Part shown: positions 1 to 64,000 of the stretch, piece by piece
Numbering within the stretch: position 1 is the stretch's first letter
How the letters are laid out: every line of letters starts with the position of its first letter
Assembly (NCBI GenBank): GCA_049317705.1
Contig: JBMOHT010000001.1
Coordinates: 1,267 to 65,266, forward strand
DNA from: Bacteroidota bacterium
GTDB taxonomy: Bacteria; Bacteroidota; Ignavibacteria; UBA10030; UBA8401
Length of the DNA: 64,000 nucleotides
Reading direction: 5' to 3'
Translations under genes and position numbers: made by a program
The notes under the pieces: model-generated
Database searches by the model: none
Seen by the model: only the letters and a program-made list of their open reading frames with translations
Told to the model about the DNA's origin: nothing

Positions 1-1495
1 CCGGTTGCGAATCACTTTCGCGAAGGAGTGAATCGAGATCGATCAGATCCTGTTCCCTCTCTTTCATTTCACGCAGCTTGGATTCGAATTCATGTTTCCG
101 AGACGATGATTTGAACATCAACCGCATTTTTGTCGTTCCGCGGGCCGTGGTATCGGAGACCTCATAATGGAATTCACCGCGCGGCAACCGCTTGAACACT
201 CTCATCGTTTGATCACTCGAGGGAAATTCAAATGAAAGGATAGAATCTCCGCTGACGACCAACTGATTGTAATTTTCTCTTCCGGCACCGGGCATCCTCG
301 GGCGGACCATTTCCACGGATTCAAAACCGGTCATTTCAGCCGGCGCGGGGCGTTCAAAATTGATCTGGAATGCACCGCTGGATGATTGAACGCTGACCCT
401 ATTCTGTCCCATCCCGACAAGGTTCTCTTCCACTCTTCGTTGACGTTCTGTAAGCTCAGCGACCATTCTCTCCGTGATAAGCTTGCGGTAATGCATCTCC
501 TGGCGACGTGCTACGTCCCGGATGCTGTCCATATTGATCGTCATCTCTGCGATCTCAATAGCACCGGGTGAGATCACGACATAGTTCTTTCCGTTGGATG
601 TCCTCGGGATCTTATTGAGGATGATGTGCGAAGGAACGGTCGGCGAATTGACTGCAACGACTGCATACGGAGCATTCCTTTTGTCAAGAAATCTTTGGAA
701 CCGCGACCGCTGCGGGGGTTCAAGACAAGAAGCGATCGTTGAGACCATCGCCCGGTTCAGATCAACAAGTCCGGCATGGATCGCTACTTCATCATTCTCA
801 CTGACAAGCACTGCTGATTGGAGTTTCTCTTTGTAGGAACCAAGGATTGAATCAACCACTTCCCGCTGATCAGCGCTGATGCCGATCTGCGCTGCGAATT
901 CATCCACCGTTACATCCGGCTTCGGCAGCTCATCATTACGAACGATCTGGATCTGAGATCCTTTTGCATCCGTATTCTTCACTTGAAGGGAAGTGTTGCG
1001 GGAAGAATCGATGGAAATTGTACCGAACAATGCAAAATTCAGGACATCATCTTTGTTCAAATTGGAAAATAACGGAAGAATATTCCCGGTCATGATATTA
1101 TTACGGTAAATATTCTCTGCCTGAACTTTCTTTTCCATGAAGAACCGCTTGAAGAGGGGCGCTTCTTTCACAAAAATAACTCCGATAACAAAGACCGTCA
1201 AGACCGCCAGGGATGCTATCGCATACGCAGGATTTTTGGAAAGGGAAAATGCAGAAGTACGGGATTGACTCTGTTCAAGTCTGTTCGATAATTTCAGCCA
1301 GAACCAATCGTTTTTCGGCAGGGTAGGTTTTTCGCCGAGCGAATGTTTCGTCATCCGAAGGATCTCGACCTCCCGGGCAACGGCGGGATGAGTTTCGAGA
1401 TATGATTCGAGACGTTTTTTTTCTGTCTGATCAAGTTCGCCGTCAATATAGAGCGAAATGATCTGTTCTAATTCTTTTTGTGATAATTGATTCAT
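1..1495 (-). CDS. Putative anti-sigma factor, single-pass membrane protein; its C-terminal end runs off the window
   Basis: My own minus-strand translation from the ATG at 1495 gives MNQLSQKELEQIISLYIDGELDQTEKKRLESYLETHPAVAREVEILRMTK, an anti-sigma N-terminal helix pattern but without Zn-binding Cys. A TM segment AYAIASLAVLTVFVIGVIFV follows and the frame stays open to base 1. It is absent from the ORF track because no stop codon lies in the window. It starts 1 nt after the sigma gene stop. Confidence 0.6.
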   Translation of the reverse strand, partial: MNQLSQKELEQIISLYIDGELDQTEKKRLESYLETHPAVAREVEILRMTKHSLGEKPTLPKNDWFWLKLSNRLEQSQSRTSAFSLSKNPAYAIASLAVLTVFVIGVIFVKEAPLFKRFFMEKKVQAENIYRNNIMTGNILPLFSNLNKDDVLNFALFGTISIDSSRNTSLQVKNTDAKGSQIQIVRNDELPKPDVTVDEFAAQIGISADQREVVDSILGSYKEKLQSAVLVSENDEVAIHAGLVDLNRAMVSTIASCLEPPQRSRFQRFLDKRNAPYAVVAVNSPTVPSHIILNKIPRTSNGKNYVVISPGAIEIAEMTINMDSIRDVARRQEMHYRKLITERMVAELTERQRRVEENLVGMGQNRVSVQSSSGAFQINFERPAPAEMTGFESVEMVRPRMPGAGRENYNQLVVSGDSILSFEFPSSDQTMRVFKRLPRGEFHYEVSDTTARGTTKMRLMFKSSSRKHEFESKLREMKEREQDLIDLDSLLRESDSQP

Positions 1496-1496
1496 G

Positions 1497-2096
1497 TTAT
1501 ACCAATATCGGCATCAATATTTCCTTCAACATCGTTCGTCCCCGCGACAATCGCGATTTCACTGTGCCGACCTCGCATTCCAGCACTTCGGCGATCTCAT
1601 CATATGACATCCCGTCAATATCCTTAAGGATGATCGGCATACGGAATTTTTCCGGTAGTTTCTTCAGCGATTCTTCGATCACTCCGCGCATATTCTCATC
1701 ATCGAACGTGGTCGTCGCCATATTCTCGATCTTCATGTTCGTTGTTTTCTCAAAACTGTTGAACGAGAAGAAGCGTTTTACTTTTTTCTTGCGCAGTTCA
1801 TCCCTGCATTTATTCACTGTGATTCGATATATCCATGTATAGAATGAGGATTCAAATCGGAAATTCTGGAGGGCCTGGTAAACTTTTATGAAGACTTCCT
1901 GTGCGATATCATCCACATGATCGGCATCATTGAAGATCGAAAAGATGATATTCCGAACCTTCTCCTGGTATCGTTCTACCAGATAACGGAACACTTCCTT
2001 TTCCCCACTCTGAAACAGCATAATGAGCGAATCGTCGCTTTTCTGCGAATGAGGAATATTTGCATCTATGATATTGATAACTGCCGGTTTCGCCAT
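1497..2096 (-). CDS. ECF-subfamily RNA polymerase sigma-70 factor
   Basis: 199 aa. The region 2 motif is DIAQEVFIKVYQALQNFRFESSFYTWIYRITVNKCRDELRK. The region 4 HTH is MSYDEIAEVLECEVGTVKSRLSRGR. Confidence 0.9.
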   Translation of the reverse strand: MAKPAVINIIDANIPHSQKSDDSLIMLFQSGEKEVFRYLVERYQEKVRNIIFSIFNDADHVDDIAQEVFIKVYQALQNFRFESSFYTWIYRITVNKCRDELRKKKVKRFFSFNSFEKTTNMKIENMATTTFDDENMRGVIEESLKKLPEKFRMPIILKDIDGMSYDEIAEVLECEVGTVKSRLSRGRTMLKEILMPILV

Positions 2097-2149
2097 AGTG
2101 GATAATTTTAAGAATAGACGAACTGAACAGGGATATGTTCCATGATCAC

Positions 2150-2180
2150 AAAAAAAAACCGACGCTGCCGTCGGTTTTTG
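2150..2180 (-). terminator. Rho-independent terminator downstream of the Hc1-like gene (bidirectional shape)
   Basis: Stem CCGACG (2159-2164), loop CTGC, stem CGTCGG (2169-2174), flanked by A8 and T5. On the minus strand the hairpin is followed by a T-run of 8. Confidence 0.8.
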
Positions 2181-2199
2181 ATCTTCATATTTTAGCTTT

Positions 2200-2415
2200 T
2201 TATGCTTTTTCAGAGGTCTCTGAAGAGTCTGTCTCTTCTGTGGTTCCTTTTAAGTCCTGCACTTCAACACGAATTTCCTGTGCTTTGCGCTTTAATTCCG
2301 CCATATGTTTGCGGACGCGGGTACCGGCAGATTTATTGCCTTTATCGTAAAATTTGATGAAATCTTTCTCGAAAGTTTGAACCATTTCAACAAGTTCAGT
2401 AAAACGACTCATCAT
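2200..2415 (-). CDS. Histone H1-like (Hc1 family) nucleoid protein with an acidic C-terminal tail
   Basis: 71 aa. The core KFYDKGNKSAGTRVRKHMAELKRKAQEIRVEVQ resembles the Hc1/bacterial histone H1 core (GNKAAAQRVR in chlamydial Hc1). The tail is TTEETDSSETSEKA. Confidence 0.7.
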   Translation of the reverse strand: MMSRFTELVEMVQTFEKDFIKFYDKGNKSAGTRVRKHMAELKRKAQEIRVEVQDLKGTTEETDSSETSEKA

Positions 2416-2494
2416 TACTCCTTTTGTTTGGTAAAAAAATAGTGCTAATTGCGTCTAAATATTGCCCGATTTCGTTAAATAGTCAAGAAAAATT

Positions 2495-3316
2495 TCATTT
2501 TTCAGCGACTTTCGTCAACTTTACTGCTCTTGAATAAAAAAATACCGCCATAATGATTACTATTACAGTGACGGAAATCCCTTCAGCAATAAAATAAAGT
2601 GATTCGGTTGTAAAGGAAGAATCAGATTCATTGATCCGGGAAGTCAAAATGATGGGGGTCAGTGTGATCAAACCGATCCTTAATGAGTAACCAAGCCACA
2701 CATTCCCTTTCCACAGACTCAAGGATGACAGGAGAAAACCACTTGCTAAGAAATATAGAGCTAATACCAAGCTGAGTTCTATAGTAAATGTTTCTGTTCC
2801 AAAAACATCCGTAACCATAAAGATCAACCAAAGAGCGGCCGTGATCATGGATGCCTGAAACAACCCGTGCTGTCGTCCAAAGGATCGGAGCAGAATTCCT
2901 CGGAAAACCAATTCTTCGATCAATATCGAGGTAGCTGAAAACACATAAATGGCGGGAATGTCGAAAATCGTTGCTAGAATCAGTGTCGCCGCATTATCCA
3001 GTTTATTGATCTTCACTTCAGAAACGGCAATTCCAATCCCGATAGTGATCGCATAAATTATCAATGGTACGCTGAACAATAGCACATTCTTTTTCCAGTC
3101 CAATGAAAAGAACGAAAGTTGTGATCGTGAGAAAACGATCTCATTCTTTCGGTACCAAGCATACAAAAGAACGACCATCGCAACGACCTTCAGATCGATC
3201 AGGATCTCCCAAATGTAGAACTGATATTGGATCTTCAAAAAGCTCAGCGCACCGAAGATCAATGATATCAGGACGAGTAGCGATGTAATTCGCAATAACC
3301 TATGTTGTTCGATCAT
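2495..3316 (-). CDS. CPBP-family intramembrane glutamic endopeptidase (CAAX protease-like)
   Basis: 273 aa and polytopic. The EELVFRGILLRSF motif (EExxxR) is typical of the CPBP/Abi family. Confidence 0.7.
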   Translation of the reverse strand: MIEQHRLLRITSLLVLISLIFGALSFLKIQYQFYIWEILIDLKVVAMVVLLYAWYRKNEIVFSRSQLSFFSLDWKKNVLLFSVPLIIYAITIGIGIAVSEVKINKLDNAATLILATIFDIPAIYVFSATSILIEELVFRGILLRSFGRQHGLFQASMITAALWLIFMVTDVFGTETFTIELSLVLALYFLASGFLLSSLSLWKGNVWLGYSLRIGLITLTPIILTSRINESDSSFTTESLYFIAEGISVTVIVIIMAVFFYSRAVKLTKVAEK

Positions 3317-3764
3317 ATTGTTGAAAAAACTCTTTGGTCTTTTTGTGTCTATAGGAAAAAAGCATGCTATGGATCATACGGAAGAAGAGAAGATCGGCGA
3401 TCTTTCCGATGAAACCGAATGGTAACTGATAATGAAGCCGGTCCGTTAAAAAAATTGACCCTTCATTATCAGAAATAATGTGCTCGTGTTTCCAATATCG
3501 GAATGGTCCCCGTCCGGACTGGACATCGACCAATAAAGAATCCGGGACCAGTTTCTCTACGGTCACATCCCACGGCATCCAGCGGATTCCCTGAAAGATC
3601 TCCACCGTCATTCTGCTCCCTTCCATCATCTTCAATGGAACGGCAGCGAACCTCAATCGGATGAACGGCGGAGTGACGATCTTTACATTGGTGAAATCCG
3701 TATGGAATTCGAACAATGCCCTTCGACTTGCGGGAATGGATGAAGTGAATTCTAATACTGTCAC
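3300..3764 (-). CDS. SRPBCC (cyclase/dehydrase-like) ligand-binding protein
   Basis: 154 aa. Contains GPFRYWKHEHIISD, a typical SRPBCC/COG4276 signature. It directly abuts the upstream SDR gene. Confidence 0.65.
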   Translation of the reverse strand: MTVLEFTSSIPASRRALFEFHTDFTNVKIVTPPFIRLRFAAVPLKMMEGSRMTVEIFQGIRWMPWDVTVEKLVPDSLLVDVQSGRGPFRYWKHEHIISDNEGSIFLTDRLHYQLPFGFIGKIADLLFFRMIHSMLFSYRHKKTKEFFQQYDRTT

Positions 3765-4541
3765 TTACCCGACCAGTACGCTTCCGCCGTTCACATTCAT
3801 GATCTCTCCCGTGATATGACGCGAAAGTTCCGAAGCGAGGAATATGATGGGACCAGCTATATCATCAGCAGTCGGTATGCGTTGGATCGGGATCTTCTTC
3901 CGTTCCTGCTCTTTATATTTTTTATCAGTGAAGACAGAATCATTCAGATCAGTATCGACCCAACCTGGTGCAACGGAATTGACATTGATATTGAACGGTC
4001 CTAACTCCGTGGCGATCGCTTTGGTGAATGATATCATCCCTCCTTTTGATGCCGCGTAGTGGGAATGTTCTGCTTCGCCCCGTTGTCCTGCCGTGCTTGA
4101 GATGTTGATGATCTTCCCTGAATGTTGTTTCTTCATGAACGGTACAACGGCGTTCGTCATGTAGAACATTCCGTCGAGATTCACCTGCATCGTTTGCTTC
4201 CACACTTTTTCTGTCATTGATCCGATCTTACCATAGGTCCAAATACCAGCATTATTCACAAGGATATCGACCTTGCCGAATTTTTTTATTGTCTGCTGAA
4301 CAACTTTTTTTGCGTTCTCGGGTTTAGATACATCCGCTTTGATCGCCAAGCCGTCGCGCCATTCATTCTTCACATTATCGATAACAGCATTAGCTGCTTT
4401 TGCATTTTTGGTATAGGTGATAACAACATCTGCCCCGGCTTTGGCGAATTGCACAGCTGCTGCTGCACCGATTCCGCGAGAACCGCCTGTAATAATAACA
4501 ACCTGATTCCAAAGAGAGATCATAATTTCCTTATAAGACAA
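3765..4541 (-). CDS. SDR-family oxidoreductase (FabG-like)
   Basis: 258 aa. Contains TGGSRGIG, NNAG and the YAASK catalytic motif. Confidence 0.85.
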   Translation of the reverse strand: MSYKEIMISLWNQVVIITGGSRGIGAAAAVQFAKAGADVVITYTKNAKAANAVIDNVKNEWRDGLAIKADVSKPENAKKVVQQTIKKFGKVDILVNNAGIWTYGKIGSMTEKVWKQTMQVNLDGMFYMTNAVVPFMKKQHSGKIINISSTAGQRGEAEHSHYAASKGGMISFTKAIATELGPFNINVNSVAPGWVDTDLNDSVFTDKKYKEQERKKIPIQRIPTADDIAGPIIFLASELSRHITGEIMNVNGGSVLVG

Positions 4542-4730
4542 ATTGGTATGATTATTGTTTGATATCGATATAAATATACAAAAAAGTATCTTCGATGGAT
4601 ATTTTTATTGTTTAGACTATATCGGTCATAGTTAGTCCAATTTGCGATTTTTGAATAATTTCACAAGTTTGTCTTGCCCGATAAGGAATAAAAGTTTATA
4701 TTTACTTAGATTAAGTCTAAATAAGAATTA

Positions 4731-5165
4731 ATGGAACTTGAATTAGCAAAAGAAAACTTCACTAAGTATCTCAAATCTGGGAGTTACCGGATCACGCCGG
4801 AACGGTTTGTTATCCTTGAAGCGGTAATGAACTACGACGGTCATTTTGATGCTGATGAACTTTTCTTTCAGATGAAGACCGCAGGACAGAAAGTTTCAAG
4901 AGCGACAGTCTATAATACACTTGATCTTCTTCAGGACTGCGGATTGATCTCAAAATATCGATTCGGTGAGAACCATTCCCGATATGAACTGGCATTTGGA
5001 CGACCTCATCACCACCACTTGATCTGTCTTGAGTGCGGCGACATCATCGAGTTCGTGAATGACAGGATAGAAAAAGTACAAAAAGAAGTGTGTGAAGCGA
5101 ATAAATTCACAGTTCAAACGACCACACTTCAGATCTTTGGAATCTGTTCAAAATGCCAAAAATAA
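4731..5165 (+). CDS. fur: Fur-family transcriptional regulator
   Basis: 144 aa. The winged helix is SRATVYNTLDLL. Also has HHHHLICLECGDIIEF and a C-terminal CSKC (two CxxC pairs). Confidence 0.9.
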   Translation: MELELAKENFTKYLKSGSYRITPERFVILEAVMNYDGHFDADELFFQMKTAGQKVSRATVYNTLDLLQDCGLISKYRFGENHSRYELAFGRPHHHHLICLECGDIIEFVNDRIEKVQKEVCEANKFTVQTTTLQIFGICSKCQK

Positions 5166-5168
5166 ACT

Positions 5169-5396
5169 ATGAAAACATTAGCACAAACACCGGCAGGAAC
5201 TACGGTCACGATCTCCCATCTCGATTCACATCCGGACACATGTAACCGACTTCGCGAAGTCGGATTCTGTGAGAATGCGGAGATACGATTGGTGTCGAGC
5301 GGTTCATCACAATTGATCTGCGAAGTCTGCAATACAAGGATCGGTTTGAACTATACAACAGCAAATGCGATCGTTGTCTTGCCCAGTAAAGCGTAA
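5169..5396 (+). CDS. feoA: FeoA-family ferrous iron transport protein
   Basis: 75 aa. SH3-like FeoA pattern (RLREVGFCENAEIRLVS). Starts 3 nt after fur. Confidence 0.85.
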   Translation: MKTLAQTPAGTTVTISHLDSHPDTCNRLREVGFCENAEIRLVSSGSSQLICEVCNTRIGLNYTTANAIVVLPSKA

Positions 5397-5431
5397 TAAT
5401 TTTAGACCATTGAATTGCTTGTGCAATATTT

Positions 5432-7537
5432 ATGAATTCAGCTCCCCCGAAACCTCCCATCAGAACAATCGCCCTTATTGGAAATCCTAACTGCGGAAAG
5501 ACCACGCTCTTCAATGAACTGACCGGACTGCGTCAAAAAGTTGGGAACTATCCCGGTGTCACTGTTGAAAAAAAAGAAGGAAAGATCCAGATCGGATCTG
5601 AAGAGATCACGGTACTCGATCTTCCCGGGACCTATTCCCTTTCGGCAAATTCGCCAGACGAGAAAGTCGTGACGGATATTCTCTTCGGGAAAATCACGGG
5701 AACACCGCTTCCCGATATCATCGTCTTCGTTGCTGACGCAACAAATCTTGAACGGAATCTTTATCTGCTCAGCCAGGTGATCGACCTGAAGATCCCGACC
5801 GTTGTCGCACTGAATATGATCGACCGCATCCAGAGTTCGGGAATATCTATTGATACAGCTATGCTCCGGAATGATTTCGGGGTACAATTCATTCCGATGA
5901 TCGCTAGTAAAGGTATCGGGACGAAAGAATTGCTCTCGACATTCGATAATATTTCAATCAATACCGGTACGATCAGACAATGGAAATTGCCTGATCCTGT
6001 GAGGGTAGAACACAACGAACTTGTTGCGATCCTCATTGACAGTGAGAAGATGACGGAACCTGCTGCTTTTCATGAAGCGCAATTGCTACTTTCTACACCG
6101 AAAGATGTCACCGCATTTTCAGATGATTATTCCGACACCACCCTTTCCCATCTTCAGCGGGACCATGAACATCTCAGACTCTCCGGTATTGACAGACATT
6201 CTGTGTTCGTAGAATCCCGTTTTCGTTGGACCAACAGTGTCTTTAAAAAGAGTGTCCGGCAAACAAAGCGTCGTGGACAGAATACGATCCATGATTCTAT
6301 TGATGCAGTACTGACGCACCGCATCTGGGGATTTGTGATCTTTTTTGCACTGATGGGGGTGATGTTCCAAACGATCTTTACCTGGGCAAATTATCCCATG
6401 GAATTGATCGGATCCGCTTTCGATATTCTGGCACAGACTGTCTCCGCAATCATTCCTGAAGGGGACTTGCAGAGTCTTATTACCCGCGGTATCATCGGCG
6501 GCGTCGGCGCAGTGGTCACGTTCCTCCCTCAGATATTGTTCCTCTTCCTCTTTCTCGGATTTTTGGAGGACACAGGATATATGGCAAGGGCAGCGTTCAT
6601 AATGGACAGAGTGATGAGTAAAGTTGGCCTGCATGGAAAGTCATTCATCCCATTATTGTCATCGTTTGCCTGTGCAATACCGGGAATCATGGCAACACGA
6701 ACGATCGAGAATCCGCGGGACCGACTTGTAACGATCCTTGTGGCACCGCTGATGAGCTGCAGTGCAAGGCTTCCGGTCTTCTCGCTGCTGATCGCATCAT
6801 TTGTTCCCAATATTCTGATCTTCGGATTTATCAGTCTTCCGGCGGTAGTTTTGATCTCGATGTATCTATTGGGATTGATCACGGCATTATTGACAGCTCG
6901 ACTATTGAAGAGCACTATATTAAAGGGACCTAAACCAGCGTTCATCATGGAACTGCCGCCGTACAGGATACCATCACTGAAGAATACATTCATTCATATG
7001 TGGGAACGGTCCATTCTCTTCTTAAAGAATGCGGGGACGATCATTCTAGGAGTGTCGATCGTATTATGGTTCCTCGCTACTTACCCAAAACTGGACCACG
7101 GGAATTCTTCAGAAAAACTTGCGCACAGTTTTGTCGGACGCGCAGGTCATGCCATTGAACCGGCACTGAAACCACTGGGTTTTGATTGGAAGATCGGGAT
7201 CGGGATCATCAGTTCATTACTTCAGCGTGAGGTTTTCGTCGGAACATTAGGAACGATCTATAATATCGAGCATGCGGACGAGGGTTCTACTACATTAAAG
7301 CAACAGATGTTGAATGATAAAGATCCTGTAACGGGATCTCCGACATTCTCATTGTTGACCGCTCTCTGCATTATGGTGTATTATGTCCTTGCCATGCAGT
7401 GCTTATCTACCGTTGCGGTGGTTCGGCGAGAAACGAACGGTTGGAAATGGCCGACTATTCAATTTGTCTACATGACACTGCTGGCATACAGCGGAACATT
7501 CATCACGTATAGGATAGGGTTATGGATACTCTCTTAA
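5432..7537 (+). CDS. feoB: Ferrous iron transporter FeoB
   Basis: 701 aa. N-terminal G-domain IALIGNPNCGKTTLFNELTG followed by a polytopic gate domain. Confidence 0.95.
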   Translation: MNSAPPKPPIRTIALIGNPNCGKTTLFNELTGLRQKVGNYPGVTVEKKEGKIQIGSEEITVLDLPGTYSLSANSPDEKVVTDILFGKITGTPLPDIIVFVADATNLERNLYLLSQVIDLKIPTVVALNMIDRIQSSGISIDTAMLRNDFGVQFIPMIASKGIGTKELLSTFDNISINTGTIRQWKLPDPVRVEHNELVAILIDSEKMTEPAAFHEAQLLLSTPKDVTAFSDDYSDTTLSHLQRDHEHLRLSGIDRHSVFVESRFRWTNSVFKKSVRQTKRRGQNTIHDSIDAVLTHRIWGFVIFFALMGVMFQTIFTWANYPMELIGSAFDILAQTVSAIIPEGDLQSLITRGIIGGVGAVVTFLPQILFLFLFLGFLEDTGYMARAAFIMDRVMSKVGLHGKSFIPLLSSFACAIPGIMATRTIENPRDRLVTILVAPLMSCSARLPVFSLLIASFVPNILIFGFISLPAVVLISMYLLGLITALLTARLLKSTILKGPKPAFIMELPPYRIPSLKNTFIHMWERSILFLKNAGTIILGVSIVLWFLATYPKLDHGNSSEKLAHSFVGRAGHAIEPALKPLGFDWKIGIGIISSLLQREVFVGTLGTIYNIEHADEGSTTLKQQMLNDKDPVTGSPTFSLLTALCIMVYYVLAMQCLSTVAVVRRETNGWKWPTIQFVYMTLLAYSGTFITYRIGLWILS

Positions 7538-7689
7538 TGGATTGGCAGGAGAGTATATCACTGCTGATCGTTCTCATCAGTACGTTGCTTCTGATACGCT
7601 CAATGCTGAAAAAAAGGAAAACGAATTCGAACTGCGCTTCATGCGCTCTGATGAATTCACAGACGAAGAACAAATCCAACTCTCAATAA
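7537..7689 (+). CDS. FeoB-associated Cys-rich small membrane protein (not in ORF track, 50 aa)
   Basis: My own reading. The ATG at 7537 overlaps the feoB stop (TAATG). The product is MDWQESISLLIVLISTLLLIRSMLKKRKTNSNCASCALMNSQTKNKSNSQ, with stop TAA at 7687-7689. It has one TM helix, a basic stretch and a CxxC. Confidence 0.7.
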   Translation: MDWQESISLLIVLISTLLLIRSMLKKRKTNSNCASCALMNSQTKNKSNSQ

Positions 7690-7783
7690 TCGATAATATT
7701 ACATCGTTCACTTGCTTTGCTATATATCAATTGTCCATTGAACCACTCTCAATGAACTAAATCTTTTTTTCGGTAACGCTAAC

Positions 7784-8605
7784 ATGAGACACTTCACTTC
7801 TCAATCATTGCTCATCCTATTCATGCTCATTCTCCCTGCCGAATTCATTCAAGCGAACGAGCGGCGTTTCGGTTTCACGTATGAATCTTCTGTGCTCCCT
7901 GCCGGAGTACGGGAGATCGAATTATGGACTACCGACAGACGCGGGCGAGGATATTTCTATCATCGATTGGATCAGCGGATCGAATTTGAATTCGGCGTGA
8001 CGGACAACCTGATGTCAGCATTCTATCTTAATTCAACATCGCGGACCAAAGACGATAATGGAGACGCCCTTGGAGGAATGAACGCTTCATCCATAGAAGT
8101 CAGTATCTCCAATGAGTGGAAATATAAATTAATGGACAGAACGGCCGATCAATTCGGGTGCGCAATCTATGGTGAATTTACTCTTGCGACTGATATGTAT
8201 GGGCTCGAATCGAAATTGATCTTTGATAAACAAATTCAGCATATCCTTGTTGCTGCAGATATTACCGGCGAATATGAAGCATCGTCGGACATTAAAAACG
8301 GTATTGAAGAAATTGAGACAGAGGTCTCTCTCAAGCCGGGAATCGCCGCCGCTTATGTCGCAGACAACGGTTTCGGTGCAGGCATGGAATTACGGAGCAA
8401 TAATATCTTCATTTCGGGTTCATTACAACACGCCTCCCTCTTTGCCGGCCCCACTATTTCCTACGCTTCAGAGGCGATGTGGTTCACAATTTCATTCATG
8501 CCGCAGATCCATAGTTTTGCCGGTGGAACGACTGCGAGCAAAGATCTAGATCTGGGTGAATTTGAAAAATTTCAAACACGGCTATTGCTCTCGTTCCGTC
8601 TATAA
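7784..8605 (+). CDS. Putative outer-membrane beta-barrel protein (uncharacterised)
   Basis: 273 aa. Signal peptide MRHFTSQSLLILFMLILPAEFIQA. Alternating hydrophobic strands run throughout and the C-terminus is LLLSFRL. Confidence 0.55.
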   Translation: MRHFTSQSLLILFMLILPAEFIQANERRFGFTYESSVLPAGVREIELWTTDRRGRGYFYHRLDQRIEFEFGVTDNLMSAFYLNSTSRTKDDNGDALGGMNASSIEVSISNEWKYKLMDRTADQFGCAIYGEFTLATDMYGLESKLIFDKQIQHILVAADITGEYEASSDIKNGIEEIETEVSLKPGIAAAYVADNGFGAGMELRSNNIFISGSLQHASLFAGPTISYASEAMWFTISFMPQIHSFAGGTTASKDLDLGEFEKFQTRLLLSFRL

Positions 8606-8971
8606 ATGAAAACATTCGCATTGGCAACTCTTGCCATATTTTTCGGATGTGCGGTCGCATTACCTGAACCAACCGAGGAGGATCTTCGGCGGTTCCGCCA
8701 ATCTGATTCAACGCTGACACTACAATCGATCAGCGACGCGAGAACAATGTATGTCAGAAAATGCTCCGGTTGTCACAGTCTCTATCTTCCGGGTTCGTTC
8801 AAACGTGATCAATGGAAAGAAATTGTCCGTGTCATGGGGCAAAGGGCAAAGATCGGTCCCAGCGATGAGTCGATGATCATGCGTTATTTGACGCTCTATT
8901 CATCCGCTGCAATTGGACCTATATCAGATTCAGTCCATACCAAGACTCATAACAGTAATGCAGAGAAATAG
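8606..8971 (+). CDS. Putative mono-haem c-type cytochrome lipoprotein
   Basis: 121 aa. Lipobox-like LAIFFGC and a single haem motif KCSGCH. The ATG directly abuts the stop of the barrel gene (TAAATG). Confidence 0.6.
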   Translation: MKTFALATLAIFFGCAVALPEPTEEDLRRFRQSDSTLTLQSISDARTMYVRKCSGCHSLYLPGSFKRDQWKEIVRVMGQRAKIGPSDESMIMRYLTLYSSAAIGPISDSVHTKTHNSNAEK

Positions 8972-9078
8972 CCCAAACAATGATGGGTCCGGAACTCCTT
9001 ACAGTTTTATCATGACCCACTTTTCTGAACTCCGGTTACAATCTGTGTGTTCTATTTAGTACATTGCATCATTGATAA

Positions 9079-9420
9079 TTGAAAGAGTATATGGAACCAA
9101 CAAACGAAACACCTCAAGAGATCACCAAAGAACGGATCTATGCTGCATTAAAAGACGTGTATGACCCCGAGATCCCGGTCAGCATCGTTGACCTGGGTCT
9201 TGTATATGATGTAAAGATCATCGATGATTGGGTCGGAGTAAAAATGACGCTGACATCACAGGGATGCGGTCTTTCGACACAGATCGCCAATAATGTGCGG
9301 GAACGAGTTGCCGCCCTACAGGGCGTGGCTGATGCTGATGTCCGGATCGTCTGGCAACCGGCATGGAATCCTTCGATGATGAGTGAAGAAGCGAAGAAGA
9401 AAGTTCAGTTCTTCGGGTAA
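9079..9420 (+). CDS. DUF59/SufT-like Fe-S cluster assembly protein
   Basis: 113 aa. Contains VYDPEIPVSIVDLGLVYDV and TLTSQGCG, typical of the MIP18/DUF59 family. The start may instead be the ATG at 9091. Confidence 0.8.
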   Translation: MKEYMEPTNETPQEITKERIYAALKDVYDPEIPVSIVDLGLVYDVKIIDDWVGVKMTLTSQGCGLSTQIANNVRERVAALQGVADADVRIVWQPAWNPSMMSEEAKKKVQFFG

Positions 9421-9437
9421 GCAAATTGAAAAACCGT

Positions 9438-9476
9438 TGAAGGCATTTCGCTGACCGCGGAGTGCCTTTTGTTTTC
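9438..9476 (+). terminator. Probable rho-independent terminator after the DUF59 gene
   Basis: Stem AAGGCA (9440-9445) pairs with TGCCTT (9463-9468), followed by TTGTTTT. Confidence 0.55.
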
Positions 9477-9501
9477 ATGATCTTTTATTCAGGAACCCCG
9501 C

Positions 9502-9822
9502 ATGAATGAGAAACGTCCTGACACTGTCATTTCGATGAGTTCAGCTGTCGATTATTCCGACCAATCGATCGTCAGCAAGGTGATCCTCAAAAGACCGAAC
9601 GGCCAGATCACACTCTTTTCTTTTGATGCAGGAGAAGAATTAAGCGAACATACAACACCGTATGATGCATTCATCACGGTAACCGATGGAACAGCTGTTG
9701 TTTCGATCGCCGGTGAACCGAACACTGTCAACACCGGGGAATCGATCGTACTTCCGGCGAACATCCCGCATGCTGTAAAAGCGTTGAAGCGATTCAAAAT
9801 GATGCTGGTGATGATAAAATAA
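9502..9822 (+). CDS. Cupin-domain protein
   Basis: 106 aa. Cupin_2-like pattern (GEELSEHTTPYDAFITVTDGTAVV...LPANIPHAV). Confidence 0.75.
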   Translation: MNEKRPDTVISMSSAVDYSDQSIVSKVILKRPNGQITLFSFDAGEELSEHTTPYDAFITVTDGTAVVSIAGEPNTVNTGESIVLPANIPHAVKALKRFKMMLVMIK

Positions 9823-9874
9823 ATTCCATCCTTGTCCGACTATACAAGGGAACACACTATAGAGAAAGATCACT

Positions 9875-10543
9875 ATGAGCATTAAAGCAATTGTTTTTGG
9901 AGCATCGGGTATGGTTGGAGAAGGCGTCCTGCATGTTGCATTGAATGACCCGAATATCGCATCCGTTCTTGTGATCGGAAGAAGGCCGTGCGGCGTTCAG
10001 CATGAGAAACTAAAAGAATTATTGCATAATAACTTCTTCGATCTCTCACCCATTGAGTCCCAGCTCTCAGGATACACAGCATGTTTTTTCTGCCTCGGAA
10101 CTACATCCCTTGGTAAGACCGTAGAAGAGTACACTAAAACGACCTATGATCTTACGATGCATTCGGCACAAACATTGGCTCGATTGAATCCGACGATGAC
10201 ATTCTGTTATATCTCCGGTGAAGGGACGGATAGCACCGAACGCGGTTCGGTGACGTGGGCTCGTATAAAAGGTAAAACGGAGAATGATCTGTTGAGGCTT
10301 CCGTTCAAAGCTGTGTATAATTTCCGTCCCGGATTCATCAGACCGATCAAAGGAATGAAGCATACGTTATCATTCGCCAAGCCGCTTCGCGTGCTCTACC
10401 CTGTATTAAAAGCTCTGCTTCCTGCGCATGGGACCACGCTGGAGAATATCGGTCATTCGATGATCAATGTATCGCTGCATGGGTATCCAAAGCATATCCT
10501 CGAAAATAAAGATATCGATAGCTCAGCAAATTCTACTGCGTGA
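9875..10543 (+). CDS. NAD(P)H-binding (atypical SDR/epimerase-like) protein
   Basis: 222 aa. N-terminal Rossmann motif IVFGASGMVG. Confidence 0.7.
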   Translation: MSIKAIVFGASGMVGEGVLHVALNDPNIASVLVIGRRPCGVQHEKLKELLHNNFFDLSPIESQLSGYTACFFCLGTTSLGKTVEEYTKTTYDLTMHSAQTLARLNPTMTFCYISGEGTDSTERGSVTWARIKGKTENDLLRLPFKAVYNFRPGFIRPIKGMKHTLSFAKPLRVLYPVLKALLPAHGTTLENIGHSMINVSLHGYPKHILENKDIDSSANSTA

Positions 10544-11508
10544 GATCAGACATTCCACATAACGACGCAGTACAAAAAGACGGTCTTCATCCCCGTAACA
10601 AGAACAAAGGACGATACGATTTTCCGTCCTTGATCGCATCACATCCGGAACTTGAACCATTCCTTTTCATCAACAAACACCGAAAAGAAACGATCGATTT
10701 TTCCGATCCTGAAGCGGTCCGCACACTCAACTCTGTGATATTAAAGCATCATTACGGACTCAATTATTGGGAAATACCGAAAGAGTATCTTTGTCCTCCG
10801 ATTCCGGGCCGTGCAGATTATATCCATTACGCCGCCGATCTCCTTTCCTCCGGTAACAACGGAAACATACCGACAGAAAACAGCGTTTCCGTTCTCGACA
10901 TCGGCGTCGGATCAAGCTGTATCTATCCGCTGATCGGATTCAAAGAGTATGGATGGTGTTTTACTGGTGCTGATATCGATCCGGTATCTCTTGATTCTGC
11001 ACGGAAGATCGCAGCGAAGAACAATATCCCTTCATCGACGATCGATATTCGGGCACAGACGGACCCGAACAGGATCTTCGCGGGAATCATTCGCCCAACT
11101 GAATTGTTCGATCTGACCATCTGCAACCCGCCATTCCATAGCACAATGGAACAGGCAGTGTCAGGAACGAAACGGAAGTGGAAAAATCTCGGCATTCCAA
11201 AAGAACGAGCATCAGTCCTCAACTTCGGCGGACAGCAGAATGAGCTTCTCTTCCCCGGCGGCGAAGAACAATTCATCAAAAATATGATCTCGGAAAGCGT
11301 GGCCTTTGCGAAAAATGTCCTCTGGTTTACGACACTCATTTCCAAACAATCTCTTCTTCCATTGATCACATCGGAATTGCGGTCACTTAATGCGCGGGAA
11401 ATTCGGATAATATCCATGGCGCAAGGACAGAAAAAGAGCCGATTCGCCGCCTGGACGTTCCAGTTACCGGAAGAACAGAGACAATGGACCGAACGGCGGT
11501 GGAAATGA
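10540..11508 (+). CDS. rlmF: 23S rRNA (adenine1618-N6)-methyltransferase RlmF
   Basis: 322 aa. Contains LHPRNKNKGRYDF, PPIPGRADYIHY and the catalytic CNPPFH. The GTG start overlaps the upstream stop. Confidence 0.88.
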   Translation: MRSDIPHNDAVQKDGLHPRNKNKGRYDFPSLIASHPELEPFLFINKHRKETIDFSDPEAVRTLNSVILKHHYGLNYWEIPKEYLCPPIPGRADYIHYAADLLSSGNNGNIPTENSVSVLDIGVGSSCIYPLIGFKEYGWCFTGADIDPVSLDSARKIAAKNNIPSSTIDIRAQTDPNRIFAGIIRPTELFDLTICNPPFHSTMEQAVSGTKRKWKNLGIPKERASVLNFGGQQNELLFPGGEEQFIKNMISESVAFAKNVLWFTTLISKQSLLPLITSELRSLNAREIRIISMAQGQKKSRFAAWTFQLPEEQRQWTERRWK

Positions 11509-11539
11509 TACATTCATTTATTTAGTTGACGAGGTTGTA

Positions 11540-11737
11540 GTGGCAACATTCCTTCTTTGGTGCATTTTATTCGTGTTATGCGCACCGTTGGCCATATTTG
11601 CATTGATATTATACCCCATCATTTGGCTCATTCTGCTGCCGTTTCGATTGATCGGAATCGCCGTTGACGGAATCTTCGTTCTGCTGCGATCCATTATCAC
11701 GCTGCCGGTAAGACTATTTTCGAAGAAAAGAAGATAA
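11540..11737 (+). CDS. Small two-TM membrane protein (hypothetical)
   Basis: 65 aa. GTG start preceded by GAGGT 6 nt upstream. Two clear hydrophobic helices and a KKRR tail. It is more protein-like than the overlapping antisense ORF 11518..11865. Confidence 0.5.
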   Translation: MATFLLWCILFVLCAPLAIFALILYPIIWLILLPFRLIGIAVDGIFVLLRSIITLPVRLFSKKRR

Positions 11738-11913
11738 CAGACGTTGCCTACGAACATGACTCTCCAGGGCTTTATAAAGAATACACTTCCACTGCAAGGA
11801 AATACCGTTTTTTTTGAGCATTTTGTATACACATTGATGCTCACAGGAGCATTTTCTCCATTCATTTAAGACCGGATCATCATTTAAATATCCGTTCTGC
11901 ATAATAAATTTTC

Positions 11914-13380
11914 ATGCCATTCAAATCGTTACACATCATCGAACCTATCCTTAAAGCACTCACAGAAGAAGGATATACCACACCAACACCGATCCAGGCG
12001 AAAGCAATTCCTATCGTCATTCAAGGGAAAGATCTACTCGGATGCGCTCAGACCGGAACAGGAAAAACAGCGGCATTCGCCATACCGATCCTGCAACTGC
12101 TCAGCGAGAACAGAACACACGATCATAAACGGACCATCAAGAGTCTGATCGTAACACCGACCCGTGAGTTAGCCATTCAGATCAATGACAGTTTCAAAGC
12201 GTACGGACGACACACAGGTCTGGTCTCTACCGTGATCTTCGGCGGAGTCGGTCAGCAACAGCAGACAAATGCTCTTCAGCGCGGAGTGGATATTTTGATC
12301 GCGACACCCGGACGTCTTCTCGATCTGATGAATCAAAAGTATGTATCATTAAAAGATATCAAGATCTTCGTGCTGGACGAAGCAGACCGGATGCTCGACA
12401 TGGGTTTCATCCATGACGTAAAGAAGATCCTTCATGCACTTCCGGAAAAGAGACAATCACTCTTCTTCTCAGCAACAATGCCGCCGGATATCATCAAACT
12501 CTCGGGTACGATCCTTCACAATCCTGAAAAGGTCACAGTCACACCGGTGTCCTCCACGGTTGACATCATCAATCAGCACATGCTGTTCGTTGATAAAGGG
12601 AATAAGACAGCACTTCTGCTGCACTTATTGAAGGATCCATCCATCAAAACGGCGCTGGTATTCACCAGAACAAAACATGGTGCGGATAAGGTTGTAAAAG
12701 CATTGGTGAAGAATCACGTGAAAGCCGAAGCGATCCACGGGAATAAAGCGCAGAACGCACGTCAGCGTGCGTTGGCTAATTTCAAAGCACAGACGACACG
12801 GGTGCTGGTTGCAACGGATATCGCTTCACGCGGGATCGATGTGGAGGATATGGAAAATGTCATCAATTTTGAGATCCCGAATATCGCTGAAACGTACGTA
12901 CATCGAATCGGGCGGACAGGACGCGCAGGCGCTTCGGGAACAGCCTATTCATTCTGCGATGCAGAAGAGAAAGAATATCTCCGCGATATTGAGAAGCTCA
13001 TTGGAAAGAAGATCCCGGTGATGAATGATCATCCGTTCCCGTTGAACGATCACAATCCCGTCAAGACACCGAAACAACCGGCACAGAGACAGCAGCACCG
13101 CTCTCCCCGTCCTCAGCGGCCGGGACATTCGACTACGAGATCCCATGGTTCCGGTTCCTCATCGTCCAGAACACATGGCTCTTCGACTACGACACCGAGA
13201 GCACACGGTTCCTCTGCTTCGTCGTCGAGATCACACAGTTCCACTTCATCATCACGGACGCACAGTTCTTCCGCTTCATCATCGAAGACACACAGTGCCT
13301 CCACTGCAGTACCGAAAGCACACAGTGCGGAAACTCCTGCTCCGAAAAAGAAGAGCTGGTTCAGCAGATTCAAGAAGTAG
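11914..13380 (+). CDS. DEAD-box ATP-dependent RNA helicase (RhlE-like) with a repetitive Ser/His/Arg tail
   Basis: 488 aa. Q-motif TPTPIQ, then AQTGTGKT, DEAD (VLDEADRM), SAT and HRIGRTGRAG. The C-terminal ~95 aa are low complexity. Confidence 0.95.
   Translation: MPFKSLHIIEPILKALTEEGYTTPTPIQAKAIPIVIQGKDLLGCAQTGTGKTAAFAIPILQLLSENRTHDHKRTIKSLIVTPTRELAIQINDSFKAYGRHTGLVSTVIFGGVGQQQQTNALQRGVDILIATPGRLLDLMNQKYVSLKDIKIFVLDEADRMLDMGFIHDVKKILHALPEKRQSLFFSATMPPDIIKLSGTILHNPEKVTVTPVSSTVDIINQHMLFVDKGNKTALLLHLLKDPSIKTALVFTRTKHGADKVVKALVKNHVKAEAIHGNKAQNARQRALANFKAQTTRVLVATDIASRGIDVEDMENVINFEIPNIAETYVHRIGRTGRAGASGTAYSFCDAEEKEYLRDIEKLIGKKIPVMNDHPFPLNDHNPVKTPKQPAQRQQHRSPRPQRPGHSTTRSHGSGSSSSRTHGSSTTTPRAHGSSASSSRSHSSTSSSRTHSSSASSSKTHSASTAVPKAHSAETPAPKKKSWFSRFKK
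13138..13344 (+). repeat. Seven tandem ~30-nt coding repeats (decapeptide [RK]-x-H-[GS]-S-x-x-x-x-x) inside the helicase tail
   Basis: The protein reads RSHGSGSSSS RTHGSSTTTP RAHGSSASSS RSHSSTSSS RTHSSSASSS KTHSASTAVP KAHSAETPAP. The DNA units start AGA/CGG/AAG-nCn-CAC/CAT. Confidence 0.85.
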
Positions 13381-13438
13381 CCGACATAATGTTATAACAC
13401 AATAGATTTGACTCGTCATCCAATGAAAAGAGGAAACG

Positions 13439-13936
13439 ATGGCAAATATGACATTTGAATCTTCATTGAACAAAGGTCCTCATCACCTTCTTGCTCAGTT
13501 CGCAGGAACTTGGCGCGGTGTGACGAGGACCTTCTTTGAACCGGGAATCCTTGCCGATGAATCCCCATGGGAAGGAACGATCAGACCCGTTTTGAACGGC
13601 ATGTTCATGATCCATGAATATAGCGGCAGCATCACCGGGACTCCCCTCATCGGAACAGCCATCCTTGGATACAATATCGCTTCAGGACAGTTCGAATGCA
13701 GCTGGGTCGATAGTTTTCATACCGGCACATCGATGATGATCTCGAAAGGACCTTCGTCCGAAAATACCTTTTCAGTGCTTGGCAGTTATCCCGCCCCCGA
13801 TGGTTCCCCGCCATGGGGATGGAGAACGGTGTTCGAGTTGAGCGGCCAAGACACAGTTATTATTCGCATGAACAATATCACGCCGACCGGCGAGGAATCG
13901 TTAGCCGTTGAGACCATCTACAGCCGAATTCCATAA
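13439..13936 (+). CDS. DUF1579-family protein
   Basis: 165 aa. Contains LAQFAGTWRG...FECSWVDSFHTG, which resembles DUF1579. Confidence 0.6.
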   Translation: MANMTFESSLNKGPHHLLAQFAGTWRGVTRTFFEPGILADESPWEGTIRPVLNGMFMIHEYSGSITGTPLIGTAILGYNIASGQFECSWVDSFHTGTSMMISKGPSSENTFSVLGSYPAPDGSPPWGWRTVFELSGQDTVIIRMNNITPTGEESLAVETIYSRIP

Positions 13937-14006
13937 TCCAACTTGACTTCGATCGACCGCTTTTCTACATTAGCGCTGAAAAACCCACCATCAACAGGAG
14001 GATCGT

Positions 14007-14441
14007 ATGAAGGTCAAAGATATACTGAATTCCAAAGGACGTACGTTATTCACTGTGCATGAGGATTCGACCGTGGAGCATATCGTTGCAGAATTAGCGG
14101 CGAATAAGATCGGATACCTGATCGTGAAAGGAAAAGATAACACGGTCACGGGTGTGATCTCCGAACGGGATATTGTCCACCGCTGTATGAGTGCAAAGAA
14201 GGATCCGGCCAATGTAACGGCAAAAGAGATCATGACCGAGCGGGAGAAACTTGTAACAGCAAATGAGGATCAGGAGATCGATGAAGTGATGACGATGATG
14301 ACCCAAAAGAAGGTGCGTCATCTGCCGGTATTCCAGGGGAACGAACTGACGGGATTGATCTCGATCGGGGATGTGATCAAGATAATTCTGGATGACAAGG
14401 ACGAAGCGATCAAAACGTTGATGGATTACGTGTCGAAATAA
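14007..14441 (+). CDS. CBS-domain pair protein
   Basis: 144 aa with two CBS repeats (GVISERDIV, HLPVFQGNELTGLISIGDVIK). AGGAGG lies 5 nt upstream of the ATG. Confidence 0.85.
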   Translation: MKVKDILNSKGRTLFTVHEDSTVEHIVAELAANKIGYLIVKGKDNTVTGVISERDIVHRCMSAKKDPANVTAKEIMTEREKLVTANEDQEIDEVMTMMTQKKVRHLPVFQGNELTGLISIGDVIKIILDDKDEAIKTLMDYVSK

Positions 14442-14447
14442 CGTTCG

Positions 14448-15167
14448 TTATTCCTTACAACAATCCATCGTTTTCTCTGTTTTTTCATGTGTGACAGTTT
14501 GTACGACTTTCGGACTGACCATGGGTATTCCAAGGTTGAGTCCGCGCAGAATAAGGATCAAGGCCAACGCGATACTGAAGACTGGGACCGCTCTCGTAAA
14601 CAGGGAGCGGTATTTTACCGAAATAAGTTTTCCGCTCATTGCAACAATGATCAACGCTGGCATAGTACCGACGCCAAATACCATCATAAAAACCGCGCTG
14701 TGCCAAGCATCGGCGACAACCGTGGCTCCGATCAATGCCGTATAGACGAGTCCGCACGGCAGCAAACCATTCAACATACCCATCAACGCCAACGCTGAAT
14801 AACCTCTCCGCTTCATCAATGATGAGAATTTTATCTTTACAAATGTGTAGAGATGGCGAAGCGGTGAGATCTTATCCAGTTTTGACTGCAGTCCAAGAGG
14901 TATTGCTACAGTGATAAGAAGTGATATCCCGATGATAATGGAAAGGTTCTGCTGAATACTCATCAGCATACTTCGACCGGCAAGTCCCAGCACTGCTCCT
15001 AATATCCCGTATGTGACCGCCTTCCCGCCGTTATACACGATCCGCTCCAAGAGAAATTTTCCGCGGTTCTGAGAATTGGTCGGGACCGCCAGCATCAGCG
15101 GACCGCACATTCCTATGCAGTGAAGACTTCCGAACAGACCCAATGTGAGAGCGGCAAGTAGTTCCAT
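14448..15167 (-). CDS. TauE/SafE-type membrane protein of the cbb3 maturation cluster
   Basis: 239 aa and polytopic. N-terminal GSLHCIGMCGP metal-type motif and C-terminal MDCCKE. It is the last gene of the cco operon, as in Flavobacteria-style clusters. Confidence 0.7.
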   Translation of the reverse strand: MELLAALTLGLFGSLHCIGMCGPLMLAVPTNSQNRGKFLLERIVYNGGKAVTYGILGAVLGLAGRSMLMSIQQNLSIIIGISLLITVAIPLGLQSKLDKISPLRHLYTFVKIKFSSLMKRRGYSALALMGMLNGLLPCGLVYTALIGATVVADAWHSAVFMMVFGVGTMPALIIVAMSGKLISVKYRSLFTRAVPVFSIALALILILRGLNLGIPMVSPKVVQTVTHEKTEKTMDCCKE

Positions 15168-15170
15168 CGA

Positions 15171-15620
15171 TCAGCGAATAATGATTGGCATCTCTGAATA
15201 GAATTGTTGGTTTCCGGTACTCCAAGAGATCTTCGCACGCCACAAGCCAGGAGTGAATTCGGATATCGGGAACAATTGAGAACAGGCAGAATCCAGCACA
15301 ACCGCTCGGACAAAATCACCTTTGCGATTCGATGGTCTGAAAAAATAGACCGACCCGGTATATTTCTCCGGCACAGCGATAACAGGATATGTGAATTTTA
15401 CCGATGTCTCAGTCAATTCCATCGCTACCTGTTTCTCGAGAGCATTCGTGCTCTTCACGATCTGGATATGGTCCTGATACCGCAATTCCTTCTCATAGTA
15501 ATCGTCGGTTACAAGATCGACATTCGTATTCATAGAGATAAAGACCATGACGAAAACACCGATCCCGAAGATGATGAACGTAACGATGATCCCAAAGCCC
15601 CAATTGAATTTAATCTTCAT
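15171..15620 (-). CDS. FixH/CcoH-family protein
   Basis: 149 aa with an N-terminal TM helix followed by VTDDYYEKELRYQ, typical of FixH. Confidence 0.8.
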   Translation of the reverse strand: MKIKFNWGFGIIVTFIIFGIGVFVMVFISMNTNVDLVTDDYYEKELRYQDHIQIVKSTNALEKQVAMELTETSVKFTYPVIAVPEKYTGSVYFFRPSNRKGDFVRAVVLDSACSQLFPISEFTPGLWRAKISWSTGNQQFYSEMPIIIR

Positions 15621-17079
15621 GTTTCTTTTCCTCTTTCACTTCATTGTGCTCTTCGTGTTTCTCTTTTTTCTCCACCGGACCAAGGAAGGACGTACTGATC
15701 CGCTGTACTTCATTCCCGTCCACATACACTGCAAATTGGAGCGGTGTATTCATTTGTGTGATGGAGTGTTTGTCGAGCAGAACGAACATCTTGGTCAGCA
15801 TCGCTTCCTGAGCCGGAACTGCTTTATTCTCGCCGAGGATCCTGATCTCCCCTTCGGTATTCAGGAGCTTTACCGTGACATTCTTTTGCTCGAACGTCTT
15901 ATTGAGCACTTTCATATCATACAGATTGCTCACTTTATCGTTCTGCTGTTCCTGATAGAACATACCGGGAGAACGAAGGATGGTCACGTCATACTCCGAT
16001 CGGGTCGACAGGAAAAAAGTCAGCAATGATAGGAGCAGCACCTGCACAACGGAATAACCGATGACCCGGGGAGTGAAGATCTTCCGTATCTGAGTTTTAA
16101 TTCCGTTCAACGAATCGTACCGGATCAGTCCCCGCGGTTTTTTGATCTTGTCCATCACTGTATCGCAAGCATCGATGCATGCTGTGCAATTGACACATTC
16201 CAATTGCGTACCGTTACGGATATCGATACCGGTCGGACAGACAACAACGCATTCATTGCAGTCGATGCAATCCCCCGCTGTTCGCACTTCAGATCGTTTT
16301 ACCTTCTGTCGAGGTTCACCCCGGAGATAATCATACGCAATAACGATGGAATTGGTATCGAGAAGGACACCCTGCAGCCGTCCATACGGACAGACAAGAA
16401 TACATGCCTGTTCGCGGAACCAAATGAATATCCAGTAGAATAATCCTGTGAACAGCATCATCGCCGTAAAACCGGAGATATGGTCCGCAACTGGTTCAAC
16501 CACGATCTTCTGTAACGCATCGATGCCGATGATCCATGCCAGCAGCATATTGGCCGTAAGGAAGGATATGACGAAATAAATGAGATACTTCGTCCCTTTT
16601 CGGAGGAATTTCTCTCCAGTCATTTCCGACTCATTCAGTCTACGCTGGTTCCGGTGATCCCCTTCTACCCAGTAATCGATCTTTCGGAAGACGGATTCCA
16701 TGAACACCGTTTGAGGACAGACCCAGCCGCAGAACAACCGACCGAACACTGCCGTGAAGAGAAAGATGAAGACGATCGTGGTGATCATCGACAATCCCAG
16801 CAGATAAAAATCATGCGGACCGAACGCAAAACCGAACAGGATGAACTTCCGTCCGATGATATCGAACAGCATATACGGATGTCCGTTCACTTTCAGGAAC
16901 GGCGTCCCAAACAGGATCAGCAGCAGGATACCGCTAAACACATTACGGGCATTCGTGAATCTCCCCCTCGGCTCTTTCGGATAGACCCATTTCCGTGCGC
17001 CGCTTTTCTCTACGATCCCCAGTGAATCACGATATTCCTCACCGGGAGTTCCATTCACCATCTCTTCGTTCATTTTCAC
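15610..17079 (-). CDS. ccoG: Cytochrome c oxidase accessory protein CcoG/FixG (4Fe-4S, cupric reductase family)
   Basis: 489 aa. Contains CGWVCPQT and CIDCNECVVVCPTGIDIR...CVNCTACIDACD. Has a C-terminal Glu/Lys/His-rich tail. Confidence 0.9.
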   Translation of the reverse strand: MKMNEEMVNGTPGEEYRDSLGIVEKSGARKWVYPKEPRGRFTNARNVFSGILLLILFGTPFLKVNGHPYMLFDIIGRKFILFGFAFGPHDFYLLGLSMITTIVFIFLFTAVFGRLFCGWVCPQTVFMESVFRKIDYWVEGDHRNQRRLNESEMTGEKFLRKGTKYLIYFVISFLTANMLLAWIIGIDALQKIVVEPVADHISGFTAMMLFTGLFYWIFIWFREQACILVCPYGRLQGVLLDTNSIVIAYDYLRGEPRQKVKRSEVRTAGDCIDCNECVVVCPTGIDIRNGTQLECVNCTACIDACDTVMDKIKKPRGLIRYDSLNGIKTQIRKIFTPRVIGYSVVQVLLLSLLTFFLSTRSEYDVTILRSPGMFYQEQQNDKVSNLYDMKVLNKTFEQKNVTVKLLNTEGEIRILGENKAVPAQEAMLTKMFVLLDKHSITQMNTPLQFAVYVDGNEVQRISTSFLGPVEKKEKHEEHNEVKEEKKHED

Positions 17080-17086
17080 ATCTCAA

Positions 17087-17935
17087 TTACATCTTTTTTT
17101 GCTGGAGAGTGTCCGGTGCTGATGCGACAGGTTCCACATACTTTTGTCCTTCGGGCGCTTTGCCTCCGGGAGGATTCGTTCCTTTCAGCGACAGCACATA
17201 GCTGGCGATGTTCTGGATCTGCTTTTGCGAGAAGACCAATTCCCAGCTGATCATCCCTTTTGCCGGGACGCCTTTTTTGATGGTCGTGTAGACGTTCTTG
17301 ATGCCACCGCCATGGATCCAGTATTCATCGGTCAGATTCGGACCGACGAGTCCTCCGGCCTGCGGGCCGTGGCATGAGAAGCAGAATTTGTGGAAGATCT
17401 CATCCCCTTCTTTCAATGATTCAGCATCCTTCAGCGCAACAAGTGCATTCTCATTGATCGTTCCGCCGGAAGCGAGCATGATCTTCTTCTGAAGATTCGC
17501 TGCTACCACTTCTTCCATATATTCATCGGCAGAGAGTTTCGATATCCCGGCAACATGATAGTCGATCATATAAATGAACGCAAAGACGATCGTCCCGGCG
17601 AACAGGTAATTGAACCACGGCGGGATACGGTTATCGAGTTCTTTAATGTCATCATATACGTGACCGACATCTGCGGCCGCTTCGCTCGGGGGCGGAATGA
17701 CGTAATTCTTGATCTTGAAGTAGAGATCGGCGATCGGATCGACATTGGCATTCATAACACCGATGATATACATCAGTGTAGCGACCACGAAGATCATGAA
17801 TGACACGGTGAAGATCAACGCCAATTCGGCAACCGGATCAGCCACAGGAGCCGCCGGAAGCGTCTGGGCGGTGAGCGGAATTGAACCGGCGATCAGCAGA
17901 GAGAGCAAACGAGGGACCATGTTCGTCTTTTTCAT
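17087..17935 (-). CDS. ccoP: cbb3 oxidase subunit III (CcoP-like, single CxxCH)
   Basis: 282 aa. FixP_N-type segment PPWFNYLFAGTIVFAFIYM. One haem site, CFSCHGPQAGG. Confidence 0.85.
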   Translation of the reverse strand: MKKTNMVPRLLSLLIAGSIPLTAQTLPAAPVADPVAELALIFTVSFMIFVVATLMYIIGVMNANVDPIADLYFKIKNYVIPPPSEAAADVGHVYDDIKELDNRIPPWFNYLFAGTIVFAFIYMIDYHVAGISKLSADEYMEEVVAANLQKKIMLASGGTINENALVALKDAESLKEGDEIFHKFCFSCHGPQAGGLVGPNLTDEYWIHGGGIKNVYTTIKKGVPAKGMISWELVFSQKQIQNIASYVLSLKGTNPPGGKAPEGQKYVEPVASAPDTLQQKKM

Positions 17936-18126
17936 AATGTTGTTTTCCTATCCTCAACGGACTCCGTTGAATCGTTGAGAGGCATTTCGCCCATATAGTT
18001 CAGAAATTTTTTATCTAATTTGAATACCCACACTGTCACCGCGATGAAGAACGGAATGAAGATGAACAGTGAAAAGAGCGGGTATGCTGATATTCCATCA
18101 ATTGAACTGAGATAATTTGATAGCAT
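17932..18126 (-). CDS. ccoQ: CcoQ/FixQ-like small membrane subunit
   Basis: 64 aa with one TM helix. It lies between ccoNO and ccoP and overlaps ccoP by 4 nt. Confidence 0.7.
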   Translation of the reverse strand: MLSNYLSSIDGISAYPLFSLFIFIPFFIAVTVWVFKLDKKFLNYMGEMPLNDSTESVEDRKTTL

Positions 18127-18133
18127 GCGTTTC

Positions 18134-20248
18134 TCACTTTCCTGTCGCTTTAATATCCGTACCCAATCTCTGAAGGTATGCGATCAATGCAATGATCTCT
18201 TTGTTCGGTTCCGCAGGAACTTTGTTCCTCTGCAGGTCCGCGGAGATCGAATCAGCCTGTTGGATCAGGATATTGTTTGCGATCAGATCATATCCTTTCG
18301 GATACGGGACACCAAGAGTCTGCATTGCGCGGATCTTCGGGGCAGTCGATGATGTATCGAGGTCCTGTGTCAACAGCCATGAATAATTCGGCATGATGGA
18401 ACCGGGAGACATCGTCCTCGGATTATCCATATGGAGATAGTGCCAGAGATTCGGATATTTGCCGCCAACCCTGTGAAGATCCGGTCCGGTACGGCGTGAG
18501 CCCCACAGGAACGGATGATCATACACGAATTCACCGGCTTTGGAGTATTCGCCGTATCGTTCTGTTTCGGAACGGAATGGACGGACCATCTGCGAATGAC
18601 ATGCATTGCAGCCTTCGCGGATATAGAGGTCCCTTCCCTGCAGTTCCAACGGAGTATATGGTTTTACACTCGCGATGGTCGGGATATTCGATTTTACCAG
18701 GAAGGTCGGGATCATTTCCACCATACCGCCGATGAGGATGGCCACTGCGGCGAGAAGAGCAAATTGCACGGGACGTTTTTCGAGGATACGGTGTTTGGTA
18801 TCGGTCGGGTTTGCGACATCCTTTGCCAGAGCCGGTGCCTCTGCCTCTTCATTCGCGAGGAACGAACCTTGTTTGATGGTCTTGACTAGATTGTAGATCA
18901 TCACCAATGTGCCGGTGAGGAACAATGTTCCGCCGACGGCGCGGATCATGTGCAGCGGAATGATCTGCAGTGTGGTTTCAAGGAAGTTCGGATATTGGAG
19001 AACACCCATTCCATTGAACTGTTTCCACATCAGGGACTGTGTAAGACCGGCAACATACATCGAGGCCGCATAGAACACGATTCCCAGTGTGCCGATCCAG
19101 AAATGGAAGCTTGCCAGTTTTTTTGAATACAGGTCCGTGCGATAGAGTTTCGGAACAAGCCAATATAAAATTCCGAATGTCATAAAGCCGTTCCAGCCGA
19201 GTGCACCGATATGAACGTGTGCAACGATCCAGTCCGTATAGTGAGCAAGTGCGTTCACATTCTTCAGTGACAACATCGGTCCTTCGAATGTTGCCATACC
19301 GTATGCTGTTACGCCAACCACCATGAACTTCAAGACGGGCTCTTCACGCACTTTATCCCATGCACCGCGAAGTGTCAGCAGTCCGTTGATCATACCGCCC
19401 CATGACGGTGCGATCAGCATAATGGAGAAGACCGTTCCGAGTGACTGCGCCCAATCCGGCAGAGCGGTATAGAGCAAATGATGCGGTCCCGCCCAAATGT
19501 ATAAAAAGATCAACGACCAAAAGTGCACGATCGAAAGTCGATAGGAATATACCGGTCGATTCGCTGCTTTCGGCAGGAAGTAGTACATCAGTCCGAGATA
19601 CGGTGTTGTCAGGAAGAATGCTACAGCATTATGACCATACCACCATTGCACCAATGCATCCTGCACACCGGCGTAGAGTGAATAACTTTTCAATAGAGAG
19701 ACGGGAACTTCAAGTGAGTTCACAATATGAAGGACAGCGATCGTCACCAGTGTTGCAATATAGAACCAGATGGCAACATACATGTGACGTTCGCGACGTT
19801 TGATGATGGTCCCGAAGAAGTTGATGGCGAACACCACCCAAATGAGTGTGATGGCGATATCGATGGGCCATTCGAGTTCCGCATATTCCTTACTGGTAGT
19901 GATACCGAGCGGCAATGACACAGCGGCCGCCAGAATGATCAGCTGCCAACCCCAGAAATGGATACGGCTCAGGACATCGCTGAACATGCGTGCTTTGCAA
20001 AGACGCTGAAGCGAGTAATACACGCCCATGAAGATCGCATTGCCGACGAACGCAAAGATGATCGCGTTGGTATGCAGAGGACGGATTCGGCCATAGGTGA
20101 TATACTGCAGATTGGCATTCAATGCGGGAGAGAACAATTGCGTTGCAATGATCACTCCAACAAGCATACCGACAACTGCAAAGATGACCGATGCGATACC
20201 GAAATCGCGCACGATCCTGTTGTCATATTGGAACTTTTGAACTTCCAT
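18134..20248 (-). CDS. ccoNO: Fused cbb3-type cytochrome c oxidase subunits I and II (CcoN-CcoO)
   Basis: 704 aa. Haem-copper oxidase core (HFWSLIFLYIWAGPHH, HVHIGALGW) plus a C-terminal CcoO module with CNACHSQMVRPF. Confidence 0.95.
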   Translation of the reverse strand: MEVQKFQYDNRIVRDFGIASVIFAVVGMLVGVIIATQLFSPALNANLQYITYGRIRPLHTNAIIFAFVGNAIFMGVYYSLQRLCKARMFSDVLSRIHFWGWQLIILAAAVSLPLGITTSKEYAELEWPIDIAITLIWVVFAINFFGTIIKRRERHMYVAIWFYIATLVTIAVLHIVNSLEVPVSLLKSYSLYAGVQDALVQWWYGHNAVAFFLTTPYLGLMYYFLPKAANRPVYSYRLSIVHFWSLIFLYIWAGPHHLLYTALPDWAQSLGTVFSIMLIAPSWGGMINGLLTLRGAWDKVREEPVLKFMVVGVTAYGMATFEGPMLSLKNVNALAHYTDWIVAHVHIGALGWNGFMTFGILYWLVPKLYRTDLYSKKLASFHFWIGTLGIVFYAASMYVAGLTQSLMWKQFNGMGVLQYPNFLETTLQIIPLHMIRAVGGTLFLTGTLVMIYNLVKTIKQGSFLANEEAEAPALAKDVANPTDTKHRILEKRPVQFALLAAVAILIGGMVEMIPTFLVKSNIPTIASVKPYTPLELQGRDLYIREGCNACHSQMVRPFRSETERYGEYSKAGEFVYDHPFLWGSRRTGPDLHRVGGKYPNLWHYLHMDNPRTMSPGSIMPNYSWLLTQDLDTSSTAPKIRAMQTLGVPYPKGYDLIANNILIQQADSISADLQRNKVPAEPNKEIIALIAYLQRLGTDIKATGK

Positions 20249-20275
20249 TGAAACCTCGTGAATTAATGGTGGGTT

Positions 20276-20434
20276 TTAGATTGTAGTATTTTTGTTATTG
20301 TCTTCGAACAGTATCCGTACTGAAGGAGTATATTTGTCATCATACTGCCCGGAACGGACCATCCAGATGAATGCCGCGAGAAAACCGACGGCAATAATGA
20401 AACTGAAACCGATCAGAACTGCGATCACTGCCAT
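20276..20434 (-). CDS. ccoS: cbb3 oxidase maturation protein CcoS/FixS (not in ORF track, 52 aa)
   Basis: My own reading gives MAVIAVLIGFSFIIAVGFLAAFIWMVRSGQYDDKYTPSVRILFEDNNKNTTI. The ATG at 20434 overlaps the ccoI stop by 10 nt and the stop codon is at 20276-20278. The WxxxSGQYDD motif is typical of CcoS. Confidence 0.8.
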   Translation of the reverse strand: MAVIAVLIGFSFIIAVGFLAAFIWMVRSGQYDDKYTPSVRILFEDNNKNTTI

Positions 20435-22863
20435 GAGTAGAGCCCCTTCTTCTTCGCGAACAACTGTGTTGCGATCGTTGTGAACAGCACGATCGTTATG
20501 GAGCTTGCCGGCATCAGGATCGCCGCTTTGATGGGGGTCAATATTCCCTGCAGAGCGAAATAGATACCGACGGAATTATACATGAATGCCAAAATGAAAC
20601 TTGCGATGACAATGTTCATACTCGTCCTGGCAAACGAGAAGAACCGGGGCAGCATTTTAAATGCAGCGCCGTTCAATATTGCATCCGATGAGGGGGAGAA
20701 TTGAGAGACATTCTCCGTCACCGCTATTCCAAGATCGCTCATCATCAATGCGCCTGCATCATTGAGTCCGTCACCGATCATCATCACACGTTTTCCTTCC
20801 GCCTTCAGTGACTTCACATATTCCAGCTTATCGGACGGCGATTGATTGAACCGCAACTCCGTCCCTTGCGGGAACATACTCTGCAGCCGGATCCGTTCGG
20901 ATTCGTTATCACCGGACACGACTGCGAACGAGACCTTCTTTTTCATGGTTGACAGTATTTCAGCCAAGCCATCACGATAGATATTTTTAATGGAAAAATA
21001 CCCCTTCACTTCCCCGTTGACCGATACATAGGACCGGGTCTCATTCACTGTCCCTTTCGGAAGATGACCGCCGCCGACAAATTCCCGTCCGCCGATCATA
21101 TACTGAATCCCATTGACCTTTCCCGAAACTCCTTTACTTACCAGTTCGCTGAATCCGTCGATCGGCAACTTCTCTGATGAAAGATGCTCAGCGATCATCA
21201 CACTCACGGGATGGATTGAACTGGAAACGACAGAGAATACACCCGCACATTCTTCTTGAGACAATTCCGGACCAACAAATTCGACCGTTGAACGCTGAGC
21301 ATACGTGATCGTCCCGGTCTTATCGAAGACGACCGTATCGATCCGTGACAGCAGTTCGATGACCGCAGTATTCTTCAGAAAGAAATCATTCTTCCCGAAG
21401 ATGCGCATCGTTGTGCCGAGAGCGAACGGGATCGAGATCGCCAGCGCACAGGGACACGCAATGATCAGGATTCCGGTGAATGCATTGATCGCAGTCGTTG
21501 TATCTTTCGGCAGCCAATACATAAGTACGACAACCGACACGGCAAGAACAACGATCGTAAAATATTTGCTGACCGAATTGGAAAGTTCGGAGAGCTGTCC
21601 CTGCTCGCGTGACGCATGGTTAAAATTGTTCCAAAGCTGTGTAAGATAACTTTGCGAGACCTCTTTCATCACTTCCAGTTCGATCACTCCGCCTGCTTGT
21701 TTCCCGCCGGCGTAGATCATTTCACCGAGAACTTTTTCGACCGGTGTGGATTCTCCCGTCACGAAAGAATAGTCGATCGCCGCATTTCCCTGCAGAAGAA
21801 TTGCATCCGCCGGAATGATCTCTCCGTGACGGATCACGATCCGGTTTCCGCGTTTCAACGAAGCGATCGGTATCGTTGTCTCAACACCGTTCTTTTTGGT
21901 CATCACGGAGATCGGGAAATATGATTTGTAATTCCGCTCGAAATTCAGACGGTCATATGTTTTGCTCTGGAATACTTTCCCAAGCAGCAGGAAGAACAAC
22001 AGACCGCAGAGTGAATCGATAAATCCGGGTCCCGTCGCTGAAATGATCTCATAGGCACTCCGGACGAACAACAGGAATATGCCGAGTGCGATCGGTACAT
22101 CGATGTTGACGATCTTCTTTTTGAGTCCATTGTACGCCGATGTGAAGAATCCTTCACTGCAATACAGGAAGACCGGTATACCGAGAAGAAGATTCAAATA
22201 GGAAAATATCGGACGGAGGAACTGTTCACTGGCATCAACACCAAGGTAATCCGGAAAACTGAAGAGCATGGAATTCCCGAAACAAAATCCTGCAACTCCG
22301 ATCTTGTAATACAATGATCTGGTGATATTACTTACAGGATTATGGTCAATGGAGTCAAGCCGCAGATCCGGTTCGTAGCCGATGGAAGTAAGGAGGATAA
22401 CGATATTCTTGAGTGAAGTCTTTTGCTGCCGGAATGTAACAGAGACCTGTTTCTTCAGATAATCGACCCGCGAGCTGGCGATACCTTGATCCAGTTTATA
22501 CAGCTGTTCTAGAAGCCAGATGCATGAACTGCAGTGAACTGCGGGAAGTGAGAAGGTAACTGTGGCAGTTGTTCCGTCGGAAAAATTGAGAAGCTGTTTT
22601 TGGATGTTCTCGTCATCAAGATAAGCGAACCGTGATACTTCGATCTGAGACGGTGAGATGCCGGGAGCGTTTTGAATGGAGTAATAATTGCAGAGGTCAT
22701 TCTGCTGTAAGATCTCGAATACGATCTTACAGCCTGAACAACAAAAAAGCTTTCCTTCATGCTCAACTCGTTCGCCGCGGATCGCGTCTCCACAATGATA
22801 GCACGAGGTCGTTATGTCGGAAGCAGCAGGGGTTTTCTCCATAATCCGAACAATAATTGACAA
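20425..22863 (-). CDS. ccoI: Copper-translocating P1B-type ATPase CcoI/FixI
   Basis: 812 aa. N-terminal Cys cluster CYHCGD...CCSGCK, a CPC transport motif (IIACPCALAIS), DKTGT and GDGLNDAG. Confidence 0.9.
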   Translation of the reverse strand: MSIIVRIMEKTPAASDITTSCYHCGDAIRGERVEHEGKLFCCSGCKIVFEILQQNDLCNYYSIQNAPGISPSQIEVSRFAYLDDENIQKQLLNFSDGTTATVTFSLPAVHCSSCIWLLEQLYKLDQGIASSRVDYLKKQVSVTFRQQKTSLKNIVILLTSIGYEPDLRLDSIDHNPVSNITRSLYYKIGVAGFCFGNSMLFSFPDYLGVDASEQFLRPIFSYLNLLLGIPVFLYCSEGFFTSAYNGLKKKIVNIDVPIALGIFLLFVRSAYEIISATGPGFIDSLCGLLFFLLLGKVFQSKTYDRLNFERNYKSYFPISVMTKKNGVETTIPIASLKRGNRIVIRHGEIIPADAILLQGNAAIDYSFVTGESTPVEKVLGEMIYAGGKQAGGVIELEVMKEVSQSYLTQLWNNFNHASREQGQLSELSNSVSKYFTIVVLAVSVVVLMYWLPKDTTTAINAFTGILIIACPCALAISIPFALGTTMRIFGKNDFFLKNTAVIELLSRIDTVVFDKTGTITYAQRSTVEFVGPELSQEECAGVFSVVSSSIHPVSVMIAEHLSSEKLPIDGFSELVSKGVSGKVNGIQYMIGGREFVGGGHLPKGTVNETRSYVSVNGEVKGYFSIKNIYRDGLAEILSTMKKKVSFAVVSGDNESERIRLQSMFPQGTELRFNQSPSDKLEYVKSLKAEGKRVMMIGDGLNDAGALMMSDLGIAVTENVSQFSPSSDAILNGAAFKMLPRFFSFARTSMNIVIASFILAFMYNSVGIYFALQGILTPIKAAILMPASSITIVLFTTIATQLFAKKKGLYSWQ

Positions 22864-22983
22864 CTATAGTGCCAAAAACCCCAAATATTTATGGGTTATT
22901 TAGGCAATTTGGCGTTGCTGTACCGCGATTTTTTGCAAATATGAAATCAGATTTGAAAGTCTTCTTATTATTAGGAAAGCAGA

Positions 22984-23820
22984 TCAATACAAATCAATTG
23001 CAGGAACATTTGGAATAATTCCTTTTTCATTTCCCAATTTGAAGAGAAGCTCGAGCGCTTCTTTACCCTTCGGACCCATATCGATCGTCAATTCACTCAC
23101 ATACATTTTCACGAATTTCTCGCCGAGTGCGTAATCAATTCCACGTCCCCACTTCATCGCATACGGAACAGATTCCGCCTGATGGGTGTATCCGTAATGG
23201 ATGCTCTCTTTCAATCCTTTCGATAATTTACGCGCCATCTCTTCACCCAGGTCCTTGCGTACAACATCAAGACCTAACGGAAGCGGCAAACCTTTCGCAT
23301 ATTCATTCCAGAACTCACCGAAATCAAGAATCTTATTGAATCCTTCTGCTTGATAGGTCAACTGTCCTTCATGGATCAACAGACCGGCATCGAACTCTCC
23401 GCTGTTCACACGGTCCATGATCTGATCGAACGGAACATCAACATTCGTGATCCCTTCAGTGAAGATCTTGAAGAGCAGTGTTGCCGTTGTCAGTTTTCCC
23501 GGTGTCGCGACGGTCTTCCCTTTTAATTCTTCGAGGGATTTGTATTTCTTTGACACGATCACAGGACCGTATCCTTCCCCCATACTTGCACCGGTCACCA
23601 TGATCCAATACTTGTCCGCAACATACGGGAATGTATGTGCAGAGATCGCCGTCACTTCGAGCTCACCATTCATGGCACGGACATTCAGGGACTGGATATC
23701 CTCGAGCATATGCTCGATCTTGATCCCTTCCAGTTTCACTTTTTCACTGGCAAGTCCATAGAACATAAAAGCATCATCAGGATCTGGGCTGTGTCCAACT
23801 TTCACTACGCGTTCTGTCAT
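22984..23820 (-). CDS. MqnA/MqnD-family menaquinone (futalosine-route) biosynthesis protein, MqnD-like
   Basis: 278 aa. The N-terminus VGHSPDPDDAFMFYGL resembles the MqnD HSPCPND motif. Overlaps ubiE by 4 nt. Confidence 0.6.
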   Translation of the reverse strand: MTERVVKVGHSPDPDDAFMFYGLASEKVKLEGIKIEHMLEDIQSLNVRAMNGELEVTAISAHTFPYVADKYWIMVTGASMGEGYGPVIVSKKYKSLEELKGKTVATPGKLTTATLLFKIFTEGITNVDVPFDQIMDRVNSGEFDAGLLIHEGQLTYQAEGFNKILDFGEFWNEYAKGLPLPLGLDVVRKDLGEEMARKLSKGLKESIHYGYTHQAESVPYAMKWGRGIDYALGEKFVKMYVSELTIDMGPKGKEALELLFKLGNEKGIIPNVPAIDLY

Positions 23821-24512
23821 GTGTTCTTTACTCCGGTATAAATGGTGGCAATGCCGAATGTGAGGCGCTGTTCTTCCAGTGAAGAGAATCCTGCCGTACG
23901 AAGACGGTCAAGAAAATCATTCCCTTCAGGGAATTTCATCACTGTATCGGGAAGATACTGATATGCTTCCCGATCCTTTGAGATCATGCTGCCGACAAAC
24001 GGCAGGATGTGTTTAAAATATAGGAAATAGAGCTGTTTCAATGGGAAAACCCGAGGCCGTGAGAACTCGAGCACAACGATCTTTCCGCCTGTCCGCAGGA
24101 CTCGGTTCATTTCTGAAAGACCTTTATCGAGAAATTCAAAATTACGCGCACCGAAGGCAACGATCGCTGCATCGAATTGACCGTCTGAGAACCTCAACGC
24201 TTCAGCTTCTCCCGATTCCAGACGGATCTTGTTCGTAAGATTTTTTTGGACGATCTTCTTCCTGCCGACCTCAAGCATGGATTCCGAGATATCGACACCG
24301 ATCACTTCATCGGGCGCAAGGCGAAGGGTCGCAAGGGCGAAATCCGCTGTCCCCGTAGCAACATCGAGGATCCTTTTCGGACGCAGTTCAGTAAGTTTTT
24401 GAACAGCGGCACGGCGCCAATAGAGGTCCACCCCGCCGCTCAGCAAATGATTCAGCAGGTCATATCTATAGGCGATCTTATCGAACAAGGAGCGGACGTA
24501 TTCTTTTTCCAT
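23817..24512 (-). CDS. ubiE: Demethylmenaquinone methyltransferase UbiE/MenG
   Basis: 231 aa. Contains FDKIAYRYDLLNHLLSGGVDLYWRR and the SAM motif ILDVATGTADF. Confidence 0.9.
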   Translation of the reverse strand: MEKEYVRSLFDKIAYRYDLLNHLLSGGVDLYWRRAAVQKLTELRPKRILDVATGTADFALATLRLAPDEVIGVDISESMLEVGRKKIVQKNLTNKIRLESGEAEALRFSDGQFDAAIVAFGARNFEFLDKGLSEMNRVLRTGGKIVVLEFSRPRVFPLKQLYFLYFKHILPFVGSMISKDREAYQYLPDTVMKFPEGNDFLDRLRTAGFSSLEEQRLTFGIATIYTGVKNT

Positions 24513-24585
24513 AGCGGGATAATATACGAAATCTTTGCTATTTGCGGAACGATAAATTGGTCCCGGATGAAACTACTATGCCGGT

Positions 24586-24616
24586 ATGAAAACGAAGTGA
24601 AACCTTTTTTCACTTA
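24586..24616 (-). terminator. Possible weak terminator overlapping the arfB stop
   Basis: On the minus strand AGTGAAA-aaagg-TTTCACT is followed by TCGTTTTC. The stem is AT-rich. Confidence 0.35.
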
Positions 24617-25048
24617 TTGATCATGGCTTTGGTCGAATCGTTTTCTGCGCAGTTGCTTCTTTACTCCGGCTTTCTTCTTCGATTCAACACGAACGATCTT
24701 TGATGAGCGGGACGGCTTTGTCGCAACGCGGTATGGATCCTGTTTTGAAGCAGCTTCGATCAATACAGTCAGTTTTTCGACCGCACTCTGCTTGTTCTGC
24801 CATTGACTCCTTGATTCCTGTGAGACAATGCGGAGTAATCCCTCTGAATCCAGTTTGTTCTGCATCCGCGACATGATCAGCAGCAGCAGCCGTTCGCTTG
24901 CACGGATCTTTGACGCATCGAGGAGCAATTCAACTCTCGTTGAGACCTTATTTACATTCTGCCCCCCTTTCCCCCCGCTGCGTGTGTACCGGAAACTCAC
25001 TGCTGAAGAAGGAATGGTGATACGGCCGTTGATGATAATGTCATCCAT
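24614..25048 (-). CDS. arfB: Alternative ribosome-rescue factor ArfB (peptidyl-tRNA hydrolase, GGQ)
   Basis: Contains RSGGKGGQNVNKVSTRVEL and a basic C-terminal tail. I chose the start at Met52 of the tracked ORF (MDDIIINGR) because the longer ORF overlaps the upstream SDR gene. Confidence 0.85.
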   Translation of the reverse strand: MDDIIINGRITIPSSAVSFRYTRSGGKGGQNVNKVSTRVELLLDASKIRASERLLLLIMSRMQNKLDSEGLLRIVSQESRSQWQNKQSAVEKLTVLIEAASKQDPYRVATKPSRSSKIVRVESKKKAGVKKQLRRKRFDQSHDQ

Positions 25049-25106
25049 AAATAACAATACCGCCGGTGACCGGCGGTATTCGTTGTGATAAATTATTTTG
25101 CATCCG

Positions 25107-25940
25107 TTACTTTGACATTGTCTGATTGCCAACGAATTCAACGATATCTTCGCCGCCGTCCACACCAATGGTGTTTCCGGAGATGAAGAACGCATCATCA
25201 TGCGACAGCAATGCGATCGCTTTTGCGACAGCTTCGGGGGTGGTCAGTTTCATTGCAGGATTCTTTGACAGAGCAAGATCGATCATCTTTTTTGCACCGG
25301 GAATCTTCGCCAGAGCAGCTGTTTCAGTGACACCGGCCATGATCGCATTTGCCGTGATGCCGAGCGGTCCGAGTTCAAGCGATAATTGACGGATGTACGA
25401 TTCGGACGCTGCCTTTGCGGCAGAGACAGCACCGTAATCCGGAAACTGTGTGTGACCGCCGGAACTTGTCATGGTATAGATCCTGCTGCCTTCTTTCAAT
25501 AAGCCGGCATTGAATGCACTTTGTGTCCAATATACAAGCGCATTTGCCATCACATCCATCGTCATTTCGATCTGAGCCTGGGTCAACTGATTTTTGGGAT
25601 CGCGTGAAACGAACGGTTTCAACGAACCGAATGCGAGTGAATGCATGAGGACCTTAACACGTCCGTCCGCAGGGACATTTTGCGTCAATGAATCGATCAC
25701 TTCTTTACGTTTTTCGGCATCCGAAGCATTCACATTGAAGAACAGCGTCTTTACACCGAGAGCTTCACAGTCTGCCTTAACTTTTTCCGCGTTCGGAATG
25801 GTTGCAGCGCGGTCGAAATGGACGCCGCAGATGTTCATTCCATGACGGGCCAGTTCAACAGCAGTAGCACCGCCGAAACCGCTCGATGCTCCGAGAATCA
25901 ATGCCCAATCAGTATTTTTGAAGCGATAATCAGTTGCCAC
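25107..25940 (-). CDS. SDR-family oxidoreductase (possibly an enoyl-ACP-reductase-like member)
   Basis: 277 aa. Contains ILGASSGFGGA and the catalytic YGAVSAAK. GTG start. Confidence 0.65.
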   Translation of the reverse strand: MATDYRFKNTDWALILGASSGFGGATAVELARHGMNICGVHFDRAATIPNAEKVKADCEALGVKTLFFNVNASDAEKRKEVIDSLTQNVPADGRVKVLMHSLAFGSLKPFVSRDPKNQLTQAQIEMTMDVMANALVYWTQSAFNAGLLKEGSRIYTMTSSGGHTQFPDYGAVSAAKAASESYIRQLSLELGPLGITANAIMAGVTETAALAKIPGAKKMIDLALSKNPAMKLTTPEAVAKAIALLSHDDAFFISGNTIGVDGGEDIVEFVGNQTMSK

Positions 25941-26017
25941 GATGGATTTTTCCTTCAGTATTGTTGTATAATCGGTCTAAAAATACAAAGTTTTAACGCT
26001 TGAAACAACATATTCTG

Positions 26018-27853
26018 TTATTCCACGGTAACACTTTTTGCAAGATTCCTCGGCTGATCCACATTACATCCCCGTTTCACGGCGATAAAATAAGCCAATA
26101 ATTGCAGCGGAATCACATTGACGATCGGCGAAAGCAGGTCTATCGTCTGCGGTACTTTGATGATATGGTCTGCCAGGGAGACAAGTTGAGGATCATCATC
26201 ATTCGCGATGGCGATCACTTTCCCTTTCCGGGCCTTCACTTCCTGGATGTTCGAAAGGATCTTATCATACGTACTGTCCTTTGGTGCGATCACCACAACA
26301 GGCATATTCTCATCGATCAGAGCGATTGGACCATGTTTCATTTCGGCGGCAGGATATCCTTCTGCGTGGATATAGGATATCTCCTTCAATTTCAGGGCCC
26401 CTTCGAGAGCCACCGGGAAGTTCAGTCCGCGGCCGAGATACAGGAAATTATTCGCTCCTTTGAACTCTTCAGCGATCGCTTCGATATTCTCGGTCGACTT
26501 CAGTATCTGCTGGATCTTGTTCGGAAGGTCCAACATCTCTTTGCACATGATCGCTGCCGTCTCATCCGAAATGGAATGACGCTGACGCGAGATCAGCAGA
26601 GTAATGAGCGAAAGCACCACGAGCTGAGATGTAAACGCTTTCGTCGATGCGACACCGATCTCCGGTCCGGCATGGATATACACACCACCCTGACTCTCTC
26701 GTGCGATCGTACTGCCGACCACATTACAAACCCCGAGGACCGATGCTCCCTTCTTTTTTGCTTCTCGCAGCGCTGCAAGAGTGTCCGCGGTCTCACCGCT
26801 CTGACTCACTAGGAACAGAAGATCATTCGGCTTGATGATAGGGTTGCGATACCGGAATTCGGATGCATACTCAACTTCCACCGGGACTTTTGCATACTGC
26901 TCCAGCATATATTCGCCGACGAGTCCGGCATGCCACGACGTTCCGCAGGCGGTGATGATGATGCGCTGTGCATTCTCCAGAAGAAGCATCACATCGCTCA
27001 ATCCGCTCAGTTTCGCATTCCCTTCATCCAGCAGTACGCGTCCCCGCATAGAATTCCGTATGGTCTCGGGCTGCTCCATGATCTCTTTCAGCATGAAATG
27101 ATCATAGCCGCCTTTTTCGATCTCTTCAATGTCGAACGTAACCTCGTGTACCTGTTTCACTTTTTCGATATTATCGATCGTCTTTGTTTCAAAACTTTCG
27201 GATGTGAGGACAGCGATCTCGCCGTCCTCAAGATATACGACCTGACGGGTGTAGGGAATGATAGCGGCGGCATCCGAAGCGATGAAGTGTTCGTGGTCAC
27301 CCACACCGATGATGAGCGGACTCCCTTTGCGGGCAGCGATCACTTTATCCGGTTCCTGCATGGAGATAACGGCGATACCGTACGTTCCTTCAACTTGGCG
27401 AAGGGCAAGTCGAACGGCAGTTTCAAGATCACCGCTGACCTTTTTCATTTCCTGTATTAGATGGACCAACGCTTCAGTATCCGTTGCGGATTTGAACACA
27501 TAGCCGAGTTTTTCCAATTTGGTCTTGATGGAAAGATAGTTCTCGATGATACCGTTGTGGATCATCGCGATCGTTCCGTCGTGACTCACATGAGGATGGG
27601 AATTGATATCGCTTGGCTCTCCATGCGTTGCCCAGCGCGTATGACCGATTCCGATCGTCCCCTGATAGTCACCTGCCGGTGCATATTTCTCAAGTTCCGA
27701 GACCTTCCCGACCTTTTTCCGGACAAGCAGTTTTTTATCGCGCAGTATCGCTACACCGGCGGAATCATATCCACGGTATTCCAAACGTTTTAGTCCGTCG
27801 ATGAGCATTGGCAATGCATTTTTACCGCCGATATATCCTACAATTCCGCACAT
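26018..27853 (-). CDS. glmS: Glutamine--fructose-6-phosphate aminotransferase GlmS
   Basis: 611 aa. N-terminal nucleophile MCGIVGY, two SIS domains, and a C-terminal KSVTVE. Confidence 0.97.
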   Translation of the reverse strand: MCGIVGYIGGKNALPMLIDGLKRLEYRGYDSAGVAILRDKKLLVRKKVGKVSELEKYAPAGDYQGTIGIGHTRWATHGEPSDINSHPHVSHDGTIAMIHNGIIENYLSIKTKLEKLGYVFKSATDTEALVHLIQEMKKVSGDLETAVRLALRQVEGTYGIAVISMQEPDKVIAARKGSPLIIGVGDHEHFIASDAAAIIPYTRQVVYLEDGEIAVLTSESFETKTIDNIEKVKQVHEVTFDIEEIEKGGYDHFMLKEIMEQPETIRNSMRGRVLLDEGNAKLSGLSDVMLLLENAQRIIITACGTSWHAGLVGEYMLEQYAKVPVEVEYASEFRYRNPIIKPNDLLFLVSQSGETADTLAALREAKKKGASVLGVCNVVGSTIARESQGGVYIHAGPEIGVASTKAFTSQLVVLSLITLLISRQRHSISDETAAIMCKEMLDLPNKIQQILKSTENIEAIAEEFKGANNFLYLGRGLNFPVALEGALKLKEISYIHAEGYPAAEMKHGPIALIDENMPVVVIAPKDSTYDKILSNIQEVKARKGKVIAIANDDDPQLVSLADHIIKVPQTIDLLSPIVNVIPLQLLAYFIAVKRGCNVDQPRNLAKSVTVE

Positions 27854-27861
27854 AAATTTCC

Positions 27862-28599
27862 TTAATGGTTAATTCCTATGACAGCATACATTCTACCGGA
27901 CTGTTTTCCATCCCTTCGATATGAATGATACAATCGATCATGAATTGAACAGTCCGAATGCACTTCAATATTGGAATTTGGGACTCCACTATCAAGGAGC
28001 TGGAGCACATTTGCATGTTTGACATCAAGCAGATATTTCCCATCCGCTCGGAGTGAATACGAACCGGGATCGAATTGTGATGCAACTTCCCATCCTACTT
28101 CGTAGCAGCATTTTCCTGCGGAAGGACCAATGAATGCGATAAGATCTTCTGCATTTGTTCCGTATTCCGCAGATAATCGTTCGACCATTCGGGGAACGAT
28201 CCTTCCTGCCGTACCCCGCCAGCCGGCATGGATCCCGGCAGCAACCTTCAAGACAGGATCATACAGAATAACCGGGGTACAATCTGCGATACTGATGGCA
28301 AGAAATACATTCTTCACATTGGTGCACAGAGCATCACATGTTTCATTGTTCCCCGGACCGGAGACCTTGAGGATATCCACTGTATGCTGCTGGCGTGTGA
28401 ATGCAACATCCTGTTCGGAAATTCCGAGTGCAGAAAAGAACAATGTCCTGTTGGCTTTGACATTCTCCGGAGTATCCTCAACATGAAAGCTGAGATTCAA
28501 TCCCATGGTCCCGGGACTGACACCGCCGCTGTTCGTGCTCATTCCGAACAAAACCTCAGGATAAGCAGAAAGTAATTTTGAACGGACGATCTCCATCAA
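27862..28599 (-). CDS. pgeF: Peptidoglycan editing factor PgeF (YfiH/DUF152 family)
   Basis: 245 aa. Contains IADCTPVILYD, HAGWRGT and CCYEVG. Confidence 0.88.
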   Translation of the reverse strand: MMEIVRSKLLSAYPEVLFGMSTNSGGVSPGTMGLNLSFHVEDTPENVKANRTLFFSALGISEQDVAFTRQQHTVDILKVSGPGNNETCDALCTNVKNVFLAISIADCTPVILYDPVLKVAAGIHAGWRGTAGRIVPRMVERLSAEYGTNAEDLIAFIGPSAGKCCYEVGWEVASQFDPGSYSLRADGKYLLDVKHANVLQLLDSGVPNSNIEVHSDCSIHDRLYHSYRRDGKQSGRMYAVIGINH

Positions 28600-29888
28600 T
28601 ACATCATCAACTTTCCATGATTGTAGATGCCCACTGCTTTTCCTTTTAGAACGCGGCCGTTGAACGGAGAATTCTTCGATTTTGATCTGAATTTACTGAT
28701 ATCGACGGTCCACTGAATTGATGGATCAATGAATGTGAGATTGGCCATTTCCCCACTCTTTACACTGATCTGCTGTCCGACGATCGCGCGCGGATTGGAA
28801 GAGAATTTTTCCACCATTTGATTCATTGTAAGAATATTCTTTTCCACCAATTCTGAGATCGTTAATCCGATGGCAGTTTCGAGGCCAACGATACCGAACG
28901 GCGCCTGAATATAATCCACTTCCTTTTCGTCCAACGAATGAGGGGCATGGTCCGTTGCGATCACATCGATCGTGCCGTCCTTCAGTCCCTCTTTGATCGC
29001 ATCAACATCCTTTTGTGTGCGGAGCGGCGGATTCATCTTCGTGTTTGTATCGTACGACCTGACGAGATCATCGGTAACGGTAAAATGGTGCGGGGTCACT
29101 TCACAGGTCACTTTGACCCCTTTTTTCTTTCCTTGACGGACGAGATCAACAGCAACTGCCGTACTCATGTGACAAACATGGTAACGGGAATCAGTGTATT
29201 CCGCAAGCAAAAGATCCCGCGCGATCATGATCTCCTCCGCGACACCGGGAATGCCCGGGAGTCCCAACTCTGTTGAGACCTGTCCTTCATTCATCACACC
29301 TCCGTGTGCGAGTTCGGGAATTTCGCAGTGCTGCATCACCGGCACATTGTACATGTTCGCATATTCCAATGCACGGCGCATGATCTTCGCATCGAAGACC
29401 GGGGCACCGTCATCGCTCAGACCGACGGCGCCGGCATGGACGAGTTCAGCGATCGGTGCAAGTGTCTTTCCCTGGCGCGCTTTGCTGACGGATGCGATCG
29501 GAAAGACATCAACGATACCGCCGTGCACTTTTTTTCCCTGAGTTTTGATGAATGTTACGATGGATTCATCATCGATAGCCGGGTTCGTATTCGGCATGCA
29601 GCACACTGCGGTGAATCCGCCATACGCAGCGGACAACGTGCCGGTCTCGATCGTTTCTTTGTGCTCATATCCGGGTTCTCTGAGATGGACATGGATATCA
29701 ATGAAACCCGGTGCAATGATCTTTCCTTTCAGATCGATCACGGTCTGTTCTTTCGACGGAGCAATGGACGATTCGATCTTTTCTATCACTCCATCTACAA
29801 TGGAAATATCAACGATCTCATCACGGTTCACGGAAGGATCGATGAGTCTTCCGCCTTTCAATAGAATTCTTTCAGTCATAGTATTCAT
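28596..29888 (-). CDS. pyrC: Dihydroorotase PyrC
   Basis: 430 aa. Contains FIDIHVHLREPG and ATDHAPH. Confidence 0.9.
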   Translation of the reverse strand: MNTMTERILLKGGRLIDPSVNRDEIVDISIVDGVIEKIESSIAPSKEQTVIDLKGKIIAPGFIDIHVHLREPGYEHKETIETGTLSAAYGGFTAVCCMPNTNPAIDDESIVTFIKTQGKKVHGGIVDVFPIASVSKARQGKTLAPIAELVHAGAVGLSDDGAPVFDAKIMRRALEYANMYNVPVMQHCEIPELAHGGVMNEGQVSTELGLPGIPGVAEEIMIARDLLLAEYTDSRYHVCHMSTAVAVDLVRQGKKKGVKVTCEVTPHHFTVTDDLVRSYDTNTKMNPPLRTQKDVDAIKEGLKDGTIDVIATDHAPHSLDEKEVDYIQAPFGIVGLETAIGLTISELVEKNILTMNQMVEKFSSNPRAIVGQQISVKSGEMANLTFIDPSIQWTVDISKFRSKSKNSPFNGRVLKGKAVGIYNHGKLMMY

Positions 29889-29894
29889 TCCTCA

Positions 29895-30815
29895 TTATTC
29901 GGATGCACCGAGTAAGTACAGCACCGCCATACGGATGGCAACACCGTTCAATACCTGTTCAAGGATGACGGAATGCGGACCATCCGCAACGTCGGCTGAG
30001 AGTTCAACATCGCGGTTGATAGGACCGGGATGCAGAATGGTGATCGGTCTTCCGGCTCTGTCCAACCGCTCTTTCGTCACACCAAAATATCGGTGGAATT
30101 CACGAAGTGACGGAAAATAGCCGCCGGCTTCGCGCTCCATTTGGATCCTGAGGACATTCAACGCATCGACCTTTGGAAGGATATCATCGATGTGATGATA
30201 CACATCCACGCCGAGTTTTTCGATCTCGCGCGGGATGAGTGTTGCAGGACCGCAGACTGATACTTTTGCGCCCATCGTCTGGAGTCCGAAAATGTTGGAA
30301 CGCGCTACCCGGCTGTGAAGCACATCGCCGACGATACAGATATGGAGTCCGTCGAGTTTTCCGAACTTCTCACGGAGAGTGAACATATCGAGCAATCCCT
30401 GCGTGGGATGTTCATGCTGTCCGTCCCCTGCATTGATGATGTTCGCATTGATCACTTTCGAGAGGAAATCCGCTGTTCCGGCAGCATTGTGCCGGATGAC
30501 CACCATATCGATCTTCATTGCCTCGATGTTACGTGCGGTATCTTTCAGCGTTTCTCCTTTTGTCACGCTTGATGATGCGGCAGCGAAGCTCAGAACATCG
30601 GCTGAGAGGCGGCGTTCGGCAAGTTCGAAGGATGTGCGTGTTCTGGTGGAATTCTCGAAGAACAGATTAACGATCGTTTTTCCCTGAAGTGTCGGGACCT
30701 TCTTGATGGGACGATTGAGGATCTCCTTGAACGAGATCGCTGCATCCAGGATCTGTGTAATGTCGTTTTGCGGCATTCCCTGAAGCCGCAAGAGGTGTCT
30801 GCTGGAAAGTGCCAT
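29895..30815 (-). CDS. pyrB: Aspartate carbamoyltransferase catalytic subunit PyrB
   Basis: 306 aa. Contains FFENSTRTRTSFE, HPTQGLLD and HPGP. Confidence 0.95.
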   Translation of the reverse strand: MALSSRHLLRLQGMPQNDITQILDAAISFKEILNRPIKKVPTLQGKTIVNLFFENSTRTRTSFELAERRLSADVLSFAAASSSVTKGETLKDTARNIEAMKIDMVVIRHNAAGTADFLSKVINANIINAGDGQHEHPTQGLLDMFTLREKFGKLDGLHICIVGDVLHSRVARSNIFGLQTMGAKVSVCGPATLIPREIEKLGVDVYHHIDDILPKVDALNVLRIQMEREAGGYFPSLREFHRYFGVTKERLDRAGRPITILHPGPINRDVELSADVADGPHSVILEQVLNGVAIRMAVLYLLGASE

Positions 30816-31363
30816 TATTCTTTCCCTCCTTCCGTTTCATACAGATATACGGCATCTTCACTGTCGATCTCCGCCATCATCACCTGGATCTGCTGAGTAT
30901 AGGATGTGGGGATATTCTTACCGACAAAATCCGCTTTGATCGGTATCTGGCGGTGACCGCGGTCCACCATTACGGCAAGCTGCACGCTGGCAGGACGGCC
31001 GATGTCCATCAGAGCATTCAGCGCCGAACGGACGGTCCTGCCGGTGAACAGGACATCATCCACGAGGATGATATTCTTATTGGTAATATCATACAGGATA
31101 TCGGTGGTTTTCAATTGCGGTTGGTTGAGCTTGCCGCGCAGGTCATCGCGGTATAGAGTGATATCCAAGCTTCCGATGGGGATCTGGACATTCTCCATTT
31201 GTGAGATCTTTTGAGCGATACGGTGAGCGAGATAGTCGCCGCGTGTGCGGATACCGACAATGCCGATGGTCTCGGCACCTTTGTTGCGTTCAATGATCTC
31301 GTGGGAAAGACGGTTAACAGTGCGGACAAAACCTTTTGGATCGATAACGTTCTGTTTTACCAT
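30815..31363 (-). CDS. pyrR: Bifunctional pyr operon regulator/uracil phosphoribosyltransferase PyrR
   Basis: 182 aa. PRPP loop ILVDDVLFTGRTVRSAL. Confidence 0.9.
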   Translation of the reverse strand: MVKQNVIDPKGFVRTVNRLSHEIIERNKGAETIGIVGIRTRGDYLAHRIAQKISQMENVQIPIGSLDITLYRDDLRGKLNQPQLKTTDILYDITNKNIILVDDVLFTGRTVRSALNALMDIGRPASVQLAVMVDRGHRQIPIKADFVGKNIPTSYTQQIQVMMAEIDSEDAVYLYETEGGKE

Positions 31364-31428
31364 ACAAAAAAACCTCCGGTTCTCTTGGATAATGCGAGAA
31401 GGAGGTCGATGTGTGCAGAGTACTTCAT
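31357..31428 (-). CDS. Possible 23-codon pyr leader ORF
   Basis: My own reading. AAGGAG lies 5 nt upstream of an AUG that opens MKYSAHIDLLLALSKRTGGFFVW. The ORF spans the terminator, and its UAA stop overlaps the pyrR start (AUGGUAA). There is no homology evidence. Confidence 0.3.
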   Translation of the reverse strand: MKYSAHIDLLLALSKRTGGFFVW

Positions 31429-31468
31429 ACGTGCTCCTTTCCTACCTCTCAGGATAGAATTAAAGGAA
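31364..31468 (-). promoter_or_regulatory. PyrR-binding attenuator: binding stem-loop, antiterminator and intrinsic terminator
   Basis: The minus-strand RNA reads CCUUUAAUUCUAUCCUGAGAGGUAGGAAAGG; the Bacillus PyrR loop is UCCAGAGAGGCU. The terminator is CCUCCUUCUC-loop-GAGAA-CC-GGAGG plus U7, ending 2 nt before the pyrR AUG. AAGGAG can alternatively pair with CUCCUU. Confidence 0.7.
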
Positions 31469-31518
31469 ATAGTGGATTAATACTTATTGAAAATAAGGAT
31501 ATTACGAATGTGAATCAA

Positions 31519-32898
31519 CTAATTTGCCTGAAGCTGACGAGCCCAATTCTCGTCATGAAGCTCACTGCGGTGCGTAGAATGCAATAAGATGTAATCCGAG
31601 AATCCGGTCCTGTCACCAAAAATGAACACGACTCCGCCCTGGATAGAATTATAGGTCCAAATCTCATACGGTTTTTTATCCAGTTCATTGGCATGCCGTT
31701 CGACATCATCCGGTGCACCATAGAGGATATACACACGGCCGCGGTCGGTCTTCCATCCTTCACGGAACCCTGTCTTATACTGCTGATTCGCATATGCTAC
31801 ACGTTTGAAATAATCGGTCTTCTGTTCATTCTCCGGTGTGGAGAGATCCTCATCGCGGCTCTTCCAGAACTCAAAGAGTGCTTTTCTCTTCGCTTCAACT
31901 GTGCTGTATTTTTTATACTGATCGATCTCACTCTTCGATGCAAAATACCGTGATTGTTCGAATTCTTTATCGAGCTCCTGCTCACCCATGGTGGCATATT
32001 CCGTCGCATCGACCGCATTATGCGCCGAAGTGAATGTGGTATCATTCGGCAGCGAAGGATTGTACACAAAGAATTTCTTCCCGGTAAAATATTGTTTCTT
32101 ATCGACAGAATCCGTGATGAAATAATTGAATGTATAGACACCGGTACGCAGAGTATTCACTTTGATCATACCGACCTCAACATTCGAATCATTCACTCTC
32201 CGTTTCGCCTTCTCGTGGTTGATCACTTCCTTGCCTACAGCATTGGTGATGATGGCTTTGGTATAATAATAATCCGATTGATTCTTTTTGAGATTATAGG
32301 CTTCAAGATAGTAGAACAGAACCGGCTGCTGGAGTCCGAACATTCTTGAAGGATTCGGTTTCACCTCGAACGTGTTCTTATAGAAACGGTTCGTTGTATC
32401 ACGTTCTATCTGACTGATGGACGACGCAAGTTCAACATCGCTCATTGCGATGGCCGATGAGTTCACCAATTTCACATCCAGGAGCACCGAAACACTGTCC
32501 TTTATTGCATCGTTGTTGACATCCTTGACAACGATGTACGCACGGTAGACATCCGGCTTTAAATAGAATCCGAAGAGATCATTATAGGAGCGGGAATTCT
32601 GCAGCATCGTCGTATCGGTAACACTGAATGGAATACGCCATGCCTGACGGGCGACGATCGAATCATCCGCTGAGCGCTTGAATGTGACACTGGCGACCAC
32701 TTCACTCTGCAGTTCGTTGCTCTTACTGACGAATTTCAGGAGTGATACATCGAAACCGTAATAGATCTCGATATACACATGTTCCTCATCTCCGCGGAAG
32801 CGGGCAATATCATACTGCACTTTGAAATCATTGCGCTGCTGAGCGAACAGGATGCCAACAGTAACAAGCAGGAGGAATGTCTTAAGGGCCATTTTCAT
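31519..32898 (-). CDS. GWxTD-domain secreted protein
   Basis: 459 aa with a signal peptide. The C-terminal motif is REGWKTDRGRVYILYGAPDDVERH...PYEIWTY. Confidence 0.85.
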   Translation of the reverse strand: MKMALKTFLLLVTVGILFAQQRNDFKVQYDIARFRGDEEHVYIEIYYGFDVSLLKFVSKSNELQSEVVASVTFKRSADDSIVARQAWRIPFSVTDTTMLQNSRSYNDLFGFYLKPDVYRAYIVVKDVNNDAIKDSVSVLLDVKLVNSSAIAMSDVELASSISQIERDTTNRFYKNTFEVKPNPSRMFGLQQPVLFYYLEAYNLKKNQSDYYYTKAIITNAVGKEVINHEKAKRRVNDSNVEVGMIKVNTLRTGVYTFNYFITDSVDKKQYFTGKKFFVYNPSLPNDTTFTSAHNAVDATEYATMGEQELDKEFEQSRYFASKSEIDQYKKYSTVEAKRKALFEFWKSRDEDLSTPENEQKTDYFKRVAYANQQYKTGFREGWKTDRGRVYILYGAPDDVERHANELDKKPYEIWTYNSIQGGVVFIFGDRTGFSDYILLHSTHRSELHDENWARQLQAN

Positions 32899-32968
32899 AG
32901 GAACTCACAGTGAGATCAGAATAATCGGATAATTCGCTTACCAAATATACGGATTGTCGCAGAGATTG

Positions 32969-34270
32969 TCATTCATCTTTATCATCGACAAACATTGCAA
33001 GCACACCGGACAGGATCATTGAACCTCCGCCGAGCAGCAGCGCATTGATCGCTTCATTATTCAGGAAAGTATGCATGATAAATCCGAGCAGACCGGCAGC
33101 GGCGATCTGCGGTATAACGATAAAAAAGTTGAATATCCCCATATACACACCCATTTTTTTCGGAGGAAGAGCACCGGCAAGGATCGCGTACGGCATGGAA
33201 AGGATACTCGCCCAGGCAAGCCCGACACCGACCATTGAACCAAGCAGCATGGTCGGATCCTTGATGAAATAGAATGATGCAAGACTCAATCCACCGATCA
33301 CCAACGAGATCATATGCACAGCCCTTCTGCTGGTCTTCCGTGCGATCACCGGAAGAAGGAACGCGGCAAGAGCTGCGAAACCATTGTAGGCAGAGAATAA
33401 CACTCCTACCCAATCAGCTCCCTGATTATACAACGGTGACGTCGGATCGCTTGTTCCGTAGATATGTGATGTAACAGCACTCGTGGTATAGATCCACATA
33501 CAGAAAAGGGCGAACCACGAGAAGAACTGTACCACTGCAAGCTGACGCATGGTCTTCGGCATCTCTTTGAAACTGACCATGATATCTTTGACACCAGCGA
33601 AAAATCCGGCACTCTCTTTTTTCTCTTTCTCAAATAATTCCATATCGGCCGGAGGATATTCCTTCGTGCGGAACACTGTCCAACTGACCGCACCGAGGAA
33701 TGCTACGCCGCCTGCGTAGAATGAATAGACGACAGATGTCGGGATTTCCCCTGCCGCAGCACTATTACTGATACCGAACCAATTCGTAAAAATATACGGA
33801 AGGGATGAAGCAACGATGGCACCGATACCGATGAAGAAACTTTGGACGGCGAATCCTGTAGTGCGTTGTTCGGACGGAAGGATATCCGCTACCAGTGCGC
33901 GGAACGGTTCCATGGAGATATTGATCGAAGCATCCATCACCCAGAGCATGAACGCAGCGAACCAGAGATACGGTGAGTTCGGCATTACAAGAAGTGCGGC
34001 AGTTGCCAGAATCGCACCAACAAGAAAGAACGGACGTCGTCTTCCCAGTCTTCCCCACGTTCTGTCACTCATATACCCGATGATCGGCTGCACGATCAGA
34101 CCGGTCGTCGGTGCAGCGATCCAAAGGATGGGAATGTCATCAATGCTCGCACCGAGTGTTTCAAAGATCCTGCTGACATTGGCATTCTGCAATGCAAAGC
34201 CGAATTGGATCCCGAGGAAACCAAAACTCATGTTCCAGATCTGCCAGAAATTTAAACGGGGTTTTTCCAT
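32969..34270 (-). CDS. MFS sugar:cation symporter (SLC45/GPH-like, probable maltose/maltodextrin)
   Basis: 433 aa. Contains IQPIIGYMSDRTWGRLGRRRPFFLVG, typical of the sucrose/maltose-type GPH/SLC45 branch. Confidence 0.8.
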   Translation of the reverse strand: MEKPRLNFWQIWNMSFGFLGIQFGFALQNANVSRIFETLGASIDDIPILWIAAPTTGLIVQPIIGYMSDRTWGRLGRRRPFFLVGAILATAALLVMPNSPYLWFAAFMLWVMDASINISMEPFRALVADILPSEQRTTGFAVQSFFIGIGAIVASSLPYIFTNWFGISNSAAAGEIPTSVVYSFYAGGVAFLGAVSWTVFRTKEYPPADMELFEKEKKESAGFFAGVKDIMVSFKEMPKTMRQLAVVQFFSWFALFCMWIYTTSAVTSHIYGTSDPTSPLYNQGADWVGVLFSAYNGFAALAAFLLPVIARKTSRRAVHMISLVIGGLSLASFYFIKDPTMLLGSMVGVGLAWASILSMPYAILAGALPPKKMGVYMGIFNFFIVIPQIAAAGLLGFIMHTFLNNEAINALLLGGGSMILSGVLAMFVDDKDE

Positions 34271-34309
34271 GATGGTAAAAGGTATGGTATTGCAGTGGAC
34301 GGAATCGGA

Positions 34310-35152
34310 TCAGCCTTTGACACTGCCAAGGGTCAATCCAGATACAAGATATTTACTTAAAACGAGGAACAGAACAACGACCGGAACAGTGACCAGCATC
34401 GATGCCGCACCGTACAATCCCCACTCAGTACTCATATTCGATTCGAATGATTTCAATCCGATGGGAAGTGTCCACAATGCTGTATCTTGAAGTATCTGAG
34501 CAGCGACAACATATTCCGTCCAAGACGACATGAATGAGAAGAGCGCAGTGATCACGAGCGCCGGTGCAGCAAGCGGCAGAACGATCATATAGAAGGTCTG
34601 CATTTGACTGCAGCCGTCGATGCGGCCCGCTTCTTCAAGACTGGACGGGATCGTATCGTAGAATCCTTTCATCTGCCAGACACAGAACGGCAATGCCGTA
34701 GCGGAATACATGATCATGATTCCGAGATAACTGTTGATCAATCCGAGATTGACGAGCATGATGTACATCGGCAGCAGCAGCATCGTTGCAGGGAACATCT
34801 GAGTGACCAGCATGCTCTGCATCGCCGCTTTTTTCCCGACGAATTTATACCGGGAAAAGCCGTAGCCTGCGGTTGCAGCAAAGAAGACACCGGTCAGCGT
34901 TACCGAACAGGTGATGATAAGACTATTCAGCATCCAGTTCAGGAAATCGGTCTTTTTGAACAGGTTGATGTAGTTATTGATCGTCGCATTGTCCGGGATG
35001 ATCTCCAAAGATGTTGACAGCAATCTGTCTGCCGGACGTAATGAAACGGTCAGGACCTGAGATACTGGATAAATAGAAATAATGCAGAAGATGATCAGCA
35101 CGGCATACGATGCTGAGACCCTTATCAGTCTTTTAGTTTTGTTCCTGTTCAT
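34310..35152 (-). CDS. Carbohydrate ABC transporter permease (MalG-like)
   Basis: 280 aa. EAA loop LEEAGRIDGCSQMQTFYMIVLPLAAP. Confidence 0.85.
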   Translation of the reverse strand: MNRNKTKRLIRVSASYAVLIIFCIISIYPVSQVLTVSLRPADRLLSTSLEIIPDNATINNYINLFKKTDFLNWMLNSLIITCSVTLTGVFFAATAGYGFSRYKFVGKKAAMQSMLVTQMFPATMLLLPMYIMLVNLGLINSYLGIMIMYSATALPFCVWQMKGFYDTIPSSLEEAGRIDGCSQMQTFYMIVLPLAAPALVITALFSFMSSWTEYVVAAQILQDTALWTLPIGLKSFESNMSTEWGLYGAASMLVTVPVVVLFLVLSKYLVSGLTLGSVKG

Positions 35153-35173
35153 AATTTTCTTCTGATGGAATGA

Positions 35174-36070
35174 TTAATACACTGCTTCCGTTACTTTGGT
35201 CTTCCGCATGAATACAACACTGAAGACCAGCAGGATGAAGAAAATGATCATTGATAATGCGGCGCCATACCCATACCGATAGAAATTGAATGCCGCTTTG
35301 TAGACGAATGAAACGAGAATGTGCGTGCTGTCGGACGGTTCACCCGCGTTACTGACAAGCCAGATGATATTCAGATTGTTGAATGTCCAAATGGTTCCAA
35401 GAGTGATCGCCGGGACCATGACCGGTTTGATCAATGGGATAGTGATCGTCCGCAATTTGTGATACCACGTAGCTCCGTCGATCTCAGCGGCCTCATACAG
35501 ATCCTGCGGAATACTTTGTAGCGCACCGAGTGCGATCACCATCATGAACGGAAAACCAAGCCATACATTCGTGATGATCGCTGCAATGAACGCTTCCGTC
35601 GGTCCACGAAGCCATTCGACTGCCGGGAGACCTACTTTGCCGAGGATCTGATTGATGCTGCCGTATTCATAATTGAACATTCCGCGCCATGTCAGTGCAA
35701 CGATCAATTGCGGCACGGCCCAGGGAAGGACGAGGATCGTGCGGAAGATCCCTTTTCCGCGTATCTCTTTTTGATTCAAGATCAGAGCGAGAAATACACC
35801 AAGGACAACATGGAAGAACAGATTGACGACCGTCCAAATGACCGTCTTGATGAAGATGACATAGAAATCGGGCTGGGACGGTTCGGTGAATACTTTCACA
35901 TAGTTGCGGAATCCGACGATCTCCCAGTCCTTGATATGACGAAGATTCATATTCGATAAGGAGATGATCACATTGTAAACGAATGGATAGACCACAACAC
36001 CCAGCAGGATGATCATTGCCGGTGTGACCAGGAAGAAGATGAAAAGCTTTTGACGGAGTGACTGACTCAT
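35174..36070 (-). CDS. Carbohydrate ABC transporter permease (MalF-like)
   Basis: 298 aa. EAA loop YEAAEIDGATWYHKLRTITIPLIKP. Confidence 0.85.
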   Translation of the reverse strand: MSQSLRQKLFIFFLVTPAMIILLGVVVYPFVYNVIISLSNMNLRHIKDWEIVGFRNYVKVFTEPSQPDFYVIFIKTVIWTVVNLFFHVVLGVFLALILNQKEIRGKGIFRTILVLPWAVPQLIVALTWRGMFNYEYGSINQILGKVGLPAVEWLRGPTEAFIAAIITNVWLGFPFMMVIALGALQSIPQDLYEAAEIDGATWYHKLRTITIPLIKPVMVPAITLGTIWTFNNLNIIWLVSNAGEPSDSTHILVSFVYKAAFNFYRYGYGAALSMIIFFILLVFSVVFMRKTKVTEAVY

Positions 36071-36113
36071 AATTTTTTACTACTTATCTTGATACATCAC
36101 TATGGTTCGGCGC

Positions 36114-36158
36114 GTCCCGATTGTACAGCATCGGGACTTCCGCCAAAAAGATGGCGGA
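36114..36158 (-). promoter_or_regulatory. Two tandem GC-rich hairpins in the intercistronic region between the binding-protein gene and the permease genes
   Basis: Plus-strand coordinates: GTCCCGAT (36114-36121) pairs with ATCGGGAC (36130-36137), and TCCGCCA (36139-36145) pairs with TGGCGGA (36152-36158). No long T-run follows. Confidence 0.6.
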
Positions 36159-36199
36159 CAAGTGCTCACCATGACTATCTATTTATTTCGTAACTTGAG

Positions 36200-37441
36200 T
36201 TACTCATTCATTTCTTTGATACGCTGCATTGCCTGCATCTGCATATCGGTCGCCGCCTGTTCGGGAGTCTTTGAACCGGCAAGCACTGCTTGATAACTCG
36301 GACGCATTGCATCCCAGATGGCGCGAAGTTCAGGTACGACCGGCATGGGATTCCCATGATCGATCTGGATCTGTGAATTACGGAGGATCTCGTTCGACTG
36401 AACGAACTCACTCAGGATCACTTTTTTATTGGTCGGCATGGTGAAGAGAGTTTTTGTCGCTTCGATCTGATTCTCCTCTGAAGTGAGATATCTGATCAGT
36501 TCGATCACCCACTTCTTCTTCTCGTCCGTGATGTTCGCATTGATGGAGAATCCTTTCGGAGATACCATTGTTCCGCACCACCTGCCGGTCGAAGTAATCA
36601 TCGGCAGAGGAGCTACGCCGATATCGAGTCCTGCCTTCTGATATCCGGACCAGGACCAATCGCCGTTGATGATCATCGCGGAATGCCCGTCCTTGAACAG
36701 CGCATCGGCGATATTGTAGTCCGCTTCATTGGGGATCATCTTGTGAACATCGCGCAGCTGCTGGACGAATTTCAAACCATTCACCGTCCCGACGGTATTC
36801 AATGTCGGCTGGTCATTCTCATCCATGATCCATCCGCCGAAACCGGTCATGAACGGGATGAAGAAGAACGGCTCGGTGTAATTCCATGCCAGTCCATACT
36901 GATCGATCTTGCCGTCACCATTGGTATCCTTTGTCAGCGCTTTTCCCATCGCCACCATTTCCAGATCGGTCTTTGGAGGATTCGGCAAAAGTTTTTTATT
37001 GTACACGAGCGTAAGATGATTCCCGAGCTTATCGGAGATCTTGTAGAGATGTCCCTTATAATATGTCAGTGCTTTAGGATCGAATTGGTCGAGGAATGTC
37101 CTGTCGAAGAGCGTATCAAGCGGTAGAATGATATTCATCACCTGGAACGGTCCAACCTGATCGGAAGGACCGTAAACAATCTCCGGGCCTTGTCCTGCGA
37201 TCGCTGCAATGATGAATCCGGAACGGAGCTCCTCGGTCTCTTTGAACAGCTGTTCCACTTTCACTTCGGGATGCAGGACCATAAAACGGTCCAGCTGCTT
37301 TTGAAGCACATCGCGTACGTCGGGACGGTCCTGATGCCAGATAGTGATTCGGATCTTATCGTCATTTTTCCGTCCGCATCCCGTGATGATGAGTGCGGAA
37401 ATGATGAAAATGAACAATGATTTTTTAGAAAGTGTGATCAT
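36200..37441 (-). CDS. Maltose/maltodextrin-type ABC substrate-binding lipoprotein (MalE-like)
   Basis: I chose the start at MITLSKKSLFIFIISALIITGC (lipobox), 1 nt after the upstream stop. The family-1 SBP pattern is ITIWHQ...GQGPEIVYGPSDQVGPF. Confidence 0.85.
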   Translation of the reverse strand: MITLSKKSLFIFIISALIITGCGRKNDDKIRITIWHQDRPDVRDVLQKQLDRFMVLHPEVKVEQLFKETEELRSGFIIAAIAGQGPEIVYGPSDQVGPFQVMNIILPLDTLFDRTFLDQFDPKALTYYKGHLYKISDKLGNHLTLVYNKKLLPNPPKTDLEMVAMGKALTKDTNGDGKIDQYGLAWNYTEPFFFIPFMTGFGGWIMDENDQPTLNTVGTVNGLKFVQQLRDVHKMIPNEADYNIADALFKDGHSAMIINGDWSWSGYQKAGLDIGVAPLPMITSTGRWCGTMVSPKGFSINANITDEKKKWVIELIRYLTSEENQIEATKTLFTMPTNKKVILSEFVQSNEILRNSQIQIDHGNPMPVVPELRAIWDAMRPSYQAVLAGSKTPEQAATDMQMQAMQRIKEMNE

Positions 37442-37442
37442 A

Positions 37443-38726
37443 TCAATGGGATGCCGAAAACGTTTTCGCTGTAGCACCCTCTCCCCGTTTTTCTTTCACG
37501 AGGAACCAGCAGACAGATGATAATGCAAGTGAGACACCGCAGATGATGAAAATGATATTCTTATCCGCTGTATCCAGAATGAATTTCCCGATGAACAGAC
37601 TCACCAGCAACTGAGGCAGGACCACGGAAAGATTGAAGATGCCCATGAAGAATCCCATACGGCTCTTATCAACTTTTTCCGTCATAATAGCGAATGGAAG
37701 ACTGACGATGGATGCCCAGCCGATACCGCATACCGCCATCATCAGATAGAGCATCATCGCTTCACGCGCGAAGAGAACGATACCGAAATATCCCGCCGCC
37801 ATGACGGCAACGGCGATGAGGTGAACACGAACACGGCCGATCTTCTTTGCGATCGGTTCAAGGACGAACGCGGGAAGGATGAAACCGACGGTATTCAGCA
37901 CGGCAAATGAGATGGCGATGATCTGTCCCGCTTTCGCTGACGCCTCACCTGGATCGACACCGTTCATCATCTTCTGCTGAATGAAAGCGATGATGAACAC
38001 GAACATCGTCTGCACACCGATCCATGAGAAACCGTGCGCGATATAGATCCTCCACAACTGTCCCCACTCCGTTGCGGTCTTTTGCACTTGTTCAGCTGCT
38101 GATTCACCGGCCAGCTCTTTCGGTTCGGTGACAAAGAACATCGGAATAACGGAGAAAAGGAATACGATCACCACACCGATATTGATCAACACATAATTTC
38201 CCATCGTTGCACCGACAACATACGCAAACACGCCGAAGAAACCGGAAATGGTCTGCATCCACGTGTATCCTTTTGTGCGCGGCTCTCCTTCGGGAGTGAC
38301 ATCGGCAATGATGGAACGGGTGGGATTGAAACTGATATTGATGGAAAGATCGAGGGTCAACGCGATGATCACTGCAACGACCAGCAAATTCGTCATACCG
38401 AAGGCGGAACTGATAACATCGATATTCGGAAGTGCGAGCAGACTCAAAGCAGCAAGCGTCCCTCCGATCAGAACGAACGGTCTCCGCCTTCCTCCCCAGA
38501 ACCAAACTTTATCACTGATGAGTCCCACGATCACCTGACCGAAGATCCCTGCGAGAGGACCTGCCGCCCAGACGATGCCGACCTCATGGATATCAAGGTT
38601 ATATTTTGTGGTGAGAAGCCAGCTTAATGCCGAGATCTGGATGGATAAAGCGAATCCCATCGCGGTCGACGGCAGACTGATCAGTGCATAGAATGTGTTG
38701 GAGATCTTTTTCTGAATGTCCAGCAT
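37443..38726 (-). CDS. Second MFS sugar symporter (SLC45/GPH-like)
   Basis: 427 aa. Contains GQVIVGLISDKVWFWGGRRRPFVLIGG, the same signature loop as 32969..34270. Confidence 0.8.
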   Translation of the reverse strand: MLDIQKKISNTFYALISLPSTAMGFALSIQISALSWLLTTKYNLDIHEVGIVWAAGPLAGIFGQVIVGLISDKVWFWGGRRRPFVLIGGTLAALSLLALPNIDVISSAFGMTNLLVVAVIIALTLDLSINISFNPTRSIIADVTPEGEPRTKGYTWMQTISGFFGVFAYVVGATMGNYVLINIGVVIVFLFSVIPMFFVTEPKELAGESAAEQVQKTATEWGQLWRIYIAHGFSWIGVQTMFVFIIAFIQQKMMNGVDPGEASAKAGQIIAISFAVLNTVGFILPAFVLEPIAKKIGRVRVHLIAVAVMAAGYFGIVLFAREAMMLYLMMAVCGIGWASIVSLPFAIMTEKVDKSRMGFFMGIFNLSVVLPQLLVSLFIGKFILDTADKNIIFIICGVSLALSSVCWFLVKEKRGEGATAKTFSASH

Positions 38727-38728
38727 GG

Positions 38729-41314
38729 TCAGTTCTTTCGTTGTCCAAACACATCGTTGATGACCACACGGCTCTGTGTCCCGTCGATCACAACCTTCCT
38801 GTTCGCCTGAGGGAATTCCTCGCCTTCCCAGCTGCCGTGCGGGCCGCTGTTCGTATATTTATACTCAAGAGTGGTGCCGGCAGGAATACGCATGATGAGC
38901 GTATAGACAGAATCGTTCGGCACTTCATCCCCCTGCGTCATATCGTCATACATTCGGACAGTATTCGGTTTCCAGCTGCCGATCAGTTCATGATTCCCGA
39001 CAATGTAGATCCCTTTGCGGACGAAGATACTCTTTGCATCACATTTGAAGATGACCGTCACTGTGTCGGCATCTTTCTTGCTTTGCGCCATTGTTCCGCC
39101 GGTCACTTTCGTCACCATCGATTCATGTCCGGAGATGATCGGATTGAACTCCCGTTTCGGGAATGTGCCGCCCGCTTTCTCTCCGAATGCATACAGATTG
39201 CGCAGGTGTGTGATGAATGCGATATCGAACGGTTTGTCGCCGGCCGGTGCGTTCTGATCCGTTCCGTACCACCAGAACCAATCGGAACCTTCCGCTGCAT
39301 ACATCGCTTCCCAGGTCTTATATGCGAACCATTTTTTCGTATTCACTTTCGGTTCCGGATCGGTCGGTTTCGGCTGTTTGAGTCCCGAAACTTCCAGATC
39401 CTGCCGGGCGGTAAGTAAATAATTCCAGGCACGATTCTCTTCATCCTCACCGATCCATGTATCATAATTCGCATTGATCCATGACCCGGGATAGAGCCAG
39501 TCCAATTTGCGCATCGCCTCGACGGGATGAGCAGCGACTGCACGTTTCGGATTTCCGTGGATATATTCGGACATCGTCACAGTAACGACCTGTTTGGATT
39601 TATGCAGCTTGGATAATTTTCGGTATAATCCGTGGAGAAAATCTTTCGCATCGTTGTCGCGACGATACCATTCCCACGCATTCTCACCGTCCAGGATCAC
39701 TGTCAGCAGTCTGTCCGGCTCGCCTGCTGCAGGCGCATACCGCAGAATGGATTTGATGAAATCATCCGCAGCATCCTCACCGACAAAATTCTGATAGGTG
39801 AATCCGATCTTATCGGAAAGTTCCGTCTCACGAAAAACGACAGCGACATCGGTCGAGTTCACTTCATACGGAAAATATTTCGGCTGATCATGCGGTTTGG
39901 AACGGGCAAGGATCTTCTCATCCGTTGCGATCCATTGAATACCGTTCTTCTTGAAGATCGGCACCACTTCATGCGCAACAGAGCCTTCGCCGGGCCACAT
40001 TCCGAGCGGCGGTTGTCCAAAGGTCTTAGTGTAATAATCGACAGCCATTCCCACCTGTGCATCGGCATCCTGCGGATACGCAAAACGGTTCGGCATTGCG
40101 TCACTCGGCTGACAGGTTCGGGCAAGTTCGGAATCATAGATCAGCGGAAGGATCGGATGGAAAAACGGTGTTGTTGCCACTTCGATCTGTCCCTGATGAC
40201 TCTTGTGATTGTACATCAGTTTCTTGTGGATCGGGATGACATTCGCGCAGACCTTATATGTCTCTGCAATGATGCGATTACAATCATCTTCCGTCACCTG
40301 CTTTGCGAGATGATATGTGCCGTCCGAGTGTTTTGAAATGAGGTCGGTCAGGTCGATCACGGTGCCGTCCGCCAACCACACTTTCTTTTCCAGAAAATCC
40401 GGATCAAAATGTGCGATGTAGAACCAGAACTTGATCTCGCGGAGTTCCTGTTCCGTGAACGCTTCCTTCCGTGAATTCTTCTCCTTCAATGCCGCATAGG
40501 CAGGGAAACGGGTGATCTGAACTTCGCTGATACCGAACGCATTCCACGTATTGTAGAGAAGATATTTCAGATCATCATTCGAGAAATCCTTCGTCGGCTG
40601 GAGTGCAAGATCGATCCACGGATCGGTCTTCCCTTTCCAGGCGGCGAGGAACTTTGCCGCATCCACCCTATTCTTCTTTACATTCACGAACGGTCTCAGT
40701 CTGTCCACATAGTATTTCTGAAGCTGGAACAGCATGGACGACGTGAGATTCACATTGTAATGGACGTCCGGATATTGCTCTAGGATCGACGCCATATCGT
40801 AATAGTCCTTAGTGGCGTGCGTACGGACCCAGGGTCCTTGTAATTGATCGGTTGCGGGATCGAGGTAGAGCGGCTGGTGCTGATGCCAGATAAGATTGAC
40901 ATACAGCGTTCCCCCGCTTTTCGGATATGTATCGTTCATAACTCCTTGGGGTGTAGGTTGATAACCGTGGTAAGCAATTTCGTTATTTTCTTTCAGAGTA
41001 AAAACAGAATTCTTGCTGGAATTGTCATAGTTCTCGATCTGTCCGGGATTCATCGGATCAAGCTCCCATTTCCCGTCCACAAAGAATTTGTATTGATAGA
41101 TGCCGGGTTTCATTTTCACCACCGCAGTAAAGAGACCGTTCGATTCCTTTTTCATCGGTGATGCTTCACGGGTCCAGCTATTGAAATCTCCGCAGACGGA
41201 GACCTTCGCAGCGTTCGATGCTAAGCTGAACCGGATCCCATCCTTAGTAACGGTCGGCTGTGAGAACAGAACAGCAGTGAGAACAACGAACAGCAGAACA
41301 ATTCTTTTCATCAT
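38729..41314 (-). CDS. Secreted GH57 alpha-glucan hydrolase with an N-terminal CBM48-like and a C-terminal CBM20-like module
   Basis: 861 aa. Signal peptide MMKRIVLLFVVLTAVLFSQ. GH57 motifs are NLIWHQHQPLY and ILDGENAWEWY. The N-terminus has CGDFNSWT...YQYKFFVDGKWELDP. The C-terminus has IYIVGNHELIGSWKPN...LEYKY. Confidence 0.8.
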   Translation of the reverse strand: MMKRIVLLFVVLTAVLFSQPTVTKDGIRFSLASNAAKVSVCGDFNSWTREASPMKKESNGLFTAVVKMKPGIYQYKFFVDGKWELDPMNPGQIENYDNSSKNSVFTLKENNEIAYHGYQPTPQGVMNDTYPKSGGTLYVNLIWHQHQPLYLDPATDQLQGPWVRTHATKDYYDMASILEQYPDVHYNVNLTSSMLFQLQKYYVDRLRPFVNVKKNRVDAAKFLAAWKGKTDPWIDLALQPTKDFSNDDLKYLLYNTWNAFGISEVQITRFPAYAALKEKNSRKEAFTEQELREIKFWFYIAHFDPDFLEKKVWLADGTVIDLTDLISKHSDGTYHLAKQVTEDDCNRIIAETYKVCANVIPIHKKLMYNHKSHQGQIEVATTPFFHPILPLIYDSELARTCQPSDAMPNRFAYPQDADAQVGMAVDYYTKTFGQPPLGMWPGEGSVAHEVVPIFKKNGIQWIATDEKILARSKPHDQPKYFPYEVNSTDVAVVFRETELSDKIGFTYQNFVGEDAADDFIKSILRYAPAAGEPDRLLTVILDGENAWEWYRRDNDAKDFLHGLYRKLSKLHKSKQVVTVTMSEYIHGNPKRAVAAHPVEAMRKLDWLYPGSWINANYDTWIGEDEENRAWNYLLTARQDLEVSGLKQPKPTDPEPKVNTKKWFAYKTWEAMYAAEGSDWFWWYGTDQNAPAGDKPFDIAFITHLRNLYAFGEKAGGTFPKREFNPIISGHESMVTKVTGGTMAQSKKDADTVTVIFKCDAKSIFVRKGIYIVGNHELIGSWKPNTVRMYDDMTQGDEVPNDSVYTLIMRIPAGTTLEYKYTNSGPHGSWEGEEFPQANRKVVIDGTQSRVVINDVFGQRKN

Positions 41315-41369
41315 CGGGTTACTTTCACAACAAAATGCATGATTTCAATTTAGTTCACGATGAAAATGC

Positions 41370-41414
41370 AGGACGGAATTTTACCTCCAGTTCCTTTACA
41401 GGTTCTTCCGTCCT
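41370..41414 (-). terminator. Possible terminator/attenuator hairpin between the GH13-CTD and GH57 genes
   Basis: A 9-bp stem, AGGACGGAA with TTCCGTCCT, encloses a 27-nt loop. Only T4 follows on the minus strand. Confidence 0.3.
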
Positions 41415-41453
41415 TTGAGCATGGTCTTATCACAATCCGACCGGCAATACGTG

Positions 41454-44186
41454 CTATTTAATGAGCATCATTCTTCTCGTTTCGACATTCGATCCTGCAC
41501 GGAGCGTATAGAGATACATTCCTGATGCAAGCGAGGCACCGTCGAATCGTACCGAATAAGTTCCAGCACTTTGTTCTTCATTGACGAGTGAAGAGACTTC
41601 CCTTCCGATCATATCATATACTTTCAAGGAGACCATACCGCTCACCGGCAGCTGATAGGAAATTGATGTGGAAGGATTGAACGGATTCGGATAATTCTGC
41701 GACAATGCAAACTCGGACGGAACTTCAATGTTCACCGGTTTCACCGAGGTAATACCAAGCTGTGCGTTGGTCTTATTGGAATATACTTTTGCCGTGAACG
41801 CCTTGATCGGGAATGATGTGACCGTATTTCCCGAAGTGATCAACTGAGTCTGGTCGAATACGTCATACCATGTTGCGGCACCCAGCCACGGAACATTCGA
41901 CAAGGTCTGGTCAGCACCGCTCAGGTTGGCGACCACCATCACTTTTGAGCCGGTTGCTGCATCCTCAAATCCGTAGGCGAGCGATTTTTCTGTCTCGAAC
42001 CGATAGGACAGCATCAATGCACCATCATACAATGCCGGATTCTGAATACGCTGACGGATGAGCGTCTGGTAATACTTGAACTGTTCCTTTCCACGCGCCT
42101 CACCCATCAGACTCCATTCCAATGGACGGTAGGACAACTTTTGATTATCGCTTGTCCATCCGCGTGACGCGGTCATTTCCTGTCCCTGCCAGATCATCGG
42201 AACACCAAGCGATGTGAACGTGAACGTTGAATAGAGTTTATCTCGAAGCAGCGCTTCATTCAACGGAACCGATTGAAAATTCGTCATCTCATAGATGAGA
42301 GACTGTTCGTCGTGCGTGACCGTAGCATTGATCGGTTCGACCCGGCTCGTATAATTTGCGGGAGAAGCAGGTGTGTCATTTCCGCCGAACTCATACAGAC
42401 TGACGACATACTTCTCAATATCCGTGAGTGAGACATTCTTGAATCGCGCTTCATCGAACACCTTATCACGGAATGCATCATGCCAGCCGCTCGTCATACC
42501 GGAATAGTAGATCATGGCAGGACTCCCCGGCAGGTGCTCTGCGATCTGGTAGATCTTTCCTTTGTAGAGCGTATCAATACGGTTCGACCAGCCGAGAATG
42601 CCTTTGGTCGGCTCGTCCTTGTTCCAGCCCACCCCCTGCGTATAGTCATAACGGAAACCGTCCACTTTATATTCATCGATCCACATCTTCAGATTCTCAA
42701 AGATCAGTTCCTGCGTCTCACTGGTCCAGTGGTCCATATCCTTGAAGAACGCCAGATTGTCCTCGTTGTAGCGCATGTCGGAGTTCAGTTTGAAATACGG
42801 ATTCGCCGCTTCATCCGGCAGCATCTGCCATAATGGTCCGGTGTCGTTCTGATGATTGTAAACAACATCGAGGATGACGGCAATGCCGACCTTGTGTGCT
42901 TCATCGATCAGTTTCTTCAGATCAAGCGGTGTTCCATAGGCGGGCTCAATGGCGAAATAACTGTTCAGATCATAACCCCACGAGAAACCGGATTTCCCGA
43001 CGGAACCGTAATCGTTCACCGGCATCAGTTCGATCGCATTCACACCAAGAGATTTGAAATGCGAGAGCAGCAGAGCAACATTTGCAAAACCGGACTGACC
43101 TGCACCAAGTCCATAATATCCCCCGCCGAACTCGCCGACATTCAATTCATAGATGACCGTTTTGTTCAATGGCGGACGTTGATAGCCGGACGCCGTCCAC
43201 ACATAATTATCAGCCGAGATACCGGATGCTCCTGTAGAGAATCGTGTGCCGTACGTTCCGACATAGCGGCCGAACGGATCGGTGACCATCTTCCCGCCGT
43301 CAAGTTCATAGAGGTATTCATATTCCGTGTTCGCATCGAGTTTCACATTGAGCCACCAATTATCGGAGGAAGGATCTTTCTTCATCACACGCGGAGTCGC
43401 CGTTGCGACTGCTTGTCCGGCAGGAGCGATGCGGAGCACGACATAGCTTTTTCCGGGAACTCGCAGACGGAACGTAGTGGAATCACCCGAAGTTCCGGAT
43501 GCAGGAGTCACACCGTGTTTAGCATAGACGGGCATCGGAGCGGACTGCACTTCAAAGACGGAATTCTGATAGACGATGGAATCGCCTTTGTCCGTCTTTG
43601 CGACGATCTTGAAATAATTCGTTTTCGGAAGGGCCGTCGGCAGTGTATAATTCAGCGTCTGTTTCTCGCTGATGTAGGACGAGGTAATATCCGTCATCGT
43701 CGTAGAAAGCGCATTCACTCCGGTATACAACTTAACGGAGGAGATCACATCGGCATTCGTATGGACGATACCGACCGCGATCCGTGTGATATCGGATCCG
43801 GAAGTTTCCGTGAACAGCTCGAAGAAGAAGAGTTTCGTCAACCGGAGAACGGAATTGCTGTTATCATTCGGATTCTGTTCCGGATTGAGAGGATCAGGGT
43901 ACCATGAGCCGTCATTGAATTTGTATTGGTAGACAGAATCTCCGAGGGGAGTACGGGACGCATCATGGATCTTGAACACATATGTCTTCGTCCATGCAAG
44001 GATCACTGCATCATACGCCATGGTATTTGCCGTGGACCAGCCGCTGAAGACACCGGGGAGCGAGACCGGGGTCCCTGCACTTTTATGTGCACGGAATGTG
44101 ATCGTGACCGAATCACTTGAGCTCTGAGCAAAAAGATTGATCGTTAAGAATATTACCGCCGCCGCGCCCCGCATGATTGTTTTCAT
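41454..44186 (-). CDS. Extracellular GH13 pullulanase/isoamylase-type enzyme with a T9SS C-terminal sorting domain
   Basis: 910 aa with a signal peptide. E-set/CBM48-like modules are present. GH13 regions are ILDVVYNH, GFRYDYTQG and IAEH. The CTD is NYPNPFNPSTSISYQLPVSGMVSLKVYD...LYTLRAGSNVETRRMMLIK. Confidence 0.85.
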   Translation of the reverse strand: MKTIMRGAAAVIFLTINLFAQSSSDSVTITFRAHKSAGTPVSLPGVFSGWSTANTMAYDAVILAWTKTYVFKIHDASRTPLGDSVYQYKFNDGSWYPDPLNPEQNPNDNSNSVLRLTKLFFFELFTETSGSDITRIAVGIVHTNADVISSVKLYTGVNALSTTMTDITSSYISEKQTLNYTLPTALPKTNYFKIVAKTDKGDSIVYQNSVFEVQSAPMPVYAKHGVTPASGTSGDSTTFRLRVPGKSYVVLRIAPAGQAVATATPRVMKKDPSSDNWWLNVKLDANTEYEYLYELDGGKMVTDPFGRYVGTYGTRFSTGASGISADNYVWTASGYQRPPLNKTVIYELNVGEFGGGYYGLGAGQSGFANVALLLSHFKSLGVNAIELMPVNDYGSVGKSGFSWGYDLNSYFAIEPAYGTPLDLKKLIDEAHKVGIAVILDVVYNHQNDTGPLWQMLPDEAANPYFKLNSDMRYNEDNLAFFKDMDHWTSETQELIFENLKMWIDEYKVDGFRYDYTQGVGWNKDEPTKGILGWSNRIDTLYKGKIYQIAEHLPGSPAMIYYSGMTSGWHDAFRDKVFDEARFKNVSLTDIEKYVVSLYEFGGNDTPASPANYTSRVEPINATVTHDEQSLIYEMTNFQSVPLNEALLRDKLYSTFTFTSLGVPMIWQGQEMTASRGWTSDNQKLSYRPLEWSLMGEARGKEQFKYYQTLIRQRIQNPALYDGALMLSYRFETEKSLAYGFEDAATGSKVMVVANLSGADQTLSNVPWLGAATWYDVFDQTQLITSGNTVTSFPIKAFTAKVYSNKTNAQLGITSVKPVNIEVPSEFALSQNYPNPFNPSTSISYQLPVSGMVSLKVYDMIGREVSSLVNEEQSAGTYSVRFDGASLASGMYLYTLRAGSNVETRRMMLIK

Positions 44187-44188
44187 TG

Positions 44189-45592
44189 TTATTCCTCTTC
44201 CAGTGAAGTGATAAAGATCCTCGCAGTGCGCGGCGGTATATCGACCGTAACTGTGCCGCTGCGCGGTTTGAAGACCTTATTGGTGAATTCATCCCGCAGT
44301 TCCTTGATGCCGGGATTGACCGGCATGGTGATGCTCATGATCTTATCCCTGCGGTTGATCGCAACGTAGGCAAAATGCGAATTGAGCTGCCGTTCGAATG
44401 CGAATACTTTTGTTTGATCGTCCGCCGCCAGCGTCTTGAAATATCCGCGGCGCAGTGCGGGTGATTTTTTCCGGATCTGGATCAGTGACTGATACAATGT
44501 GAACAATTCCATATCCCATTTCTTCTCGTCCCACACCATCGTCTTCCGGCAGTCAGGGTCTTTCCCGCCTTCCATTCCGATCTCATCACCGTAATAGACC
44601 ATCGGAGCGCCCATGTATGTCATTTGAAATATCACGGACAGTTTCATCCGCCAGAATTCACCCTGGCAGAGCGTCAAATATCGTTCGGTATCGTGGCTTC
44701 CCAGCAGGTTCATCATCACCAATGAGTGGTAGCGGTGATGTGCATTCCGTAACGTCTCGAGTTGTTTGTCGAATTCACTCGTGTGGATCTTATCCTCGGC
44801 GAAATACTTCAGACACGCATCACGGAACCGGTAATTCATCACCGCGTCGAATTCATCCCCCTGCAGCCACGGTGTGGCGTCATCCCAGATCTCGCCGACG
44901 ATATAGCAGGCGGGATTGCGGGATTTCATGATAGTGCGGAATTCCTTCCAGAAATCATGCGGAATCTCGTTGGGGACATCCAGTCTCCAGCCATTCACAC
45001 GCTCAGACCAGTATTTCGTTACATCGAAGATATATTTTTTCACTTCCGGATTCTGAACCATCAGTTTCGGCAGCGAACCATATCCCCACCAGCATTCATA
45101 ATTCGGTTTATCCGGCGGAGCAACAGGATAGGAATAGATATTGAACCACGACGCATACGGAGAATCTTTTCCTTTTTCCTTCACATCCTTGAACGCAAAA
45201 TGGTCCGTTCCGACATGATTGAATACACCGTCGATCACGACCATGATATCGTGTACTTTGCATTGCATCATAAAACGGTCGAACAGCTGATTGGTCCCGA
45301 ATGCGGGATCGATCACGGAATAGTCCGACGTATTATATTTGTGATTGGAATTTGCCGCGAAGATGGGATTCAGATAGATGGCATTCACACCGAGCCGCTT
45401 CAGATGTCCGAGCCGGTTGATGATCCCTTGAAGGTCACCGCCGAAATAATTGTTCCCTTTCGGTTTGGCACCCCACTGTTCGGTATTCGGCGGATCGTTC
45501 GATGTATCGCCGTTCTCGAACCGTTCAGGAAATATCTGGTAGAACACGGCATCTTTCACCCAGTCAGGCACGATCACGGGAATATTCTGCAT
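44189..45592 (-). CDS. Cytoplasmic GH13 alpha-glucosidase/neopullulanase-cyclomaltodextrinase-type enzyme
   Basis: Contains VFYQIFPERF, GGDLQGI, IDGVFNHVG, GWRLDVPNE, VGEIWD and LLGSHDTER, and has no signal peptide. I moved the start to Met18 (45592) because codons 1-17 of the tracked ORF are the upstream terminator hairpin. Confidence 0.88.
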   Translation of the reverse strand: MQNIPVIVPDWVKDAVFYQIFPERFENGDTSNDPPNTEQWGAKPKGNNYFGGDLQGIINRLGHLKRLGVNAIYLNPIFAANSNHKYNTSDYSVIDPAFGTNQLFDRFMMQCKVHDIMVVIDGVFNHVGTDHFAFKDVKEKGKDSPYASWFNIYSYPVAPPDKPNYECWWGYGSLPKLMVQNPEVKKYIFDVTKYWSERVNGWRLDVPNEIPHDFWKEFRTIMKSRNPACYIVGEIWDDATPWLQGDEFDAVMNYRFRDACLKYFAEDKIHTSEFDKQLETLRNAHHRYHSLVMMNLLGSHDTERYLTLCQGEFWRMKLSVIFQMTYMGAPMVYYGDEIGMEGGKDPDCRKTMVWDEKKWDMELFTLYQSLIQIRKKSPALRRGYFKTLAADDQTKVFAFERQLNSHFAYVAINRRDKIMSITMPVNPGIKELRDEFTNKVFKPRSGTVTVDIPPRTARIFITSLEEE

Positions 45593-45621
45593 AGAGGTCA
45601 CTTCTTGTCTGGTGGATATAG

Positions 45622-45653
45622 AAAAGGCAGGGCAATTACTCACCCTGCCTTTT
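45622..45653 (-). terminator. Rho-independent terminator of the 1058-aa gene
   Basis: On the minus strand AAAAGGCAGGG-tgagtaattg-CCCTGCCTTTTC forms an 8-bp GC-rich stem followed by T4. Confidence 0.65.
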
Positions 45654-45715
45654 GAATTACGATCAACTGCGGTCCGAGCACAGATTATTCATCCATGCAT
45701 CCTGTCCGCGGATGA

Positions 45716-48700
45716 TTACTTCAGGAACATCATCTTCTTTACGGAAGTGAAGTTACCTGCTTCGATCTTGTAGAAGTACACGCCGCTGGACAATGAGTTT
45801 GCATTGAACGTTGCTTTGTAGTTGCCAACGGTCTGCATTTCATTGACGAGTGTTGCGACTTCCTGTCCAAGAACGTTGAACACCTTCAGGGAGACCATAC
45901 CATTCACAGGGATCGAATAGTTGATGACCGTTGAGGGGTTGAACGGGTTCGGATAGTTCTGTGTCAGTTCGAACTGTGTCGGTGCTGCACCGTCAACCTG
46001 TTTCACGCTCTTTGTTTCCAAAGCATAGTTCCACTGGTTGTAGTACAACGGATTGATGCTTCCGAACTGGCTTGCAATGGTTGCGGTAGCTGCAGCGTCA
46101 TTGATGTTTTCGATATGGTTGTTACCGAATCCGCCTTTGCCGCCTTCGTTATCGCCGCCCTTGATACCGAACTTGAATTCCTGACCAACAACGTTGTTCA
46201 GGGAGTCTTTGTAGAACTTGATCTGACGAGTGTAGATACGGTCTCCGGCAACAGCATCACCGTGTGTTCCGTTATCATACATGAAGCGCGTGGTATCGTC
46301 GATCAAGGACTGTCCCCAAGCATTCCATCCGCCTGCTGCCGGACCGTTGATTGCAACGCCCCATTTGTAGACAGAATCTTTGCTGGTAACATTGACTGTG
46401 TTCTGGATACCGAACAGCGTATCGCCCTTAGCAACCTGCCAGAATGCCGGTGCGAGGTTCACTGTGAACTTCACATCAACGTTCTGTGTCAGTTTGCGTG
46501 TATTGCGGAAGAACGGCCAGCGGTTCGCTTTGGTCTGATCTTTTGTGGTATCGACTGCTGAATTGGATTTTGCCGTCAACGGGAGCAAGCGGCGTTCTGC
46601 CAGCGTTACATCCGATCCGGTAAATCCGAAGTTGTAATATGATTCACGGAAATCCACACCATTCTTGACGATATAATACTGATACACCAGCGGTTTGCCG
46701 GTGCCGTCAGCTTTGATGTTGACGCCTCTGATCGATGAATCTGTTGCTGAATATACGTTGGAGAATGCCGATTTTACGAGATTCTTTGTTCCAACAAGTG
46801 AAGCGGACGATGCAAAACCATAACGAACCTGCACTGTATCTCCGATGGTATAGCCGTTGGTGGAGATAGCGCGGGACATATCAACCTGGAATTTCACGAT
46901 CGCTGTATCTGTTCCTGCCGGCGGTTTCACGCCAATATCATCCCACCATTTCCAGTAGAGTGTCGTATCGGCACTTCCGCGTTTGATGGTGAACGGACGA
47001 TCGGAAACACCTTCCCATTTCACAACATCGTTCGGTGTAGCATTGTTGATCTGGACGAATTTGAATGCATGTCCGATCGGAACGGTGATGGTGTCGGTAT
47101 TTGCTTTTTTCAACGGCAATTTGAATGTACCTGACCAGAAGTTCGGTCCGGTATAAGCAACGGATCCGCCGTTACCATGGTTTGCTTCACGTTTCAGTGT
47201 GAAGCCGGGGCCCCAACCGTTGAAGCTACCGCGGACGCCAACGCTCTGCGTTACCGGGTTGAAATCTTCCTGATTCTGCATGTTCACACGGAATGTCACT
47301 TCAAGTGAATCCGATTCAACATACGGGCGCCAGAAATGTGCCTGCTGTGCCGTTGAACCGTTCACGAATTGAAGTGCAATGGTCGTATCATTCTGTCCGA
47401 CAACCATTTTGCGGTTACCGTTGCCGTAGGAATTGATGTCATTTTCCCAGCCATTGTGTTCACCGGGATGACCGGCACCAACATTCGCCTGAGCATGTGT
47501 ATAGAGTTTGTACGGGAAATCAGCACCGGGAGCAAAGCGTGCTTTTGCCTGCCAGTAGTCACCGCCGATATTGGTGAACCGTACTGTCGAAGCGCCGTTC
47601 CAATCGAGCAGTCCGCCCGAAGCACCGCCGTCGCCGCGCATCTGAACGGTGGAGGTTGATTTCAATGTATCCGGAACCGATGAAGTATTCACAATGAATG
47701 TCACTTCAACGGAGCCCTGTTTCTTGAACATACCGGTGGAACCTGTGCCGCCGACGAGGATATGCGTAAGATCATAACCGCCTGCACCTCTGAATTCGGA
47801 CGTTGTTGACGGTGTCACCAATGCTGAGAATGATGTTCCGCCGTCTGTGGAGAGCCATGTACCTGCTTTTGCACCGCTGGTACCGACTGCCATCAGGTTC
47901 GTGGAGCCGCCGATCAGGTTCACTGTACGGACCTTTGTTGTTGCAAGGATAGCACCGGGAACGATCGCGATGGAATCGCTCCATGTTGCGCCGCCGTCAG
48001 TTGTTTTGTGGAACGGGTTGCCCTGTGTACCGGATTGACGACCGACACCCCAGCCGTTGTTTGCATCTTTGAAGGTGATCGAACGGAAATAGTAGTTCAC
48101 ATTTCCAACTGCATCTGCCACTTTGCTGACATGATGTGTCCATGTAACACCGCCGTCAGTCGATTTGATCAACGGAAGACCAACTCTGTTCGCAGCAGTC
48201 GCCTGGTAGTATGTTGCCCAGATCGTGTTGCCGATAGCATCGATGGATTTACCATATGCGGAAGAGGAGAATGTCTTTACGACGCCCTTCACTTCAGCAG
48301 GAATGGTAGTGATACGCGACCATGTTTTGCCTGCATCGGTGGTCTTCACCAAATGCATACCGAACCAGTCAGCATCACCAATAGCATATGCTGTTGTACC
48401 ATCAACAGCTTTTACGCCGTCGAAATACGCCGTGTCAACGTTGGAATATTTGTAAACAGTATCCCATTTTGCACCGCGATTCTCTGTTCTGAAGATGATA
48501 CCATCGTAGTTAGCAATAACTGCAGTGGAATCATTGAATGCGGCAATGTTCACATAACCGGCATTCGACGTCGGGGGCATTGCTGTTTTTGACCACGATG
48601 CACCGCCGTCTTTGGAATAGAACGTGTAATCCTGTGAACCGACCCAGCCGTTGGCCCAAACAACGCCGTTGGCTTTATAGTCGATCGCTAACACCGTGAG

Positions 48701-48892
48701 ACCGCTCAGACCTGCGACGTTTACCGGGGTCCAATCAGAACTCGGTGCCATGGCAGACGCCGGAGCGTTGGTGCTCATAACTTTTCTTGCTTCGCGTTCT
48801 TCTCTTAACTTTTCCTGACGTGCGGGATTAGCCGCGGCCAGAATGCCAAGAGCAACGCACGAAAGCAATACAACTTTTAGTGCATATTTCAT
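45716..48892 (-). CDS. Secreted BNR/Ycf48-like beta-propeller protein with repeated CBM-like beta-sandwich modules and a T9SS CTD
   Basis: 1058 aa. Six SxDxGxTW-type repeats (SKDGGASWS, TENRGAKWD, TTDAGKTWS, STDGGVTWT, TTDGGATWS, STDGGTSFS). Modules such as EVTFRVNM...VRGSFNGWG are present. The CTD is QNYPNPFNPSTVINYSIPVNGMVSLKVFN...KKMMFLK. Confidence 0.7.
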   Translation of the reverse strand: MKYALKVVLLSCVALGILAAANPARQEKLREEREARKVMSTNAPASAMAPSSDWTPVNVAGLSGLTVLAIDYKANGVVWANGWVGSQDYTFYSKDGGASWSKTAMPPTSNAGYVNIAAFNDSTAVIANYDGIIFRTENRGAKWDTVYKYSNVDTAYFDGVKAVDGTTAYAIGDADWFGMHLVKTTDAGKTWSRITTIPAEVKGVVKTFSSSAYGKSIDAIGNTIWATYYQATAANRVGLPLIKSTDGGVTWTHHVSKVADAVGNVNYYFRSITFKDANNGWGVGRQSGTQGNPFHKTTDGGATWSDSIAIVPGAILATTKVRTVNLIGGSTNLMAVGTSGAKAGTWLSTDGGTSFSALVTPSTTSEFRGAGGYDLTHILVGGTGSTGMFKKQGSVEVTFIVNTSSVPDTLKSTSTVQMRGDGGASGGLLDWNGASTVRFTNIGGDYWQAKARFAPGADFPYKLYTHAQANVGAGHPGEHNGWENDINSYGNGNRKMVVGQNDTTIALQFVNGSTAQQAHFWRPYVESDSLEVTFRVNMQNQEDFNPVTQSVGVRGSFNGWGPGFTLKREANHGNGGSVAYTGPNFWSGTFKLPLKKANTDTITVPIGHAFKFVQINNATPNDVVKWEGVSDRPFTIKRGSADTTLYWKWWDDIGVKPPAGTDTAIVKFQVDMSRAISTNGYTIGDTVQVRYGFASSASLVGTKNLVKSAFSNVYSATDSSIRGVNIKADGTGKPLVYQYYIVKNGVDFRESYYNFGFTGSDVTLAERRLLPLTAKSNSAVDTTKDQTKANRWPFFRNTRKLTQNVDVKFTVNLAPAFWQVAKGDTLFGIQNTVNVTSKDSVYKWGVAINGPAAGGWNAWGQSLIDDTTRFMYDNGTHGDAVAGDRIYTRQIKFYKDSLNNVVGQEFKFGIKGGDNEGGKGGFGNNHIENINDAAATATIASQFGSINPLYYNQWNYALETKSVKQVDGAAPTQFELTQNYPNPFNPSTVINYSIPVNGMVSLKVFNVLGQEVATLVNEMQTVGNYKATFNANSLSSGVYFYKIEAGNFTSVKKMMFLK

Positions 48893-48915
48893 AGAATACT
48901 CCTATGGTTGATTAA

Positions 48916-48960
48916 TACGGTGGATTATGGAACGCTTACAGCAGTTACGATGGACTATGG
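48916..48960 (-). repeat. 15-bp direct repeat (13/15 identical) spaced exactly 30 bp apart, upstream of the 1058-aa gene
   Basis: On the plus strand tacggtggattatgg (48916-48930) matches tacgatggactatgg (48946-48960). The repeats lie 24-68 nt upstream of the ATG at 48892. Confidence 0.6.
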
Positions 48961-49069
48961 TACTATACTTCTTCCGTTGCACCTCCTTTATCAAGAACGA
49001 TACATAGATGTTGGAATTAGTGTTCAGTGAATTGATTTTACCACATTTAATACCAAAAAACAACATTCC

Positions 49070-50077
49070 TTAGAAAGTGATTCCGATCGCCAACGTCTGA
49101 ATTCCGCCGAATTTGCCGAATTCCTGGTATGCAAAATCAAAGGAAACGACATTTGCCCCGGTGATCTCATATTTTGCACCCGCACCGGCAGTGAACGTCT
49201 CTTCTTTTTCGGGCAAAAAGAGAGATTTCATACCCCCGCGGAGGAATATCGCATCGCGCCATGATAATTCTCCGCCGACATTGAGCATTTCAGCGCTGTC
49301 GCTCGGACGAAGAGCATCAGCAGCGATGATCAGTCTCATATCATCTGTTTTGAATGCATCGATGGAAACACCGGCACGGAAAAAGAGCGGCAGAGGACGG
49401 TCTTCAGTCTTGTATTGTGCAACGATCGTTGCATTGTTGCCGGATTCATTTGGGCGGGAATCGAAGTTATTATAGAGATCCTTACCGTCCAAACGCATAT
49501 CGGCTCCGAAGTTGGAGATGCTCATTCCGATGGTCAGTCCGTTGAAATCGGTCTTATATTTCAGTCCGACATCAAGGGCCATTGAACTGGCTGATTCATT
49601 CCAGATCTTCATCTGAATCAATTTTGCCGTCGCACCGATAGCGAATTTATCCGTCAGATTGCGTGCATAGGAAATACCGACTGCCAGATCGGAAGCGGTC
49701 CATGTCTCTTCCCCGCCGTTCTGACTGAATTCGGTCGTGAGCATCTCTTCACCGTAATTCAGCTGCGTCACATTCACACCGATCGCGCCGCCGTCTCCAA
49801 GATCAACTGTCACACCGACCCAGTCGAATTTAGTGTCGACCAGCCACGCAGTGTGCGAGACCAGCACTTGAGAATATCCCAGCTGAGAGATCGCACCGGG
49901 ATTATAATAGAGTGCCGATGCATCGTTCGCAACGGCGACATATGCTCCGCCGAGTCCGATACCTCGGGGACCGACTGCAATGCCGAGGAACGGCGCCGCA
50001 GAAGTTCCGACCTTGGACTGCGAGAATGCAGGAAGAGCGATGAACAACATGAGAACGATTGATAATACTTTTTTCAT
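49070..50077 (-). CDS. PorV/PorQ-family outer-membrane beta-barrel protein (locus-embedded paralogue)
   Basis: Signal peptide MKKVLSIVLMLFIALPAFSQ. Contains GTSAAPFLGIAVGPRGIGLGGAYVAVANDASALYYNPGAISQL, the PorV/PorQ N-terminal signature. Ends in F (LAIGITF). Confidence 0.75.
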   Translation of the reverse strand: MKKVLSIVLMLFIALPAFSQSKVGTSAAPFLGIAVGPRGIGLGGAYVAVANDASALYYNPGAISQLGYSQVLVSHTAWLVDTKFDWVGVTVDLGDGGAIGVNVTQLNYGEEMLTTEFSQNGGEETWTASDLAVGISYARNLTDKFAIGATAKLIQMKIWNESASSMALDVGLKYKTDFNGLTIGMSISNFGADMRLDGKDLYNNFDSRPNESGNNATIVAQYKTEDRPLPLFFRAGVSIDAFKTDDMRLIIAADALRPSDSAEMLNVGGELSWRDAIFLRGGMKSLFLPEKEETFTAGAGAKYEITGANVVSFDFAYQEFGKFGGIQTLAIGITF

Positions 50078-50114
50078 GATAAGCTCCGAAGATTCTTTTT
50101 TCACGTGAATCACC

Positions 50115-53100
50115 TTATTTGATCACCGCGATCTTACCGGATTTTGTTCCGGAAGATGACTCAATGACATAGAAGTAAACGCCGAACGCAACATCGAGAT
50201 TCTCTTTCGTCTTCACATCCCATTTGATGGTGCCATTCTGAATTGAACCATCCTGATGCAGTGTACGGATATGCTCACCGCGTGCGGTATAGATGGAGAC
50301 CTTCGCATCCTGAGGCACATTCTGGAACTCGATCTTCCGTTCTCCTCTGCCGAATGTTCCGGCGGCCGGCGGTGTTTCGCCGTATGCCTGAACAACGTAA
50401 GGATTCGGAACGACTCTGACTGATGAGAGTGACGGTGAGACATTCCCCACAACCACTTTCGGTTTCTCGGTCGTGAAATAGAACTTATCCTCTTTACGGA
50501 ATGATTTGCGTGTCCGTAATTTCAGCGTGTCTCCTGTTCCGAATGTGTAGACGGTATCAGGACCGAATGATGGTTTTAAGAAATAGACCGTCCATGTATA
50601 GATCAATGAATCTTTTTTATTTTTTTCAAAGAATAGCAATTGATCATCGGATGACATTTTGCCGGGATTGATATTGTCCAACCAAAGGAATGATACCTTC
50701 TTATTTTCCGTGATATTCTTCACGGTAAAGTTCGTCGGTGTCGGCGGAAGCCCATAAAGATCAGCAGTTGTATCGATTATCGAATTAGAAAAGACAATAT
50801 TGTAATCGGCTGCATTTTCTGAAGCATAAGTGTCATAGACGCCGTTGCCGTCAATATCAAGATCCACCGTGGAGAAGGTAAATGCATATGCTTTGTTCAG
50901 ATTGGAGAATTTGGAGAGCGAATCGATCAGCGAGATCTTCCAATCGTTGGTAAAAGCCAGCTGAACACCGTCGAAGATGTCCGTGTCATACGTTTCACGG
51001 ACGTATGGACTGTTATTGATATAGGGACTCTTCGCCACGGGATAATACTGATACCGGATCGAATACTTCCGCAGATTATTGGTATCCGGCTGCAGATCGT
51101 ACCGAGCTTTTGCACGGATAGATCCGCGTTCAAGATTCAGGATATATTTTGACGTATCGACCGGTGTCCCGTCCTGTTTCGTTATAGTGATGCTTCCCTT
51201 CACCAGATTCGTCTTCGGCAGAAGAGCCGTTATCGTATCTATCTTTGAAGGAGCAAACGTGCCGTTATAATAAGTCGTATCGCGAACATAATAATAGGTC
51301 GTTACGGGTGAGAATTTTCCGCTGTCCCTCGTATCGAGGAACGATACTTCATATGTACTCCCGCTGATCTTTGATTCGTCGACCACTTTATAGTAGACAT
51401 TACCTGTTGCAACGACCGAAGCTGCTTTGGGAACTTTTACTGACGACGGCGGAGGCGTGTAACCGGAGACCTTCTTTCCCGGCACTACGATGGCGACGTT
51501 CTGTGAAGCCCCGCGGATACGGCCTGCCTGATCGATATCGATCTTCCAGCCGTTCTCTGACGGGAAGATACCGGTCACTTCATCGCCGTTATCATACGCA
51601 ACGATCACATAGTAATATGTCTTTCCGTTCACCACGTCATAATCCGCTGTATCATGGACCAGACCGGTGTTGGAACCGAGCTTATATGTGAATCCTGCCG
51701 CATCGTCGAAGATCGCAGCCGGTGCGCGGTAATATCCGCTGATGCTGTCCTTCAAGTCCACCTGGAATTTTGCATCATACCCTTTTCTGTTTCCGTCGGC
51801 ATCCGTTACAGAGAATGCATCGTTGAATTCATAATCCGTTGCTTTATAGATCTTGTATCCCTGAAAATCTTTGATCTTCAGAACGGGATCGATCGCATTC
51901 TCTGCTCTCCGGTCCCAATACAATTTTACTTTTCCGTCGCCGGCGACCGCAGTCAATGTCGGCACGGGTTCCGGTGCGATCGGGAACTGATAGTTTGCAT
52001 CATAGATCTTCTGCACGGTCTGTTTGTGTTTCAGCAGATCGGTGATATCATCCTCACGTGAACCGCCGTTGCCGCCGCCGTAGACGAGTGCAAGCGAGAA
52101 CCGTTCCGTCTTTTTGGAAAGCAGCGGGAAGTATCCGGATGAGTACGTGAAGTCGCCGTCCTGACCGTATTCGGGTTTGTTGGCAACGATCGATTTCGGC
52201 ACGGAGAACACGCCGGGTTTCATATCGCCCCAGAGGATCTCATCATCGCCGAGATAGATACCGTTGGCCGGAGTGAAATACTTGAAACTCGTCAGACCGA
52301 TCTGATCGGATTCATCAACATCCGTCTTATCGATATTCGGTTCACCGGGAAGACCGGTATCCGTTCCGTTCACCGAGTACCCTGATGAAGGAAGACCGTC
52401 CGCTTCACCGGCATCCTTCGTCCCTGATACACCGTCCATACCGACGTCATCGAATCCGATATTCCAATCCTTGTCGTTGTCCACCAGGTCATCCCTGCGT
52501 TCATCGATCATCGCGAACGGACCGCCGTTGAATGCGGGATTATAGGTAAGGTAACGGACAGGACGAAGGATATCGATCAAGGTCTTCGGCGGGATATCGT
52601 CGGATGTCTTCACCTGTCTGAAATGCAGGTAGTAGTTCTCATCGATGATTCCGTCAAGGTCATTATCAATACCGTCGAATGCATTCGGGTTGACGGTCGG
52701 TACGCCGGAAACGATGATCACATTTCCTTCCGCCAGTTTCGTTGTTCCCGCCGTAACAGATACTGTTCCGCCGCGCGTGTTGAAAACGGTCGTGCCCGCA
52801 GCGACTGTAACGATCTGTCTGCTGAAGTCATTGTTGATCAGTACGACTTTGGCGCCGGCATTGATCTTTGTGGAATCAAAATCTGTTGCGACGAATAACG
52901 ATGTCGGAGATCCGACAACTTTCTTGTCGACATCACCGTCGTTGTCGATCGCATCGTACGGATTTCCCGGACTTTCGAGGAATGCATATCCGACCATTCC
53001 GACACTTCCCTGCCAGAACGGATTGCGGGCGCAATTCCTGTCGAAATCGCCGGTGTAGGTGATATTCTCGTTCACATCGTAGAAGGACCAGTCATCATCA

Positions 53101-53900
53101 TATTCATTGAAATTCTGTGTTCCGGTCACACCGACCAATGTTCCCACAAGCATACCGAATGTTGCGCGGTCATAGTTGGATGTGCTCGTATTGGTGATCT
53201 CATACAGCCAGAAAATATTGTCCTGAGCAAGGAACTGGCTCCACTGCATACCGCGGACCTTCACGTTCAATCCAAGTCCGTTCCGCGATGTATTGTTGGA
53301 ATCCGGTTTGAATGCAATGCCCAGACTGTTATTGTTCGCAAAGCTGTAACGGATGTCATTATTATCATCCATCACTACGTAACTCTCCTGATTCGCGCTG
53401 GAACGTTTTCCGAAATATCCGTTCCACGATCCCTGCCATCCCGGATCCTGTCCGTCGTTCAATTTATCGGGCCATGATGTCGGCCAGGTGGTTGGGTCAT
53501 CACTCATCGCGATGCTCTGTTTTGCGGGATTGAAGTATCCGTTCACCGGCATGAATGTCCACGGTTTGCCGCCGCCGGATTTGTCATCCGTATCGAACGA
53601 TGATGCGGGACGCGAGACAGGACTCGTCACGACCGAATGGAATGTCTGTCCTGCGGTCTTCACTTCCGCACCGACGATGAGCGAAACGTCGCCGACATAT
53701 CCGTTCGTGGAATAGATCCATGCGCCGCGAGGCCGTGTATCACCCGGCTGACCGATCACACCCCAGTTACCAAAGACCGATTTCACTCGGTTGGCGTTGT
53801 GAACGGCTGAGCGGTAATACTGCGAACCGGATTGGGAGAACGCTCTCTCGGATCCGATCACGAGAACTAACGCAAGAATTGATGAGAGTATTTTTTTCAT
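50115..53900 (-). CDS. 1261-aa secreted protein of unknown function with Ca-binding-type Asp repeats and a T9SS-like CTD
   Basis: Signal peptide MKKILSSILALVLVIGSERAFSQ. DxDxDG-type loops are present (IDNDGDVDK, DGIDNDLDGIIDEN, DDLVDNDKDWN, DDVGMDG). The C-terminus is VVPNPYVV...GVYFYVIESSSGTKSGKIAVIK. It lies 14 nt downstream of the TonB receptor gene. Confidence 0.6.
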   Translation of the reverse strand: MKKILSSILALVLVIGSERAFSQSGSQYYRSAVHNANRVKSVFGNWGVIGQPGDTRPRGAWIYSTNGYVGDVSLIVGAEVKTAGQTFHSVVTSPVSRPASSFDTDDKSGGGKPWTFMPVNGYFNPAKQSIAMSDDPTTWPTSWPDKLNDGQDPGWQGSWNGYFGKRSSANQESYVVMDDNNDIRYSFANNNSLGIAFKPDSNNTSRNGLGLNVKVRGMQWSQFLAQDNIFWLYEITNTSTSNYDRATFGMLVGTLVGVTGTQNFNEYDDDWSFYDVNENITYTGDFDRNCARNPFWQGSVGMVGYAFLESPGNPYDAIDNDGDVDKKVVGSPTSLFVATDFDSTKINAGAKVVLINNDFSRQIVTVAAGTTVFNTRGGTVSVTAGTTKLAEGNVIIVSGVPTVNPNAFDGIDNDLDGIIDENYYLHFRQVKTSDDIPPKTLIDILRPVRYLTYNPAFNGGPFAMIDERRDDLVDNDKDWNIGFDDVGMDGVSGTKDAGEADGLPSSGYSVNGTDTGLPGEPNIDKTDVDESDQIGLTSFKYFTPANGIYLGDDEILWGDMKPGVFSVPKSIVANKPEYGQDGDFTYSSGYFPLLSKKTERFSLALVYGGGNGGSREDDITDLLKHKQTVQKIYDANYQFPIAPEPVPTLTAVAGDGKVKLYWDRRAENAIDPVLKIKDFQGYKIYKATDYEFNDAFSVTDADGNRKGYDAKFQVDLKDSISGYYRAPAAIFDDAAGFTYKLGSNTGLVHDTADYDVVNGKTYYYVIVAYDNGDEVTGIFPSENGWKIDIDQAGRIRGASQNVAIVVPGKKVSGYTPPPSSVKVPKAASVVATGNVYYKVVDESKISGSTYEVSFLDTRDSGKFSPVTTYYYVRDTTYYNGTFAPSKIDTITALLPKTNLVKGSITITKQDGTPVDTSKYILNLERGSIRAKARYDLQPDTNNLRKYSIRYQYYPVAKSPYINNSPYVRETYDTDIFDGVQLAFTNDWKISLIDSLSKFSNLNKAYAFTFSTVDLDIDGNGVYDTYASENAADYNIVFSNSIIDTTADLYGLPPTPTNFTVKNITENKKVSFLWLDNINPGKMSSDDQLLFFEKNKKDSLIYTWTVYFLKPSFGPDTVYTFGTGDTLKLRTRKSFRKEDKFYFTTEKPKVVVGNVSPSLSSVRVVPNPYVVQAYGETPPAAGTFGRGERKIEFQNVPQDAKVSIYTARGEHIRTLHQDGSIQNGTIKWDVKTKENLDVAFGVYFYVIESSSGTKSGKIAVIK

Positions 53901-53914
53901 AGAGAGTGCCCTGA

Positions 53915-56857
53915 TTAAAATTCGATCGTCGCGCCGACTTCGATCCTGCGCGGTTCGGAATAATTCTGCGGATTCGTGTAATAATCTGAAATGGTGTTGA
54001 TATACGGTTTCTGTCCGGAGAGCAATGCTTCGCGCTCGTATTTCGTTTCACCAGCTCTGCCGGTATCGCCGTAGACGCCGGTCTCATTCTTTGTATCGAA
54101 GATATTATTCACTCTCATGAAGAGTGTCACTTTCAACGCATCGAGCGAGATATTCTTGTATACGCGGACGTCGGTATTGAAATAGGAAGGTTTGATCTCA
54201 GAGTTGGTCAGGAACACGGTCACATCACTCGTCACATCAGGTGTATACGGTGTGCCGCTGCCGTATTGACTGATGATGCTTCCTCCCCACGTCTCCTCTG
54301 AATATGAGAAGATACCATTGATGGTGTGCCGCTGGTCCCATCCGAGCGGTGTCAGCTGCACTTCGGGAAGCTGTCCGCCTGCCACCTGATTACGGGCCTG
54401 GTTCGGATCCGATGCGCTTCCGCGTGCGATCTGGAACGTATAATCCACTGCAAGGGACATGCCCTGTGCGAACCGTTTGTCCAGCGAAAGGATGAAACCG
54501 CGGACAAAGCCGAAATCGCTGTTCACATATTTTGTATAGGTGCGTGATGCGAATCCGCCGCCGATCGGGATCTGATCCGCGCGTGAACCGGTGAGGTTAC
54601 GGATATCGCGGAGATACGCTGTGACATCGATGCTCATGTCGTCGGTCAGCTGCTGCTGAAGCCCGATCTCACCGTTGATCGTCTGTTCCGGTTTCAGATC
54701 GGCATTCCCGGTCGGTGCTCCGCTATGGTCAACATTACCGGTCCCTTCGCCGACCTTGAATCCTGGATTCGCATACAAACGTTCAAAATTCGGGGTCTGG
54801 AAGAAATGACCGTATGAGAAATGGATCACACCGCGGTCGGTGATCGGGAAGGATGCGCCGAAGCGGGGACTGATCTTGAATTTCGATGAAGCTTTTTTAT
54901 ACCAATACGTTCTGCGGTCTGCGACTGTTTTTGCTTTTTCGATTCCGTCCTGAATTCCGTTCCCGTTCGTATCAAAGAATGTGTTGATGACCTTTGCGGG
55001 AGAATAGATATTCGGATCCTCATCATCGGCAAGGACATTGGCATCGGGTTCAAAATAGTCCACCCGAACACCGATGTTGATGATAAGGTCCTTGAATTCC
55101 ATCTTATCCTGAAGATAACCGGAAAGTTCGATCGGTTTGTGTGTATACGTATCGTGATAATTTGAAGAATCGCTCTCGATGTACGTGGAGATATACGGAC
55201 TTGACTGGCCGTTCTTATAGGAAAGCTGACCCGGAACAGGGCGCAGCGTCAGGTCATCCATAAATACTTTATGCTGACGCACTTCAACGCCGGCCTTCAC
55301 GAAATGCTCGTTGCTCACCTGACTGCTCAGATCGAACTTCAGCAGACCAGTGGTCGTTGCACGCTGATACCGTCCAAGATCTGAACCGCCCGTGCTGTAT
55401 GAATACGTGCTTTGAGCGCGGCCGAGATTCGCAAGATCGGGATGGGTGTATCGGGTGTCGTAAGGATTTTCGTAGAGGTAATGTTTGAAGGTCTTTTCGA
55501 AATATGATCCGCCGAGAGTATAGAACGTTGTCGTGCTCAGTGTGTGGGTCAATTGGAAGATACCGGTATAACTCTTTGTATAATTCTTTCCCTGACCGTC
55601 CGGATTATACTGGAAGTCACGGTTGTAATCCTGCGATTCAACATTGTCATAGATACCGGTGATATTCAATTTCAGTTCGGGAGTGATCTTCATGGCAAGT
55701 TTTGCCTGCAGATATACTTTATCATTCCATCCCATCGGAACTGTCTTTCCGTCCCCTTTTCCGTTCGTGTAGAGATTCGTGAATGCTCTATAAGCGGAAT
55801 CGGCCTTTGCTTTGTTGATGGAATCCGCCTGCGCAAATGTCAGCGAACCGCCGGGGGTCACAAATTTAACATTGGCGAGTGAATAGATCCTATCGTTCAA
55901 AGTGTCCGTACCGAGGATGTACACTTCGTCTTTATCGAACCGTTTGGCTATAGCTGTGCTCGGAGTATACCGGCGGATCCCGTTCAAATAGCCGCCGTAA
56001 TGGATATTCCGACCGTTAAGATAGAGTGAGACATCCTTTCCGACGAGCGGACCGCTGATACTTCCTTCAATATTGCGGATGTTGAGCGGTTCAAATTTTT
56101 CGATCCCTTTGAAGATATTTCCGTGATTACTGAGGAAGTCACCAGCATATGCGGTAACGCTCCCTGAATACTTTTCCGCACCTTCACGAGTGACGATATT
56201 CACGATACCGGACATTGCCTGGCCGTATTCCGCATTGAATGCGCCGGAAAGGACCTGAAGTTCCTGCACCATACTCGGATTGACATCAACAACAGCGCTG
56301 CCGTTGAACACGTCCGTCACCGGCACACCGTCGATCCAATATGCAGTCTCACCGGAACGTCCGCCCCGGATACTCCCTGCGACGTTACCGGCCTGCAGAT
56401 TGATCACCTGGCTGATCTCTGTTACAGGAAGCTGCTTGATATCATCGCCGCCGACGACTGCGGTCGTCGAGGTAAGGTCCTTCTGCACCAGCGGACGTTC
56501 AGCAGTGATCACGACCTCATCACCGACGACGGTCTCTTCGCTGATCTTAAAATCCTGACGGGTGGTAAGGTCCGATGCAACACGAATGTTGGAGTAACTG
56601 ACTGGTGAATAACCGATGGACGATGCGCGGATGGTATACGTACCCGGCTGAAGATTCAGGATGAGATAATTTCCCTCAAAATCCGTCACCGCACCGTATG
56701 AAGTTCCGACAAGGATGATATTCACACCCGGAAGGTCTTCACCGGTCTTTGCATCGGTGATCTTTCCGACGATCTTACCGGTTGTGCCGGCAAATGAAAC
56801 GGAAGTAAGTGAAAGGAATGTGATGAATATTGCGAGAACGGTAACAATTTTTTTCAT
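53915..56857 (-). CDS. TonB-dependent receptor with an N-terminal carboxypeptidase-regulatory-like domain (SusC-type architecture)
   Basis: 980 aa with a signal peptide. The CarboxypepD_reg domain is GKIVGKITDAKTGEDLPGVNIILVGTSYGAVTDFEGNY. A plug domain follows, then a long barrel ending in RRIEVGATIEF. Confidence 0.9.
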   Translation of the reverse strand: MKKIVTVLAIFITFLSLTSVSFAGTTGKIVGKITDAKTGEDLPGVNIILVGTSYGAVTDFEGNYLILNLQPGTYTIRASSIGYSPVSYSNIRVASDLTTRQDFKISEETVVGDEVVITAERPLVQKDLTSTTAVVGGDDIKQLPVTEISQVINLQAGNVAGSIRGGRSGETAYWIDGVPVTDVFNGSAVVDVNPSMVQELQVLSGAFNAEYGQAMSGIVNIVTREGAEKYSGSVTAYAGDFLSNHGNIFKGIEKFEPLNIRNIEGSISGPLVGKDVSLYLNGRNIHYGGYLNGIRRYTPSTAIAKRFDKDEVYILGTDTLNDRIYSLANVKFVTPGGSLTFAQADSINKAKADSAYRAFTNLYTNGKGDGKTVPMGWNDKVYLQAKLAMKITPELKLNITGIYDNVESQDYNRDFQYNPDGQGKNYTKSYTGIFQLTHTLSTTTFYTLGGSYFEKTFKHYLYENPYDTRYTHPDLANLGRAQSTYSYSTGGSDLGRYQRATTTGLLKFDLSSQVSNEHFVKAGVEVRQHKVFMDDLTLRPVPGQLSYKNGQSSPYISTYIESDSSNYHDTYTHKPIELSGYLQDKMEFKDLIINIGVRVDYFEPDANVLADDEDPNIYSPAKVINTFFDTNGNGIQDGIEKAKTVADRRTYWYKKASSKFKISPRFGASFPITDRGVIHFSYGHFFQTPNFERLYANPGFKVGEGTGNVDHSGAPTGNADLKPEQTINGEIGLQQQLTDDMSIDVTAYLRDIRNLTGSRADQIPIGGGFASRTYTKYVNSDFGFVRGFILSLDKRFAQGMSLAVDYTFQIARGSASDPNQARNQVAGGQLPEVQLTPLGWDQRHTINGIFSYSEETWGGSIISQYGSGTPYTPDVTSDVTVFLTNSEIKPSYFNTDVRVYKNISLDALKVTLFMRVNNIFDTKNETGVYGDTGRAGETKYEREALLSGQKPYINTISDYYTNPQNYSEPRRIEVGATIEF

Positions 56858-56899
56858 TCCAGCGACTCCGAAATGATAGTATGAACAGCGTTGTTTCGT

Positions 56900-57934
56900 T
56901 TATTGTTGATGGAACACATATTTTTTGTTAGCACCGCAGCTTGCACGGACCACGAGCGACGGTTTGAAGTCCACCGATGTGACCGGTGCATTCGGATTCT
57001 CGATCCGTTCCAGCATCTTCTTGACGGCCAGTTCACCCATCTTGAACATCGGCTGGCTCATGGTCGTCAGATCGAAATTCTTTGCGAGTTCCACATCATC
57101 AAAACTGACGATCGCGACATCACCGGGGACGCTGAAACCGCTTTCACGCAGAGCAGCAAGAACGCCGATGGCCTGGATATCGCTGGATACGAAGAATGCG
57201 TTCGGCATCTTCGTCCCGCGTGCAATGAACTCTTTCATGCTGTGGTATCCGGATTCCCTGCTGAATCCGTCATTCTTTGCGTCCGGACTGATCATAATGA
57301 GGTCATCACTGACCTTGATACCGCGGTCGGACAAGGTAGATCGAAAACTGGAAAGACGTTCGCGTGCCGGAGAACTTTTCAGATTTGCATTGATCATTCC
57401 GATGGAGGTGTGTCCTAGTGACAACAGATGCTCCGTAGCGATCCTCGCCCCCATGGCATTATCAACACGGATTGAATCGAATAACGGATGGAATGTATCG
57501 ACCAACACGAGCGGGATCTTTCGGTCAAGGATCTCCTGAGCATACTGTTCAGGCAGTTCCAATGAAAAAAGCAATGTTCCGTCCACTCTCCCTTTTCGCA
57601 TTGACCGCTGAAGGTATTCTTCCACCTGATCCTGATTGTTGGCGCCGTGAATGATCAGATCATATCCCAATGTTGTCAGTGTTTCCTGGACCCCTTGAAG
57701 GACCTCAATGAAGAAATAATTCGTGAAGAAAGGAATGATGGCGCTGAGTGTATTGGATCGTTTGCGGGCCAATGCCTGAGCAAATGCATGCGGCTGATAG
57801 TTCAGCCGGCGGGCAATAGTAATAACGCGTTCGCGGGTCTCTGAAGTAACATTTGCGCTGTTATTCAAGACCCGAGAAACTGTACCAATCCCTACATTCG
57901 CTTCTCTGGCAATGTCGTATATCGTAACGGACAA
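56900..57934 (-). CDS. LacI-family transcriptional regulator
   Basis: 344 aa. The HTH is VTIYDIAREANVGIGTVSRVLNNS, followed by a periplasmic-binding-fold sugar sensor domain. Confidence 0.95.
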   Translation of the reverse strand: MSVTIYDIAREANVGIGTVSRVLNNSANVTSETRERVITIARRLNYQPHAFAQALARKRSNTLSAIIPFFTNYFFIEVLQGVQETLTTLGYDLIIHGANNQDQVEEYLQRSMRKGRVDGTLLFSLELPEQYAQEILDRKIPLVLVDTFHPLFDSIRVDNAMGARIATEHLLSLGHTSIGMINANLKSSPARERLSSFRSTLSDRGIKVSDDLIMISPDAKNDGFSRESGYHSMKEFIARGTKMPNAFFVSSDIQAIGVLAALRESGFSVPGDVAIVSFDDVELAKNFDLTTMSQPMFKMGELAVKKMLERIENPNAPVTSVDFKPSLVVRASCGANKKYVFHQQ

Positions 57935-58018
57935 TTGAATCCTTAATATTGAGTTTCTATGGAAGGGCTTTCAAAAGTAGGGTATTAAAACAAAATTGTC
58001 AAGTATATATTACGTTAA

Positions 58019-60010
58019 TCATTTGCTGTTGACTTTAACGCTAACTTTTTCCGTTACCGCCTGAAGCACTTCTTTGGTAGTATCATCCTGGACGAATGCT
58101 ACGATCGCCAACCGTGCGGGATCGATCTTGGTCTTATTCTCCTTAATAGCAGTCCCCATTTCGGCAAATTGAGTGTTGGCTTTTGTATAGTACGCTTCCA
58201 ATTCTTTCTGAACGGCCTTCAGATCGACCTTCTGGTTCACTGTTACTTTCCCATTCTTTGCGAATGCGAATCCATCGGTCGATTTCAGCATCTTCCGGAC
58301 GACAAATTTGTGCCGGTCGATCCCATTAGCTCCTTTATAGAAGACCTCATCCTCAACCAATGCGATCCTGAGCTTCAGGGATTTCCCCGGAGTTCCGGAC
58401 ACCGCGTCGGCGTAAACAGAAATGATATTCTTCTTCATCGCCGCTTTTACCGAGATCGTCACAGTCGTCGGTCTCTTCATCTGCCGCTCAATGATATCCG
58501 AATACAAAAGGAATTTGTTCCTCGCTGCAACCCTGCTGCCGCCCGATGAGTTCACTGTTGTTCCGCCGAAGACCGCTGTTGGCGTGCTGTTCACACCGTA
58601 GTAGTTCCCTCTGTTCTCGGAATCCATATTGACGAACGGATCGGGAGCCGGAATGTGGAGATGATATTCCAGGATCGCCAGCGAGGAGGTGCGGTACCGT
58701 TCGATCAGATAATCGAAGGCAACATCCGCGGCCTGACACGGACGGCATTCCGAGCCGGTGAAGAGTTCGGCGAGCACGACACGTTCGGTTTCATTCTTCT
58801 TCAGCTCCGTCGGCGTGCGGTGGAATTCTTCAGGAGTGAATTTGAGTGATGCTGCCTGATACGCAACGATCAGCGAATCCAAACTGATGGTCGGATACAG
58901 TTCATTCTTCAATGCGATCAATTTATCGTACACCGACGATGCTCGGGAACCCATCGCGCCGGCGAGATACACATCGAACGCTTCCTTCTTTTTCCCGAGT
59001 TTCTCCTTCACATCACCGAGCGAAAGGAATAATTCGGTCTCATTTGGTGACGCGAATGATGCTGCATCAACAAGATATTGTTCTGCATCAGAGTATCGGC
59101 CGAAATGGTAATATGTGAGTCCAAGAGCGGCCGCAGAACCGGAACGCTCTTCGATCGTCCGTTCCCGCGTTGCTATATACGAATCCAGAGAATATGCGAC
59201 AGCGGATTCGGGGAACATCTTCATCCGCGCAAGCGCTACACCGAGCACACTCTTTGCCATGACACTGTCCGCCGAATTACGAAGGAATAATGAGACAGCA
59301 TTCCTGTACAGACTGTCCCGCACGCGAGATGCAGAAGATGCTGCGACATTTTTAGCGATGAGCATGGAGTCGATCATCACATTGGCGAGACTCTGTTTCG
59401 GAAGCACGATGTTCCCAAGCACGATCTTCTGCATCCCGTTCAAAGCATCTCCCCCTTCGAACTGGATGAATCCGAGCTGAACGAAGAACGATACATACCG
59501 CGGATCGGTCGAGGAGTTCGGCGGAAGCAGTGACACGGTATGCTGCTGCACATTCAGTGCTTCGGTGTTCTTCTTTTGACGGAACAGGATCAACGCTTTG
59601 GTGTTCAGAAGGACAGGTTCTTCTTTCCCGTACAATGCAATGGCACTGTCGATCAGCACAGCGGCGGAATCGATGAAGACCTTCCGTTGAGCGAATTCGA
59701 ATGCGACGGCATTCATCGCGGGAACTCGCTGCGACGGATCGAGCAGGGAAAGATATTTCTTCACCGAAAAATATGCTCCGCTGTCGTTCTTCATATTCGA
59801 ATAGATCTGGAATTTTATCGCATAGGCATTCGGGATCATCTGACTGGTCGGATTCTCCGTGATGAACGCATTGATCTGTTCGATCTTCGCGGAATCGGTC
59901 GGGGCCTGAAGTGCCTTCTGCAGAGCGATCTGGTCTCCGTTGGACTGGCTGAGTGCGATCGAAGCAATGATTGAGATGGTGAGAACGAATGTAACGAACA
60001 GCTTCCGCAT
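58019..60010 (-). CDS. Secreted TPR-like helical protein with a C-terminal thioredoxin-fold (Omp28-like, CxxC) domain
   Basis: 663 aa. Signal peptide MRKLFVTFVLTISIIASIALSQS. Contains LAELFTGSECRPCQAADVAF...LEYHLH...TPTAVFGG. Confidence 0.5.
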   Translation of the reverse strand: MRKLFVTFVLTISIIASIALSQSNGDQIALQKALQAPTDSAKIEQINAFITENPTSQMIPNAYAIKFQIYSNMKNDSGAYFSVKKYLSLLDPSQRVPAMNAVAFEFAQRKVFIDSAAVLIDSAIALYGKEEPVLLNTKALILFRQKKNTEALNVQQHTVSLLPPNSSTDPRYVSFFVQLGFIQFEGGDALNGMQKIVLGNIVLPKQSLANVMIDSMLIAKNVAASSASRVRDSLYRNAVSLFLRNSADSVMAKSVLGVALARMKMFPESAVAYSLDSYIATRERTIEERSGSAAALGLTYYHFGRYSDAEQYLVDAASFASPNETELFLSLGDVKEKLGKKKEAFDVYLAGAMGSRASSVYDKLIALKNELYPTISLDSLIVAYQAASLKFTPEEFHRTPTELKKNETERVVLAELFTGSECRPCQAADVAFDYLIERYRTSSLAILEYHLHIPAPDPFVNMDSENRGNYYGVNSTPTAVFGGTTVNSSGGSRVAARNKFLLYSDIIERQMKRPTTVTISVKAAMKKNIISVYADAVSGTPGKSLKLRIALVEDEVFYKGANGIDRHKFVVRKMLKSTDGFAFAKNGKVTVNQKVDLKAVQKELEAYYTKANTQFAEMGTAIKENKTKIDPARLAIVAFVQDDTTKEVLQAVTEKVSVKVNSK

Positions 60011-60022
60011 AATTTCCCTTTG

Positions 60023-61267
60023 TTATTTTTCCCGTTGTGAATTCATATACAACCGCATTGCAATCCCGCTGACTGCGCAGATAGAGGCGCCGCAAAGGAT
60101 GGCCGGTCTCGGACCGATCTCGTTCGCGACCCATCCCATACCGAAATGTCCGAACGGTGCCAATCCTTGAAAGATCAGCAGATACAATCCCATCACTCTT
60201 CCCCGCATCGCATCCGGTGCACGCCGCTGGAACGTTGCATTTGCAGTAGAGATGAACATGATCAGTCCCATGCCGACAACGACAAGACTGTACAATGATA
60301 CGGCAACATTGGTGGATAAAGCAAATACAGACACTCCGACGATAAAAAGCGCCATTCCGGAATAGATGAATCTGCTCGGCCGGACCTTGCTTTCCGAACT
60401 TGCGACGATCATGGCACTGATGAACGCCCCGATGCCGAAGGACATCATCAGATTTCCCAATCCCACCGCACCGATATTCAGGACCGTGTCGGCAAAGATG
60501 GGAAGCAGGACGGTGTAGGACCATCCGAACACGGTAATGACGGCGACCAGTACGAGTACGGCGGTCATGGAACGGTCCGCCAGGACGTACCGGACACTTT
60601 CTTTTAAACCTCGAAGAACGCTGATCCGTTCCTTTGGGGCAGAAGAGCGTTGTTCGGTCTTCATCCTGAGCAGCACGATGATCACGGCAAGGAATGACAA
60701 TGCATTGAGGAAAAAACACCAGAAGACACCGGCGGCACCGATGATCACTCCGCCGATCGCAGGACCGATGATCCTGGCAGCATTGAATGATGCAGAGTTC
60801 AACGCGATGGCATTTGCAAGATTCTCTTTTCCCACAAGATCGACGACAAATGCCTGGCGTGCGGGAACATCGAATGCATTGATCGTCCCAAGCGTGAACG
60901 CCAGCACACAGACCATCTGCACTGTGGCCACATTATAATAGACAAGGGTTGTAAGGATCACCGCCTGGAATAACGAGAGAAGCTGCGTAATGAGGATGAT
61001 CCTGTGTTTAGGGAACCGGTCCGCAATGGAACCGCCGTAGAATGCGAACAGCAGCATCGGGAAGGTATTCAGGAATCCGATCGTGCCGAGCCAGACAGAT
61101 GAATGCGTCAGTTGGTAGACAAGCCACGCCTGCGCCATCGTCTGCATCCACGTTCCGACGAGCGAGAGGATCTGTCCGGAGAAGAATAACCGGTAGGCGG
61201 GCTGCCGAAGAGAACGGAAAGTCGGGATCGCTGTAATCCTGGTGAGGACATTATTCACTCTGTTCAT
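60023..61267 (-). CDS. MFS transporter (DUF894/EntS-like efflux type)
   Basis: 414 aa with 12 predicted TM helices. The N-terminus FRSLRQPAYRLFFSGQILSLVGTWMQ is typical of MFS_3. Confidence 0.8.
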   Translation of the reverse strand: MNRVNNVLTRITAIPTFRSLRQPAYRLFFSGQILSLVGTWMQTMAQAWLVYQLTHSSVWLGTIGFLNTFPMLLFAFYGGSIADRFPKHRIILITQLLSLFQAVILTTLVYYNVATVQMVCVLAFTLGTINAFDVPARQAFVVDLVGKENLANAIALNSASFNAARIIGPAIGGVIIGAAGVFWCFFLNALSFLAVIIVLLRMKTEQRSSAPKERISVLRGLKESVRYVLADRSMTAVLVLVAVITVFGWSYTVLLPIFADTVLNIGAVGLGNLMMSFGIGAFISAMIVASSESKVRPSRFIYSGMALFIVGVSVFALSTNVAVSLYSLVVVGMGLIMFISTANATFQRRAPDAMRGRVMGLYLLIFQGLAPFGHFGMGWVANEIGPRPAILCGASICAVSGIAMRLYMNSQREK

Positions 61268-61649
61268 TCCGATAGAACTTGAAGCTCAGATTCACCGCCA
61301 CATACATCAGTCCGCCGAATGTATCCGCCATGACATCGTACGGATCCGTGGAACGTCCCGGCGTGAACAATTGATGGAACTCATCCGAAATACCGTACAG
61401 AACAACGAACAGCACGGTGATGAGAAGAGAATATCGGCGGAGGAATTGATTTCCCTGATGGAAGAGCGCAACGTGTATCAGCCACGCCAGGATCGAGAAT
61501 ACACCGGCATGGACGAACTTATCGGAATAATTCTCCAATGCCGGAAGTTTCGCCATTGGGATGGAAGAAGCGACAAAAATGAAGAAACACCAAGCGATCG
61601 CCGGGAGTTGGAATTGGATGAATGAGATCGTCCGATCTTGAGAGTTCAT
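61251..61649 (-). CDS. VanZ-family membrane protein
   Basis: 132 aa. Contains DKFVHAGVF...YGISDEFHQLFTPGRSTDPYDVMAD. Confidence 0.85.
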   Translation of the reverse strand: MNSQDRTISFIQFQLPAIAWCFFIFVASSIPMAKLPALENYSDKFVHAGVFSILAWLIHVALFHQGNQFLRRYSLLITVLFVVLYGISDEFHQLFTPGRSTDPYDVMADTFGGLMYVAVNLSFKFYRNEQSE

Positions 61650-63214
61650 TACAGAAGAACCTTTCGTATCACCGTTGGTATAAATTCGATCATATCGCTT
61701 GCGATCATTCCCTGCATTCCGATCTTCTCCGCCGCTCTATCCCCTGCTGCGCCGTGGATGAAGACACCGTTGACCGCTGCATCAGCAGGATCGTTCCCTT
61801 GTCCCATCAGTGAAGCTACGATCCCCGTCAGAACATCCCCGCTGCCGGCGGTGGACATTCCGGGATTCCCGGTTGAATTCACCGTGATGTTCCCTTGTGT
61901 ATCCGCAACGATGCTCGGTGCACCTTTCAGCACCAGTGTCACTCCATATTTTTTGGAAAATTGTGCAGCGATAGTAAATCTGTTCTTGTCGATCTCTGAG
62001 GACGGGATTCCGGTCAACCTGGAGAATTCACCGAGATGCGGTGTAAGGATGATATTCTTATGCCTGCGGCCCTTGATGATATCAAGATGTCCGGATAGTG
62101 CATTCAATGCATCAGCATCGATCACCATCGGTTTGCGGCATGATTGGATCACTCTTCTGATCAGTTCCTGCGTCTCTGCATTTCGTGAGAGTCCACAGCC
62201 GATCATCAACACATCGCACCACGCGATCCTTTTTTCGATCTCCGCAAACGCATCGTAAGCAAGACTTCCTTCGAAAGTGGACGGCAGCGGCAGAGGCATC
62301 ACTTCGAGCGTCCGTTTTGCGGCGACCAAATACTCTGATTCGGGAATACCGAGGATCACTTGTCCTGCACCCGAACGCATTGCGGAACTGCTGCAGAGCA
62401 GTGCCGCTCCCATCATGCTTTTCGAACCGGCAAGTGCGAAGATCTTCCCAACTGAATGCTTATGACTGTTCACAGCACGTTTGGGAAGTGACCTTCGGAT
62501 ATCGTTTGTTTCTGCCAGAACGACATTCGTTTTCGGAACAGCTTTTTGCGGGATCCCGATATCAGCGACAGTAACTATTCCCGTGAATTCCTTTGCCTGT
62601 CCGCAATAGAATCCGATCTTCGGATTCGACATCGTTACCGTATAATCCGCCCGGAATGCATCGGTCTCAACATCACCTGTCAAACCGTTCAATCCTGTTG
62701 GGATGTCCACCGCGATCTTCAGTGCAGAACGTTTATTGCACCATTCCACAGCACGGAGATATTTTCCCTTTAGAGCTCCGCGAAACGATGTTCCCAGCAT
62801 TGCATCGACGATCACATCAAAATGCTTCTTTCGTGATGAAGTGAATGATCGGCCAAATCGGAGTATGTTCGTCTTCGGCAACAATTCGGCCAAGCATCCA
62901 TATTGAACGGCAGCATCCGGTCCTAGAGTCCTCTGATGTTCCATCAATACAGTCGACACATCATATCCGCGCTCTTTCAGTATCCTGCTGATGACGAAAC
63001 CGTCACCGCCGTTATTCCCTTTGCCGCAGAGAATTAACACGTTCACATTGAGGGATCTGTTTCCGGAAGGATCCATCGGTGTAATGATATTTCCGATGAG
63101 ATCAGCAACAGCAGTCCCTGCTTGTTCCATCAAAATTGCTGACGGTATGCGGAGCCGCTTGATAGCGGTCCCGTCTGCATGGTTCATCTGTTGCGGTGTG
63201 AGGATTGGTTTCAT
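61649..63214 (-). CDS. nnr: Bifunctional NAD(P)H-hydrate repair enzyme Nnr (epimerase plus ADP-dependent dehydratase)
   Basis: 521 aa. The YjeF_N module has LCGKGNNGGDGFV. The C-terminal carbohydrate-kinase module has GNPGMSTAGSGDVLTG. Confidence 0.9.
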   Translation of the reverse strand: MKPILTPQQMNHADGTAIKRLRIPSAILMEQAGTAVADLIGNIITPMDPSGNRSLNVNVLILCGKGNNGGDGFVISRILKERGYDVSTVLMEHQRTLGPDAAVQYGCLAELLPKTNILRFGRSFTSSRKKHFDVIVDAMLGTSFRGALKGKYLRAVEWCNKRSALKIAVDIPTGLNGLTGDVETDAFRADYTVTMSNPKIGFYCGQAKEFTGIVTVADIGIPQKAVPKTNVVLAETNDIRRSLPKRAVNSHKHSVGKIFALAGSKSMMGAALLCSSSAMRSGAGQVILGIPESEYLVAAKRTLEVMPLPLPSTFEGSLAYDAFAEIEKRIAWCDVLMIGCGLSRNAETQELIRRVIQSCRKPMVIDADALNALSGHLDIIKGRRHKNIILTPHLGEFSRLTGIPSSEIDKNRFTIAAQFSKKYGVTLVLKGAPSIVADTQGNITVNSTGNPGMSTAGSGDVLTGIVASLMGQGNDPADAAVNGVFIHGAAGDRAAEKIGMQGMIASDMIEFIPTVIRKVLL

Positions 63215-63218
63215 AAAA

Positions 63219-63256
63219 CAAAAAACCGTCCAACCTCAATAAGAAGCGGACGGCTT
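63219..63256 (-). terminator. Probable terminator after nuoN
   Basis: On the minus strand CCGTCC, a 16-nt loop and GGACGG are followed by TTTTTTGTTTT. Confidence 0.5.
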
Positions 63257-63275
63257 TCAAAGGTCAGGATCGGAA

Positions 63276-64000
63276 TTAGAATACTGATTTCATCACATCC
63301 AGGATCAGTGCGGGGAATACACCGAGAATGAGCACGCCGGCTGCACAAAGTATCACGGTCACATAGGTCAATTTCGGAAGAACGATCTCTTCGGTATTCA
63401 CGCCTTCCCGGAAATACATATAAACGATCACGCGGAGATAATAGTATGTTGAGAACAGACTCGTCATAACGCCGAAGATCGCCACCCAGGTCATTTTTGA
63501 CTGAACGGCGCTTGCGAACAGATAATACTTTCCGACGAACCCGGCGAACGGCGGCAGTCCGGTCAACGAGAACATGAACATTGCCATCAGAGCCGCGAGC
63601 GTCGGATTGCGTTTTCCGAGTCCCGCATAGTCCTCATAGTTCACATTAGCGCCGTTCGATTTCTCCAGCATCGTAATGATGCCGAATGCACCGAGATTCG
63701 TCAATGCATACGAGACCAAATAGAACGCAATCCCCTGTTGTCCCATCGATGTTGCCGAAGCGATACCGACCAGCATATATCCCGCATGTGCGATACTGGA
63801 GTATGCGAGCATCCGCTTCAGATTCGTCTGCGAAAGACCAAACCAATTTCCGAGAAGCATCGATGCAGCTGCCAAAAGCGCGACGATGAGCATCAAACGT
63901 TCGTCCTTCATGGACATGGGAACAGAGAACGCGATAACGAATGCGGAGAACGCAGCCGCTTTACCGCCGGTGGACATGAATGCGGTGACGGGAGTCGGTG
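63276..64000 (-). CDS. nuoN: NADH-quinone oxidoreductase subunit N (3-prime part; the gene continues beyond the window)
   Basis: Contains KRMLAYSSIAHAGYMLVGIA. The frame stays open upstream of the tracked Met (PTPVTAFMSTGGKAAAF), so the true start lies outside the window. Confidence 0.9.
   Translation of the reverse strand, partial: PTPVTAFMSTGGKAAAFSAFVIAFSVPMSMKDERLMLIVALLAAASMLLGNWFGLSQTNLKRMLAYSSIAHAGYMLVGIASATSMGQQGIAFYLVSYALTNLGAFGIITMLEKSNGANVNYEDYAGLGKRNPTLAALMAMFMFSLTGLPPFAGFVGKYYLFASAVQSKMTWVAIFGVMTSLFSTYYYLRVIVYMYFREGVNTEEIVLPKLTYVTVILCAAGVLILGVFPALILDVMKSVF

Follow-up and report, generated by a model that had tools for sequence, protein, structure and literature searches.

The SusC/SusD pair is the textbook model of polymer capture in Bacteroidota, and PUL prediction tools seek that pair. 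The locus described here, in a window of 64,000 nucleotides (the whole stretch of DNA that was analysed), raises the question of what the gene immediately after a TonB-dependent receptor (TBDR) contributes when it does not encode SusD. The gene (P0001) lies at 50115..53900, with its stop codon at 50115-50117 included. It is supported by an uninterrupted ORF of 1261 aa, by a large family and by flanking genes for the TBDR and a PorV-family barrel. The ORF is on the minus strand, which the initial annotation had not stated, and all features given below are on the same strand. Exactly 14 nt separate the end of the TBDR ORF, at 53915, from the start of the gene, at 53900, as originally described. 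The N-terminus, MKKILSSILALVLVIGSERAFS|QSG, likewise agreed with the description of a Sec-type signal peptide, and residues 1-22 (53835..53900) were assigned to it by eye. The signal peptide ends AFS|QSG and the sole Cys of the protein is residue 293; thus, there is no lipobox and the protein is not a lipoprotein.

The receptor and its alpha-glucan locus

The first gene of the locus encodes a LacI-family regulator (56900..57934; Pfam LacI and Peripla_BP_3) and is located directly upstream of the TBDR gene, an arrangement conserved in close orthologous loci. The TBDR of 980 aa (53915..56857) has a CarboxypepD_reg-like N-domain, a plug and a barrel (Pfam CarbopepD_reg_2 1.2e-18, Plug 1e-7 and TonB_dep_Rec_b-barrel 7.9e-26). 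It failed the SusC/RagA model TIGR04056 (76.5 bits, cut-off 368), the match being confined to residues 28-229, and by this profile comparison it is SusC-like at its N-terminus only. Beyond the gene for the 1261-aa protein comes the third member of the unit, a PorV/PorQ-family outer-membrane barrel (49070..50077), which scored 188 bits with NF033709 PorV_fam (cut-off 90), 100 bits with PorQ and 67 bits with PorV. Judged from the sequence, the gene likely starts with the ATG at 50077; the listed ORF begins with a GTG at 50113. An assignment as a true PorQ or a true PorV was rejected, with scores below both equivalog cut-offs.

The barrel gene is followed, in orthologous loci including those of Neomarinimicrobiota, by a gene for a BNR-propeller protein. 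In the window this protein has 1058 aa and an ordinary type A C-terminal domain (CTD) (45716..48892; Pfam Por_Secre_tail and PSII_BNR; TIGR04183 50.9 bits), together with a weak CBM_20 match (E 0.0012) below the cut-off. Then come a GH13 alpha-amylase or cyclomaltodextrinase-like enzyme (44189..45643; Pfam Alpha-amylase 2.1e-71, with the NCBIfam models for maltodextrin glucosidase and cyclomaltodextrinase both below cut-off), a GH13 pullulanase-like enzyme with a type A CTD (41454..44186; Pfam Alpha-amylase and Por_Secre_tail; TIGR04183 44.3 bits) and a GH57 enzyme with CBM48-like and CBM20 modules (38729..41314; Pfam Glyco_hydro_57 2.4e-57, CBM_48 and CBM_20). Orthologous loci retain the alpha-glucan set of LacI, the BNR/CBM protein and the two GH13 genes. 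The triad of TBDR, 1261-aa protein and barrel heads a LacI-controlled alpha-glucan (starch) utilisation locus. Paralogous triads were found in loci for other substrates, with GH9/GH2/CBM9, GH94, GH43 or peptidases. Since some triads adjoin peptidases and not CAZymes, the conserved core is probably not glycan-specific in itself.

The 1261-aa protein shares its position with SusD, and the position only: 14 nt behind a TBDR in a locus with LacI, two GH13 genes and GH57. It was rejected as a SusD/RagB protein, having no SusD_RagB Pfam match, no lipobox Cys and an all-beta fold where SusD has an alpha-helical TPR fold. A whole-genome search of its own genome with PF07980 gave no match to SusD, and the control search matched Bacteroides thetaiotaomicron. 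No TBDR in the genome passed the TIGR04056 cut-off for SusC. Of 301 sampled genomes, 70 had both the triad and SusD, which means that the triad is not simply a replacement for SusD.

The three-gene unit and its C-terminal domain

The 1261-aa protein had been called an orphan, and this did not hold: among the candidates scored, 1,703 homologs were found at E<=1e-3, every one of them annotated "hypothetical". Clustering at 50% identity gave 1,372 clusters (340 of them at E<=1e-30), and the best 120 homologs were 50-78% identical across the full length. Strong matches were present in 120 of 301 genomes sampled from the phylum, and there were about eight paralogs of the body in the same genome. 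The failure to match the body to any family was borne out, with no Pfam or NCBIfam model covering it.

The gene order TBDR, CTD protein, PorV/PorQ-family barrel was found in every locus open to inspection, comprising 17 related loci, six distant representatives and four other families of the phylum. In related loci with the flank available, Neomarinimicrobiota included, the upstream gene encoded a TBDR in 12 of 12 and the downstream gene a PorV-like barrel in 14 of 14. The same order was seen in all six distant representatives (33-43% identity) and in the four genomes from other families. A TonB receptor adjoined the gene in every locus examined; with this linkage invariant, the search for homologs lacking a receptor failed to refute the reading of the protein as a receptor partner. 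The triad is widespread in Ignavibacteria, in other non-Bacteroidia lineages of the phylum and in Neomarinimicrobiota. The genome studied here has about 14 triads and 20 PorV_fam barrels above the cut-off. Neither this multiplicity of about 14 cassettes per genome nor the downstream barrel as an obligatory third member had been noted in the initial annotation. Two proteins with a triad-type CTD, on C79 and C127, had no detectable barrel downstream, and in the C120 and C10 cassettes the barrel directly follows the TBDR. Mantel correlations were 0.73 for TBDR and barrel, 0.64 for TBDR and CTD and 0.53 for CTD and barrel (all p<=0.002). As judged from these distances the three parts evolve as units, a pattern expected from cassette duplication alone, from which physical contact does not follow.

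The C-terminus of the protein (residues 1157-1261; 50118..50432) was recognized earlier as shaped like a T9SS CTD, and profile searches agreed (PorZ C-terminus E 5.9e-6, CHU_C E 6.5e-4, Por_Secre_tail E 2.9e-3, PorU C-terminus 2.5e-4). The tail is a special PorZ-like variant and not an ordinary type A tail, a feature that had been overlooked. The best NCBIfam match was the PorZ C-terminus, at a modest 25 bits, and the tail remained below the curated cut-offs of TIGR04183 (21.4 bits versus 23) and PF18962 (18.3 bits versus 27). In comparison, generic cargo CTDs of the same genome scored 36-51 bits with TIGR04183, with eight of eight above the cut-off. The PorZ C-terminus was matched by 21 of 24 triad CTDs (best E 2.3e-11) compared to one of eight generic CTDs of the same genome, and the PorU C-terminus by 16 of 24 triad CTDs. 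Relative to generic CTDs, the triad CTD has two insertions and a GKxAxIK ending. Across the genome, an HMM of the family tail matched 157 ORFs at their very C-terminal end, with the highest scores for proteins adjoining PorV-like barrels. By these profile scores, the triad CTD is a distinct subtype, nearer to PorZ and PorU than to ordinary cargo. The PorQ model outscored the PorV model for nine of ten triad barrels. The genome also encodes a T9SS (SprA/Sov 1060 bits, PorU 979 bits), and its porU is directly upstream of the true porV, an order mirrored by the triad CTD protein and its barrel. PorZ, which is bound by PorQ, and PorU, which is bound by PorV, both retain their CTDs (PMC10947112, PMC10202324).

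On balance we favor a model in which the T9SS exports the 1261-aa protein and the cognate barrel holds it at the surface, where it would serve the TBDR as a partner that captures alpha-glucans or forms a cap. Less likely, we think, is that it is ordinary cargo of the T9SS with a shuttle of its own. The barrel would then only chaperone secretion, comparable to PorP/SprF for type B CTDs, and the CTD would be cleaved to leave an LPS-linked or released protein, a free or surface glycan binder untethered to barrel and TBDR. The triad CTD is homologous to type A CTDs, the PorU sortase is present in the genome, and type B CTDs have established cognate pairs of shuttle and substrate genes (PMC12618676, PMC9143113). 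However, the triad CTD specifically resembles PorZ and PorU, the two CTDs known to be retained, and a secretion chaperone would leave unexplained both the invariant linkage to the TBDR and the C120 and C10 cassettes, in which TBDR and barrel are adjacent.

Fold and the question of an enzyme

The single-chain AlphaFold models of the 1261-aa protein were almost entirely beta, with only one long helix. Residues 23-645 (51966..53834) form a compact all-beta unit (model m4a02b2702dd5, pLDDT 78.7, pTM 0.83) with a weak likeness to the beta-supersandwich (galactose-mutarotase-like) fold, a call that is based on Foldseek matches at E 0.01-1 in which the aligned part of each target was not visible. The matches for this N-terminal half, all at E>=0.011, were to GH94, GH65, GH116, GH149, dextran dextrinase, PL26, YidC and LacZ. 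A small beta domain, at about residues 351-445, is inserted in this half and is absent from paralogs. Residues 646-1156 (50433..51965) were modeled as FN3/Ig-like beta-sandwich domains (model mdf95244bd954, pLDDT 79.3), with Foldseek matches to FN3 and to pilin tandems. Judged from HMM coverage in paralogs, residues ~583-857 are the part conserved most widely across the family. The region ~860-1155 is variable, and distant members carry Reg_prop or BNR propellers instead.

The N-terminal half has conserved acidic loops at residues 316-323, 412-421 and 467-535. Four or more DxDxDG-type loops had been proposed in the protein; the strict pattern occurred at two sites only (412 and 1013-1015), and the proposal stood for looser acidic loops, with [DN]x[DN]x[DN] at 178, 319-321, 412, 474-476, 700 and 1013. 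Three [IV]DNDxD loops and the acidic cluster at 467-535 were invariant or nearly so in 48 homologs. The thrombospondin type 3 and dockerin models gave no Pfam match, and the acidic loops had low pLDDT.

These residues bear on whether the protein could be an unrecognized enzyme, carbohydrate-active or processing, that relies on acidic residues and Ca2+ sites and works on the substrate at the surface before uptake by the TBDR. Dozens of Asp, Glu and Trp are invariant in the N-terminal half, the Asp and Glu could form an unrecognized active site, and the weak fold neighbors are all CAZymes. Nevertheless, we regard an enzyme as improbable. Searches with Pfam, NCBIfam, PDB profiles and Foldseek found no catalytic domain, and neither HMM nor fold assigned the protein to a known GH or protease family. 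The N-terminal half resembles only the non-catalytic supersandwich common to several CAZyme families, and there is no (alpha/alpha)6 or TIM barrel, where catalysis resides in those neighbors. In addition, the same conserved core is found in loci for chemically unrelated substrates, peptidase loci included, and the locus already encodes two GH13 enzymes and a GH57 enzyme. Very improbable, finally, is a TBDR that serves as an Oar-like TonB-energized export or assembly device for the middle protein, making the triad a surface-display or adhesion machine and not an uptake unit: its CarboxypepD_reg N-domain also occurs in Oar-type proteins and some triad TBDRs of other loci match the Oar-like barrel model PF25183, but the TBDR in the window does not, triads are found within catabolic loci (regulators, CAZymes and peptidases) as importers are, and the genome's own T9SS is complete for export.

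Proposed role and relation to known systems

A surface partner rather than an enzyme was already suggested in the initial annotation. The invariant order with the TBDR, the missing GH or protease assignment and a genome without SusD all point indirectly in that direction. For the capture or cap partner that we favor, the following steps are proposed. Sec would take the 1261-aa protein to the periplasm, and the T9SS would carry it over the outer membrane via its CTD. The CTD would be kept, and not cleaved with transfer to LPS as in ordinary cargo, and the cognate downstream barrel would capture it as PorQ does PorZ and PorV does PorU. Tethered beside or over the TBDR, the all-beta ectodomain would capture alpha-glucan chains or oligosaccharides and pass them to the transporter, equivalent to the job of SusD (with SusE/F) in Bacteroides but without a lipoprotein. 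In this model the protein is predicted to be at the surface, to keep its CTD, to be anchored by the barrel, to touch the TBDR and to bind glycans.

SusC/SusD (RagA/RagB) with SusE/F offers the closest parallel in organization: the gene immediately follows a TBDR with a CarboxypepD_reg-like N-domain, the pair heads a regulated CAZyme locus, there are many paralogs per genome for different substrates, and the presumed role is substrate capture or capping of the transporter. In contrast, SusD is an alpha-helical/TPR protein of ~550 aa, and the all-beta 1261-aa protein is unrelated to it in sequence and fold, is not a lipoprotein, ends in a T9SS CTD and depends on a third gene, for a PorV/PorQ-family barrel. 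PorZ-PorQ and PorU-PorV share with the triad a CTD surface protein encoded beside a PorV/PorQ-family 14-strand-type barrel. An uncleaved CTD held by the barrel is a known principle there and would apply to the triad by analogy. The bodies are unrelated (beta-propellers in PorZ, a peptidase in PorU), and the triad pair is present about 14-fold per genome, tied to a TBDR inside catabolic loci.

Type B CTDs with PorP/SprF-like barrels (SprB/SprF of Flavobacterium johnsoniae; PG1035/PorP) similarly have a substrate-specific barrel encoded beside the CTD substrate, and there the cognate barrel is required for secretion and surface anchorage of the substrate. The triad CTD is instead type A-like/PorZ-like and not TIGR04131, its barrel is of the PorV/PorQ and not the PorP/SprF family, there is no link to gliding, and the link to a TBDR is new. 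Price et al. described non-SusC TBDTs of Bacteroides with adjacent non-SusD 'alternate lids', predicted to cover the outer face (bioRxiv 10.1101/2023.03.17.533168). These are also non-homologous partners encoded beside non-SusC TBDTs, but they are small lipoproteins for small substrates, whereas the triad partner is giant, ends in a T9SS tail and comes with a proposed barrel anchor of its own.

We found no published description of the triad in the literature, and the family looks like an undescribed means by which bacteria lacking SusD provide a nutrient importer with a partner at the surface. More tentatively, the triad may represent an unrecognized class of uptake machine, in which a TBDR is combined with a giant cap or capture subunit, delivered by the T9SS and fixed permanently to a private PorQ-like barrel through a PorZ-like CTD that stays uncleaved. 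Such a machine would be an alternative to SusC/SusD that does without lipoproteins, and would put the PorV/PorQ-CTD interaction to a second use outside secretion, in ~14 copies per genome and for both glycans and peptides.

The genome degrades starch, beta-glucans, arabinan or xylan, and peptides without SusD or a true SusC, and has about 14 three-gene modules instead. Sediments, wastewater reactors and the ocean harbor abundant Ignavibacteria and Marinimicrobia. If the model is true, large parts of the FCB group would have an unrecognized architecture for nutrient import that is invisible to current PUL annotation, and the type of interaction between PorQ and PorZ in the T9SS would have been recruited as a general device for surface anchoring. 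For over 1,000 clusters of proteins now annotated "hypothetical" there would be a testable function, and the three-gene signature would locate substrate-utilisation loci in uncultured Ignavibacteria and Marinimicrobia.

The middle gene of a predicted alpha-glucan locus

The gene for the 1261-aa protein P0001 runs through 1261 codons without interruption on the minus strand (50115-53900). The initial annotation was exact in placing its start 14 nt past the stop of the receptor gene, which encodes a 980-aa TonB-dependent receptor (TBDR) upstream on the same strand (53915-56857). Its account of the sequence features of P0001 was essentially right. The N-terminus resembles a Sec signal peptide, as had been stated, with the cleavage site read by eye between MKKILSSILALVLVIGSERAFS and QSG, and since the sole cysteine is residue 293 the protein is not a lipoprotein. 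Pfam and NCBIfam models, applied to the whole protein and to its thirds, covered none of the body, in agreement with the claim that it matches no known family; DUF6802, Nm-ACP and Rota_VP6 were rejected as sub-threshold noise. Four or more DxDxDG-type loops had been proposed. The strict DxDxDG motif was found only twice, but several [IV]DNDxD loops are present, and these loops and an acidic cluster at 467-535 were invariant or nearly so across 48 homologs.

The locus lies on the minus strand and begins with a LacI regulator (56900-57934), followed by the TBDR, which has a CarboxypepD_reg-like domain, a plug and a barrel, and by P0001. The next gene encodes a PorV/PorQ-family barrel, which scored 188 bits with NF033709 (cut-off 90). 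It is followed by the gene for a 1058-aa BNR-propeller protein that shows a weak resemblance to CBM20 and ends in an ordinary type A T9SS C-terminal domain (CTD). The last three genes encode GH enzymes: one of GH13, a second GH13 member that is pullulanase-like and has a CTD, and one of GH57 that bears CBM48 and CBM20. The regulator and the three GH enzymes were assigned with Pfam/NCBIfam. This gene content identifies a predicted alpha-glucan utilisation locus. As listed, the barrel ORF opens with a GTG at 50113, one base past the P0001 stop (window 50040-50117, minus strand). The true start is probably the ATG at 50077, 37 nt after the P0001 stop, because it yields a typical signal peptide (MKKVLSIVLMLF...). 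Promoter and terminator scans performed no better than shuffles. When compared with the SusC/RagA model, the TBDR scored 76 bits (cut-off 368) and matched over approximately the first 200 residues only. An Oar-like role of the TBDR in export or assembly seems very improbable to us.

The C-terminal tail and the downstream barrel

The last 105 residues of P0001 matched the C-terminus of PorZ (E 5.9e-6) and that of PorU (E 2.5e-4), and weakly matched Pfam CHU_C and Por_Secre_tail. With TIGR04183, the model for type A CTDs, they reached 21.4 bits with a cut-off of 23. An HMM built on the family tail identified 157 ORFs in the window's genome, at the extreme C-terminus every time, and the tail is thus homologous to T9SS CTDs. 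The CTD-like shape noted from the sequence was therefore borne out as to homology, but the tail falls below the TIGR04183 cut-off and is a variant form. The highest scores with the family-tail HMM belonged to proteins adjoining PorV-like barrels. An alignment with ordinary CTDs from this genome sets apart the tails of proteins in the TBDR, CTD protein and barrel triad by a ~15-residue insertion after PNPY, often with GRGxRK, a 5-residue insertion ahead of the GVY motif, and a GKxAxIK ending. When 24 triad tails from diverse loci were searched, 21 matched PorZ (best E 2.3e-11), 16 matched PorU and 14 matched TIGR04183, whereas all eight ordinary CTDs of the same genome passed TIGR04183 (36-51 bits) and only one of the eight touched PorZ. 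The triad barrels scored higher with the PorQ model than with the PorV model in 9 of 10 cases, and all were below both equivalog cut-offs.

Two T9SS proteins, PorZ and PorU, are the ones known to retain the CTD, with PorQ and PorV holding them at the cell surface (PMC10947112, PMC10202324). Type B CTDs need neighbouring cognate PorP/SprF barrels for both secretion and anchorage (PMC9143113, PMC12618676). From these precedents, which support the reading by analogy, we infer that the triad CTD may be retained and held by the barrel. A barrel that served solely as a private secretion shuttle, with the CTD cleaved as usual, appears rather unlikely.

The window's genome (assembly G000, 96% complete) encodes SprA/Sov, and porU lies directly upstream of the true porV. 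In the porU sortase gene (G000:C5:25336-28635, outside the window) one in-frame TAG separates an ORF of 1210 aa from a 136-aa CTD piece; the TAG is either an error in the sequencing, or the gene is truly disrupted or read through.

The predicted fold of the ectodomain

An AlphaFold model of residues 23-1165, computed from a 48-sequence alignment, was nearly all beta (pLDDT 79.3, pTM 0.68), and with it Foldseek yielded no PDB matches beyond generic tandem sandwiches of the FN3, pilin and complement types. The N-terminal half (23-645), modelled alone, formed one compact unit (pTM 0.83). Its Foldseek neighbours, all at E 0.011 to 1, were dextran dextrinase, GH94 cellobiose phosphorylases, GH149, GH116 and GH65, as well as a PL26 lyase, dermatan-sulfate epimerase, the YidC P1 domain and LacZ. 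A non-catalytic beta-supersandwich with the galactose-mutarotase-like fold is presumably what these neighbours have in common. The matches give a weak hint that the N-terminal half might be a supersandwich scaffold. No (alpha/alpha)6 or TIM barrel was present in the model, and a sequence-profile search of the PDB with P0001 returned nothing at E<=1.

P0001 was not assigned to a GH family, the only matches being weak ones (E>=0.011) of the N-terminal half to a supersandwich common to CAZymes. The Foldseek search with the AlphaFold model, which the initial annotation had proposed as a check on a glycoside hydrolase or protease identity, did not assign P0001 to a catalytic family. An unrecognised enzyme is in our judgement improbable.

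Two regions were conserved most widely among paralogs: the CTD and ~583-857, the latter made up of a helix and FN3-like domains. The N- and C-terminal regions vary among family members and are replaced by propellers in distant ones. In P0226, P0236, P0257, P0191 and P0237 (loci L041 and L042), Reg_prop (two-component-regulator propeller) or BNR propellers replace the C-terminal sandwich region, and the triad is kept. The pattern of conservation fits a constant docking core that would carry variable ligand-binding modules.

The triad across genomes and its relation to SusD

P0001 had been called an orphan, which proved incorrect: a word-indexed search found 1,703 homologs among the candidates scored. 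The best 120 of these were full-length, 50-78% identical and annotated "hypothetical protein", and came mostly from Ignavibacteria or Bacteroidota MAGs. An exhaustive search of 50%-identity representatives gave 1,372 clusters, of which 340 reached E<=1e-30. Synteny was then read from 17 related loci in species-representative genomes, with only loci having enough flank counted. A TBDR lay upstream in 12 of 12 and a PorV-like barrel downstream in 14 of 14. This set includes three Neomarinimicrobiota MAGs (35-44% identity) with the same triad, likewise flanked by GH13 genes. The close orthologous loci retain the LacI gene, the BNR/CBM protein and both GH13 genes. Each of the six distant representatives (33-43% identity) has a CarboxypepD_reg/Plug/TonB barrel gene on one side and a PorV-type gene encoding 310-376 aa on the other, and the order was identical in 4 of 4 genomes from other families of the phylum. 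Homologs frequently lacking an adjacent TonB receptor would have counted against a receptor partner; every inspected locus with flank had the triad order.

Copies of this Ignavibacteria-type locus with 64-87% identity occur at L019, L023 and L013, in MAGs whose labels are 'Synechococcus sp. UW140' and 'Acidobacteriota'; these are probably binning or labelling errors in public records. At L014 (5057-7985) the TBDR ortholog falls into two ORFs (5057-5932 and 6165-7985), owing to a frameshift, to decay into a pseudogene or to an error in assembly.

Across 301 genomes sampled evenly from the phylum, a family match at E<=1e-10 was found in 141 genomes and in 82 of 143 genera, and a strong match (E<1e-40) in 120 genomes. 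The triad protein occurred together with SusD in 70 genomes and alone in 50; SusD alone was found in 94 and neither in 87. A simple replacement of SusD by the triad was rejected, given the 70 genomes with both and a Fisher p of 0.29 for presence and absence across the 301. Only a contrast in abundance holds: 2 of 57 SusD-rich genomes (at least 7 hits) were triad-positive compared to 118 of the remaining 244 (p ~9e-12, kinship among genomes ignored). Within the window's own family, the triad protein was present in 8/8 genomes and SusD in 0/8.

A model search of the whole window's genome found no SusD, and no TBDR in it passed the SusC model. The genome has 20 PorV_fam members above cut-off and ~14 cassettes in the order TBDR, CTD protein (680-1261 aa) and PorV-like barrel. 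In two further cassettes (L038, G000:C120 2-4127; L037, G000:C10 10797-21095, contig coordinates) the barrel comes straight after the TBDR, with the CTD proteins encoded upstream of the TBDR, which suggests that the TBDR-barrel link may itself be conserved. Approximately eight of the middle proteins have body domains in common with P0001, the remainder only the tail. The cassette paralogs are 25-48% identical and, judged by sequence, old. The three parts of the triad co-diverged (Mantel r 0.53-0.73, p<=0.002), a pattern that indicates a co-inherited unit and not physical contact, because cassette duplication alone suffices to produce it.

Triad-type CTD proteins with no detectable PorV-like barrel downstream were seen at G000:C79:1-3182, where the next gene is a 493-aa ORF resembling SurA/PpiC, and at G000:C127:7268-11618. 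In the L034 triad (G000:C35), the gene next after the PorV-like barrel (16178-17701) encodes 507 aa that weakly match FadL/Toluene_X, a candidate second FadL-type barrel within that cassette.

Among the papers covered by a literature search, none gave an account of a triad of TBDR, CTD protein and PorV-like barrel. PorV, T9SS and Ignavibacteria all go unmentioned in a September 2026 review on bacterial glycoside transporters, and the Caldithrix genome paper held nothing relevant to the triad. The components are of known kinds, namely TBDT partners and CTD-barrel pairs, and it is their combination that was not found described. In Melioribacter roseus, Mros0761-0759 were named "SusC, SusD, SusE" in a comparable starch operon with GH13 and GH31 genes at its flanks (2013 genome paper, PMC3534657). 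By analogy these may be a TBDR, middle protein and barrel, because the related genome of the window is without SusD.

The neighbours differ from cassette to cassette: CBM9 with GH9 and GH2, GH94 with a PF10091 glucanase, and GH43. In L030 (G000:C6, 3960-16730) the triad is followed by M16 and M28/M1-PDZ peptidases, and in L032 (G000:C67, 7296-18329) DcuC, RpiR and an S51 peptidase surround it; thus, the triad is not confined to glycan loci. The varied neighbours indicate that the module marks substrate-utilisation loci generally, as SusC/D does in Bacteroides.

On balance, we lean towards P0001 being a T9SS-exported capture or cap subunit that keeps its CTD. It would be exported by Sec and then by T9SS, and its PorZ-like CTD would stay attached, with the cognate PorQ-like barrel capturing it. 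Tethered in this way, the all-beta ectodomain would cooperate with the TBDR as its capture or cap subunit for alpha-glucans. P0001 would in that case stand in functionally for SusD without being a lipoprotein, perhaps with the role of SusE/F as well.
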